Shown: positions 1-64,000, counted from the first letter of the stretch. The stretch: DNA of 64,000 bases from Paraphysomonas bandaiensis (GCA_965644295.1 CBFFRP010000162.1:34007-98006); one strand, 5' to 3'. Numbers and translations are program-made. The notes: generated by a model from the sequence alone, not told the origin.

Positions 1-380
1 TATAATGCAACACATTTCCTAACTAGCACATTTCCTCAGGGAAAGGAATTATTAGTTATATCTGATACATATTGATAGTGTGTAGTTCGACGCAACAGCG
101 TTCTTTCAATTTCTCTTCGCACATGGTACTCACTCAATTCCAAACAATATAAAAAGTGCACTGAAAGATCATATCGGCATACACTTCACTACCGGAGTGC
201 ATACAGGACACTGTTCTCGGCATATAACACCACATCTTCAAGTAGGCATTGTAAAATACTGATAGTACATAAATTCAATTGTCATCAAATCAAGTCAGAA
301 ATAGAATGAATGCTATGTGATTCCCCAATGCACGTAGCATATTTGACACCATCCACAATAGTAAATGTGAAACTGTGAAC

Positions 381-2937
381 TTACAATCCTAAAATAGCGG
401 ATTGTCTCATTCTGTTTGTACTATCGGTTGCTTCCAAAAGAGGTGATGGTTTCATTTTGTGAATCGAAGTGTACACATCTGTTCACACAATAAAATATTT
501 TATCAGACCGAATGTACACACACCTACCTAGTAAAACATGCTCGATTTCTGAAACTACGAAAGGTCGTTTTAGAACGACATCACCACCACAGCGCACAAA
601 CCTCTCGTTGGTGTCGGGCATGTTCTCATTTGATAATAACACAGTCTTTCCAGTAAATCCAACTTTTCTAATGTTTGAAATAACTGCAAGGGGATTGCGT
701 CCGGGCAAATCGCAATGGATAAATATGACGTCGATAGGATCCGCCAGACTAACTGACATATCTGCCGCCGATATCGTCTCGTTTCCATTGCATGTTTCTA
801 CGGTTTCCTCAATGTGTCCGCAGTTACCAAGGGCAGCCCGCACTAGCTCCCGCGTTTCTCGGCAGGTGGACGCAATTAGTACGCGCTTCAGCTCTACATC
901 AACAATTGTTATCACCTTCTCCTCAACGTTGTATCCCATTTCTACATCTCCAGCGTCGTCGTCGGAGGTCATCAAAGTGGGGTGTTTCCGCTCCGAACCC
1001 GTGGTCAGATCGTCTACTGTGTTGATCAAAGATATGGTGGGGTCCACAGTCTGAAGCTCAATGAAAAACATGCAACCCTTTCCACATTCAGACACCACCC
1101 CCAAATTACCATTATGCAGTTTGACAAGAGTATTGGATACTACAAGGAAAATGTATGAGCAAAAAAATATGTGCTTATATTTTGCAGACAACATAGTCAG
1201 CTACTATTAACACAGTTATATTACAGCGGAGGAATCTACTCACTCCAAACTCCTACTCCCGACCCTTCAGCTGCTGCTGACGCGGCATTGTCCTGCATTG
1301 TCCTTCTAAATATTTCAGCTTGCTTCTCCTATGTGATTACGACGTAATCAGATATATTCGGAAATAGGTCTAGGAGTTACGATACGGCGGTTTACCTCAG
1401 GTATGCCAGGACCAGTGTCGTGAATCTCAATCCGTAATATATCGTCCTTCGACCTTAAACCATTTTCCTCATCACCAACTTCCTCCGCTGTCGTATCACG
1501 TTTTATGAAACAGAATACACTTACTTGTCCCCCCGAGGGGGTATATTTCAAGGCATTGGACACTAAATTCCGAATGACTTGCGTTATCTTATTCTCATCT
1601 ACATCTATCATCGCATTGAGTGCATTGTCGTGGATGTATTCTGCTCCACGGTACGCCAGAGTTATATCAGCCCGTCTGGCCTGCACGGAAAAGTAATACC
1701 ATGAGACAGTCATAAACACAATTACAGAATACGCACCATAAACTCCATCGGCTTCATGGCATTGCAGATCACATCCACAGCTCGCACTATTCGCCGATAT
1801 AGAAACAGCTTATTATCTTCCATATCGTCCACAATAAATATATCGTCCAGGACGCGGTCAACCAGTCCACATGAAACTTTAATATCTGACACCAAACGCT
1901 CTAATTCTTCGGCATTAGCCAGCCGGCGGCTCATATCAATGGCCAGATCTAGACCGATGTAGACAGTATCAAGCGTCATCCGTACTTCTCTGGATACGTA
2001 TTTGACAAACCGTTTTTTGATAGAAAACAAGTTCTGTACCAAGAACACGTAAATTAAATGTAAAGTAACTTCATCAGATCACCTCAGCAGTAGACTTTTC
2101 TTTGCGCGCAATATAAGCAGGTATCATGGCGCCTAGTACACTTACAACCACGTCGTTGAGTATATTTTGCGCAGTGTTGACGTATAGTCGCTCCAGATTC
2201 ATTGGTTCTGATTCTCCCGGCTGCTCAAGGCTCAACTTCAGAATAACCTTGATAAGCAAGTTGATGATTAGCAGTACAGAGTAATAATGGCTGTACTGCG
2301 CATCGTGGGTGTCCACATTCCTTGATTTGCATGACTGCACTAGTCGGGATACGACTACGTACAAGAACGTGGCCATCCAGGAAAGATACACAAAGTTTAC
2401 CACTGTGTACACTACGATAGGAATGCGGTCAGGGAAGAAAGGGTACCAAACACGTGCATTAAGGTCACAAGAAACAACAAGTACCCCAACTTCATAAACT
2501 CTTCTGGAAAATAAAGAAAAATGTTTAATATCATGATACATATGACTCATAAGAGCAGATCGTAATAGAATACTCTTTGCAATAGTACTTGATATAAATA
2601 ATACTTTAGAATGTGATTTAAAATACATTATTGCACTAGGTACTAATAATGATAATATATGAGTAAATCTTGGTAGTGTGATAGTATATGGAAGATTGAC
2701 ATCTAAGAAAGCCTCTAACATGATTGGTATCGTTACAGCCATTGCAACTAATTCAGAACGTACAGCAAATTCAAAAGCATGATCTGATATACCATCTTTA
2801 ATATCCTCATCTATAAGATACCCCATAAAATAAGGGATATATATAGAAAATGCGGATATATATGCACATCCCAGAAAATAATAGATTGAGAAATCTTTTT
2901 TACTTTTACGTGTATTAAGTATGTGATATGTAGTCAT
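381..2937 (-). CDS. Multi-exon membrane hybrid histidine kinase-like protein (TM region, HisKA-like, HATPase_c, receiver-like); probable pseudokinase
   Basis: ORF 2074-2949 is multi-TM. ORF 1722-2048 has an H-box-like FVKYVSREVRMTL. ORF 1348-1719 has the N-box IRNLVSNALKYT and G1 box IHDTGPGIP. A small exon at ~1242-1329 reads EGSGVGVW (G2 box). ORF 421-1194 has a receiver-like fold (DVIFIHCDLP...VLKRPF). Last exon inferred as 478-381. Confidence 0.85.
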
Positions 2938-3010
2938 TAGTAATATCAAAGAATGATAAAAGAGAAGAATAGAAGGATATGATTGTATATAGAAGTTATA
3001 GAGTGTTTAA

Positions 3011-3069
3011 TGTATGTATGTATGTATGTATGTATGTATGTATGAATAGTGAGAGAGAGTGTTACCTTC

Positions 3070-3105
<36 letters not shown>

Positions 3106-3111
3106 TGTATG
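3011..3111. repeat. Two short (TATG)n microsatellite tracts upstream of the HK-like gene
   Basis: Visible at ~3011-3044 and ~3077-3111. Confidence 0.95.
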
Positions 3112-5067
3112 GACGACTGGGTATGATTCTCTGTCTTACGATCTACTAGAGTATACTTCAACCATTACATGGATATGTCGAGACATACGATACAATATAA
3201 AAATCAGAGAAAATCTGGAGATATAGATGAAAACTTCTATTTTTTATTAAATTATGGAAAATATTGTTTTAGAAAGGTAGGATTTTCTACTTAGAACAGG
3301 TAACGTACATATACGTAATTGCAGGATTCTGAGGGAATATAAAATAATTTGAAAGTACAATTTCAAACTAGTAAATGTGACCAAGATTTGGCTATTAGTC
3401 TAAAAATACGGAATTCATGGAAATGTGTACTACAAAATACAGCATTTCAACAGCATTAAATTCGAAAAAGTATTTTTTTGTATAAAACTACACTATGTTA
3501 AGAAACCTATGGTTTACGAACATTAAAAGCGCAAAACATAGGTTTTTTAAGCATTGCAAAACTAGAAAAATATATTATGCAAACTCTGGAGCTGCCTGAG
3601 AGGTACGTGCCCATCAGCGGTCCATCTTGAGGTGCATAATCCAGCAGTGCACTTGCATCAAGGTATGCATGGGAAACTAACTGCAACTTTTGCTTCAATG
3701 GAGCAAGATATCATGTGATAGTAAGATATGAATACATGCAACAATCAATGATTAGGAATATATTCATGCAACAGTGTGTCGTGTGCAATATTAACAGCCT
3801 TTCGAAAGTAACTACGAGCTCCTTACCGGGCACTCACAACTCAGACTCATTCATGCATAAGCGTAAGAGGTATGACTCCTATAATGGGATTGTAAGCATG
3901 ACATAGTTATATGGTGTTGTCACGCAGTGTAGCAGCCCGCTGGCATGCACTTTGAATCTCTTTAAGACTCTCATAGATAAAGCTTTTTGCCTTTTCAAGC
4001 ATATCGTGGTGCAAGTCCAGGGTAGGCAACTGTGCTACACCTCGCCACTGTATCAGCATCAGCAGGTAAATCTTGGAGTAAAAGTGCCTTTTTTATTTGA
4101 GCAGCAAGCCCATGCGGATAGCTGCACTAGCATTCTTGCTTACCTGCACCCGAAGATTCACAGGGGCATTCAGCATAGAAGTCCAGAGTAGTTTGACGAA
4201 CCTCACTCTTTTTTCTGTTTTGAAGCTGCAGTATCAGGATTTATATACGCATATAAATCTCTACACTGTACTGGTGGTTAATACTGTATACATCACTATT
4301 ATACAGATTGCAAACTAAGACAGAGCGTATAGGCAGTACCTCCATGCCAGATAGATAGTCGATTGAATTTCCATGGGTCGGCACAAAGTTCTACCTCTGA
4401 TTTACAAGTACTTCAATAGCATCATGCTGTAGCACAATTCTAGTACTACCTGACTTGATCCATGGTCCTAGTATCTCATGTGAGAACTTTATATGTCGTA
4501 AGCGTACATGTGACTAAATAGATTAAAAAATTGGGAAATATTTCTTATTGAAACTTATTATAAAATAGAGAAGTTGGTGAGCTGTAATATGTAGAAGGAT
4601 TTCGTCTACCGGCTCAATATAAGAGTTCTGTTGAACCACAACGGGTCAAAAAACGCATTTATGAGACTACTAAATATGGATAATAGTCGTATTGACTCGA
4701 ACTATTACGATACAAAAACCCTTTTCTTAAGTTGTTTTTGGGTGTATCTGTTGCACTTGTTATAAATTTCGGCGAGTTCCAAGCAGTATTGTGCAAGGGA
4801 ACAGATTGTTATTAGAAATTATCTTTTTATTGCAGATAGATTAACAAGTACTTATTTTCTTACAGCATTCTCTCGTTATATATTATGTATAATTGTCTTA
4901 GCTCGTTCAGAGGCGATAAAACTAGTGGTACTTATAAAAGTTACTATCATAGCGATGAGAGATACACCATTATAGCATAGCCACTTACAATCGAAATTAG
5001 CCACATCAAATATACATACTTCTATTTACTCTAAATTACGATCCAAAGCGATGTTTGTACCAACAAT

Positions 5068-8000
5068 CTACTCATCATTTCGTCGGAGATAAGACGCTGG
5101 TGCCCACCCAACCTGTCCATAAGTGTTCCGTACAGACCACCAATCCTCCTTGGTGGCATCTTCTATAATCACCGTCTCACCTGCGCGCATATTAAGCATA
5201 CCCTCCTGTGCTGCGGCACAATCGAACATAACGGTTGCAGAAGGAGGGAGTGATACTTTTGGTTTGCTTCTCGCTACAGGACGTGGTACGATTGGTGGCG
5301 CTGGGACATCGGAAGATTCCTTTGCAGGCCGAGGTGGTGGTGGAGGCGGGGCATCAGAAGATTCCTTTCCAGGCCGAGGTGGTGGTGGAGGAGGGACATC
5401 TTCTGCTTCGGATTCAGCCCTAGATGTTGAATGCTCGAATGATTTCTTTGCAGTATTTCCTGAAGATATAATATTCCCACCAGCAGATACCATGGTTACA
5501 TTAGGAGTAACGGAGCGACGAGGCTTCGCAACACCGGTTGCTGAATTGCTGCCAGCACCGGACAACATCGATGGAGCAAGACTGGAAGTTACTGCATCTG
5601 TGACAGCACGGCCAGTCTTAGACGGAGATTTACCAGCTTGTATAACTACAACATCATGTTCGCGAAATTTTTCGTCTATGATTTTGCCTTGAAACTCTTG
5701 CAGAAGGTGGTTTAAATCCTCGTTGTTCACTCGCTGGGTTCGGTGACCACTATATGAACAATAATGAAGATAAAGTTTGAAACGATCCTTGGATTCTACT
5801 GGAGCCTGTCGGACACTATGAATAACTCTATATATGAATGGAAACATCTCACCTGCTGCCGAATGAACATAGCGACGTAGTTGTCAATAGCAACGGGGGG
5901 TGGGAAGCAGGACAACAGCAGCGATAACATTTTCCACCCCATTGCCAAGGACTCATGAGACGGGTTGTCCGAGAGCTGTTTCATGGTTTGCACATACATC
6001 TCGGTGCGCATGGCCTCAGATCCTTCAATGCCCGTGTTGAGATATTCCACAGCAAGCATTGCGGGGTCTGCGCAAATATATCGTTAATGTACTATCACAT
6101 TAAAACCAAATACGCACATTGATACTTTCTGTCTCCCATGTAGCCCATTAGGTTCTTGAATTGTTTCACAGCTTCCTTTGCTTCCTTGTTATCATGCATT
6201 GCAGTCAAAGACTGATGGATCGGTGCCGTTGTGTACTTGAGCATTCCTTTGCAAAGTTCAGTTTTGTTAGTGCCTATTCCGAAAAATTTGCTCGAGGCCC
6301 ACTCCATCCCATTTCTGAGTACACCGCATGCTGGGCCAAACTCGAACATAGTGCCATGCATGTCCAGAATTAAATCCTTCAAGCGAATCTCCCTGTTGAT
6401 TCGCCGGTCCTCATCACCCATTTCAGTCGCCCTAGTCAATTGCTTTCGTACGAATTTATCTTCAGGGAGCCCCAATGTAGTCTGAATCTCAGTTATAGTA
6501 GGGCTGTTGTAGGTGTAATCCCTGGCCTGCTCGACTGCAGTCTCCATGTCGGGCTTACTTAGGCGGTTTAGTGCCTCCATCGCCATACGTTCAATTTCAG
6601 CAACCGCATCTAGCCACGACTTGACTTCCTGTACACAGGGGCTGCTGTAAGAGTACCCTTCTGCCTCCGCAAGAACTTTCTCCATCTCTGACTTGTCACG
6701 AGCGTCGTAAGCCCTCTCAGCCCAAGGATCTATCTTGTTACTGATCTCAAGCCACCTTTCCACCTCTTCTATTTTTGGGCTACTGTAGGCATACGCTTTC
6801 GCCTCTTGTACAACAAGAATCATCTCACATTTATCAAAAACCTCTAGCGCCTCTTTCGCCCAAGGTTCTAACTTGGCACTGGCAGCCTTTCTAAGTTTGT
6901 CCCTTACTATTTTCTCGGCTTTACTATCACCTCCCTGCCCAGGTATGTGGGAAATAGCATTCGAACGCGTCACAGCAGAGGCGAAATCAGCGAAGTGCAC
7001 AGAGGCATCCATGTCCTGCAGCCGACGGAACTCCTGTTCCAACTCAGTCCACTCTTGCAGGGCAAAACGGCGTTCACGACAGGCGACCAGGTAATGCGGA
7101 TCGAAATTGTATATCGCACGATACGGAGCAAATGCATCATTGCTCAGCTGGATAGCATTATCGAACAGAGACACATCATTGCCATTCTTGAGTGCGCGGT
7201 CGCATATTACTTTAACGCGCTTGAGGGCTGCTATACACCGCCGAGATATATACCTCCGCACTTGTCGTTGTGCGATGGCATATATGGTATCGAGATAGAG
7301 ATTGCGCAGCAACTCTAGCACTCTGTGCTCTTCTGCCCGATATAAAACCATTGTACGCCCGATAGCAACTCCAGAGAAGTCTTGTGGTACACTCTCCAGG
7401 ATAGTTACACAAGCAGTTTCCATATCCTGGCCTCGGGGAATAGTGATGGAACCATGCTTCTTCTTGAGTAAATAGTGATACCGTGATACAAATTCTGCGT
7501 GAGGAAGCCGAAAAGGATACCCAGTTTTTCGAATCTGTACAGCTTCAAATACCCCGGCGTATGTGAGCTGCTCCAGACACATTACGGCGTTGAACTGTTG
7601 TGGTCGCTTCGCGTCATTGGGTTTGATACAGCGGATATAGTGAGGGTGTGTCAGGTTACAAACATCCATGAGGTTATTAAGTTGCTTCCTAAAGGCACCA
7701 CCCAGTGTATCCACACGCCTAGGGTTGCTGTCTTTGACAGGGAAAAGCTGTTGGAAGTTGGGATGACTTGCGGATGACATTAAATCATAAAGATCACGAA
7801 ATACACTGTCTCTATTCTTATCGCAAAACCCGGTACAATCATACCCCACAGCACCTGCGATGAAGAGAATTTAGTTTTATAGCAGATATTAACTGCACTA
7901 CCCACCAGCGTAGTGAAGTACAAAGAAAGAAGTCTTTGATTTAGACTGCACCTTTAACCAGTTCGGGTGGTTGGCGTGGTGAGTGGAGCACTTGGCAAGC

Positions 8001-10153
8001 CACTTTAGCTCGTCTCCTTTTGGTAACCTCACCTCTTCATCTAAGAGATTCATCAAACCGTAGGGTTTCTTCTCGATCAGATCCAGGACTGTCTGGTTAT
8101 CGATGAAAGTGACTGGCTCGTACGGCACGCCTTCAGACTCGTAAACATGCTCTTCCTCTTTGAAAGTGTGGGCATTGAAATGTTGCTGCAGCTTTTCGTT
8201 TGTGAAATTGATGCACAGCTGCTCAAAAGAATTCTTCTCAAAAATTTCGAAACCAAATATGTCAAGGACCCCTATGAAGTGTCCAGACTCTCCTTTCACG
8301 GAGGCATTAATCCGCATCACTAGCCAATTAAACAGCTCGTTGTATACTGCCTTAGCAAGGGCATCAGCAGCTTCCTGAGCCTCTTTCGGTTTGTGTAGAA
8401 TGTGATTAACTTCGCCACGTATCTCCAAGGTACGATGGCAGAGCGCATTTATTAGTCGCGTGGTCTCGATCTACAAAAAATATGTACCGCGTTGTCAGAG
8501 TACTGTACAAGGATAAATACCCAACCTTCAAGTATTTAGCGGCAGCGTCAACTGCAGTGTTGCACGATGGATCCACTACACTGCCTTCATCATCAGGCAA
8601 AAAAGTCACATTTCCCAGATGCAGTATTCCTGCCACACACTCCATTACCCACTGGATATCGCTCTCAGAAAACTCCAGCTGGTGGAACGCAGCACTACAA
8701 CGATATCACTGTAAGTGAGCAGCACAATATAAGGACTACGAACGTACGTGAGATCAGAGAAATCATCGCTATCGTTGATACCAGGAACAGTGATGCACCC
8801 GCTGCTACAGAGGTAACGAAAACCCATCGGTCCGCACGACAAACCAAAAGATGATGCCATGTTAGCACAGAGCTACAGATTACGAACTTTAGTTGAGGAC
8901 TGCGCAGACATAAGGTCATCATCAATCACCTGATAAAACACATGATAATTTCTTTCGCCTTTATTCTGGAAAACAACTCGACTCTTTTCAAGTAGGTAAT
9001 TTTCAATGGCTGCCCCGATGATGCTTCCTCGCCCAGAAAAGTGGACGGCTGTCCATCGGCCAAATCTCGAAGAGTTATTATTTCTGAGAGTCTTGGCATT
9101 TCCGAAGGCCTCAAGGACAGGGTTAGCGTTTAGAATTTTCTGCTCAAGTGCGGATTCCGACCCCGCTATTTCGGCCAAAAAATTGAAACATTGCTTGGTT
9201 GCCTCCGTTTTTCCAGCACCTGACTCGCCCGATATCAGGATAGCTTGATTCCGGAGCTCCGACCTCAAATTTTCATAAGCAGAAGAAGCGATAGCGAAAG
9301 TATGAGGGGGGTCCAATTTATTTGGTGACGGATGGGCAAATTCTGTCATTGTTGAAACAGTGTATATAGGTAGCTGTTTGAATGGATTGATGCTCACCAA
9401 TACACTATGAGATGCCCCGACCCAAGTATAGATCTGGTCAGCATTGTACCGTTCCCTAAGTAAATGAATCATCTGTGCCTGGTTGAGGCTGTCCACCATG
9501 ACCATATCGTCCACCTGACTTCCCAGACTAGATTTACTCAGATTCCACAAAGGCTCTTTGGCAGACTGTGTTACAGTCGTCATCGACTTGTCGGGAAGTA
9601 CAACAGTGACGTTCGCCCCTGATCTTTCCTTTACTCGCACAGGAATCCAAGCCTCCACAGGATCCGATAACCACACCCATTCTCCGTCATCTTCCGCGCG
9701 TTCTGCGTCACTTTTAAGTGCATACGGTTTGTCCCATGTGACCGATTCAGACAACGTATTGTAATAATAACACACACCATCAGCAGTCAAGCGCTCTTGC
9801 CACATCTTATCAACATCTACACCACTTCTATGAGTAGAAGAAGGTCGACGACAAGGACGTGAAGGAGGAGGTGGTGGTGGTGGTGGATTGGGACGATCAA
9901 TTACTGATACTAACTCTTCAATCTCTTCTATAGGGGTCCAATTACTCATACCATCACACCAAGCCATATTACTACGACCAATACACTGTATACATACAAT
10001 ATATACCGTATTAATAGATTATCTTCATAGATATACTGTAGTTATATATATATCTACCTTAGCTTTAACGAGAGAGATAATAGCCTCAGCTGTCATTGGA
10101 TCAGAGGCCTGATTACCAGCGTTATCTACGTAGTAATAATACTTATCTGGCAT
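5068..10153 (-). CDS. Unconventional myosin: GYF_2-like, Pro-rich, WW, N-terminal SH3-like, motor, IQ-like, 46-aa helical repeats, MyTH4, Pro-rich, SH3
   Basis: P-loop GESGAGKT, switch I NNNSSRFG, switch II DIFGFE, YIRCIKPN. WW: WQERLTADGVCYYYNTLSESVTWDKP. MyTH4: MGYMGDR...EMYVQTMKQL...GWKMLSLLLSCFPP. C-terminal SH3: EDWWSV...GWAPASYL. Exon 1 (ATG 10153, MPDKYYYYVDNAGNQ...) joins AWCDGMSNWTPI via GT-AG intron 10057-9986. Confidence 0.93.
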
Positions 10154-10346
10154 GGGGATTATATGGAGGGGTAGGAGGATAGGTAGTGTGTATTGTGGTA
10201 TGTGTATGGTATGATGAGATGAGAGGTGTGATTGAGATAGATATGAGGATGCCTGTGCTGTGTATATGCATACCCACAGCTACTCCTGTACTGCTGTATA
10301 TGAGTGTAAAGATGGTGTAGTGTACTACACAACTAACACTCGATGG

Positions 10347-10433
10347 ATGTATGTATGTATGTATGTATGTATGTATGTATGTATGTATGTATGTATGTAT
10401 GTATGTATGTATGTATGTATGTATGTATGTATG

Positions 10434-10467
<34 letters not shown>

Positions 10468-10730
10468 TGTATGTATGTATGTATGTATGTATGTATGTAT
10501 GTATGTATGTATGTATGTATGTATGTATGTATGTATGTATGTATGTATGTATGTATGTATGTATGTATGTATGTATGTATGTATGTATGTATGTATGTAT
10601 GTATGTATGTATGTATGTATGTATGTATGTATGTATGTATGTATGTATGTATGTATGTATGTATGTATGTATGTATGTATGTATGTATGTATGTATGTAT
10701 GTATGTATGTATGTATGTATGTATGTATGT
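10347..10730. repeat. (TATG)~96 microsatellite in the divergent myosin/TAF5 intergenic region
   Basis: Directly visible, nearly perfect (one TATA variant at ~10437). Confidence 0.98.
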
Positions 10731-10812
10731 CCAGATCATCTCTCATTCATGTTTATTTCTTCATCCATCTCATCTCGTACCTTAACATACACCCCCCTAC
10801 CCCCTTATCTAA

Positions 10813-13142
10813 ATGTCAGATGTCTTACTATTCATTAAGGCGTATCTTAAAAAGAAAGGATACGATAAAGCAGCTAGTGAATTAGATGAAGAGATAAGAG
10901 AGAAGCATCCCTCACGGTCCAGTCAAATATCTCATACATCACCATTCGGTACAGCTACTAAACTCATAATGGAATTATATGAAAATGAAGATAGACATCG
11001 TGTATTAGTGGGGGATTATGAGATATATCGTAACTGGGTGTATGAGTCGATTGATATGGTCAGACCTGAGCTACAGGCTACATGTTTCCCTCTATTTGTA
11101 GGCAGGTATGTATATATATGTATATATATGTATATATATATGTGTATATGGATATATGTATAGATGTGTGTGAGTATGTATCTTATAAAAAGGTTATTAT
11201 AATCATTTTGTTTATGTGTTTTGTATACAGTTATATTCTTATGATACGGTCAGCGCTCTACACTGAAGCAAGACAGTTATGGGATGCTGTGAATGGCGAT
11301 TTCATCGATTCTCATGCAGTAGAGATACGGGCACTTTCCCAATTTAATAATGTGTCGCAGTTGAACACTTCATTCATACAAGATAATACTTTCGTGTACG
11401 TATGTTGAGTCGCGGTCGTGTTGTATGTTTACATTTGCTGCTGCAGGAGGCGCGCTCTCCGCGGTAAATTTTGTCTGCAAATATCAGTCCTCGCTTTTGA
11501 GCTACTAAAACGTTTCTTAGTTGAGCGTGGCCTCTTGTCCATCCTTTATGTACTCAACTCAACTATCGAATTCAATATATATCAAAATGGGATGACAGAA
11601 ACAACCGCCTGTTCTGCGAAATTGGAGGACCGTAATTCTACTGGTAAGTCTAATTGCAGTGCGAAGAGTACATCTTATCGATGGATATATGCAGCAAACC
11701 ATCAGTCGTTGGATCTTCCCAAAATGACCTGGGGCGTTATGGGCAAGGGTCCATACACAGTGGAGGGGTTGACTTCGTCTGACATCCTTCCTGACTTGTC
11801 GGACCCTTATTTCAGTAACATTTTAGAGAAGCTTGTGTACCCTAAAATTTTACTTCGGGGGAGAAAGGAAGACGAAGATGGTGACGAGGGCGATGATGAC
11901 TCTGGCGATGCTCTTGAGCCTTCTGTAGTTTTTGCTTCTTTTGGCAATACCTACGGCGGCATGACATGTCTTTCTATGTCCCGTGACGCGAAGCAGGTGG
12001 TAGGTGGATTTGACGACTCTTCTGTTCGTGTGTGGAGCTACAGTGCTAACACTTTCCAGAAGCAGTCGGAAAATGAAGGGGACGATTTTGTCGGAAATAT
12101 GACCGAGATACTACCGAGGTATACGTCAGAAGGAAGTATGGAAGAGAGCAGTAATGTTGAGGGTAATTCGTCGACCCCATCCCTACATCGTACAACTTCA
12201 GCGGGGTCTCAGGTCGGAAATAAGGATGGCAGCACCTATCCATACACATTGACTTTGCGTGGGCACGTGCGTCGCGTATATGGTGTATCCCAGGAAGAAT
12301 ACAGCGGAGAATTACGACAGGTATTATCGTGTTCAGCTGACGAGACAGTGCGCCTCTGGGACACGCACCTAGGCCGGTGCGTAGCGCGGTATGACGTATG
12401 CGAAGGGGTGCCTTGGGATGTGAGCATGAGCCCACTTGGCTACTACTTCCTCACTGCCAATCAGTGTAAAACGGCCTCACTCTTCTCGACAGACCGACTA
12501 TTCAGTTTGCGAGTATTCAGTGGACACACCAGTGATGTAACATGTGTGGCTTGGCACCCTAACATGGCTTACGCAGCCGCCGGTAGTGACGATAGATGCG
12601 TTCGCCTTTGGGACATTCGTGCCAAAGGAGAATGTGTACGCTGCTTCGGTCCAGGAAGGGTGCGAGGGACGGGACTTCATGATGGTGCTGCAGCTGCGGC
12701 GTCTTTGTCACCTGTCACCGCTATACAGTGTTCACCTTGCGGCGCCATGCTGGCTGCTGGATACGAGGACGGTACCATCGCATTGTGGGATGTGCCCTCT
12801 CAACAGCTGTCTGCTATACTTTCCGGTAGTGTAGACGGCGGGAATAAGCTGAAGAAAGGATTAAAGCGAATGCGAAGAGATCCCACTGCACCGGTGTACT
12901 CGGTCGCATTTAGTGCTGACAGTTCGGCTATAGTTGCGGGTGGGAGGTCTGGAGTTTTAGGTATATGGAATATCTCACCGGCCTCTAGGTGGAGTACTGA
13001 AAATGGAACCTGTCCCCAGGATCAGCTGCTTATATCTCCACACAAATCATTTCTCACGAAACATACACCTGTATACTACGTTGGATATGGTACCAACAAC
13101 ATAGTTTATGCGGGAGGAGCAATTGACATACCGTCGTACTGA
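10813..13142 (+). CDS. TAF5: TFIID subunit 5 (LisH, NTD2, WD40 repeats), about 3 exons
   Basis: LisH-like LFIKAYLKKKGY; NTD2-like YRNWVYESIDMVRPEL...FPLFV; WD40 repeats with TAF5-type motifs (GFDDSSVRVW, SCSADETVRLWD, SPLGYYFLTA, FSGHTSDVTCVAWHPN, TKHTPVY). Confidence 0.9.
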
Positions 13143-13832
13143 CGTAATAGCATGTAGAACGCTTAGTTGTAGATTTTTTGCTTTTGTGCTTGCAAATGCG
13201 ATTGTGTCCATGTGGAAATGCGGTCGCGAGGGTGGCGCGATTATGTTACTATCATCCAAAGTTATTTTTATCCTCAGTAGGAGATGACCTATAAAAAGAA
13301 AATTATATCTCAAAAACTCTTGCCTTTTTAGCATAAGATAGCCGTAGATAGTAGGTAGTACTTCCCTCCTCTCTTCCGTGATAAATTTGTACGCTGCTTG
13401 ACATTCTGTGTATTTTACTAGCTACTGGCTACTGTTGAAACGAATAGAAAAACGATTATTTATTGATGATGAAACAATTAAAAAACGCACTTCGGAGTTT
13501 GGTGAATGTGAGTAAATATATCATGAAAAAGAATTTAAACGAGAGAAACGGCTGCGCTTTTAGATTATAGATTTTGTGTGACTCTTGTAATATCATGTTT
13601 TTTGACAGGACATCTCGTCTCAACTTTGTATTATCAAAGCAAACGCTGAGAAGAAATGTAGACTACAACGAAAGAAATGTTGGTAACGTTTTAGTAGAAA
13701 GCTATATTGAACGTCTTTTTATTTAGCAATAGGCGTTAAAAACTCGTTCCGATACAGTGGCTAGTTGAATACTAGATCTACTAGTTAGACCTCTACCCAT
13801 AATAACTAATCAGCACAAATTCAATTATCCTA

Positions 13833-14605
13833 CTATTTAGCGCTACAGAAGCTGCTTGTGCGTCGCCGCAAGCACCAAGGTGCAACCACTTCCGTTCTTA
13901 ATGTTGTGTGTGTCAGGCATAGGTGGAGTTGCCGGAGACGTCGTCGCCGTTGTCTAGGGCCTGATGGTTTCATACGGTCCGGTGCTATGGTCCTTTGCGT
14001 ATGGTTGGTGGGGTTCATATGTGCGGTTGGCGGTGTTCCAGTCTCGGTTCGTCTGTGGATTCCTAGTAATCTTAGCACCCTTGGGCGTTTCAATTTCTGT
14101 CTGTGTTTTGGACACGGCCGCGGTAGTAGCCTTGGGGAACCTTTCTGTAGGGTAACGTATCGTCTACTTCGGTCTTAGATCATTAGCTTCGCTGCAGCGA
14201 AAAGCGGTAGAAGTAATCTGATGACCGCTGATTCGATGCTGCGCAGTCCTTGGGATGTCAGTGACTCATGGATTTGATCTCCAAAAACCATTTCAAACTG
14301 TATAGTTGTGATGGTACCCGTCCAGAATCTCTCCACCTGTGGCACGGAAGGGTTCCAGGCCCTGCTGGAGAGCCGCTGGAGTACAGTGGTGGTCCATTGG
14401 GGTAGTTCAGGATTTCTCAGTTCTTCTCGAAGCGCATTTTTGTGGCTGTGAAATGCAGACTCCCTTATCTGCGTTATGGTGTCATTTGTACTGTACTTTA
14501 AGGACATAGAGTGAAAGTGATTGCACCTTGGTGTATGAGGTGACGCACAAGCAGCTTTCGTGGCGGAAAATAGTAGGATATCAGAGAACACTAGATAGTT
14601 AAATT
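13833..14605 (-). mobile_element. Degenerate 3' fragment of a dispersed repeat family, probably a non-LTR retroelement
   Basis: ORFs 14175-14591 and 13833-14093 share one frame split by a TAA, with no introns. Homologous segments occur at ~50220-50305 (DILLFxATKxAC) and ~50755-50800 (VAPWCxxRxTSS). The LINE assignment is inference only. Confidence 0.5.
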
Positions 14606-15483
14606 AATTTGCTACACTAGTTCAGAAGTAATAATATCAAATGATTTCTTCGCCTTTTTACATACATACATATTGTACGTATAAATATGAAAGAGGTTAT
14701 AACCGAATAGTTTGGAACCGTATGCTGTACAGTGCTAGTTTTGTGTAATAATAGTTTCGGCAGATATGGCAATCATTTTATTGACATCTTGCTTTTATTG
14801 ACTGTTTAGACTGGCATTCTACTATAGATCACAAGAAAACATATTTATATGAGGATGATAGCATCAATGTAAGCAGTTTGGAGTTTACTATTTGGTGAAT
14901 AGCTTGTTGACAGAGACACAGACAGTACAAATTCTAATATTGAACATGGATAGCGTTCTTCGTTGCAGGTATGTATCAGAATTGTTCGATGTTATAATAT
15001 ATATATAGAATATAGTAGATGAGTTAGGTGATTATGAAGTGTAGTTTATGATTAAATCAAATAGATTTCTAAGATACACAAGCATAATCAATATAATATA
15101 TCAAAATTTGCTTAAATAATAACCAATATATTGTTCCAAGCAAAACTAAACAATTGCAACCCAATTTAATTTTACCTGGCCCTGCTAGTTCTGACTCTTA
15201 CACGCCTATTGCTAATAACGAGACATTCACTACTGCAGCAGTAAGTATAAACCAATTCAAGTTATGGAAATATTGAGCAAATATTCGACAAGACCAAATG
15301 GCCTATGTGACATACCCATTTCAAACTTCCTATATTTTAAACTTATAAAACACTACTTACAACACAACATCAATGACTACAAGATATAGAGTGGAGTAAG
15401 TACCACACAGGCTAGGTATAGCACTTAAATAAATGTAGCTGGTTCTAATTATCACCTCATACTAGAAGCTGCTTGGAACACAG

Positions 15484-18400
15484 CTATTCTTCCAAGTCAT
15501 CATTTCTTTGATGTATACCCACACGAGCGTGCAATGTAAAAATTTCCATAATTGGACAATGTACTTTCATCAACGCCGCCAGTCCACGAAGCAAACCAAC
15601 AGTGCGGCTAATAAAGTAGTACTCTTCCGGAATGTGTCTTACGGAGCGAATACTACTACTCTTGTGACCAGAGGCCCTGTCTTCCGCACGTTGAGCACTT
15701 CGCATGTCATTGAACAGTTTACGTTCTGTATGTGAAGTCTTCAAGTCCTGCAAGTATCTATAAAGTCATATACGATAACACAGGGCTGCATACGCCGCGC
15801 ATCACATACTCACATTGGCATCACGAAAAAGGAATTCAAAAAATTCCCTGTCTCTTTCTGGTGCTCGATCGGACTGGTTGTTTGCGTACCCAAGACTCTT
15901 AAGTGCCCGGTCGACCCCTGCTATATCCTCCTCCTGAATACTAATTAGCAGATGGCAGTATGCCAGTCGTGTTTCGTCATTGATTCTGGATATGAAAATA
16001 TGAGTCAACAGAGTTACAGAAACAAAATTATAACAGTATATTAGAGAGCGAGCCACAAAAACTATCTACCTTTTCGTAATCCCAAAATCTAAGAGCCCGG
16101 GGTGCCATAACTGGTTTCTCATAGAAGGTAATTCTTCAACTGGCAAGATTTTCGACTCTATTCCTCCTCCCTTTTTAGTCGCAGCAGGTGCGTATGCAAC
16201 AGGCGGTGCACAGTCGTCTACCGAAGATTCTACACAGAATACATTCCCAGGGTGGGGGTCGGCTGCGACACGTTCAATACATAATAGGTAAAGGAAATGA
16301 CAGAGGCTTACCGTTAAAACATCCAGCAACAAGCATATGGTAGGCGAGGGAATGTGCCAATCTGCACAGCAAGGAAGACTTGTCCACATTATGTAAGGAT
16401 AAAGCGAAATCGTCTGTAATCTAAATTGATGTCAACAAGACTCCACGAATGCCAACTGTTTATCTACCTTAAACCCTTTAAGCTTGGTCATTACAAATAC
16501 TCTACGGTGAACATATCCCCTGATAGGTGAGGGAATAAGCGTTCCAAATCCTGCCTCCTGCATAGCGTTTTGTGCCTATAATACCGTTACGCATACACAT
16601 ATGTGCACGGATAGCGTTGTACACATATAAACCTAAGCAGGTGCGGTAATCAATATACCTCTACTAGATTTTTAGCCTCTATTCTGAAATCTAGCTCCTC
16701 AGCTATAGTTCGTTGCCACACTTTTATCACCGTCAAAAGTGCCTACGCCACCAGAAACACAATTAAATTACAAAAAAATATTGGATAGTGATACCTCCCA
16801 CTTGGGATCCATTCTGCTTGCAACCTTTGCAATAAATAGGGCGGCGCTAATGTCAGTCATCAGCAGAGTTTCTACCCCAGGGTGCTGGACTTTCACAACA
16901 ACATCGCGGACAATGCCATCCACAAGCATCGTTGCATTATGCACCTGCGCTACGCTACCAGATGATTGAGGATTCATGTCGAAGCTCTCAAACATCTCTT
17001 CTATTGTCCGAATACGGTTTCCATGTCGGTACCCAAATATCTGTTCTTCTCTACGACTGCTAGCACTTAGGCAAAACTCGACTGTAGAGCGCACATGTAG
17101 AGCCGACGACTGGGGACAGTTGTCGTGTAAACATCCCAGTGTCGTAGACCAGAGGGCAGACACCAAGTCTGGGCGGCCAGCCACATATTGCGCGACCTTA
17201 ATAAACACAGACTTCAGAGAACGAACTTCCGTCAGTACATATGCCGCCAACACACGGTCCAGCGCGTCGAAGGCAGCCGTATACATATTTCTGTTTTCAT
17301 TTTTAGATTCTGCATACACCAAAGCACTCGAAGAGTCCGCGGCGACATGCTTCCGGCAGCCGCAGAGCCGTAAGATAATAGTTAGGTATAGGTATGCCGA
17401 TACCACAGTAGCTGTAGGAGTGTATATAGTGAACATCCGCTCCACAGTCATGATCCATGTAAGAACTCTCGCTTGTGCACTCCAGGTGCAGCACTGTTCT
17501 CCATAAATTTTCACTTGTGATATTGAGTGATGTAGAGCGGTCGATAAGATCCAGGTACAAAAAATAACACCGAAACCAGGTCTAAACACTACTGTAGACA
17601 CTGCCGCTTTAGCAAGATCGTACACAATTACCAGAGGCGGGGAGCACGATCGGAACACAGTCGGTATCTGTTGGGTGACTATGGAGGCGCATAATACAGA
17701 AAGAAGAGAGGTAAATATTGGAAATATTAGGTAGCCTACCAGGGCAACTGCGGCAGGTGCCCGGGTATACTGCATGGCACACACGAGGGTGAGGAACCCA
17801 AAGCCTACTACAGAGAGTGGGAGAGGGACCACCAAACCCACACACACCTCCCATATTAGCACTAGCATAGGTTTCTCAGACAGATGAGACTGATTTAAAA
17901 TAGCGTAGAGTGTGGATATAAAAGTATCGGTTGACGACATCAGCAGAGGCAGACTAACCCCAATAACAAGGACAAATATTGTGCCCCAAAGTGTTACTCT
18001 AGGCAAGAGGTACAAGAACACCGACGCAGCAGCCGCAGTCACAGATTTCTCACCGTCACTACTACGAGGCCAAAAAGACGATTCCTCTGCCTTCTCCAAT
18101 CGTCGGCGCAAAGAGAACACCTCTTCGCGCAAAGCTGTACTAGGACTGTGTGAACGGGAAACAATTGGCCCTGTGTTCTGCACATGAGCAGCCCATTGGC
18201 ATTCACGATGCAAGGATTCAGTACTGTGAGTGACTGACGACGGATGAAAATACTCCACAGTGGGCGAATCGTTGCTAATTGTAGAAGCAGCATGATGTCG
18301 TGCCCGTATCAGGGCTTGATGTCGCCTCACATTCTCACCATCATCTCCCTCAAATTCGCCATTACCACTAACCTGTCGACCCTGCTCTTCGCTCTCAGCA

Positions 18401-19161
18401 GACTCGCTATGTCCCTCAGATCCAGGAACTGCCCCAAGGAACTGAAGAACCGCCTCATCCATGGACCCTATCTGAATTATTACCAGCTGCACGAATAATG
18501 AAAGGTCTTCCATTCGACGGCGAACAACTTTAGGGTCTACTGATGAATTGGACATCAGGTGTCGTCGGGGAAGTTGAGGCAAGTTAGGATAACCCTTGCT
18601 TTCCAACTGCTTCCGAAAAGTCACAAAATCAGAAAAGCGATGCGATGTTTCCCAGTATATACCACCTATTCTATCTATTGATCGAATCACATACACTGTA
18701 TGGCGGTTGCCACCTTCATCAATCTTTTCAAATGTTTTCTTAATTGAAACATCGAGATTAAAATTCATACGATTCTTTTCCATCATAACTTTTACTGCCG
18801 CACGAAGATGTATACTTAATTCACCAAATACATTAGTATCACCATATAATTTAATATGTCCACCCATTAAAGCTGACATGGGCTTTAATATCCCTCTGGA
18901 TATCTTTGCCATTGAATAAGAGTCTGTTAATACAATACAATCTATATTAGATTTCTCAATTCCACGTGATGAGATACGTTCCGTTCCTTCCCCTATCTTA
19001 ACAAGCCAATTAAAATCTTCTTCAACACGAAATACAAGTGTTTTCATATGATTATTATGAGATGCTTGAAGAACTTGTTCATGAAGATATTTAAAGTATT
19101 TAGAGATACAAACACGATTATCATCAAGTGAAAAGATCTTCTCAGGTGAAGAAATAGACAT
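15484..19161 (-). CDS. ABC1/UbiB-family atypical kinase with N-terminal SCP2-like, PX and multi-TM regions
   Basis: Kinase motifs FIKVAQ..RPDL, SGSVAQVH, VVVKVQHPG, ELDFRIEA (exon ~16670-16744), ADPHPGN, LDFG. PX: HTVYVI..RFSDFVTFRKQL..PQLPRR..RRMEDL. SCP2-like: DCIVLTD..GILKPMSALMGGHIKLYGD. Confidence 0.88.
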
Positions 19162-19263
19162 GATGATTGATGAGGATGTGGAGATTATGGTGTGAGATTG
19201 AGTGAGTTTGGTGCGTATACAGATACTGACTGCTATAGATCTCTATGCGTGATGATAAGGAGC

Positions 19264-19265
<2 letters not shown>

Positions 19266-19294
<29 letters not shown>

Positions 19295-19786
19295 TGTATG
19301 TATGTATGTATGTATGTATGTATGTATGTATGTATGTATGTATGTATGTATGTATGTATGTATGTATGTATGTATGTATGTATGTATGTATGTATGTATG
19401 TATGTATGTATGTATGTATGTATGTATGTATGTATGTATGTACGTATGTATGTATGTATGTATGTATGTATGTATGTATGTATGTATGTATGTATGTATG
19501 TATGTATGTATGTATGTATGTATGTATGTATGTATGTGTATGTATGTATGTATGTATGTATGTATGTATGTATGTATGTATGTATGTATGTATGTATGTA
19601 TGTATGTATGTATGTATGTATGTATGTATGTATGTATGTATGTATGTATGTATGTATGTATGTATGTATGTATGTATGTATGTATGTATGTATGTATGTA
19701 TGTATGTATGTATGTATGTATGTATGTATGTATGTATGTATGTATGTATGTATGTATGTATGTATGTATGTATGTATGTATGTATG

Positions 19787-19820
<34 letters not shown>

Positions 19821-19866
19821 TGTATGTATGTATGTATGTATGTATGTATGTATGTATGTATGTATG
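19266..19866. repeat. (TATG)~150 microsatellite ~105 bp upstream of the ABC1 gene
   Basis: Directly visible with few interruptions. Confidence 0.98.
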
Positions 19867-21344
19867 AATGTATGCATGTACCCCTGTACCTAAATGAGAG
19901 TACAGGAGTACGATTCCTGTCCCTCAACAACTTCTGATTGGTTGGGTGGATATATGGCACACAGGTACAAGTACATATGGAAGTGGCGTACCCACAGAAA
20001 AAAACTGTAGAAACTTCCCAGTTTTTTTTTTCAGTTTATTTCCCATCCAGACACCGTATTACACACAGTTTCATACGTTAAGGTCCCCAACATATGTCAA
20101 TCATATGCTCAAACAGTGATACATATCACATAAACACACTAGGTTACCAATAGAACATGCAATTCTGGAGGTGTGGGGTCCAACTTCCACAAGTTTTGGT
20201 GGAAATTTTCTTGTAAGATTGCAATTGTTATCCTGCATCAAAATTATGGAGAGCTCCTGAACTCACTGTGAGGTACATAGCAGAGACCAGTTGCTGAAAA
20301 CAATGTTGTGATTGCAAAGATTAGATTGTGAATACTGATTTTGGATTCGTTAATAAACGGTCAAGAAGTATGCACAGGTCATTATAGGAGGATCTGTCCT
20401 AATTGCACCATCCTTGTTGCACTTAATGATCCCATATGCCCTCCAATTCAATGAATCGTGATCATTCTTACTGTTTGAGTGATATGAATATGATATTGGC
20501 ATTCATCTCTTATTTTGTTGGAATTATGTGCATTCGTTGACAGATCTCTATATCTGTATTGACATCCATAGTCCCAAACCCCTTATAACCACAGGTGTAG
20601 TTGTCCAATTATATTACTTTATTATGTTGCAGTGTTTATGATACTGTTTTAATGATTTGACTAATATAAGTATGCTTTGATGAAATATTGAGGCCATATT
20701 GGATGGAGTTGCTACTTTGCAGATGCAATATAATACGCACGTATGTCGCCTTTGAAGCAATGAAAACGGAGTTAAAATAGTTATAATAACTCACTACAAA
20801 CATCCAATTTGATTGGGTAAAGTTGATATCATGTCATACATCCTTCACTGTTGGTGAGGAATTACGATTACATGTATAAAACTTATGCGAGTTTATAGAT
20901 ATACTTATGCGAGTTGTGACATTGTAAGAGTGGCAGACAACATTTACAGCGACTTGTACAATACGTAACCCCTTTATTATTCATCCTTAGACAGTGTGGC
21001 TTTAATATATTTGCAATAGGCTTCTGTCATTTACGTTTCAATAGCTACTATTACTACAGCACCGTTATATATCACCTCTGATAAATTCACCACAACCTAT
21101 ATCCTATATATATTATTGTTATCCTGACTGTTTACTTGATCATTTGTGGTTCAAAAAAACAACCTTCTTGTTCCAATCGTTATATTATACTAATATACTA
21201 CTAAAAAAGGTATACTGTCAAAGGACGACATCAGATAAATGACGCCACAGCAGTGCCACATATTAAATACTAAATACAAGCTCTTGTTACAAAAAGTCTC
21301 ATGTGAGCAAAATTAAATCACGAGATACAAATACAAACAAACTT

Positions 21345-21425
21345 CGATAGCAAATAAAAGATTCGATAGGAAATACAAAAGCGGTAACAAATACAAAAGC
21401 GATAGCAAATACAAAGGCGATAAAA
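21345..21425. repeat. Degenerate ~18-bp tandem repeat (GCGATAGCAAATACAAAA-like), 4-5 copies
   Basis: Visible just downstream of the transposase relic. Confidence 0.6.
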
Positions 21426-21457
21426 TGTGCACATACGTGTTGCGTGTAATCAATAAT

Positions 21458-23200
21458 TCACGCCATATCAACTTGCTCGATGCCACAGCAAGTCTCCATA
21501 TGAATATTCAGTTGGTCTCTACACAACTTCCCGCAAAAACTTTGGCCACAGTTTTTAGCGGCACAGCTGACCCACCTATTGTTTGGTATACCAGGATCTG
21601 TTGTTCCGCATACCAACACAGAGTACCGCCGTAACATGGTAGTTTTCACTGTTTTCTGTTTTTTATTTGCTGTATACCTTTCAGACATCCACTTGGCATT
21701 TGAATCATCATCCCCTTTCATCATTTGATGATGCTCGTATAGACTGTCCACTTCATACTGGAGTAGATAGTTCGAAGATCAAGTGAATTTTCTTCTAGGT
21801 ACTTTACCTCGATTCTCAAAAGTTTTTGAGGAGTATCGTTATATACCAAAAAATATAGACTTTGGTATATAACGATACTCCTCAAAAACTTTTTGGTATA
21901 TAACGATACTCCTCAAAAAATTTTGAGAATCGAGGTAAAGTACCTAGAAGAAAATTCACTTGATCTTCGAACTATTCTCTGAAGTGTGGGCAGTGACTCA
22001 AAATGGTAACAGGATCACATCTCCCAGTTGCAGTCATGACTACTCCAGCATTATAGAAGACGTGCTGAATTGACTACTTATTATTGAATGCTTTGCTCAG
22101 GAATGGTCTTAAGAGTACGAAGCACTTATGGGCGAAGTACGCAGCAGGATGATACAAACTTCCTTCTCAAGGGCCCATTCCTGTCCTGGAGGGTCAGTTG
22201 TGTCATCATACTTGAAATGTGGTGATCGAAATTGCCTATGCAGCGTACGATGACATGAGCCCTTATCATAGGCAGCTTGTATCATACTGCACTTTCCTGC
22301 ATATTTCGCCCATAAGTGCTTCATACTCTTTTGTTGGCTGCGTGGATGCAAGTAATTAATCTGTCCACTGGCACGATCGCAGGCTAGAACAAGATATTCA
22401 TGCGGTAAAGAATCGCTATGTCTGTTTTCTGAAGAAACCACTCCAGGGAAAACGGCTGCGCCATCCCCAGGAGATAAAAAAAACTTCAATCTCTCTGTGA
22501 GAATTCTCAAGAGTTTCGCGGCGAGAATTAATCACCCTGGTAGACATGTCTATCTACTGTTACATCTGGAATACCATACGGATATAAGCATATATAAAGG
22601 CCAGTATCCACACTATAAAGCCGTGGTTTCCCATCAAAGTCTGAAAATCTTCTATCCAAACTTAATAACGGTGCAAATAAGGCGCCTATCTCCAGCAATA
22701 GTGCAGGTGAACGACACGGCTCTCTGTTTTTGATGAGTTTCCTGACTTGATACGGATAAATTTAATGATTTTAATTGTAGGAGAGCAGCCTCGGTTGTCA
22801 GAACGACTGGCTTTTCGTGCATACCATTCAACAATATCGAAACGTCATCACTGCTAAAAAATAGCTCCCTTGGTACATTGTCTGCAAGTAGGTGAGCATT
22901 GCACAAAAAGAAAATGGCGTTCTTAAATTCCTGTATGCGTCAATTCTACCCTGGGGCGTTTTCTCCGATTGATAGGTGAGTAGATGTGCCCGCTGTTTAT
23001 ATTTCCTCTATGTTCTAGTCGAATACATGACTTTGGCAATGCTATTATAGCGTTCTTGATCGAGCGAATCTTGAAAGAGTTTTCCAAATTCTATATTAGA
23101 TTACGGACTACCAAGGTCCATCGACAAGTCAGTGATCATTTTCTGAAGTTTAAGCACACCACTATCCGATAATAATCGTTTTCTCTCAACGGAAACATGG
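21458..23200 (-). mobile_element. Pseudogenised pogo/DDE_1-like DNA transposase
   Basis: Fragments carry DDD-like motifs: ELFFSSDDVS; YLVLACDRA; KYAGKCSMIQAAYDKG (cf. LPxxTTxxLQPLD), with ~36 aa between D2 and D3. C-terminal Cys/His finger WVSCAAKNCGQSFC...HMETC. Multiple stops and frameshifts; no convincing TIRs. Confidence 0.65.
21767..21975. repeat. Near-perfect ~85-bp-arm inverted repeat with an extra ~30-bp copy in the loop
   Basis: 21767-~21852 (ATAGTTCGAAGATCAAGTGAATTTTC...) is the reverse complement of ~21891-21975 with about one mismatch. Confidence 0.95.
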
Positions 23201-24411
23201 ACTGGCTTTCATTCTTCTTCCTCTGAAGAGCACTGCATTGAAATTTGAATGAACAACTTACTCACCGCGATAAAGTTTTTCTGTTTACAGAATCTACAGT
23301 CGCAGCCTTTTTCACACTCATACTCAGCTTTTCATGATAGTATATTGCATTGTTCAGCCGTTCTTCATGTGTTTTTCTTGTTGGAGACACTCGACTTACT
23401 CCTGAACATGTTGAGAGCATTCTTCAACTTCAGTCAATATATCACTTAAACAATAGCATACCCTTACCAAAGATACACTGAGAGTTACACAATAGTCACA
23501 GGGAGGTTAGCATTTCAAGCATATATCAGTGGAATAGAGTGTCAGAAAAGTGACCCCATTGGCTTGATTTGTTCAGGTATCAAGAAGTTGCTTCTTGGTC
23601 ATCATTTTTTTCAAAGTCCTTATTTTTTAATTGAAAAGTAGCTTTTTAACAACGAAAATGACAAACAAAATCAATGCAAATCAAAAACTACCCCTTTATA
23701 TACAGTTTTTTCCTCTAGGTACAGTTTTTACCGCCCCTAAAAGTGTGTGAAATCTCACAGCAAATCATCTACACGACTGTCATCAACTCCATATCCGTAT
23801 GGATATTCAGTTCGTATAGATATGTGCATCTAAGTTTTCGGGAATAAATTGAATCAAAAATCTACTATATTACTGATATACAACTACGGCTGGAATACAC
23901 ATAATTGTTGTCTCAATATTAGAGGCATCTCTGAACAAAAATATACAAACAAGGATGCCGGTGTGATGTCCGTATATACACATGTACAACATACAGTCTC
24001 CTGAGCTGATTCCTTAATACCACAATGAGTGATAGAACTTATAGATTCCTCATCATTAGCATTAAGAAGTAACTCATGTCTAAGTAAATACAAACCATAT
24101 ATGTGATAGATCTGACAGCATCAACTAACACTGCAGTAAGCCACATATGAGGCATTACTCTATCAAGGACTGTGTTTATAGAATTGGAAGAATACAAACA
24201 CTTATCCTGTCTGAATACCCCTAATATACATAGTAATAAAGTCCTGGCATATCTTGAGGGGGTACACGACCCTTATATTACACTATTATAGAGAAACCAC
24301 AATGATGACTCCACTTTCAAAATCAGATTATTAAACATTCCAAGCTATACTCCATCCTTCGTCTGATGTGGAAGATCAGAATGATATGAGTGGATGCGAT
24401 CTATCTGCATA

Positions 24412-25305
24412 ACAACCAAGACTTCGCAACAACACTTCAAGAATATTACAGGAGAGTTCAAGTGCCACATCTGATGCTGTATTGGCGGTTAGGAGCAGTG
24501 GCACCCAGTCCTTTCAGGGTTAGGGTCACGTCGTGCTTATCTGGATTGTGTGTCTCTTATCATACACACAGCATTCAAATCAGGTACACTAGCAGAGTTA
24601 AAGGAACGGTTCTTCTTATCCGTAGGTTTAAACTGCAACGTATCCTTCTTATGATGTTGAAATACTAATATATCCACACCGTATAGCTATTAGTGGCTTA
24701 CTTGCTGTTGGAAATAGTTGTACCCTAATGAATATTATTAAGAAAAAATTAAAAATCAATGCATTGATTCAATGTGACCCACATCTCGAAATAATGCATT
24801 GATTCAATGTGACCACATCTCGAAATAGTACTGGATTAACTCAAAGAATTCCGAACTTTAATTATAGCTACAACTACTGTAGCCTTACCACATAAGGGTG
24901 ACGAGGGAATAGCAACTGCGAAATACTGAAATTCGTACATAAATGGGAAGATAAATTTCAAAACTTGTGGTCGCATGAAGCTTGCTTCTTGTTGTTATTG
25001 GTTGTTGGCATCATTACATTGTGTATGTACAACGGCACACGCTTAACCCCTGATGTATGGTAAGTAGCACTCAAACCTGATGCGCACGACTTGGCCCTAC
25101 CCCTGAAAGGACTGGGGCCCGTTATTGGTTATTGGAATCATTACATTGTTTATATACAACACGCTTAACCCCTGATGTATGATAAGTAGCACACAAACCT
25201 GCCCCTGAAAGGACTGGGTCCCCTGTTCGAAATCTCATTAAGCGTCAGATGTGACATTTGAAATCTCTAGTAAAATTCTTGACGTATTGTTGCAAAGCCT
25301 TGTTT
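24412..25305. repeat. Diverged inverted-repeat element (old MITE or fold-back) with internal tandem duplications
   Basis: ~24412-24572 is a diverged reverse complement of ~25172-25305 (shared CCCTGAAAGGACTGGGT, CAGATGTG, ATTCTTGA). Tandem duplications at ~25000-25220 and ~24757-24827. Confidence 0.7.
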
Positions 25306-25655
25306 TTTTAGACAAGGGGTAATGTGGTAATGTAAAGTGTAAACAATGTTAATTACACAATAGTGTCAGTTGAAATCCAACACTCTGAACTTGAGTATTT
25401 GTTAGATATTTCTTGGTTACGAAATCAAATGGCGATCAGGTCACTTTATGGTAGAATTTTAGGTAATTACGCACAATGTATATTATGTCAACCATGGCAT
25501 AAATAGACAATACTCCAGTCATATATATTTCGGGTTCCTAATTGGTTATCATTGTTATTAGATGTACTCACAGGCGAATTCTCACTCACGACAGAAATGA
25601 TAAATGGATTTCACGAGTTATGAATAAAACTACTCCCTGATTACATTAAAAGTTT

Positions 25656-28600
25656 TTAACTGACTGTCACATCAACACTGTCCTCAAGGTGCATCCGTTC
25701 TGCTGACCACTCTGCCACCAGTTTGTCCAGTTGATTGACATACCTATCAGGTAGATGGTCCATGACCATAGAGGAAGATATCAAGATTTCATCGAAGTAT
25801 CTTCTGCTGGCAATGAAAGGAGCAAAGATCCGATGTTTCACTGGAAGAGGTCCGTAGCGTTTCACCTCTGACGAACAAAAATGCATTAAATATGGATACA
25901 GGCTTCGCAAATCGATAAACCTTTGCCGATTTTTCTTAGATGAATAATTCTCCCAGGATGGGTAAGTCTCTCCTTCACAACACTCGCCAATCTTTTCCTC
26001 ATGTGTTTCTGCATCGATTAGAGAAAGTTACCGGGTTACGAGATATCACTGTACCTTGTATTGCTCTACCATAATGCTGAAGTGTGACGTAGGCTCTTCA
26101 CCAGGAGGATACATTAGCTCATCGAGTGAGTCGATATGATCCTGATATAGCACACTCAAAATTACTCCATGTTTATGCATATGCCCTACCTTGAACATCA
26201 TTGTCTGCATAATAACCATCTTGTTCACTCTACAGCGGACGATGGCATCCAGCACCTATGATGTATCCAAGTCAGAATTATTTGGACGCAACCTGATGAT
26301 GAGATAAAACCTGTTCTCTCATCACTGCAAGCGAGCTTATGGACAAACTCGCAACCAAATCATGACCGAGAATACAGCTAGTCATATATTTACTGATATC
26401 TGAACAAGAGTGAGCAGAACCACGTCGTAACATGTGGTGTCCTTACCGTGAGATGTTTTGGCATCAAATACACTTCCAGGAGTGCTGAAAATACTGCGGT
26501 TAGAAACAGAATGACACGATGTTAACCACGTTGCTCACCCATAGCCGAATACCCTAACAGTAGGAAATTCGTTCTTTAGAAGCATACCAAGGACCGCCGC
26601 TGTCCCAGCCCCTAGACTATGTCCCACAACGATGAGCTTATTGTACGTCACTGGTTGCTACACAAACTTCTTCAAACAGATAAAAATATGGTGAGAGATT
26701 CGTACTTCGACCTGATTAAGAGGAGTCTCAATGCCGGCGCACATCCCATGTCCACTACCTCTCTCCAGCTGCCCTCCTTTTGGGTTAGGACCTGCCACCG
26801 CCTCAAGCAGCTCGGCAACTTTAGGATTGTTACTTAAGTCTTCCCGAATCCACATGGCAGACCGGAGCATTCCGCTGTGGCAAAGACGACCAGCCCCGTC
26901 AAATCCCCAGGTAAGCCCTACATATACAAATAATTTGACAACTTTCACACTTCGCTTATCATACTAGACTTAATCAAACTATCAGCACAGGACCAAAATA
27001 CATTATTCTGGAACCGCATTTCTGAATACCTGCTTCCTCCATGGACTCCGGGTTCGCCACTGCATCAGTGACACAGTCCTCTAGAGAAAGAGTACCTCGA
27101 ACTGTAATCACCAGTGCCTGCATATCATAACTTCACTATCATACGTTTGCAAACACACTGTGCATAGTCAAACCTTTCGTTTGAAATCTACAAAAACGGC
27201 GTACGGTTTAATGTAGAGGTCGTTGCTAAAGTTTGCATAAACCAGCTCTGACTGGTCAAGATGTGCCATCTGCAGACATATCGTAAGGGCAACACTTGTA
27301 TGGAGAGGAACACACCCAACCTTTAATATCGCGGCCTCGTGAAGGTGACACACATTATCACCTTGCACAAATCCATTTGATGCTGGCCTGCAAGTGCAAT
27401 CTATCAGCACGGCATCAATACCAAAATACTGCGCACACCTTCCGCAAAGACACCCGTCTGAATCACTTGGAGGACATCTTTTCTTCCCTTTTCCAAAACA
27501 ACACTTTAGATTGCAGGTACCCATTGGAGGTGCGCAACAGCAAAAGTGACAGAGTCTGCATGTCCCGCAGCAGGGATGCATGTAGAGAAACATGAGTGTA
27601 GAGTACACTGCCAGGGCGTAGTGAGCGTAGTGAGCAATTTCTGCATGAGGAATATCGGTCATCCGAAAGGAAATATCCGTGAAACACACAAACCTTCTAT
27701 CTCATCGTAATCAGTCGCCACAACAGAGCGTTTGCTTTCCAGAACCCGATTCCTCGTCTCCCCCAATATGTGTTTCTCCGTTTCATCTTTTAGGTGCTCT
27801 AGATTCTCCTTCACTTCCTTGGTTTCCTCAGCAGTACCAATTTCATCCTCGAGCGTCAATTCAACCCCCGCGTCATTGGCGACAGCATCACTGTCATCTG
27901 CACTATTTCTACCCATTACACCAGCTTCATTACTGCCTTGGCGAGATCGATAGGACAACTCCAATTGCAGCTTCTGATCAGCCATCACCTCCAGCGCAGA
28001 GAGATAGTTAGAGTGGGTCTTTAACAAAGTCAAGTTTCGATCATCGAGATCTACATTACTCGCATACTGCATCACCACTTTAGCAGCACTGGAGGTGCTC
28101 GGTGGCAAGTCCTCGGCCTCTACACTATCGCCTTCTACCTCCCCATGCCGGTCTAGTTTCAGCTTCTTCAATTGGCGGATGCGGGTCTTGCGGTTCTGCG
28201 TAAAAAAATAAATAACGAGGTAGTAAATATACAGTGTCACACATACCTCGATGGCGCGAAGCTTTTGTTGAAAACGTAATAGCATTACCCCAGCCACAAC
28301 ATCAGAAGGTACGACATCAAGAAATCCCTGCACAGAAGTCACACATTGCTTACACATGGATTGAACGCAGCCCACCTCATGATGAAAGAAGTTGGAGAAA
28401 ATTTTTCCAACTAAATACAAAATAAATTAGCGTCAGTACTAAAACCACTGAACTGTAGTGGTCACAATGTAATAACTTTCCATCGAAAGATGAACGAGTA
28501 TAGGAACAACACGACACCACTATTTGATATGAGCCCTACCCGCCTCGAGATCCTCGCCGACCCCACTGCCACCGAATATATTACAGGTGCACAATTGAAC

Positions 28601-29427
28601 TCTGCGACAGAGGGACTGACAACGGCGTTCCCATGCGTGCGCATCCTCCAGAATGAGTGAGTCATCCATAACACTCATGCTCTTGGGTCGCGAGGCATCC
28701 ACTTCATTCGTGTAGTACTGCTCCAAATCCGCACTGAATATTTTTACGCAAATCACAAAACAAAATATATAATACAGAAACTACCTTCTAGATGAAAACA
28801 TAGTCCAACAGCACACAATTCCAAATATATCTACAAGCTGAGAAATGATGACCAGATATAGAAGCGCCTCTATCATCTCTTCGTTGAACTTCTCCGTACA
28901 CGGCAATGCACTAACCCGTGCCACGCAGATGCTGTCGAAAACCGTGAACAAAAAGTATAAGTCTACTACTAAATTTACACACCCAAAGATTGCACAGAAG
29001 AACTGACACACACCAAGAATCATGTGTGAATTCAGATAGAAAGAAATATTGTTTCTGCTTTCAGTTTGAACCATTGTGCCCTAATGAGGATATTAGTACA
29101 GTGTATCCATTAAGTATTTCGTGAACCTTCATTGATATGCGCGTCAAGCAAATTTCACATAACACAGATACAAGAGAAACAACTATTGAAAAGGCGAGAT
29201 AAAGCATAATTCCCCATCCATTTGAACAGTCATGAAGATATCCAGTTGTCATAGCTATAATAATTGATAGTAATATAGTCCAAAATATTCTAAACACCTA
29301 TAGAGAATATGAGTATGAGATAGTAATTTCTCAGTATAAAGGATCATACCGCAGCACAGGCTGATGGAATAGAGAGTTCATCACTAGCTAAACGCCATAA
29401 ACGACCAAAATATACTAAATGTGGCAT
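25656..29427 (-). CDS. sn1-specific diacylglycerol lipase (DAGL alpha/beta-like, Lipase_3), multi-exon
   Basis: N-terminus MPHLVYFGRLWRLASDELSIP resembles DAGL starts. TM helices; DVVPSDVVAG; HSGM; nucleophile elbow VGHSLGAG (~26605-26628); GHDLVASLS; DHLPDRY. Confidence 0.92.
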
Positions 29428-30078
29428 ATCTCTGTATAGATCTTACTAGTTAACTAGTATAATAGTAAGTAACTAACTGAAGATGATCATCATGATATCA
29501 TCATATTAATTATAAGTAAGTTTATTGTTTGAATGAATCATATGATGAATTAGATCTGAGGAGTGGTAGTAGTTAGGTTACATGTATGGAGATATGTATG
29601 TTTATATAACTAACACACTGCTGTGGAGAGTATTGCCCGTATGTACGTATGTACGTAGGTACGTACGACATAGATACAAGTACAGAAATCGAATATATGA
29701 TATGACGTATATGGTACGTATATACATGTAGATGGTACCTACATACACGTAAATACTTGTAAAAAAATTGCTGATATCTTCTTTTTTTAACTTTCTTTTC
29801 CAATTTCGAAGTACAAAATCCCCATAATCACTAAAAACTAGCGATTTCGAGATTTTATCATTGAGAATACTACGATTTCCATTTCCATAAACAAGTACAA
29901 TACACGTGGCAAATAACAAAATCCATCACGAGTAGCAGTTCCAACGGCTTTTCTGTAAAATGTGGAAGGTACCGTACTCAAGCCCGCACCATAATGGTGT
30001 GGAACTATATAAGTGGTGATGATGAGTGACCAGTGGTATGTATGGTGTTGCTGGTGAGTAATAGATCCAGGGAGGTGG

Positions 30079-30820
30079 GTGTTGAAGGAGGAGCTCTCTC
30101 ATCACAGCATGGTATCATACATACAGAACATAATAACAGCGAGAACATATCATAGTAGCATGGAATCAACTACCACGGAATCAACTACCACGGAATCAAC
30201 TACCACGGAATCAACTACCACGGAATCAACTACCACAGGGGGCATTAGAAAAGTCGGTGATGGGGAAACCAAAAATCGTAACTCCTCTGCGTTAGCTCAG
30301 TTTGCGAAGTACTTGGAGATGCGGTTCGACGGGAAGAAGAGGTATAAGGAACTCATAGACAGTGATATAAATGTAGAACTATTTCAATGTTTCGGTGGCT
30401 TTTTGATCGATCACGCCGTCCATGGAACAACGAAGAAGCCTTTGACCCTAGGTACTGCTTGGCAGTATTTGTCAGACACGAAGACTGCGCTGACGAAGCG
30501 ATTTAAAAGAAATGAGTTATTAAGCAGCTCCAATGAGCTGTGGTACAAAGATGTGAGAGCGGCAGTATCAAAGCATATTATCAAGCGGTGTATCGCACAA
30601 GGAGTGCGTATATCAGAGAAAACAAGTCCAGTGGGGAAAGAACTAATGAAGCGCATAGGTGAATACATTATACATCGGGCATCTGATTTCTCCGGTAAGT
30701 GGACATACTTCACATATCTATGATTTACTGTATGCTAATAAACTTTATTTAGAAGTGAAGAAGTATTCATTGTACAATCTCTATTTGGTTTTCACGTTTG
30801 CTGCTGTTGGTCGGGTGTCA
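30079..30820 (+). mobile_element. Truncated Crypton-like tyrosine-recombinase gene
   Basis: Helical core-binding-like N-terminus (ALAQFAKYL...LFQCFGGFL...TAWQYLS). After a GTAAGT..TTAG intron (~30695-30752) it reads NLYLVFTFAAVGRVS, resembling YR box I with the catalytic Arg. The rest of the catalytic domain is absent. Confidence 0.55.
30162..30236 (+). repeat. 15-bp coding tandem repeat x5 (ESTTT)
   Basis: GGAATCAACTACCAC repeated five times. Confidence 0.95.
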
Positions 30821-30859
30821 TTAGTAATTGGAATACATCGTATCATTATTTACAGAGCA

Positions 30860-31290
30860 TACAACAGTATAATCAACCATCACAGCGTTCAGCATTTTAT
30901 TATTCCACACCGTTCAGAATTCTTATCACATACAGCCATACTGCATACCCTTACACAACATGACACATATTCACTGCAAGATGGAACAGGGGCAGCCGGG
31001 CGCTTGTGTCGCTTAGGCATCCCTCTTGCACCGGTAAGTATAAACGTCATTGCGCCTACAACAGCATAATAAACCATCACAGCCTTCAGCATTTTATTAT
31101 TCCACACCGTTCAGAATTCTTATCACATACAGCCATACTGCATACCCTTACACAACATGACACATATTCACTGCAAGATGGTACAGGGGCAGCCGGGCGC
31201 TTGTGTCGCTTAGGCATCCCTCTTGCACCGGTAAGTATAAACGTCATTGCGCCTACAACAGCATAATAAACCATGACAACATTCAGCATC
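30860..31290. repeat. 197-bp near-identical tandem duplication (~2.2 copies)
   Basis: Near-identical ORFs offset by 197 bp (30889 vs 31086). Confidence 0.95.
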
Positions 31291-31984
31291 TCATATACCA
31301 TCACACAACATAGTGCATGCATGATATACAGCCTTCTATTCCTTCAAATGTACCACTTCTCATCTCTCTGCATACCTGACACTTTAAATAGGATGATGGG
31401 AGCATGATGCTCCCACCTGGAATTCAATCATTGATATCCATATCATATCACTTCATACCATAATATACAGCCCTTCACAGTTCCTCTCCATACAGCCTTA
31501 TAAACCTCGTCCAGTAACTGCATATCTCATCTCACAGTTTCATGAAATAAGATGGTAGCAACATGTTATCACCTATCATTCAAGCACTCATTAACGTGTA
31601 TCTGCTGCATATGGCTGCCTCGTCATATTACTATATACATATACTCGATGCATGTGATATGATGCACTATGCTATGATGCACTCTGCTGATTGGATCACT
31701 CGATGGGCGCACTTGCTGTGCGGCCTTTGTGTAAAAACAAGGGTGCGGGATCCCGCACCTGCGGTGCGGGCTAAATAATTTTTTTCACAAACCATGAACG
31801 CCCCTGTATACAGTATGGATTGTAGGTATGTGAAGCTCCATGGGTTTTTTCCTCATCTTTGGCTTCACACAAAAACTGGCACTTTTATATAAGGAAAATA
31901 CCACTTTAATCATACTCTACTATTCTCAATGAACATACAGCCGTTAGTGGCATATATCAATATTCGACCATAGTTACTGCAAAC

Positions 31985-32290
31985 ATGAGTGACACAGATT
32001 CAGACAAGGAAAAAGAGTTGCCTCAAAGGGGAAGAGGAAGTGGCCGTATACGCCGACAGCCGGTTGTATCTGTTGACTCCAATGCTGATAATGTATCTGA
32101 CTATAAGAAGAAACGAACAATAGCAGGAATGAAAGCAGCATACAAGCAAAGGTTGGTATAAAATAGACTACCCTGAAGCTCTAGATGATGATGAAAATTT
32201 GAAGACTCCATTCCCGAAAGACATCTGTCTGATTACTTTGGCCATCTGTTCACACCGGCTCACGAAGGAGCGAAAGAGGGAAGCTGGGTG
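31985..32290 (+). pseudogene. Frameshifted N-terminal fragment of a probable second transposon protein
   Basis: MSDTDSDKEKE...KRTIAGMKAAYKQ / WYKIDYPEALDDDENLKTPFPKDICL / DYFGHLF in three frames. Resemblance to Crypton N-termini is an impression only. Confidence 0.3.
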
Positions 32291-33084
32291 AGGAGGTCAT
32301 AAAACCTGTGCATCACCGAAACCGCCCACGGATATAATCTACAGCTTGCTTTTTACTGGAGTTTCCTGCACGCTTTGCCACCTTGTCATTGGCTCCCAAC
32401 TTCACGGCTTATAATTACAGCTTTCAATTGCTTTCATATAGCAGTACTCAACAGCCACTCTAGTCACACCAAAATTTGTGATTAACCCAGCTAGTCAAAA
32501 GGTTGCAAGACCTTGTCAATTATATTTTAAAGTTTACAATGACTAAGATGACTAGATGTAATAGGATAGTGACCGAAAATGTTTGGAGCAGGCTAATATC
32601 TTACTATATAAGCAAACACATATGCTTGTTGTCAATTTTGGAAAAAATTATTTGAATTATACTTCTGTTACTTCTTCTGAATTTATTGCATTGTGGTCAC
32701 GAAGAACTGGAATGTTAGTTTAACGAGTTTTAAACTTTTGAATAATATTATTATAACTAACGCATAAAACAAAATAAACTTAAGTATATACATTATAATA
32801 ATAAGTAATCGAGCTACCGTCATTCACGGCATTTTATAGATTCTTACAAGTAAAATCCCATTTTACATTTAAAATCCAATGGGCTACAGACTAAGCATAT
32901 ATATCACTGTATACTACTATGTAATCTACTTAATATGAATATAAAAAATGCCCTCCTTATCCATATACAAGATAACCATGATATTGTTACTATTTCTTGT
33001 CTGCATAGAACAATGGACACCTCCTGAAAACTAAGCCATAACGCATAATATGAACAAAGACAATTCAAAACATCTAAAGGTCCA

Positions 33085-35601
33085 TACTAAGCAGCAAAGC
33101 GGCACCACCTTTCAAAACGTGGACATGGAGGGTTCTTTGAACGAAGCCATCTCAAAATATCTAAGTTTCCATATCCATCAGTAGCACTGCAAGTATCTGA
33201 ATCATATGGACATGGAGGGTCCTGTGAACGAAGCCACCTCAAAACATCCAAGTGACCATATCTAGCAGCAAAACATCCAAGTGACCATATCTAGCAGCAC
33301 CACTGCAAGTATCTTCACCCCATGGACATGGAGGGTCCTGTGAACGAAGCCAACTCAGAACATCCAAGTGTCCACCTTCTGCAGCACCACTGCAAGTCCG
33401 TTTATTCCATGGACATGGAGGGTCCTGTGAACGAAGCCACCACAAAACATCCAAGTGTCCATATCTAGCATCACCACTTCAAGTATCTTCCCCCATGAAC
33501 ATGGAGGGTCCTGCGAACGAAGCCAACTCAAAATATCCAAGTGTTCATATCTAGCAGCACCACTGCAAGTATCTTCACCCCATGGACATGGAGAGTCCTG
33601 TGAACGAAGCCAACTCAGAATATCAGAGTGTCCACTCTATGCAGCACCACTGCAAGTCCGTTCATTCCATGGACATGGAGGGTCCTGCGAAAGAAGCCAA
33701 CGCAAAATATCCAAGTGTCAATATCTAGCAGCACCACTGCAAGTCCATGCACCCCATGGACATGGAGGGTCCTGTGAACGAAGCCAACTCAGAACATCCA
33801 AGTGTCAATATCTAGCAGCACCACTGCAAGTATCTTCACCCCATGGACATGGAGGGTCCTGCGAACGAAGCCAACTCAGAATATCCGAGTGTCCACTCTC
33901 TGCAGCACCACTGCAAGTCCGTTCATTCCATGGACATGGAGGGTCCTGTGAACGAAGCCAACGCAAAACATCCAAGTGTCCATATCTAGCAGCACCACTG
34001 CAAGTATCTTCACCCCATGGACATGGAGGGTCCTGTGAACGAAGCCAACTCAGAATATCCGAGTGTCCACCTTCTGCAGCACCACTGCAAGTCTGTTTAT
34101 TCCATGGACATGGAGGGTCCTGCGAACGAAGCCACCTCAAAATATCCAAGTGACCATATCTAGCAGCAAAACATCCAAGTGACCATATCTAGCAGCACCA
34201 CTGCAAGTATCTAAACCCCATGGACATGGAGGGTCCTGTGAACGAAGCCAACTCAGAACATCCAAGTGTCCATATCTAGCAGCACCACTGCAAGTATCTT
34301 CACCCCATGGACATGGAGGGTCCTGTGAACGAAGCCAACTCAGAATATCCGAGTGTCCACCTTCTGCAGCACCACTGCAAGTCCGTTTATTCCATGGACA
34401 TGGAGGGTCCTGTGAACGAAGCCACCTCAAAAAATCCAAGTGACCATATCTAGCAGCAAAACATCCAAGTGACCATATCTAGCAGCACCACTGCAAGTAT
34501 CTTCACCCCATGGACATGGAGGGTCCTGTGAACGAAGCCAACTCAGAACATCCAAGTGTCCACCTTCTGCAGCACCACTGCAAGTCCGTTTATTCCATGG
34601 ACATGGAGGGTCCTGTGAACGAAGCCACCACAAAACATCCAAGTGTCCATATCTAGCAGCACCACTGCAAGTATCTTCCCCCATGAACATGGAGGGTCCT
34701 GCGAACGAAGCCAACTCAAAATATCCAAGTGTTCATATCTAGCAGCACCACTGCAAGTATCTTCACCCCATGGACATGGAGAGTCCTGTGAACGAAGCCA
34801 ACTCAGAATATCAGAGTGTCCACTCTATGCAGCACCACTGCAAGTCCGTTCATTCCATGGACATGGAGGGTCCTGCGAAAGAAGCCAACGCAAAATATCC
34901 AAGTGTCAATATCTAGCAGCACCACTGCAAGTCCATGCACCCCATGGACATGGAGGGTCCTGTGAACGAAGCCAACTCAGAACATCCAAGTGTCAATATC
35001 TAGCAGCACCACTGCAAGTATCTTCACCCCATGGACATGGAGGGTCCTGTGAACGAAGCCAACTCAGAATATCCGAGTGTCCACTCTCTGCAGCACCACT
35101 GCAAGTCCGTTCATTCCATGGACATGGAGGGTCCTGTGAACGAAGCCAACGCAAAACATCCAAGTGTCCATATCTAGCAGCACCACTGCAAGTATCTTCA
35201 CCCCATGGACATGGAGGGTCCTGTGAACGAAGCCAACTCAGAACATCCAAGTGTCCACCTTCTGCAGCACCACTGCAAGTCCGTTTATTCCATGGACATG
35301 GAGGGTCCTGCGAACGAAGCCACCTCAAAATATCCAAGTGTCAATATCTAGCAGCACCACTGCAAGTCCATTTATTCCATGGACATGGAGGGTCCTGCGA
35401 ACGAAGCCACCTCAAAATATCCAAGTGTCAATATCTAGCAGCACCACTGCAAGTATCTTCATTCCATGGACATGGAGGGTCCTGTGAACGAAGCCACCTC
35501 AGAACATCAGAGTGTCCACTCTCTGCAGCACCACTGCAAGTCCGTTCATTCCATGGACATGGAGGGTCCTGCGAACGAAGCCACCTCAAAATATCCAAGT
35601 G
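33085..35601 (-). pseudogene. Untranslated 3' part of the ankyrin array (stops and frameshifts)
   Basis: TGA at 35428, 35341, 34993, 34906, 33805 and 33718; TAG at 34825 and 33637; a 1-nt deletion and 29-nt insertions. Confidence 0.8.
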
Positions 35602-36625
35602 TCAATATCTAGCAGCACCACTGCAAGTATCTTCATTCCATGGACATGGAGGGTCCTGTGAACGAAGCCACCTCAGAACATCAGAGTGTCCACTCTCTGC
35701 AGCACCACTGCAAGTCCGTTCATTCCATGGACATGGAGGGTCCTGTGAACGAAGCCACCTCAAAATACCCAAGTGTCCATATCTAGCAGCACCACTGCAA
35801 GTATCTTCATTCCATGGACATGGGGGGTCCTGTGAACGAAGCCACCTTAAAACATCCAAGTGTCCACTCTCTGCAGCACCACTGCAAGTCCGTTCATTCC
35901 ATGGACATGGAGGGTCCTGTGAACGAAGCCACCTCAAAACATCCAAGTGTCCACTCTCTGCAGCACCACTGCAAGTATCTTCACCCCATGGACATGGAGG
36001 GTCCTGTGAACGAAGCCACCTCAGAATATCCAAGTGTCCACCCTCTGCAGCACCACTGCAAGTCCATTCATTCCATGGACATGGAGGGTCCTGCGAACGA
36101 AGCCACCTCAATACATCCAAGTGTCCATATCTAGCAGCACCACTGCAAGTCCATGCACCCCATGGGCATGGAGGGTCCTGTGAACGAAGCCACTTCAAAA
36201 CATCCAAGTGTCCATATCTAGCAGCACCACTGCAAGTCCATGCACCCCATGGGCATGGAGGGTCCTGTGAACGAAGCCACTTCAAAACATCCAAGTGTCC
36301 ATATCTAGCAGCACCACTGCAAGTCCATTCATTCCATGGACATGGAGGGTCCTGCGAACGAAGCCACCTCAATACATCCAAGTGTCCATATCTAGCAGCA
36401 CCACTGCAAGTCCATGCACCCCATGGGCATGGAGGGTCCTGTGAACGAAGCCACTTCAAAACATCCAAGTGTCCATATCTAGCAGCACCACTGCAAGTCC
36501 ATTCATTCCATGGACATGGAGGATCCTGTGAACGAAGCCACCTCAAAATATCCAAGTGTCCAAATCTAGCAGCACCACTGCAAGTATCTTCATTCCATGG
36601 ACATGGGGGGTTCTGTGAGCGAAGC
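33085..36625 (-). repeat. Tandem array of ~40 x 87-bp (29-aa) ankyrin-type units, including a 1188-bp higher-order duplication
   Basis: Unit W-xxx-TCSGAA-xx-GHLDVLRWLRSQDPPCP. Duplicated ORFs are offset by 1188 bp (33355/34543; 33805/34993); 1188 = 13x87 + 2x29 - 1. Confidence 0.97.
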
Positions 36626-37062
36626 AACATCTTAACCTGACTACCCTGTACAGAGGTAGCATTCCGTATATCCGATTGGTCTAGTGGTTCCTGTGAGGTC
36701 GTATCATTGTGAAGGGCGGTATGTTTGATGTGTATCATCTGCTGTAGTCTGCCGTATAGTGCACATGTATTCATTAGTTTGAGGGGTGGACAGCCCATAG
36801 ACAGAGCCCATGAGACCATTGAGTTGGTCATACAGTAGTGCGTTGCACGTGACTGTACTCTCCTCTTATCAGTGTAGACTATATCGTGAAATCTCTTACA
36901 AGTCATGATCACTGGAAGGAGAGCCGTGTGTGGGATCATGGAGATGATGAGACGCAGCACATCATCGTTAAGAACAGATACATGTGACATATCACACTGA
37001 TTCATAGTTTCTATAAGACTATTAGAGTATGTATACAGCAGATGACAGTGAGATGAGTTCAT
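35602..37062 (-). CDS. Intronless F-box-like + ankyrin-repeat protein (CPW-type repeats, as in algal and giant-virus proteins), 11 full repeats before the first stop
   Basis: N-terminal VLNDDVLRLIISMIPHTALLPVIMTCKRFHDIV is F-box-like; AAxxGHLDVL ankyrin motif. True start may be the ATG at 37005 or 36990. Confidence 0.8.
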   Translation of the reverse strand: MNSSHCHLLYTYSNSLIETMNQCDMSHVSVLNDDVLRLIISMIPHTALLPVIMTCKRFHDIVYTDKRRVQSRATHYCMTNSMVSWALSMGCPPLKLMNTCALYGRLQQMIHIKHTALHNDTTSQEPLDQSDIRNATSVQGSQVKMLLRSQNPPCPWNEDTCSGAARFGHLDILRWLRSQDPPCPWNEWTCSGAARYGHLDVLKWLRSQDPPCPWGAWTCSGAARYGHLDVLRWLRSQDPPCPWNEWTCSGAARYGHLDVLKWLRSQDPPCPWGAWTCSGAARYGHLDVLKWLRSQDPPCPWGAWTCSGAARYGHLDVLRWLRSQDPPCPWNEWTCSGAAEGGHLDILRWLRSQDPPCPWGEDTCSGAAESGHLDVLRWLRSQDPPCPWNERTCSGAAESGHLDVLRWLRSQDPPCPWNEDTCSGAARYGHLGILRWLRSQDPPCPWNERTCSGAAESGHSDVLRWLRSQDPPCPWNEDTCSGAARY

Positions 37063-38636
37063 ATCATACTGTACATATATACCCCTCTACGAACAAAAAA
37101 ACACTAATTTTTTAATCCTTTTTACTTACTTTTTATTCAAATACAGCTTAGAAATCAGAGATTTTATTCCCAGCCACTAGATCTCTCCTGTATGTACAGC
37201 AGTTGTTAACGTTTACATGCATTGCTTGCTTCTTCTTGTAGCTATCTGAGTGGATACGCTATAGATACAGAGTCGAAATGATGTCAATGGAAGATTGAAA
37301 AAGCTCATTACACATGACACTATGTGTAATAATGTTGCTTGATAGTGTTCTATAGTCAAAGTGACTGCTAAATCAATTGTTTCTAGCTGTTGAGACAGAG
37401 ATGTCATAGAGGTTGACTGGCATTATAAAGCAGTTAGCTAGAATTGTTTATTCAATTTTTGCCTCTGCAATTGTAAATCTTTCCTGGTTCATTTTACTCA
37501 AGTCATAGACGTATCATTCACAGATGAAACACTTGGAACTTTCCAGTAACTTGAAATCCTGCAGTCACGCCTAAAGTGTCTTCCTAAGTGTGATGTTACA
37601 TTTTTTTTATGTTCTTAATAACCAAAAGTATGTCAGTATACTTCTTTCATGTCTTAATTATGATGTCATCAAGACACTGTCTTACAGATTTGATCCATCT
37701 CAACATAACCATTTAGAGATCAAAATTTACATTTTAAAGGGCATATGTTTTGCATCTTTTTATAAAGAATAAGTGTCCAGCTTTAAAATGTGTAACCTTG
37801 ATTCTTTCGAGATTACAGTGTACACAAGTCTATGCGTCTATGCTACGTTCCAGGACTAGATAACAATATATTTTATTACAGTACAGTAGTTGGTTTGGTT
37901 ATCAGCCATGTGTTCTTAATATCTTAATGACTAATACTAAAAATGGAATCTACGGATGTGTTTACTTACTGATATATTGCAATATATTGTAATTGTATTG
38001 TTGGGCCTGTTTAAAATCTCTATTAATAGTATTGATGGAACGCTATCTAACAATAGTATTGCAATATACAATATATTGCTATGTCCAATATCAATACCAT
38101 TAATGGACTTCTAATGGACGAAACAATATACATTTCATTCTGTTCTCTAGTGCATCCTAGTATTACGTTGTGATGGAAGTTCAGTATAATTACTACTAAT
38201 AGCTCCTGCGTTCTCGACAGCTACCACCTGCAACAATTACGTAGAGAATAATAAGAAACAATGAGTAATAAAATCGCTTGCATCTAAGTTTTGCAAAGCG
38301 GATTACTTTTTAAATTTATCCATGTCTGTATATACGGACGAGGGAGACGATGTTCGTAAAGCTCTGACCTTATGAAGTTCATTAACATCATGGTCCACGA
38401 AAAGTGGATACTTCACGTATCACATGCTGTAATACCTTACAACAAAAGAAGTCATCTAATTGCTGTTTAACAGACTCTTTATTATGTGATTCACATTGAA
38501 AATTATTGTAATTCTCATACAGGCTAAACAATTATCCTCATCTGAGCGCTACGACCTCATGTACGGTGTTTTCACCGAAGAGTTCAATCCAAACTATTGT
38601 CGTCCACAATATACACTATTAATTAGAATGAATTGA

Positions 38637-38999
38637 TTACATGGGGCTTCCAGGCTCAAAGTAAGCTGGCTTTCTCCTCTTGCGCTCACTTCTGCGAGAA
38701 GGCGACATCATTGGTTCGGTGGGTTTGGGGGGGGTGGTAGCGGCTTGCTTCTTTGGGGTCGCCTTCTTCCCACTGCCTACAGACTTTCTCTGTCTTGTCG
38801 TAGATGGTGATGCCTTACCCTTTGGGGATGCGATCGACTCTTCTCTCTGGGATGTTTCAGTAAAGTCTTCAGCATCATCAGGTGCGAGCAATACACTCAC
38901 AGCTCCAAGAGTAAACAACACTACGATAACATATATGATAAATGTTTTCACAGTAGTGGGTTCAAACGCAAAGATGCCAAATTTTGTTGGCTCAGACAT
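38637..38999 (-). CDS. Small single-TM protein with a basic Ser/Thr-Pro-rich tail, function unknown
   Basis: ATG 38999 (MSEPTK); hydrophobic FIIYVIVVLFTLGAVSVLL; tail SPSRRSERKRRKP. Confidence 0.7.
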   Translation of the reverse strand: MSEPTKFGIFAFEPTTVKTFIIYVIVVLFTLGAVSVLLAPDDAEDFTETSQREESIASPKGKASPSTTRQRKSVGSGKKATPKKQAATTPPKPTEPMMSPSRRSERKRRKPAYFEPGSPM

Positions 39000-40191
39000 T
39001 GTTATTAATATAAAGGCTTTTGAAAAGCAAAGCAACCGCTATATAAGTGTGTAATTTTAAATAGTGATCTGCTGGTATCGGTTAGTTGACGGCCGGCTGT
39101 ATTATATAGAGATAGACGTATACATATACACATACATATATAGATGCTCACAATCTTAAACGGTCATCTTCAGTTGTGATGGATTAGGACCAATCATATC
39201 AGGGTCATAGTATACAGAGAATACGATGGCGTATATACTTATTGTTTTGAATTGTGTAGTGTATACATTGAATACAATTCCGTATATTATATACATGAAA
39301 TACAGTTATACAGTTACAGGTGCTGGTGTCTATACAGAGGAGAAAGAGATCTGGATGATACTGGAGGATCTGATGTTAGACATTCCTTGTTGCAGGAAAG
39401 AGCATTGAGTAGTCATGCTTTGCATTGATATAAACCCCTCACTCATAGAAACAGTATTCTACAGGAAGTCGAGAAGTTGTTGTCTTGAGGTCTCTGGATG
39501 AATGGTCACAATTGGGACAAGAAAAAAGAGTTAATAGCAGTTCAGAGGTCTTTTGTATTTAACAGAACTCTTAATGTCATTAGGAAGGGGTCTATGCTTA
39601 TTTAGAGAGATAAGTCTTTACTATAGCACAAAAGATAATCCTGTCCTCATTTATCAGAACAGCTATTGTTACAGTATTGCGAATATTCAGTTTTACACTT
39701 ATTAACCATATCATAAAGCTGAAACCGTTTATTCAAATACATCTGAAATCAATTTTGTAATCATCATATTAAACATTAAACCAGTCCAACCTACTCACAT
39801 GTGTTGGAAGTTGAAATTCGTTTGTTAGTATACAATATCCAAAGCATCATATGAATAATGATGAAGATTAATTTGTAATCATTTATATGTCATTGTAGAA
39901 CCGATAGGTAACCTTCATAACCAATCATGTATCGCCATTGCGTGGAAATGAAGAGTTCCAACTAAAAAACAAATGGTAGTAGTAGCTATAAATGGGATAG
40001 TATTAAAATTGTAATAATCATATCTAACTATTAGTTTAATTAGCGACGCAGAAAATAGGAACGTTCGCAGTAACATACAAATTTATTCATTAGGGAGACA
40101 CATCTTTCGCAAATTGTGATGATTTACTCCAACAAAAGACGCCCATGTTGAAGAAATTTTCGAGAAATAAAGTCCAACAAACGTACAGTGT

Positions 40192-40999
40192 TCATTTTGA
40201 TGAAGAGAATGAAGAAAAATAATCTGCTTTAATTTTTCTGAGGAGATGGTAGCCGGATGATGCTCCCAGAGCGACATTCACCAACGCAAGATTGTAGTTC
40301 ACAGGAGTAATAACAAAAGAGTAACGAGTCCAAATTAGACCTGTAGCAGTCAAGGCAGCAGTTTGGGCGAAACTGATGGTGTCAGTTGGTTTGTCCAAAT
40401 TTAACAAGTTTGTTCCAGAGAGCATCCATTTCGACGTGGGTGCCCAAAAAAATATAGTGAATGGTCCTGCAGGGTGGGAGCTTGTGGAGCGAATAAAACT
40501 AGGCATGCTCGGAGCAGATAAAAGAGCTTTCACGCGCGTAGAAGAAACCATAATGGCGGCTAGTGTAGCGCCTGCAACAGCAGCTTTCTGGCCAATGGCC
40601 GTCAGCTCTTCGACAGCATTCGCAGAGTTTGCTAGCTTGTATTCAATAGCTCTTCGTAGCTGATTTATTTGGGCAGCAACATTGAAAGTATGGCATGCAA
40701 ATAAAAGGTAATTTCTCGGCTGTACTTTCCAAGCAAATCTCATGAATAGCGATGAATAGCCAATCATAACACCAGTCATGGGAACATCAATGATCTCTGG
40801 CCCTTTGAAGCTGGCATCATAGACAGCAGCGCCCACTAGACCCCAGTTTGCAACTATTCGATCACAAATGTAAGCATCATACATTAAATATTTAAACTAG
40901 CCTACCTGGACCCCAGAAATGTGTGGTCTTCCACCCATGCTCTGGGTGAGTAAGGTTGGCAATAATGGATCGAATGAAGGAGGTGGACTGAGAAGCCAT
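40192..40999 (-). CDS. Mitochondrial pyruvate carrier, MPC1-MPC2 single-chain fusion (2 exons)
   Basis: Exon 1 ends KTTHFWGP; intron 40905-40854; then VANWGL...FMRFAWKVQPRNYLLFACH (MPC1 type) followed by HPAGPFTIFFWAPTSKW...TGLIWTRYSFVITPVNYNLALVN (MPC2 type). Confidence 0.93.
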
Positions 41000-42637
41000 T
41001 ACTTTAATATAGAATAAGTACTTAATAACGAACAGCAACAGTCTTGAATCCTCCTAGAAATGTATTTAAAACTGCTGCCAGGTGTGTAGATATGGCTGTA
41101 TGTGGGTGGGTGAGTGCCCCAATCCAATCCAACCCATGCAAGCCCATCCAACCATTCATTTGCCTATACGAAGGTATATGGTATACGACGCATTCATATA
41201 TAGCAGGACACATCATCATACACAACTGTATATTTGATGGTGGTTTCGGTGGAAAAATATCTAATTATTGGGTGTGGAAATTACAAAATCTGTCGTTTTC
41301 AGATACAAAAATATAAAAATAGGTTTCAAGAAAAATCAACGTTTTTTCAGACATGAAAATCGAAAGTATGTATGGTATTTCTAGAATTTCAATGATGTGC
41401 TGAAGAATGCAGTCCGTTATCTACAGCAGTAGATCTCATGGAGCTACAGTGCCTATCCATAGCATATACGAAGCTATATATGTATCACTCCTGAGCTACA
41501 TCATAGAATTCATGCTGTTTCAAAGAGATCTCACCTTATTGATCATGTCAACATCACCATCGTATCAGCACTGACAGTCATCACGGACAGAGGATATACT
41601 TATATGTATGCATATATATCAGCAGTGTGTATACATATATATATAATGCATATAATGAAATGCGCGTCGACTTCATGAGACTGAGATTCGTTTTTTGCAT
41701 TGCATTCTGATATATATTGTTCAACTTTCTATATCATTTATATACCCCCAAGAAATTTGTATCCACACCAATACACTGAGTATCAAAGTCGATGAATAGG
41801 TCCCCTGATACCTCCAAAGGATTACTTACTACTAATTGTATCGCCATTTCAAAGATGTCTATCGTACGAGTGATTATTGAGGGGTATTTAATCTATAACT
41901 TAAACATATGCTATCTTGAGGGAGTACGCAGCAAATAGTTCTAGGCTTTGATATTGTTGCTACGTGTTTTGTGTGCCTCTGACCAAGTCAAGAAATGCCA
42001 TACAATCTCGACGTTAAAGTTTATTTATGTTCCTCGATAATCTTGTCTACTAATCATACTGGCGTAGTGATTGAGGAATATCATAGAGAAAAATGCAGTT
42101 GTTTTTAAAAGTAATAAATCCGGAATAGAGTATTTGAAGATGCTAATGGTGCTGGGTGATATACATCGTTCAATCTTTCTTGTTAAGGATCTATCTTGAA
42201 ATCGATGGATACGAAAACTTATCGAACGGTGCACATGCAAGTTTCAATTTTCTATATAATGTTGTCTATATCTATGGTTATTGTCATCTACAACTATACA
42301 CTAAAGTGATTAGCGAATGGTCTTATAGCGCCGTAAAGTACTTATACACTCTTATATTGATTTGCACTTCGCTTGCACAAGGGCATAGAACTAAATTACT
42401 ATAACAACCTAACGAGAGTAAATTACAATACAACACTGATGACTCCTGTAAAATTAGGCGCTTTGATTATAGTGGTTCGAAAATGTAAAATCAACAAATG
42501 CGAAACAACGAATACCGACAACTACCCTTATATCCAGCAAGTAATTAATAAGATTTCAAGAACCTTTCACTGTGTCCACGATTTTCCTTGTATAGTCCAC
42601 AGAGTACGTCAATATTTATACTTCCAATGCTCCACAC

Positions 42638-45600
42638 TCAGTATGCATGAGAAACTGGCAAATCCTCAAGGATAGAAAGTACATCTGCATACCACACACG
42701 GATAAATACAGGTAAAACACGCTGTTAATATTAGTATAGTACCAGATTTTCCACTTATACAGAGTTGAGCACATTTGAGCTTCACCGAAGGAATATCACG
42801 AAGGTAACAGGATATCTGTAGCTCCTAACTCAGGATATACGATATATATCTTATTCAACTTACATAGTCTATTTGAAGCTTAAAAAGATGTTCAATAGTG
42901 CCCATGTGTCCGCATTGATTTCCTGATACCCCTATAGGCATGTTGTCGCTGTAGTTGCTATCAACGTGACATATATCAGAAAAAATTCCTCAACAACAAC
43001 ACTAGAAGTTCTACTCACCGCACCAATCGTACTCCAGAGGCCAAAATTGCCCCTACTCCATCTATATCCAAAGCACGGTACGGATCTGGTGCAACACTTT
43101 ACTATATATATAAAGCAGAAATTGAAACACATACCAGTTTGCACAACATTCAAGTCACTCAAAGCCCGTAGCATATCAGAGGTGTTTGTCCTGTGTATTT
43201 CAGTCAAAGCATTGTGAAACCACTACATATAGGCACCTTGACAAGCCAAGAACAAGTTCCGTGAGACGTTCGCATTCAAACAAAATGAAAGACACCCCTT
43301 TCTACGAGATACTTGTCAAGTAAACTCGGTGCAACATTACACCAACACGTACCGTGCGCGCAATCTTGTCAGCCCGTAGACAAGCACGAGGAGTCTATAA
43401 CTTCCGTTACATTGGGAAGTAGCTGATAGCAATATATCACACCTCTATCATAGCGCCAATTTTAAAACTGACACGCTGACTTGCACTCCTAAAGAGCTGA
43501 CAGCATATTACAATATAGTACTTTACCACACCTACTACTGACCTCCATTGCGGTGCTCATGATGACTCCGCATACCTCCTGTAGCTATTAAGTATGATCA
43601 AATACCCACTAGTGTAACTCAATACACTAAAATTTACCTCCGCTTCACCTACAACTACAGGTACGATCAGTTGCATAGCTACATGTCGACCTTCCCTTGC
43701 TGCGTTCATTCCCGCAGCTGCAAAGCGGACACACATTTAGGAAGCTCAAGGCAGTCTAGTATCACACATACAAAGTATGGCGCGAGTCTGCATGGTAACA
43801 AACTCTGGTGGTGGAAAAATCGTTGGTGCTCCCTTATGCCCTCCACTTCCTTTCATGTACGTGAGGAAAATAATAATAAAATCTACTATGTTTACCGTCA
43901 TCGTGGTGAACGGAACAAAATTTCATACCATCAAATAATCTGGTGTAGCACACCATTCAAAAACGAGTGCAGCTATGATGTGAACATACCTCACACTGGT
44001 GTCCAAAAATGAAACAGTAGAAATAGAAGGACATAATGAGTAGCATGCGCCACAGTAATAAGCGAGTACGCACCCTACTGACACTGTGCGCCCTTGAACA
44101 GCATCAACTACAGCCTCTATATCTCGGCCATGGCGACTTTCAAGTTGAAGTAGAATGTTGCTCTTCTCTCTGCGTATAGTAATTAGTAAAGACTACAACT
44201 ATCATACATAGTAATCGTACTCAGGACTAGCGTCAAAATACTTTTGCATTAGATCCTCACATTCACCATTGAGCAGCATCATCTCAGTCCTGTTACGAAG
44301 TAACTCCATTCTTTGGATAGTACAGTTATATTTCCCATACCTACATATTCCTACTCCGTCCGGCCGTAGCTGCATTGCCTGTGTGCATCAACACCATAAC
44401 ATTAGCATGTAGGGAATATAATATCCATATATAATATTACATACTCGTTCAGCATCCTTAATACTTTCTACAGTGGCATATACGGAAGTCCTGTCGCATG
44501 CCAACTTATCACAACAAGAGAAAGGTTACCTGGAAAATGCATACCTGCGGTGTTTGTCCGACCACCTCATGAGTGTCTTGAAGTCGGCGGTAGTCCCTGA
44601 TATATATCATTTAGATATACGTACAACCGTCTTCCTAATAGATCGCACCAGCAGGGGCACATGGAGCTCGGCCCTTAATGACTCTTCCGGTCCTCCCGTC
44701 AAGAGTGATTTCTTGTCCTTTCACTATACATACTTCTCCAGCGCTGTCCAGTACGCATTCAGCCTCTTCGTCCAAAGTCATACCACACTCAGCAGCCCCT
44801 GTTATCACCGTTTTGTCCATAGATCGTGCTATCTCAGCGCCTGCACTAGTTATCCCTATTGTCCACTTTACATGATAACCCTCTTCATGAAACACATACC
44901 ACCATGCATGGTCAGTACGCCGACTGATACTGCGATTCCAGCCACGTCCTCAGCAGATGATTCACGGCGGACCTAGTGGTCATGTTAACCCTAAGGTAAA
45001 ATAAGTAAGAACTATTCAGCTTTATATTACCAGTATCGGGTCCTTTCCACTCTTTCTGAATCCGGCGGCATCTTCTTCGCTAAAAACAGCAAATCCAGTA
45101 ACTGCCCCTATAGCAGTACAACGGTTATTGGAACCACGCTGCACAATATAAGTTACTACATACCTGCGGTAGATTGAACTCCAACTCCCAGAATGTCGTC
45201 CGTCATTTCAGCTAGTTTGAAGTGGTAATGTCATACATATTAAAATCTATATGGTCGACTTAACCTGCTCCCTCCTCGATTGTGGGATTCAAGAAGAAAG
45301 ACATCTAAAAACCAGTACGGGTGACAAAATATTTAGTGTCTTCAATTAGGTTACCTGACTGGCATCGACTCTCATAATCGCCTCTCTCTCCTACTCCCAA
45401 TAAAACATATCAAAATATACTACAGGAATAATATAAGAGACAAAATGTAGACGTACAGTAATCTGTTGGTGACGAGCCATATCCACTACAACTGCAACAG
45501 CCGCCTACTCCACGATTAGAGAAAAACCTACTGTCTGCAATTTTACACCTCTGGGCAAAGTCGGGCAGAGGAGCTATCAAGAATAAACAGCTCACCATCT

Positions 45601-46924
45601 TCAACTGCAAATTTCACCTCCTAATATATAAATTAATTTCCACCTTGTACAATTTCGTGTCATAGCTTCATACCTGGGGTCTTCCGAAGAGTTCCTCCAG
45701 ATTTACTGCAATTGAAGTTAGTTTGCCATACACTCCAGGAAGACTCCGTTCCATCTCCCGGCCGCCTAACTCAATCTTTCCCGGATCTCCATCAATACCA
45801 TCAGCAACATCACATCCTTCTGCCATACATACGAACTCCCCTGCATGGTCCAGTAGGTTGTCAATAAATTATATCACACAGAAATTCGAATGTCTACCGT
45901 AAATGTGTCGACTGCCTGTGTTAGGGTCCCTTGTGTAAATTTTACCCGTGCACGAGCTTTTACTTTTAGTGCCATGCACCATGCGTTGAACCACCACTGC
46001 GGTTCCAAGCCCTTCTGCAATATGGTGAATCCGGCGGAATTTGACAGCCCTATTTTGTGTCTTCAACCTTTACTGTGAAATATAATTAGTTGTCTGTACC
46101 TAGGTGCATACCAGGAGCAGAATATGGCCTCTAACGCCTCTCTGAGTTGTTCCATTGGATCTTCAGGTGCCATTCCCAGACTCGCAAACCTATCCACCAC
46201 TCGCGAAAGAGCTTCCTCTGTTAGATCACATTCCTTTGATGCACCATCGTGGGCCTTGGCTTCTTCAAGAATATTGACATACATTTCCTTGGGAATTTTG
46301 AGAACAACTGTGCCGTATTGCTGTAAGAAACGTCGATGAAGATCCAGTGCAAATCTTTTATCTCCAGTAATCGTAGCAATGCGGCGACAAGCCTCCGTGG
46401 TCATGCCCAGGTTAAGAACAGAGTCCATCATGCTACATTCCTTAAGATCAATTGGAGTACATATAGAAAAATAACTACCCAGGCATATCCACAGCTGACC
46501 CAGCTCTAATGGCCAGTAATAAGGGAAGAGTATCTGGTGGGGAAGAAGGAGTAATGCAAAAAGTTCTTCCTGCTTTCTTCTCAATAGTAGCGATATGAGA
46601 CCGACAGCTGTCTATAAGATGAGCAGGCATGAACTGATTTCCTCGAAAGAAATCAATACATGTCTCAGTTGTTACAACAAAACCAGCTGGCACTCTTATC
46701 CCTCCTCTAGTGGATACATCATCATCAGATCAATCAAATGACATGACAACCTTGTCAACATACAGAGTGTAGCCCCTGCATGGAATCGTGTTCATAGTTG
46801 GTAACGTTATGAGATAGACCATACCTTTAAGCCCTAGAGACATCTGATCATTCTGAGAGCCTTCCTGGAAGTCATAGCATCTCTTCTTCATCCCATCCGA
46901 TGCCCAACGACGAAAAGATTCCAT
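42638..46924 (-). CDS. Pyruvate phosphate dikinase-like protein with catalytic residues replaced (pseudoenzyme), many short introns
   Basis: PPDK motifs in order: LGLKG, PAGFVVTT, AIRAGSAVDMPG/MMDSVLNLG, AVVVQRMVHG, TRDPNTG, ITLDGRTG, GVGICRTE, GAMIE/TPRA, DPYRALDIDGVG, ISCYLRDIP. The 3' end (42638) is inferred. Confidence 0.88.
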
Positions 46925-47554
46925 CTTTCACTTGTATTGTACAGGAAATATGAAATCTACTGTATATGAGAATATATATGAGCGTGTTCATGTTTTATAT
47001 CTCTAGTGCTGAGATTCACTAATATAGATAGAAGGAAATTCAAGTACTCGAAGTCGAAGTGAATGTTGAGATCTTTCTACTTCGAAGTGAGTTTAAGTTA
47101 AGAAGAAGAAAGTTACAAACTGAAATAGTACAGAGTATACTGGTGTATGGTCCTTCTCATTATATGGGCGGTATATTGCAGTACATACCTCAACAGGAAC
47201 AACAAGCAACTTGAAGTACTGCCTTCCAGATCTGCAGATGTACTGTCTGTATTCTATATAGGTAGTATAGGTAGGTAAAGTATAGCTGTACCTAAATCTT
47301 GTTGCACTTCATATCATACACACAGCTGTACATACTGCTGTAAGTACTGATATAGCAGGCAGTGATTTCATAGTAAGAACTCATTTCTTATTCCCACCAT
47401 AATATAAAGAAAACATTCCTTAAACACTATTATTCAATTGTGTGACTGTGTTTGTTATTAAGATACATGCACAGAAGTCAAGAAGAAAGTCTCTAGTGCT
47501 ATTGAGGCGTATGTATATGTATCTGATTATTAAGATAAGTATACAACCAATAGA

Positions 47555-49334
47555 ATGAACTCACACGCTGGAGACTGTTTCTATGTCGCTGAGATTTCAG
47601 CTAAACCTGCTGGAAATATGTTTTTAGACGAGCATGATAGTGCAGGAAGCTTCCCAGATATACCGATATCATATGACAGCCTGCGAGAACAAGTGTACGG
47701 GGGGTTAATGCCTGATGCTCGTCAGTATTGGTGGCCATTGTTGCCAAGAATTGTTTCCGGTGAGCATATCAGGAAGTATCCTAACATCAAGGCGATGTCC
47801 ACAGTAAGATATAAATCAGCACTTGGTGGAAGAGTTTCTGTAGATACGAATGATACAGGGGCGGAGCAAACAAACAGGTTGAATGAGGTTGTTTGTCTCT
47901 TATCGGATTTATACGATATTCAAGATCAAGAATCAGTGAGACAGCTAGTGGGGGTGCTCATTGACATTATTCCAAGTTCCGATATATGTTTTCATACCTG
48001 TTGTGATATTCTGGATCAGCCTCACTCTATTGTAGCTCGAAATGCGCATGATCATCGAGTGAAGTTGCACGTCTTTCGGGAGCTAATTGAAGAACACCTT
48101 CCCCAAGCTGATGTTGTACTTTTAACGCATCTAGGTGTCCTCGAAGATCGATTTCTGAACTTAATATTTGTTGATTTTTTCACTTCAATTATTTCTAATA
48201 CCCACGTGTTGAGAATATTTGATATGCTGTTACTAGAAGGTGTTGTTGTCCTGCATAGATTTGGACTTGGCATCATTTTTATGCATATTTCTCTCCTTTA
48301 CAAAGTCAAGTAAGTTTATTTCAACTGACTGTGCTGACGATTCATATTCTGTTTTGCTTTGCAGATCAGGCCAAGAATTTTGGGAAGAAGTTTGCCGTCA
48401 CAGTTGGGACTTTGATTTTGACGACTTATTTAAGGCTTCGCTTAACATTGGCAAGTATGTATATAACGCGTATATATATGGTAGACATATATATGCTTAT
48501 CAGTGCTGTTCTTCGCAGGTCCCCATTCTCTTTATTCTTTAGAAAAGGATTTGCAGTCCAGACTGCCGAGCTTCATGAATATGAAGTGCAAGTACAGGAA
48601 GATGTTGCGGAGGAAATGAAAAAAACAGTGGATGCCCCACGGCGAAGGACTAGTAGCGCGGAGAGTACAATACAGTTTGGCATTGCGTCTAATTCCAGGT
48701 TGGTGGATGTGATGGCAGCGCATGCATTGCACACCTCTATTCCGGACAGCTTCAAAATGGACTCCTTTCGTCTGGTGTTTTCGACTTACAATAATGGATG
48801 GAGCCTGGATACGTTGTATGCCCTAACACAGCATATGTACCCCTGTATATTACTCCTGCGTTCACTGGAAAAGAAGGTCGTGCTGGGGGCATTTCTTCCT
48901 TGCGCCCTCTCCCCTCCTTCCAAAAAATTGCGTGGCAATGGACTGACATGCTGCTTCCGTCTGCGTGGAATAGACATCGATTGCTACCGTTGGAGACACA
49001 CTAGGTCTGCATTGAATAATTCTGACGACCCTGAAACGTCAGAGTCCGACTCTACTCACCAACAATTTGCTATCTGTACTGCGGAATATATTATATTTGG
49101 TGGAAGTGCGAAACACGGAACGAATGCTATCCGAATTGACTCGGACCTCAGAACGTGTTACTGTGGACCATCCGACACGTACAATAATCCTCCACTAGCC
49201 CCTGAAGAGCAGATTCAGCCGTTTGCAATCGGTACGTGCTTGTTATTTTCTGAAAATATATTGTGATCATACACATAGATGAATTGGAGGTTTTTTGTGG
49301 GCCTTGCACGGAGCGTGGTAACCACTCTCCATGA
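47555..49334 (+). CDS. TBC(-like) + TLDc domain protein (TBC1D24/Skywalker-like architecture)
   Basis: TBC-like GLMPDARQYWW and VLRIFDMLLLEGVVVLHRFGLGI. TLDc LVFSTYNNGWSLDTLY, VLGAF, IIFGG, AIRIDSDL, SDTYNNPPL, DELEVF. About 4 exons. Confidence 0.85.
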
Positions 49335-49889
49335 TAGGTTGAGTTTATTGGCGACACCTCTTGTCTGTTATTTACGAAACATATTATGAAGATTTATTTT
49401 TTCATGTATGTTATGCTATATGGTAGTACCGTGATTATTTGTCACTTCGAAATGGTGCCTCGAGGACTTGTACATACTACGTAATGTATAGTTCGTTTAT
49501 ACTTAGAAATAATTTGGAACTTAATATACCCAAGCGCTTTCGTATAAGAGTACGGTATGTGTGGGTTTGGGTGATGATTATAATGCCACGATACTGATAC
49601 GCTGCAGTTCTAATATAATGTAATACTATTCTCAACATAAATTAGATGAGTTAAATTCCAACGATCGTCGCAATATATAGCATAAGGTGATTGTAGATAT
49701 TCAACTGCTTCGAAATATTCAAGTATAGTAGTATGTGCGTGTGTAAGAACACTCATACAAAAGAGCAGTAGTGTGTGTACAACAATGATGGACTGGAATC
49801 ATTGTAAAGCAATGCTTATCATTAGTTTTCAACAGGATGACATCATCATAAGAATTAATTCCACAAGTATTTTTAAACTGAATGTGGCC

Positions 49890-50310
49890 TCTAAATGGAA
49901 ATACAGAGAGTGTCCAGTCGGGAAGGGTCTATTGAATATTGAAGCAAAAGCAGGCTTGCGTAACCATTAATGGCCATTAATGGCGACGCATTGCTTCCCC
50001 CATTTTTATGGCCATTAATTTTAAAAATCCCACCATTTTTATGGCCATTAATGGCCATTACCATTAATGGTTACGCAAGCCTGAGCAAAAGAATGAATCA
50101 GGGCGGACGCAATTCGCAAACCACGCCAAACGCGGGTTGGAGTGATAAGCATATGTCAGGTATATCAATACTCTGCTCTTGGTCACTGCGTTTGCTCTTA
50201 GTGATAGAGCAATAGTTGTTACACCTTGGTTCTTGCGGTGGCGCACAAGCAGATTTCGTAGCGTTAAACAGTAGGATATCAGAGGTAAGCACTAGTTAGT
50301 TAAATTGCAA
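49890..50310 (-). mobile_element. Second fragment of the retroelement-like family at 13.8-14.6 kb, interrupted by the MITE
   Basis: DILLFNATKSACAPPQEPRCN vs DILLFSATKAACASPHTPRCN; beyond the MITE, TLPDWTLSV vs ELPQWTTTV. Confidence 0.6.
49951..50083. mobile_element. 133-bp non-autonomous hAT-type MITE
   Basis: Perfect 23-bp TIRs CAGGCTTGCGTAACCATTAATGG; 8-bp TSD AGCAAAAG at 49943-49950 and 50084-50091; internal GGCCATTAAT repeats. Confidence 0.93.
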
Positions 50311-50699
50311 TGATGGTAAATTAGTCCTGACTCCTAAACGCCTACTGCTAATAATAAGTAATTCACTACGATTGACGAAGAAGAGGTCGCTAATATCGTT
50401 AAGGAAATTTTACCGGATGGAGTTGTGCGGGAGAGCACTATATTTCCTGATGCGTGTTGGTTGAACAAAAGGAGATTATCTGTTTGTTTGATGAGTTACA
50501 GTTAATGGGATTGGACTTCACTTGTTGTTTTGAGTTTATTTTTGGTGACAACACTCCTTGTAAACTGAAAATGTCCAGATTAATTAGACAGTTACGTGAG
50601 CACACTGCCTGTACCTTTAATTGAATGTGCTTTATAGGAAAGTCTGATTATTACATGAGAACGGTTGTGTACAGAAACTAGTTTATATCTATAGACTAA

Positions 50700-51365
50700 C
50701 TACAGTAATAACTAGATTTGCTATATACTACTAGTGGCGGGCAACCGTCTCGGGACTGCTTGTGCATCGCTGCGAGCACCATGGTGCAACCGTCCATTGT
50801 ATTGAGGTTAGTCGGGGGGTCTACCTTTGGGCAATGTGTCTGGCGGGCCTGTGCCATGGATTATGTGAGGGTGGATGAGGCGAGATGTATATGAGAATGT
50901 GCTTTATAATGAAGTGAATTACAACAATGTAGGGGTATCTTGTCCAACTATGAGCCAAACTATGGCAATTGAAAAGTGCAAGCATGCTGTGCAAGAATAC
51001 CACCTGCTAAAGAGCATCAAATGATAGAAGCAAAAGGTATATATGAAATTATCCACTCTCATCTGCGTGTGTGATTTTGATGTTGATGTGTTGCGAGTAT
51101 TGCCAAGAGAAGTGGATCATATCAGGATAGAGGAGTGCTTTTGTCTCATTTTTAGAGAAATTTAACATCGTCTGTACTCTGTTCCAATCAGATGGAGAAT
51201 AACAGCTTGATCTGGATAAATTCCAGGCACAATTTGACGATTATATTCGTCAGTCTCTTGGGATGAAATTCCACCTGGGTGAAGTCGTGCATTTATATCG
51301 AGAAAGAAATCTGAGCCGCGCTGAAAAAGCACAGATGCGACGCTTTTTGATAATGATGCGACCAA
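50700..51365 (-). mobile_element. Third fragment (3' end) of the same family
   Basis: ~50755-50800 matches ~13853-13895 (CTGCTTGTGCRTCGCYGCRAGCACCAWGGTGCAACC). Upstream extent uncertain. Confidence 0.5.
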
Positions 51366-51935
51366 GGTGAAGTCAATGAGACAGAGAATATTGGGGAAGA
51401 GGAGAAGCTATTCGTTTACTGAGACAATCCAAAGTGCAAGTATACACGCATCAAACTGTCAATACGTTGCATGAAGATTTGTGTAGCACTGCTAAACTTT
51501 GTCAGAGGTCGTTGAGCAGAGCTGATTTTCGTAAATGAATAATACCTAAACAGCTTAAAATGTTAAGGCTTCTGCGTGCAAATAGGCATCGTGTTCAAAA
51601 TCCTTTTCAAAAAGCCAGCAATAGTATATAAGGCAATTTTTGAAAATTGTTAGCAATGCCAGTAACAACTGGACATTTGATTAATAATTGCAATTATTAT
51701 AGTTGCATAGCTTTCACCAATTCATTGCAAATTAATCGTTACGCAAGTCTGGCGTTCATGTAAATATGTATTTGTTTAAGAGACAAAGCGAATTAAACAT
51801 TTTTTACCAATAATTTCAGACTAACCAATACAACCGTTCCACATTGTTAAGACTCTCGAGTATACACGTTCCGCATTCCCAAACAATAAAACTTCAGGTT
51901 TACTGTCTGCTACCAGAAGGAAGTATTGATTACTC

Positions 51936-53553
51936 TCAACGCCTACTACTTCTGTGATAGCGATCGCTGCTCCTGGACCGACGGCGCCTGTCATCCCGAC
52001 TTCTACTTCTACTATGACGGCTATTGCGATGTGAGTTTCCCTTTCCTGTGTCCCTCTCCCTGCCCTTGTCTCTTCCCCTTTCTCTGTTTCTCTCTCTGGA
52101 ACGGGAGCGTCCATTCCTTGAGCTGCATGTAGAATTATTACTCAATATTACTATATACAAAATATTCCTACTACACATCCTTCATAAGCAGTGCAAGCAA
52201 GAAATAACCACACGAGTTATCTATGCTACTTGCCTGTGATGCCCCCTCTGTCCGTTATGATACTTCCGGTCTCCTTCGCGATGTTGCCCAATAATAGGGT
52301 CACTGTGCCTCTTACCATCATCCCCACCCCTCTCTCGACCCCTACCCATACCAGCGGACTTTTTATCTGTATCAGAATCCCTTCCAGGCTTTTGCTGCTT
52401 GTGTGGACGAAGCAAATACTTATTCCACAGCTTCGATACAGACTGAGAGAAGTCCACCTACTCCCAACGGAGTGAAACGTTAAAATACTGTACATTTTGT
52501 ACACTATTACCTTTATTCTTCTGTCATCAATAAGAACATTATTCATCTTCTCGTACGCTTCTAAAACAGCATCCTCAGTCTCGAACTCAATAAATGCATA
52601 GTTTAGTGAATCCCCAGTCTTATAATCTCGTATAATGGCACACTCTTTAATGGGACCAAATCGAGAGAAAATAAGCTCCAAGTCTGCATCCGTAGTAACG
52701 GGATTCAACTTGCATACGAACAAAACCTCTGCTGGGGGTTTCACCTGGAGGATAATATTGCGAAAGATGAGCAGTAAGCAAGAACACTTAATCAAGAAAA
52801 TAGCAATAGAACCTACATAGTGTGAGAACGCACCTCTGCATCCGGAATATCTCCTGTCATCTCCAACACAATTGCTCGAGATTCCGCCTCCTTTCTTCGT
52901 ATGCTTTCATCCAGTTCCTCAGCAGTCCTTTGTTCATCTTCCGCACTGACTACTCCCTCCTCATACGGTATCCGACGGCTAACCTTCTCTTCGGGGGGAA
53001 TTTCTGCTTCAGGGGATCCAGGGGGGATATCTAGCTGAGGAGGGTCATCAAACGGATCATCAAGGATATAAGTATGGCGGATACGGACATCCTGAAAAGG
53101 ACGACCGTCTTCGTCGGTATAAAGATTATTAAGTTTTTCAAGAGTGTCAAACCCTTCCGCAATTTCACCAAACACAGTATGCTTATCATCCAAATGCTCC
53201 ATATCTTCACCACGAAATGTAATAAAAAACTGTGATCGATTACCAACTTCAGAGCCACCGCCAGCCATACTGACTATACCCGCCTTGTTATGCCTCCTGT
53301 GCTTATGTATCTCATCTTCAAACCCCGTTGCTTGTGAACCATACATCATCCCATATACAGATGTACCTCCACTACCTGTTCCAGTTGGATCACCTGTTTG
53401 TGCGATATAATTCTGTTGCACATTATGAAACAAGCAGCCATTGTAGTACTTTATTTTACAGAGCTTTAAAAAATTTTTGGTTGCTAATGGACAGTCATTG
53501 CAGTATAAATCAATCACAAGTTCCCCACAGGATGTGTCTAGAAGGACTGCCAT
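51936..53553 (-). CDS. PPIL4: Cyclophilin-RRM-RS protein (PPIL4/CYP59)
   Basis: [16 protein letters not shown]...[12 protein letters not shown]; QTGDPTGTG; [16 protein letters not shown]; [48 protein letters not shown]; RS-rich tail. Confidence 0.95.
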
Positions 53554-54116
53554 GATGCAAACCAATGCAATGATTGGGAATTAATGAGAGTAGTGTGATA
53601 GTGTGGATTGTTATGTACCACAACAGTAATATGATGTGACATGTACTGCTATACTGCTGTACTCATATACTTTATTTACGTACGATAGTTGATATACAGT
53701 TGTTATAGTAACTGTGTATGTCATAAGAAGAAATTGTAACCAAAGACATATCGGCATCCTTTGTATATTTTTGTTCAAAGATGCCTCTATTACTGAGACA
53801 ACAATTATCTATAGACCAGCCGTAGGTGTATAGCAGTAGTATAGAGTATATTTGCTTCAACCAATTTCCGAAACCTATGATGCTGACAGCCGATAAGGAA
53901 ATTAGAGTTTTTCGATGCAATGTTGTTAATTTCTAGATCTTGAATGTCAACAGCATTAGAAATACTCTAGAAAACTGAATTTTCAACAAAAATTCCGCTT
54001 TCTATCACATTTGATTACCAATTTTGCCACAATAACAAATAAACACAAACCAATCCAACGATATCAACAACTCCTCAAGAAGCATCTTATAAACTAACTA
54101 CTAGCAAAGTATAATA

Positions 54117-54542
54117 ATGGCATTGTCTATCCTACGCAACGATCCCTTTTATCGCGATGTCTTCGCTCCGTTGAATGAAGATCGAGTTGTGTCTAATCTT
54201 CAGCCGATCATGAACTGTGACTTGATCGAGACAGAGAATAATTATCATGTCCACGCCGACCTTCCCGAAGTAGAAGAGAAGGATCTGGATATATCAGTTG
54301 AGAATAATTGCTTGATTCTGAAGGCACAACGTGACAGGAAGCATGAGGTCAACACATCGAAGGAGCACAGAGTTGAAAGGAGTTTTGGCCAGGTTCAGAG
54401 GTGCCTGAAGTTGCCGAAAACGGCTGATGTTAGTAATTGCACCGCGAACCTAGAGAATGGTGTCCTGACAGTCTCCTTCCCTAAGTTGCCTGAGGCAAAG
54501 CCACAGAAGATTCAGGTTAATCTTCAGAAGCCTTCAGCATAG
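54117..54542 (+). CDS. Small heat-shock protein HSP20, copy 1 (two aa differences)
   Basis: Alpha-crystallin motifs DLIETE, ADLP, HRVERSFG, ANLENGVLTVSFPK; C-terminal IQV motif. ETENN and DLPE replace ETEND and DLPG. Confidence 0.95.
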   Translation: MALSILRNDPFYRDVFAPLNEDRVVSNLQPIMNCDLIETENNYHVHADLPEVEEKDLDISVENNCLILKAQRDRKHEVNTSKEHRVERSFGQVQRCLKLPKTADVSNCTANLENGVLTVSFPKLPEAKPQKIQVNLQKPSA

Positions 54543-55717
54543 ATTTGGATCAATGTATCGATGTCAATTAGAAAGGGTCGTAAGGAGGCCTATGTACTAT
54601 AATCACAGTATAGGTTAGATTGTATTATCTTATATTTTTATTATTTTCCGACTCTTTCGATTCGAATTTTGGACTTCATTTAATTAATTTAACTTTGAAA
54701 TCATTCTATTAAAATGTTGACACATTGTTAATGTGACATGTCGTGCTAACTGAGGATTACAAGTACAGTAGTTATTATGCGTTACTTAATTAATATAGAA
54801 TTTCATCGTTACCTACATGTGAGATATTGTCAAAGATTGCGAGATTACTAGTTGGATCTGTGGTCATGTTCTTGGTTGTTGTTCCTGTCCCATAGGTGTA
54901 TATACTTGATGTAGGCGCATTCATAAAAGTGCTTAGTATTGAATGTATAAACTAAGGTGTTTTGTAATCTGTAGGATACTCACTTACAAAAAACGAATAT
55001 ACTGTAATTGTTTCTCTTAGTAGCTCTCTTAGTTTAGGTACATGCATATTCTACCATTCATTTTGCTATTATTACTTATTGAGCATAGCGTATAAATATA
55101 CCCACCCAGCAGCAGTGAAGCTATGACTAATGACTACTATCTACATGCAATATCCTCGCTGCTATATAAATATTTCTGTTCAAGTGATATTACATAAAAT
55201 TATGTTTGCATTCATTACACGCTAAAGGCAATCAAGTGATACACACTACTAACAATTGCCATGTCGATAATAATTATGTTACAAACTATGTATTTGCTTG
55301 AAGAATTCCATAAACGTTAATAATACAGCTTAGTTCACCAATTCCTCAATAACCGAGTGCTTTGTTTATCCCTAATCAGTACTCTACAGACTGACTCTGA
55401 TTGACAGATTGACAGCTACCTACATTATCAAAGCTACAACGCCGTAGCAAACTATAACATATTCCACATAACTTGCTACGCAATATAACTACTGTACTTG
55501 TAATCCTCAGTTAGCACGACATGTCACATTAACAATGTGTCAACATTTTAATAGAATGATTTCAAAGTTAAATTAATTAAATGAAGTCCAAAATTCGAAT
55601 CGAAAGAGTCGGAAAATAATAAAAATATAAGATAATACAATCTAACCTATACTGTGATTATAGTACATAGGCCTCCTTACGACCCTTTCTAGTGGACATC
55701 GATACATTGATCCAAAT

Positions 55718-55754
55718 CTATGCTGAAGGCTTCTGAAGATTAACCTGAATCTTC
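55718..55754 (-). pseudogene. 3'-terminal 37-nt remnant of an HSP20 copy at a deletion junction
   Basis: Matches the end of the HSP20 CDS, then jumps to plus-oriented 3' flank sequence. Confidence 0.85.
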
Positions 55755-56737
55755 ATATTTTTATTATTTTCCGACTCTTTCGATTCGAATTTTGGACTTC
55801 ATTTAATTAATTTAACTTTGAAATCATTCTATTAAAATGTTGACACATTGTTAATGTGACATGTCGTGCTAACTGAGGATTACAAGTACAGTAGTTATAT
55901 TGCGTAGCAAGTTATGTGGAATATGTTATAGTTTGCTACGGCGTTGTAGCTTCGATAATGTAGGTAGCTGTCAATCTGTCAATCAGAGTCAGTCTGTAGA
56001 GTACTGATTAGGGATAAACAAAGCACTCGGTTATTGAGGAATTGGTGAACTAAGCTGTATTATTAACGTTTATGGAATTCTTCAAGCAAATACATAGTTT
56101 GTAACATAATTATTATCGACATGACAATTGTTAATAGTGTGTATCACTTGATTGCCTTTAGCGTGTAATGAATGCAAACATAATTTTATGTAATATCACT
56201 TGAACAGAAATATTTATATAGCAGCGAGGATATTGCATGTAGATAGTAGTCATTAGTCATAGCTTCACTGCTGCTGGGTGGGTATATTTATACGCTATAT
56301 GCTCAATAAGTAATAATAGCAAAATGAATGGTAGAATATGCATGTACCTAAACTAAGAGAGCTACTAAGAGAAACAATTACAGTATATTCGTTTTTTGTA
56401 AGTGAGTATCCTACAGATTACAAAACACCTTAGTTTATACATTCAATACTAAGCACTTTTTATGAATGAGCCTACATCAAGTATATACACCTATGGGACA
56501 GGAACAACAACCAAGAACATGACCACAGATCCAACTAGTAATCTCGCAATCTTTGACAAGATCTCACATGTAGGTAACGATGAAATTCTATATTAATTAA
56601 ATGAAGTACAAAATTCGAATCGAAGGAGTCGGAAAATAATAAAAATATAAGATAATACAATCTAACCTATACTGTGATTATAGTACATAGGCCTCCTTAC
56701 GACCCTTTCTAGTGGACATCGATACATTGATCCAAAT

Positions 56738-57163
56738 CTATGCTGAAGGCTTCTGAAGATTAACCTGAATCTTCTGTGGCTTTGCCTCAGGCAACTTAGG
56801 GAAGGAGACTGTCAGGACACCATTCTCTAGGTTCGCGGTGCAATTACTAACATCAGCCGTTTTCGGCAACTTCAGGCACCTCTGAACCTGGCCAAAACTC
56901 CTTTCAACTCTGTGCTCCTTCGATGTGTTGACCTCATGCTTCCTGTCACGTTGTGCCTTCAGAATCAAGCAATTATTCTCAACTGATATATCCAGATCCT
57001 TCTCTTCTACTCCGGGAAGGTCGGCGTGGACATGATAATCATTCTCTGTCTCGATCAAGTCACAGTTCATGATCGGCTGAAGATTAGACACAACTCGATC
57101 TTCATTCAACGGAGCGAAGACATCGCGATAAAAGGGATCGTTGCGTAGGATAGACAATGCCAT
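56738..57163 (-). CDS. HSP20 copy 2
   Basis: 141-aa ORF identical to copies 3-8. Confidence 0.95.
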   Translation of the reverse strand: MALSILRNDPFYRDVFAPLNEDRVVSNLQPIMNCDLIETENDYHVHADLPGVEEKDLDISVENNCLILKAQRDRKHEVNTSKEHRVERSFGQVQRCLKLPKTADVSNCTANLENGVLTVSFPKLPEAKPQKIQVNLQKPSA

Positions 57164-57494
57164 TATTATACTTTGCTAGTAGTTAGTTTATAAGATGCTT
57201 CTTGAGGAGTTTGATATCGTGTTTGCTGTGTTTGTATTATGTTGAATTATGAGGAGAATTGTTCATAAAACCCAAGAAATTAGAGTTTTTCGATGCAATG
57301 TTGTTAATTTCTAGATCTTGAATGTCAACAGCATTAGAAATACTCTAGAAAACTGAATTTTCAACAAAAATTCCGCTTTCTATCACATTTGATTACCAAT
57401 TTTGCCACAATAACAAATAAACACAAACCAATCCAACGATATCAACAACTCCTCAAGAAGCATCTTATAAACTAACTACTAGCAAAGTATAATA
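57164..57494. promoter_or_regulatory. Bidirectional HSP20 promoter with imperfect nGAAn heat-shock-element-like pentamers; recurs inverted at 59419-59749 and 61674-62004
   Basis: Lies between divergent ATGs; contains TTCtaGAT, CTCtaGAA and GAAttTTC at ~57309-57362. HSE function is inference. Confidence 0.55.
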
Positions 57495-57920
57495 ATGGCA
57501 TTGTCTATCCTACGCAACGATCCCTTTTATCGCGATGTCTTCGCTCCGTTGAATGAAGATCGAGTTGTGTCTAATCTTCAGCCGATCATGAACTGTGACT
57601 TGATCGAGACAGAGAATGATTATCATGTCCACGCCGACCTTCCCGGAGTAGAAGAGAAGGATCTGGATATATCAGTTGAGAATAATTGCTTGATTCTGAA
57701 GGCACAACGTGACAGGAAGCATGAGGTCAACACATCGAAGGAGCACAGAGTTGAAAGGAGTTTTGGCCAGGTTCAGAGGTGCCTGAAGTTGCCGAAAACG
57801 GCTGATGTTAGTAATTGCACCGCGAACCTAGAGAATGGTGTCCTGACAGTCTCCTTCCCTAAGTTGCCTGAGGCAAAGCCACAGAAGATTCAGGTTAATC
57901 TTCAGAAGCCTTCAGCATAG
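57495..57920 (+). CDS. HSP20 copy 3
   Basis: Identical 141-aa ORF. Confidence 0.95.
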   Translation: MALSILRNDPFYRDVFAPLNEDRVVSNLQPIMNCDLIETENDYHVHADLPGVEEKDLDISVENNCLILKAQRDRKHEVNTSKEHRVERSFGQVQRCLKLPKTADVSNCTANLENGVLTVSFPKLPEAKPQKIQVNLQKPSA

Positions 57921-58992
57921 ATTTGGATCAATGTATCGATGTCCACTAGAAAGGGTCGTAAGGAGGCCTATGTACTATAATCACAGTATAGGTTAGATTG
58001 TATTATCTTATATTTTTATTATTTTCCGACTCTTTCGATTCGAATTTTGGACTTCATTTAATTAATATAGAATTTCATCGTTACCTACATGTGAGATCTT
58101 GTCAAAGATTGCGAGATTACTAGTTGGATCTGTGGTCATGTTCTTGGTTGTTGTTCCTGTCCCATAGGTGTATATACTTAATGTAGGCTCATTCATAAAA
58201 AGTGCTTAGTATTGAATGTATAAACTAAGGTGTTTTGTAATCTGTAGGATACTCACTTACAAAAAACGAATATACTGTAATTGTTTCTCTTAGTAGCTCT
58301 CTTAGTTTAGGTACATGCATATTCTACCATTCATTTTGCTATTATTACTTATTGAGCATATAGCGTATAAATATACCCACCCAGCAGCAGTGAAGCTATG
58401 ACTAATGACTACTATCTACATGCAATATCCTCGCTGCTATATAAATATTTCTGTTCAAGTGATATTACATAAAATTATGTTTGCATTCATTACACGCTAA
58501 AGGCAATCAAGTGATACACACTATTAACAATTGTCATGTCGATAATAATTATGTTACAAACTATGTATTTGCTTGAAGAATTCCATAAACGTTAATAATA
58601 CAGCTTAGTTCACCAATTCCTCAATAACCGAGTGCTTTGTTTATCCCTAATCAGTACTCTACAGACTGACTCTGATTGACAGATTGACAGCTACCTACAT
58701 TATCGAAGCTACAACGCCGTAGCAAACTATAACATATTCCACATAACTTGCTACGCAATATAACTACTGTACTTGTAATCCTCAGTTAGCACGACATGTC
58801 ACATTAACAATGTGTCAACATTTTAATAGAATGATTTCAAAGTTAAATTAATTAAATGAAGTCCAAAATTCGAATCGAAAGAGTCGGAAAATAATAAAAA
58901 TATAAGATAATACAATCTAACCTATACTGTGATTATAGTACATAGGCCTCCTTACGACCCTTTCTAGTGGACATCGATACATTGATCCAAAT

Positions 58993-59418
58993 CTATGCTG
59001 AAGGCTTCTGAAGATTAACCTGAATCTTCTGCGGCTTTGCCTCAGGCAACTTAGGGAAGGAGACTGTCAGGACACCATTCTCTAGGTTCGCGGTGCAATT
59101 ACTAACATCAGCCGTTTTCGGCAACTTCAGGCACCTCTGAACCTGGCCAAAACTCCTTTCAACTCTGTGCTCCTTCGATGTGTTGACCTCATGCTTCCTG
59201 TCACGTTGTGCCTTCAGAATCAAGCAATTATTCTCAACTGATATATCCAGATCCTTCTCTTCTACTCCGGGAAGGTCGGCGTGGACATGATAATCATTCT
59301 CTGTCTCGATCAAGTCACAGTTCATGATCGGCTGAAGATTAGACACAACTCGATCTTCATTCAACGGAGCGAAGACATCGCGATAAAAGGGATCGTTGCG
59401 TAGGATAGACAATGCCAT
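58993..59418 (-). CDS. HSP20 copy 4
   Basis: Identical 141-aa ORF. Confidence 0.95.
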   Translation of the reverse strand: MALSILRNDPFYRDVFAPLNEDRVVSNLQPIMNCDLIETENDYHVHADLPGVEEKDLDISVENNCLILKAQRDRKHEVNTSKEHRVERSFGQVQRCLKLPKTADVSNCTANLENGVLTVSFPKLPEAKPQKIQVNLQKPSA

Positions 59419-59749
59419 TATTATACTTTGCTAGTAGTTAGTTTATAAGATGCTTCTTGAGGAGTTGTTGATATCGTTGGATTGGTTTGTGTTTATTTGT
59501 TATTGTGGCAAAATTGGTAATCAAATGTGATAGAAAGCGGAATTTTTGTTGAAAATTCAGTTTTCTAGAGTATTTCTAATGCTGTTGACATTCAAGATCT
59601 AGAAATTAACAACATTGCATCGAAAAACTCTAATTTCTTGGGTTTTATGAACAATTCTCCTCATAATTCAACATAATACAAACACAGCAAACACGATATC
59701 AAACTCCTCAAGAAGCATCTTATAAACTAACTACTAGCAAAGTATAATA

Positions 59750-60175
59750 ATGGCATTGTCTATCCTACGCAACGATCCCTTTTATCGCGATGTCTTCGCT
59801 CCGTTGAATGAAGATCGAGTTGTGTCTAATCTTCAGCCGATCATGAACTGTGACTTGATCGAGACAGAGAATGATTATCATGTCCACGCCGACCTTCCCG
59901 GAGTAGAAGAGAAGGATCTGGATATATCAGTTGAGAATAATTGCTTGATTCTGAAGGCACAACGTGACAGGAAGCATGAGGTCAACACATCGAAGGAGCA
60001 CAGAGTTGAAAGGAGTTTTGGCCAGGTTCAGAGGTGCCTGAAGTTGCCGAAAACGGCTGATGTTAGTAATTGCACCGCGAACCTAGAGAATGGTGTCCTG
60101 ACAGTCTCCTTCCCTAAGTTGCCTGAGGCAAAGCCACAGAAGATTCAGGTTAATCTTCAGAAGCCTTCAGCATAG
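59750..60175 (+). CDS. HSP20 copy 5
   Basis: Identical 141-aa ORF. Confidence 0.95.
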   Translation: MALSILRNDPFYRDVFAPLNEDRVVSNLQPIMNCDLIETENDYHVHADLPGVEEKDLDISVENNCLILKAQRDRKHEVNTSKEHRVERSFGQVQRCLKLPKTADVSNCTANLENGVLTVSFPKLPEAKPQKIQVNLQKPSA

Positions 60176-61247
60176 ATTTGGATCAATGTATCGATGTCAA
60201 TTAGAAAGGGTCGTAAGGAGGCCTATGTACTATAATCACAGTATAGGTTAGATTGTATTATCTTATATTTTTATTATTTTCCGACTCTTTCGATTCGAAT
60301 TTTGTACTTCATTTAATTAATATAGAATTTCATCGTTACCTACATGTGAGATCTTGTCAAAGATTGCGAGATTACTAGTTGGATCTGTGGTCATGTTCTT
60401 GGTTGTTGTTCCTGTCCCATAGGTGTATATACTTGATGTAGGCTCATTCATAAAAAGTGCTTAGTATTGAATGTATAAACTAAGGTGTTTTGTAATCTGT
60501 AGGATACTCACTTACAAAAAACGAATATACTGTAATTGTTTCTCTTAGTAGCTCTCTTCGTTTAGGTACATGCATATTCTACCATTCATTTTGCTATTAT
60601 TACTTATTGAGCATATAGCGTATAAATATACCCACCCAGCAGCAGTGAAGCTATGACTAATGACTACTATCTACATGCAATATCCTCGCTGCTATATAAA
60701 TATTTCTGTTCAAGTGATATTACATAAAATTATGTTTGCATTCATTACACGCTAAAGGCAATCAAGTGATACACACTATTAACAATTGTCATGTCGATAA
60801 TAATTATGTTACAAACTATGTATTTGCTTGAAGAATTCCATAAACGTTAATAATACAGCTTAGTTCACCAATTCCTCAATAACCGAGTGCTTTGTTTATC
60901 CCTAATCAGTACTCTACAGACTGACTCTGATTGACAGATTGACAGCTACCTACATTATCGAAGCTACAACGCCGTAGCAAACTATAACATATTCCACATA
61001 ACTTGCTACGCAATATAACTACTGTACTTGTAATCCTCAGTTAGCACGACATGTCACATTAACAATGTGTCAACATTTTAATAGAATGATTTCAAAGTTA
61101 AATTAATTAAATGAAGTCCAAAATTCGAATCGAAAGAGTCGGAAAATAATAAAAATATAAGATAATACAATCTAACCTATACTGTGATTATAGTACATAG
61201 GCCTCCTTACGACCCTTTCTAGTGGACATCGATACATTGATCCAAAT

Positions 61248-61673
61248 CTATGCTGAAGGCTTCTGAAGATTAACCTGAATCTTCTGCGGCTTTGCCTCAG
61301 GCAACTTAGGGAAGGAGACTGTCAGGACACCATTCTCTAGGTTCGCGGTGCAATTACTAACATCAGCCGTTTTCGGCAACTTCAGGCACCTCTGAACCTG
61401 GCCAAAACTCCTTTCAACTCTGTGCTCCTTCGATGTGTTGACCTCATGCTTCCTGTCACGTTGTGCCTTCAGAATCAAGCAATTATTCTCAACTGATATA
61501 TCCAGATCCTTCTCTTCTACTCCGGGAAGGTCGGCGTGGACATGATAATCATTCTCTGTCTCGATCAAGTCACAGTTCATGATCGGCTGAAGATTAGACA
61601 CAACTCGATCTTCATTCAACGGAGCGAAGACATCGCGATAAAAGGGATCGTTGCGTAGGATAGACAATGCCAT
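61248..61673 (-). CDS. HSP20 copy 6
   Basis: Identical 141-aa ORF. Confidence 0.95.
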   Translation of the reverse strand: MALSILRNDPFYRDVFAPLNEDRVVSNLQPIMNCDLIETENDYHVHADLPGVEEKDLDISVENNCLILKAQRDRKHEVNTSKEHRVERSFGQVQRCLKLPKTADVSNCTANLENGVLTVSFPKLPEAKPQKIQVNLQKPSA

Positions 61674-62004
61674 TATTATACTTTGCTAGTAGTTAGTTTA
61701 TAAGATGCTTCTTGAGGAGTTGTTGATATCGTTGGATTGGTTTGTGTTTATTTGTTATTGTGGCAAAATTGGTAATCAAATGTGATAGAAAGCGGAATTT
61801 TTGTTGAAAATTCAGTTTTCTAGAGTATTTCTAATGCTGTTGACATTCAAGATCTAGAAATTAACAACATTGCATCGAAAAACTCTAATTTCTTGGGTTT
61901 TATGAACAATTCTCCTCATAATTCAACATAATACAAACACAGCAAACACGATATCAAACTCCTCAAGAAGCATCTTATAAACTAACTACTAGCAAAGTAT
62001 AATA

Positions 62005-62430
62005 ATGGCATTGTCTATCCTACGCAACGATCCCTTTTATCGCGATGTCTTCGCTCCGTTGAATGAAGATCGAGTTGTGTCTAATCTTCAGCCGATCATG
62101 AACTGTGACTTGATCGAGACAGAGAATGATTATCATGTCCACGCCGACCTTCCCGGAGTAGAAGAGAAGGATCTGGATATATCAGTTGAGAATAATTGCT
62201 TGATTCTGAAGGCACAACGTGACAGGAAGCATGAGGTCAACACATCGAAGGAGCACAGAGTTGAAAGGAGTTTTGGCCAGGTTCAGAGGTGCCTGAAGTT
62301 GCCGAAAACGGCTGATGTTAGTAATTGCACCGCGAACCTAGAGAATGGTGTCCTGACAGTCTCCTTCCCTAAGTTGCCTGAGGCAAAGCCACAGAAGATT
62401 CAGGTTAATCTTCAGAAGCCTTCAGCATAG
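62005..62430 (+). CDS. HSP20 copy 7
   Basis: Identical 141-aa ORF. Confidence 0.95.
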   Translation: MALSILRNDPFYRDVFAPLNEDRVVSNLQPIMNCDLIETENDYHVHADLPGVEEKDLDISVENNCLILKAQRDRKHEVNTSKEHRVERSFGQVQRCLKLPKTADVSNCTANLENGVLTVSFPKLPEAKPQKIQVNLQKPSA

Positions 62431-63502
62431 ATTTGGATCAATGTATCGATGTCAATTAGAAAGGGTCGTAAGGAGGCCTATGTACTATAATCACAGTATA
62501 GGTTAGATTGTATTATCTTATATTTTTATTATTTTCCGACTCTTTCGATTCGAATTTTGTACTTCATTTAATTAATATAGAATTTCATCGTTACCTACAT
62601 GTGAGATCTTGTCAAAGATTGCGAGATTACTAGTTGGATCTGTGGTCATGTTCTTGGTTGTTGTTCCTGTCCCATAGGTGTATATACTTGATGTAGGCTC
62701 ATTCATAAAAAGTGCTTAGTATTGAATGTATAAACTAAGGTGTTTTGTAATCTGTAGGATACTCACTTACAAAAAACGAATATACTGTAATTGTTTCTCT
62801 TAGTAGCTCTCTTCGTTTAGGTACATGCATATTCTACCATTCATTTTGCTATTATTACTTATTGAGCATATAGCGTATAAATATACCCACCCAGCAGCAG
62901 TGAAGCTATGACTAATGACTACTATCTACATGCAATATCCTCGCTGCTATATAAATATTTCTGTTCAAGTGATATTACATAAAATTATGTTTGCATTCAT
63001 TACACGCTAAAGGCAATCAAGTGATACACACTATTAACAATTGCCATGTCGATAATAATTATGTTACAAACTATGTATTTGCTTGAAGAATTCCATAAAC
63101 GTTAATAATACAGCTTAGTTCACCAATTCCTCAATAACCGAGTGCTTTGTTTATCCCTAATCAGTACTCTACAGACTGACTCTGATTGACAGATTGACAG
63201 CTACCTACATTATCGAAGCTACAACGCCGTAGCAAACTATAACATATTCCACATAACTTGCTACGCAATATAACTACTGTACTTGTAATCCTCAGTTAGC
63301 ACGACATGTCACATTAACAATGTGTCAACATTTTAATAGAATGATTTCAAAGTTAAATTAATTAAATGAAGTCCAAAATTCGAATCGAAAGAGTCGGAAA
63401 ATAATAAAAATATAAGATAATACAATCTAACCTATACTGTGATTATAGTACATAGGCCTCCTTACGACCCTTTCTAGTGGACATCGATACATTGATCCAA
63501 AT

Positions 63503-63928
63503 CTATGCTGAAGGCTTCTGAAGATTAACCTGAATCTTCTGCGGCTTTGCCTCAGGCAACTTAGGGAAGGAGACTGTCAGGACACCATTCTCTAGGTTCG
63601 CGGTGCAATTACTAACATCAGCCGTTTTCGGCAACTTCAGGCACCTCTGAACCTGGCCAAAACTCCTTTCAACTCTGTGCTCCTTCGATGTGTTGACCTC
63701 ATGCTTCCTGTCACGTTGTGCCTTCAGAATCAAGCAATTATTCTCAACTGATATATCCAGATCCTTCTCTTCTACTCCGGGAAGGTCGGCGTGGACATGA
63801 TAATCATTCTCTGTCTCGATCAAGTCACAGTTCATGATCGGCTGAAGATTAGACACAACTCGATCTTCATTCAACGGAGCGAAGACATCGCGATAAAAGG
63901 GATCGTTGCGTAGGATAGACAATGCCAT
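63503..63928 (-). CDS. HSP20 copy 8
   Basis: Identical 141-aa ORF. Confidence 0.95.
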   Translation of the reverse strand: MALSILRNDPFYRDVFAPLNEDRVVSNLQPIMNCDLIETENDYHVHADLPGVEEKDLDISVENNCLILKAQRDRKHEVNTSKEHRVERSFGQVQRCLKLPKTADVSNCTANLENGVLTVSFPKLPEAKPQKIQVNLQKPSA

Positions 63929-64000
63929 TATTATACTTTGCTAGTAGTTAGTTTATAAGATGCTTCTTGAGGAGTTGTTGATATCGTTGGATTGGTTTGT

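What the first reader, a model, noticed from the sequence alone, without database searches (positions are those of the whole stretch)
33085..37062. F-box-like protein with a 'natural DARPin library': near-identical ankyrin modules varying at the binding-surface positions
Seen: ~40 87-bp units share a nearly invariant scaffold (minor V/I, R/K/S, L/S changes), with strong variation at two sites: the 3 residues before T (NED, NEW, GAW, GED, NER, NKR, NKW, NKQ, GLD) and the 2 residues in AA-xx-GH (RF, RY, EG, ES). The translated order is NED/RF, NEW/RY, GAW/RY, NEW/RY, GAW/RY, GAW/RY, NEW/EG, GED/ES, NER/ES, NED/RY, NER/ES, so the two sites reassort combinatorially. Known: AAxxGH positions 13-14 and the residues before the T of TPLH are the target-contact positions randomised in DARPins; F-boxes couple substrate receptors to SCF ligases; fungal HNWD NLRs diversify near-identical repeats by unequal crossover. 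Inference: a recombination-diversified recognition/degradation receptor (possibly antiviral), or a captured giant-virus gene.
Basis: partly seen in the sequence, partly recalled or inferred. Interest (0 to 1): 0.82.

Follow-up and report, generated by a model that had tools for sequence, protein, structure and literature searches.

The report
Truncated F-box gene, hypervariable ankyrin family
A marine protist gene joins a predicted ubiquitin-ligase adaptor (F-box) to 40 near-identical ankyrin-type DNA repeats, but a stop codon leaves only about 11 of them translated; it is one damaged copy of a large gene family whose predicted binding residues vary far more than silent sites, which likely makes the family a diversified recognise-and-destroy repertoire with unknown targets.

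Summary
The 40 units of 87 bp are real, but a TGA in unit 12 (35602-35604) ends the protein after 11.6 repeats; 15 of the 29 units from unit 12 on carry stops or frameshifts. NKR, NKW, NKQ and GLD are never translated. The N-terminus is a divergent F-box: under Pfam's cut-off, but it matches F-box folds and docks on a stand-in Skp1 at 0.86 against 0.01 for the best control. Amino-acid changes cluster at positions that vary across the family (p about 1e-4), but within this copy omega there is 1.3, not above 1 (p=0.35), and the two variable sites are linked in 36 of 38 units rather than freely mixed. The stronger signal is family-wide: contigs from four runs show many paralogues whose silent sites are nearly fixed while neighbouring binding-face codons vary 17-82%. 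Relatives occur in algae and giant viruses; no viral genes flank this copy. The scan noted similar F-box-ankyrin families in other marine protists before. Verdict: a truncated member of a likely diversifying SCF receptor family; new variant of a known kind.

The parts
35602..36990 (-). Open reading frame, 462 aa from the likely start; in-frame upstream ATGs at 37005 and 37062; no intron needed; ends in TGA inside repeat 12, so it lacks a C-terminal cap
36862..36972 (-). Divergent F-box (three helices)
   Evidence: Pfam F-box 18.7 bits, cut-off 20.5; fold matches Skp2, FBH1, cyclin F F-boxes at Z 4.5-4.8; predicted Skp1 docking 0.86 vs 0.01
36613..36861 (-). Linker with one or two degenerate ankyrin-like helix pairs; low model confidence; some paralogues skip about 115-125 bases of it
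   Evidence: (table 5)
35656..36612 (-). Translated repeat units 1-11 (29 aa each; variable positions 7-9 and 16-17; positions 12-13 frozen here though variable in the family)
35602..35604 (-). First TGA stop, at the conserved Gly codon 18 of unit 12; an identical stop-bearing unit is in a contig of RNA-type run X10
   Evidence: record 13
33222..35601 (-). Untranslated tail, rest of unit 12 to unit 38, with propagated stops and frameshifts; never more than 3 lesion-free units in a row
34410..35220 (-). Units 17-25, first copy of a higher-order block repeated 1188 bp away; 6 of 9 unit pairs identical
33222..34032 (-). Units 30-38, second copy of the higher-order block, lesions included
33048..33221 (-). 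Divergent terminal units 39-40, likely the former end cap; unit 40 has a TAG

Best explanation
This is a nonsense-truncated copy of a large family of protist genes that join an F-box to short (29-residue) ankyrin-type repeats and likely work as substrate receptors of SCF ubiquitin ligases, with repeats kept alike and remixed by recombination while a few predicted binding-face residues diversify. Steps. (1, shown) Units were copied and mixed inside the array: identical units, a 1188-bp block duplication and four-gamete conflicts. (2, shown) A Gly-to-stop change arose and was copied along with its unit, so the protein stops in repeat 12 and the 3' 27 units decay. (3, predicted) The F-box binds Skp1. 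(4, predicted) The repeats stack into a helical solenoid; positions 9, 12/13 and 16 lie on one face of the inner helix. (5, inferred from contig pile-ups) Across the paralogues, silent sites are homogenised while those codons are hypervariable, the pattern of diversifying selection on a concertedly evolving repeat. (6, inferred) Targets are likely fast-changing proteins, such as those of viruses or other intracellular parasites, marked for degradation. The truncated 462-aa product has a normal repeat number for the family but no cap; it may be a weak receptor or already dead.
For: Scaffold under purifying selection in units 1-11 (omega 0.18, p=8e-4) and 12 of 17 amino-acid-changing steps in the 7 positions defined independently from 64 homologues (p=1e-4). 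Internal identity 0.855 against median 0.68, maximum 0.78 in those 64. At least 4 recombination events in units 1-11, 7 in units 1-38. Family-wide, the silent third bases of Thr10 and Ala14 vary under 2% in all four runs and Cys11 2-6%, while the first two bases of codon 9 vary 29-55% and the second base of codon 13 17-82%. Summed contig depth over the N-terminal part is 5300-7000 against 24-31 on unique flanks in X1, and 10,000-13,000 against 83-94 in X6 (not a copy count). F-box-like Pfam hits in 30 of 86 family members; among the 50 fold rows shown, the three that cover only residues 3-46 are all F-boxes. Skp1 docking 0.86, best of 3 controls 0.01, contacts agree in at least 98%, partner pLDDT at least 84; the mark was reached by 51 of 78 solved and 2 of 108 mismatched pairs; this is a textbook pair and the Skp1 is a stand-in from a viral-collection contig, so it shows likeness, not binding.
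Against: Omega at the variable positions within this copy is 1.3, not significantly above 1 (p=0.35). Two of the family's most variable positions (12, 13) are invariant in all 38 units. Sites A and B are linked in 36 of 38 units. The F-box is under Pfam's cut-off and Foldseek gave no match at E<=0.001. 114 of 120 homologues keep at least 22 residues after the last CPW motif; this protein has 14. Locus-specific RNA contigs are shallow (19.5 and 28.8, against 499 for the neighbouring MPC gene) and could be DNA carry-over. The pile-up shares are depth-weighted contig sums, need 80% likeness and cover only codons 9-17.
Confidence: 0.58

Rival explanations
1. Ordinary repeat turnover with relaxed constraint: the family is a lineage-expanded F-box-ankyrin family of no special recognition role, and this copy is a decaying pseudogene whose few old unit types were amplified neutrally like a minisatellite; the variable positions are simply the exposed ones.
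For: Omega 1.3 at variable sites is compatible with neutrality; two unit types alternate along the tail; 15 of 29 tail units are broken; the closest relative found, P0171 (73% over the N-terminus), also leaves frame before the repeats; the same positions vary in non-homogenised homologues.
Against: Family-wide silent sites are far less variable than adjacent amino-acid-changing sites in DNA and RNA-type runs; multi-base codon alleles without intermediates persist in a homogenised scaffold; the scaffold of the translated part is under purifying selection while tail-only alleles include P-to-S, A-to-D, G-to-E, R-to-L and stops.
Confidence: 0.25
2. The gene was captured from a giant virus, or lies in an endogenous viral or mobile element, and was amplified selfishly.
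For: Pandoravirus, cedratvirus and pithovirus ankyrin proteins, some named F-box, are the top structural matches in the viral library; 28 viral loci encode relatives; the exact 29-residue subtype occurs in AT-rich giant-virus-like contigs (L004, L042, L052, L055); the gene has no intron in an intron-rich genome; a tyrosine-recombinase-like remnant lies 2.3 kb downstream.
Against: No viral gene among the 19 window ORFs scanned; neighbours are spliced host genes; GC of the N-terminus (0.46) matches host exons (0.44-0.50); named best sequence hits are Chloropicon, Raphidocelis, Tribonema and chrysophytes; only 1 of 28 viral loci has three or more 29-residue units; no long terminal repeats flank the gene. 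An ancient viral origin is not excluded.
Confidence: 0.1
3. The long tail is partly an assembly artefact (over-expanded array).
For: No read or contig spanning the array was examined; the 1188-bp block has a 382-base exact run.
Against: The two blocks differ in 3 of 9 unit pairs; 27 of 38 units are distinct; the stop-bearing unit occurs letter for letter in a run under another organism label.
Confidence: 0.07

Closest known systems
Fungal NLRs with ANK/TPR/WD repeats of high internal conservation (PMC4986451, passages; PMC13449251, abstract, passages, section 12)
   Same: Repeats over 85% identical, variable residues on the inner helix and loop, repeat shuffling, frequent pseudogenised copies.
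   Different: No NACHT or NB-ARC ATPase and no cell-death domain; an F-box instead; 29-residue repeat; positive selection and allelic repeat polymorphism not formally shown here.
F-box plus short CPW-type ankyrin proteins of pandoraviruses, cedratviruses, pithoviruses and of algae (Chloropicon, Raphidocelis, chrysophytes)
   Same: Same repeat family and domain order.
   Different: Those arrays are 59-76% identical in DNA in the five loci measured against 88% here; most viral copies use 26-28-residue repeats; this copy is truncated.
Rapidly diversifying F-box and MATH-BTB adaptors of C. elegans (one passage in PMC4334554 citing the original work)
   Same: Large birth-and-death family of ubiquitin-ligase adaptors with diversified substrate-binding parts, proposed to degrade foreign proteins.
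   Different: Different substrate-binding domain; diversity here is built from near-identical interchangeable units.
Designed ankyrin repeat proteins, DARPins (PMC8229355, passages; position numbering recalled)
   Same: Constant scaffold with variable residues; the two residues after Ala-Ala are variable in both.
   Different: 29 against 33 residues; no beta-hairpin in the model, site A lies at the start of the inner helix; no C-cap; only 7 distinct site combinations in the translated part.

Membership tests
F-box proteins | Pfam F-box or F-box-like score above the curated cut-off | tested here: not met
   18.7 bits vs 20.5 and 17.4 vs 24.3; relative P0177 passes at 29.2
F-box proteins | Three-helix F-box fold at the N-terminus | tested here: met
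   Helices 11-20, 23-32, 34-42; Skp2 F-box 41 of 41 residues, rmsd 2.4, Z 4.6; FBH1 Z 4.8; cyclin F Z 4.5. Z is low, as for any small helical domain; Foldseek alone was not significant
F-box proteins | Binds Skp1 | tested here: inconclusive
   Model supports binding, 0.86 vs best control 0.01, through the F-box helices and Skp1's C-terminal part; textbook pair, stand-in Skp1, no experiment
Ankyrin repeats (canonical) | Helix-turn-helix repeat with AAxxGH motif; Pfam Ank families above cut-off | tested here: met
   Ank_4 89.4 bits, Ank_2 72.6; pLDDT 95-98 over the array; espin ankyrin top fold hit
Ankyrin repeats (canonical) | 33-residue period with TPLH and beta-hairpin | tested here: not met
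   29-residue period; no strand in the model
High-internal-conservation (HIC) repeats | Over 85% identity across at least 100 residues (PMC4986451) | tested here: met
   Mean pairwise amino-acid identity 0.855 over 11 units; borderline, and my measure differs from the paper's
High-internal-conservation (HIC) repeats | Positive selection at binding-face codons | tested here: inconclusive
   Not significant in this copy; suggested family-wide by pile-ups
High-internal-conservation (HIC) repeats | Repeat number and order differ between strains | tested here: inconclusive
   In run X10 the unit before the stop unit has 17 differences where this window's have 14 or 15: another allele or a paralogue
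NLR (STAND) receptors | Central NACHT or NB-ARC ATPase | tested here: not met
   No such Pfam hit in the ORF
Endogenous giant-virus element | Viral genes in the neighbourhood, deviant composition | tested here: not met
   only ORFs of 150 aa or more were scanned (19 of 35)

The most novel reading that the evidence does not exclude
A protist keeps a natural library of ubiquitin-ligase receptors: on the order of a hundred F-box genes exchange standardised 87-bp ankyrin modules, and untranslated tails like this one serve as silent donor cassettes (they hold binding-site alleles absent from the translated part, and units 11 and 13 are identical across the stop), giving a recombination-fed intracellular immune repertoire against giant viruses, which carry the same module fused to their own F-box and RING domains.
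Probability: 0.17. Interest if true: 0.82.

Novelty: new variant of a known kind. Interest (0 to 1): 0.48.

Why it matters
How single-celled marine eukaryotes recognise intracellular parasites is largely open. A homogenised, hypervariable repeat joined to an SCF adaptor rather than to an NLR ATPase would be a degradation-based counterpart of fungal HIC receptors, and is testable with long reads and Skp1 pull-downs. This particular copy is a poor entry point because it is truncated; the intact paralogues are the object of interest. Four searches listed no paper on such a protist family, but the library lacks most subscription journals, and supplements were not read.

Tried and rejected
TGA read as a residue: rejected; two neighbouring conserved genes end in TGA, and TAG stops and frameshifts remain. 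Omega-atracotoxin Pfam hit: spurious sum of short cysteine matches, no stretch passes alone. N-terminal word search found nothing (13 candidates); the HMMER search found 8 relatives. The metagenome pattern scan gave 3 loci, none from this organism; one (L001) had no repeat gene among ORFs of 100 aa or more. Skp1 family search in two viral records was blank, controls too. The N-terminal alignment was too loose for a viral scan. The stop allele's frequency could not be read: the variant table only covered 35605-35631. Host identity: the PPIL4 neighbour's best hits are unnamed (75-78%), named ones 53-65%; 'marine protist, perhaps a stramenopile' is inference. Charge swap D9-R16 / R9-E16 in this array is not a clear rule in homologues (28 and 17 opposite-charge, 20 and 8 like-charge units of 362). 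Runs with word share under 0.2 were not used as habitat evidence; one of them, X16, was laid only on the single unit.

Full report
Observation. The array is real: 40 units on the minus strand from 36612 to 33048, each coding a 29-residue repeat. Units 1-38 are 87.6% identical on average; 27 of 38 are distinct. But the reading frame (35602-37086 stop to stop) closes with TGA at the Gly codon of unit 12. From unit 12 to 40, 15 of 29 units carry a stop or a frameshift and no more than three clean units follow each other. The lesions were copied with their units: the same TGA in seven units, and units 17-25 recur as units 30-38, 1188 bp away, with 6 of 9 pairs identical. TGA is a true stop here, since the neighbouring WD40 and MPC frames end in it. 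A contig of run X10, under another organism label, holds the stop-bearing unit without a difference at depth 117.5, so the stop is not a sequencing error of this assembly. The likely start is 36990, giving 462 residues.

Setting. The window is from an intron-rich eukaryote: myosin, WD40, ABC1 kinase, double MPC, TBC-TLDc and PPIL4 genes (19 of 35 ORFs scanned). Runs that hold the stretch include four organism labels and marine metagenomes. The clade is not fixed.

The protein. AlphaFold2 on an 86-row alignment gives a regular helical solenoid, pLDDT 95-98 over the repeats, no strands; each inner helix spans unit positions 8-16. Ankyrin proteins are the best sequence and fold matches, with PPR proteins close behind at lower TM-scores. 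The two residues after Ala-Ala match DARPin variable positions (numbering recalled). Site A does not map cleanly, because the repeat is four residues shorter and has no hairpin. That positions 9, 12/13 and 16 share one helix face follows from helical spacing; I could not measure exposure. The N-terminus scores 18.7 bits on Pfam F-box, under the 20.5 cut-off; 30 of 86 aligned relatives hit F-box-like at E<=0.01. Its three helices superpose on the F-boxes of Skp2, FBH1 and cyclin F at Z 4.5-4.8, though Foldseek found nothing significant. With a Skp1 homologue from locus L040 the complex model scored 0.86 against 0.01 for the best of three controls, through the F-box helices; this is a textbook pair with a stand-in partner, so it shows likeness only. 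The stop removes the last outer helix and the cap: 114 of 120 relatives keep at least 22 residues after the last CPW motif, this one 14; their median motif count is 7, maximum 15, within a search limited to 255-812 residues.

Variation in this copy. Variable positions were defined independently from 362 repeats in 64 of 120 homologues: 7, 8, 9, 12, 13, 16, 17. In units 1-11, 12 of 17 amino-acid-changing steps fall there (25% of sites, p=1e-4); the scaffold has omega 0.18 (p=8e-4); the variable positions have omega 1.3 (p=0.35). Positions 12-13 are frozen. Recombination is evident (31 of 91 informative site pairs conflict; at least 4 events; recurrent mutation could add to this), but sites A and B are linked in 36 of 38 units. 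In the tail the scaffold relaxes (omega 0.52) and the variable positions give 2.4 (nominal p=0.04, one of several tests). So this copy alone shows concentration of change and purifying selection, not proven positive selection.

The family. Laying contigs on the unique 5' part shows summed depth of 5300-7000 over the N-terminal region against 24-31 on flanks in X1, and 10,000-13,000 against 83-94 in X6. The tool warns that this is no copy number; it points to something like a hundred paralogues. On one unit, 1016, 702, 132 and 569 contigs were laid from X1, X6, X16, X10. Within codons 9-17, the only part tabulated, silent third bases of Thr10 and Ala14 vary under 2% in all four runs, Cys11 2-6%, Gly13 1-13%, Ala15 2-23%; the first two bases of codon 9 vary 29-55%, of codon 12 5-43%, and the second base of codon 13 17-82%. 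By contrast a related protist gene (L003) has scaffold pS 0.62. This is the pattern of a homogenised family with hypervariable binding codons, with the caveat that shares are depth-weighted and clipped contigs are lost. X10 is real RNA (a GT-AG intron skipped in MPC, a poly(A) end nearby), so the family is transcribed; contigs specific to this locus are shallow (19.5, 28.8) and may be DNA.

Viruses. Relatives are common in giant viruses (28 loci), mostly with 26-28-residue repeats; only 1 of 28 has three or more 29-residue units. A motif scan gave 27 stretches; of the 7 that I opened, 3 held 29-residue arrays, one with an F-box-like start and two with a RING-like end, both judged by eye, at 59-71% internal DNA identity. 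Context and composition here are the host's, so recent capture is unlikely; ancient exchange is open.

Literature. High-internal-conservation ANK repeats with selected residues on the inner helices and loop are described for fungal NLRs (PMC4986451, passages), with repeat exchange and pseudogenised copies, and are rare outside ATPase-bearing proteins, 5.59% against 22.04% (PMC13449251, abstract, passages, section 12). Ankyrin expansions are noted in Chloropicon (PMC12301720, one passage), Bathycoccus (PMC11409870, passages) and Bodo saltans virus (PMC5871332, passages). Diversifying F-box adaptors are proposed to degrade foreign proteins in nematodes (PMC4334554, one passage). DARPin design from PMC8229355 (passages). 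Searches listed no paper on a hypervariable F-box-ankyrin family in protists. Unchecked notes of this scan describe similar families in other marine protists; they are not independent evidence.

Verdict. A truncated member of a likely diversifying SCF receptor family (0.58); neutral decay 0.25; viral capture 0.10; assembly artefact 0.07. New variant of a known kind; interest 0.48.

Noticed in passing
window 37921-38068: AT-rich element of about 150 bp with inverted arms (37976-37991 / 38067-38082); summed contig depth 30,000-40,000 against 25-30 on flanks in X1: a very high-copy MITE-like repeat.
   Followed up: partly
window 30058-31250: ORF resembling the core-binding domain of tyrosine recombinases (Pfam weak; Atlas look-alikes in oomycetes), followed by a 197-bp tandem duplication: likely a Crypton-like remnant (name recalled).
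   Followed up: partly
window 38460-39041: Small minus-strand gene with a poly(A) end and high depth (about 1400-1600) in RNA-type run X10; no ORF of 150 aa.
   Followed up: no
window 53898-64000: Nested direct and inverted duplications with a period of about 2.25 kb at 93-99.7% identity.
   Followed up: no
window 40192-40896: Mitochondrial pyruvate carrier gene that appears to hold two MPC domains in one frame; intron 40854-40905 seen spliced.
   Followed up: no
window 5068-10018: Myosin with N-terminal GYF and WW domains and a C-terminal SH3.
   Followed up: no
window 16768-19242: One frame joins SCP2, PX and ABC1 kinase domains.
   Followed up: no
window 10343-10730 and 19265-19880: Long, nearly perfect TATG microsatellites (97 and 154 copies).
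   Followed up: no
window 36599-36872 in run X6: Contigs over the coding linker differ by about 11-13% while the upstream flank differs by about 2%; faster coding change or paralogues, not separable.
   Followed up: no
L052 and L055: Giant-virus-like contigs with the same 29-residue repeat fused to a C-terminal RING-like motif.
   Followed up: partly
L034, L035, L037, L038, L040: Skp1 genes in giant-virus records, several apparently with introns.
   Followed up: no
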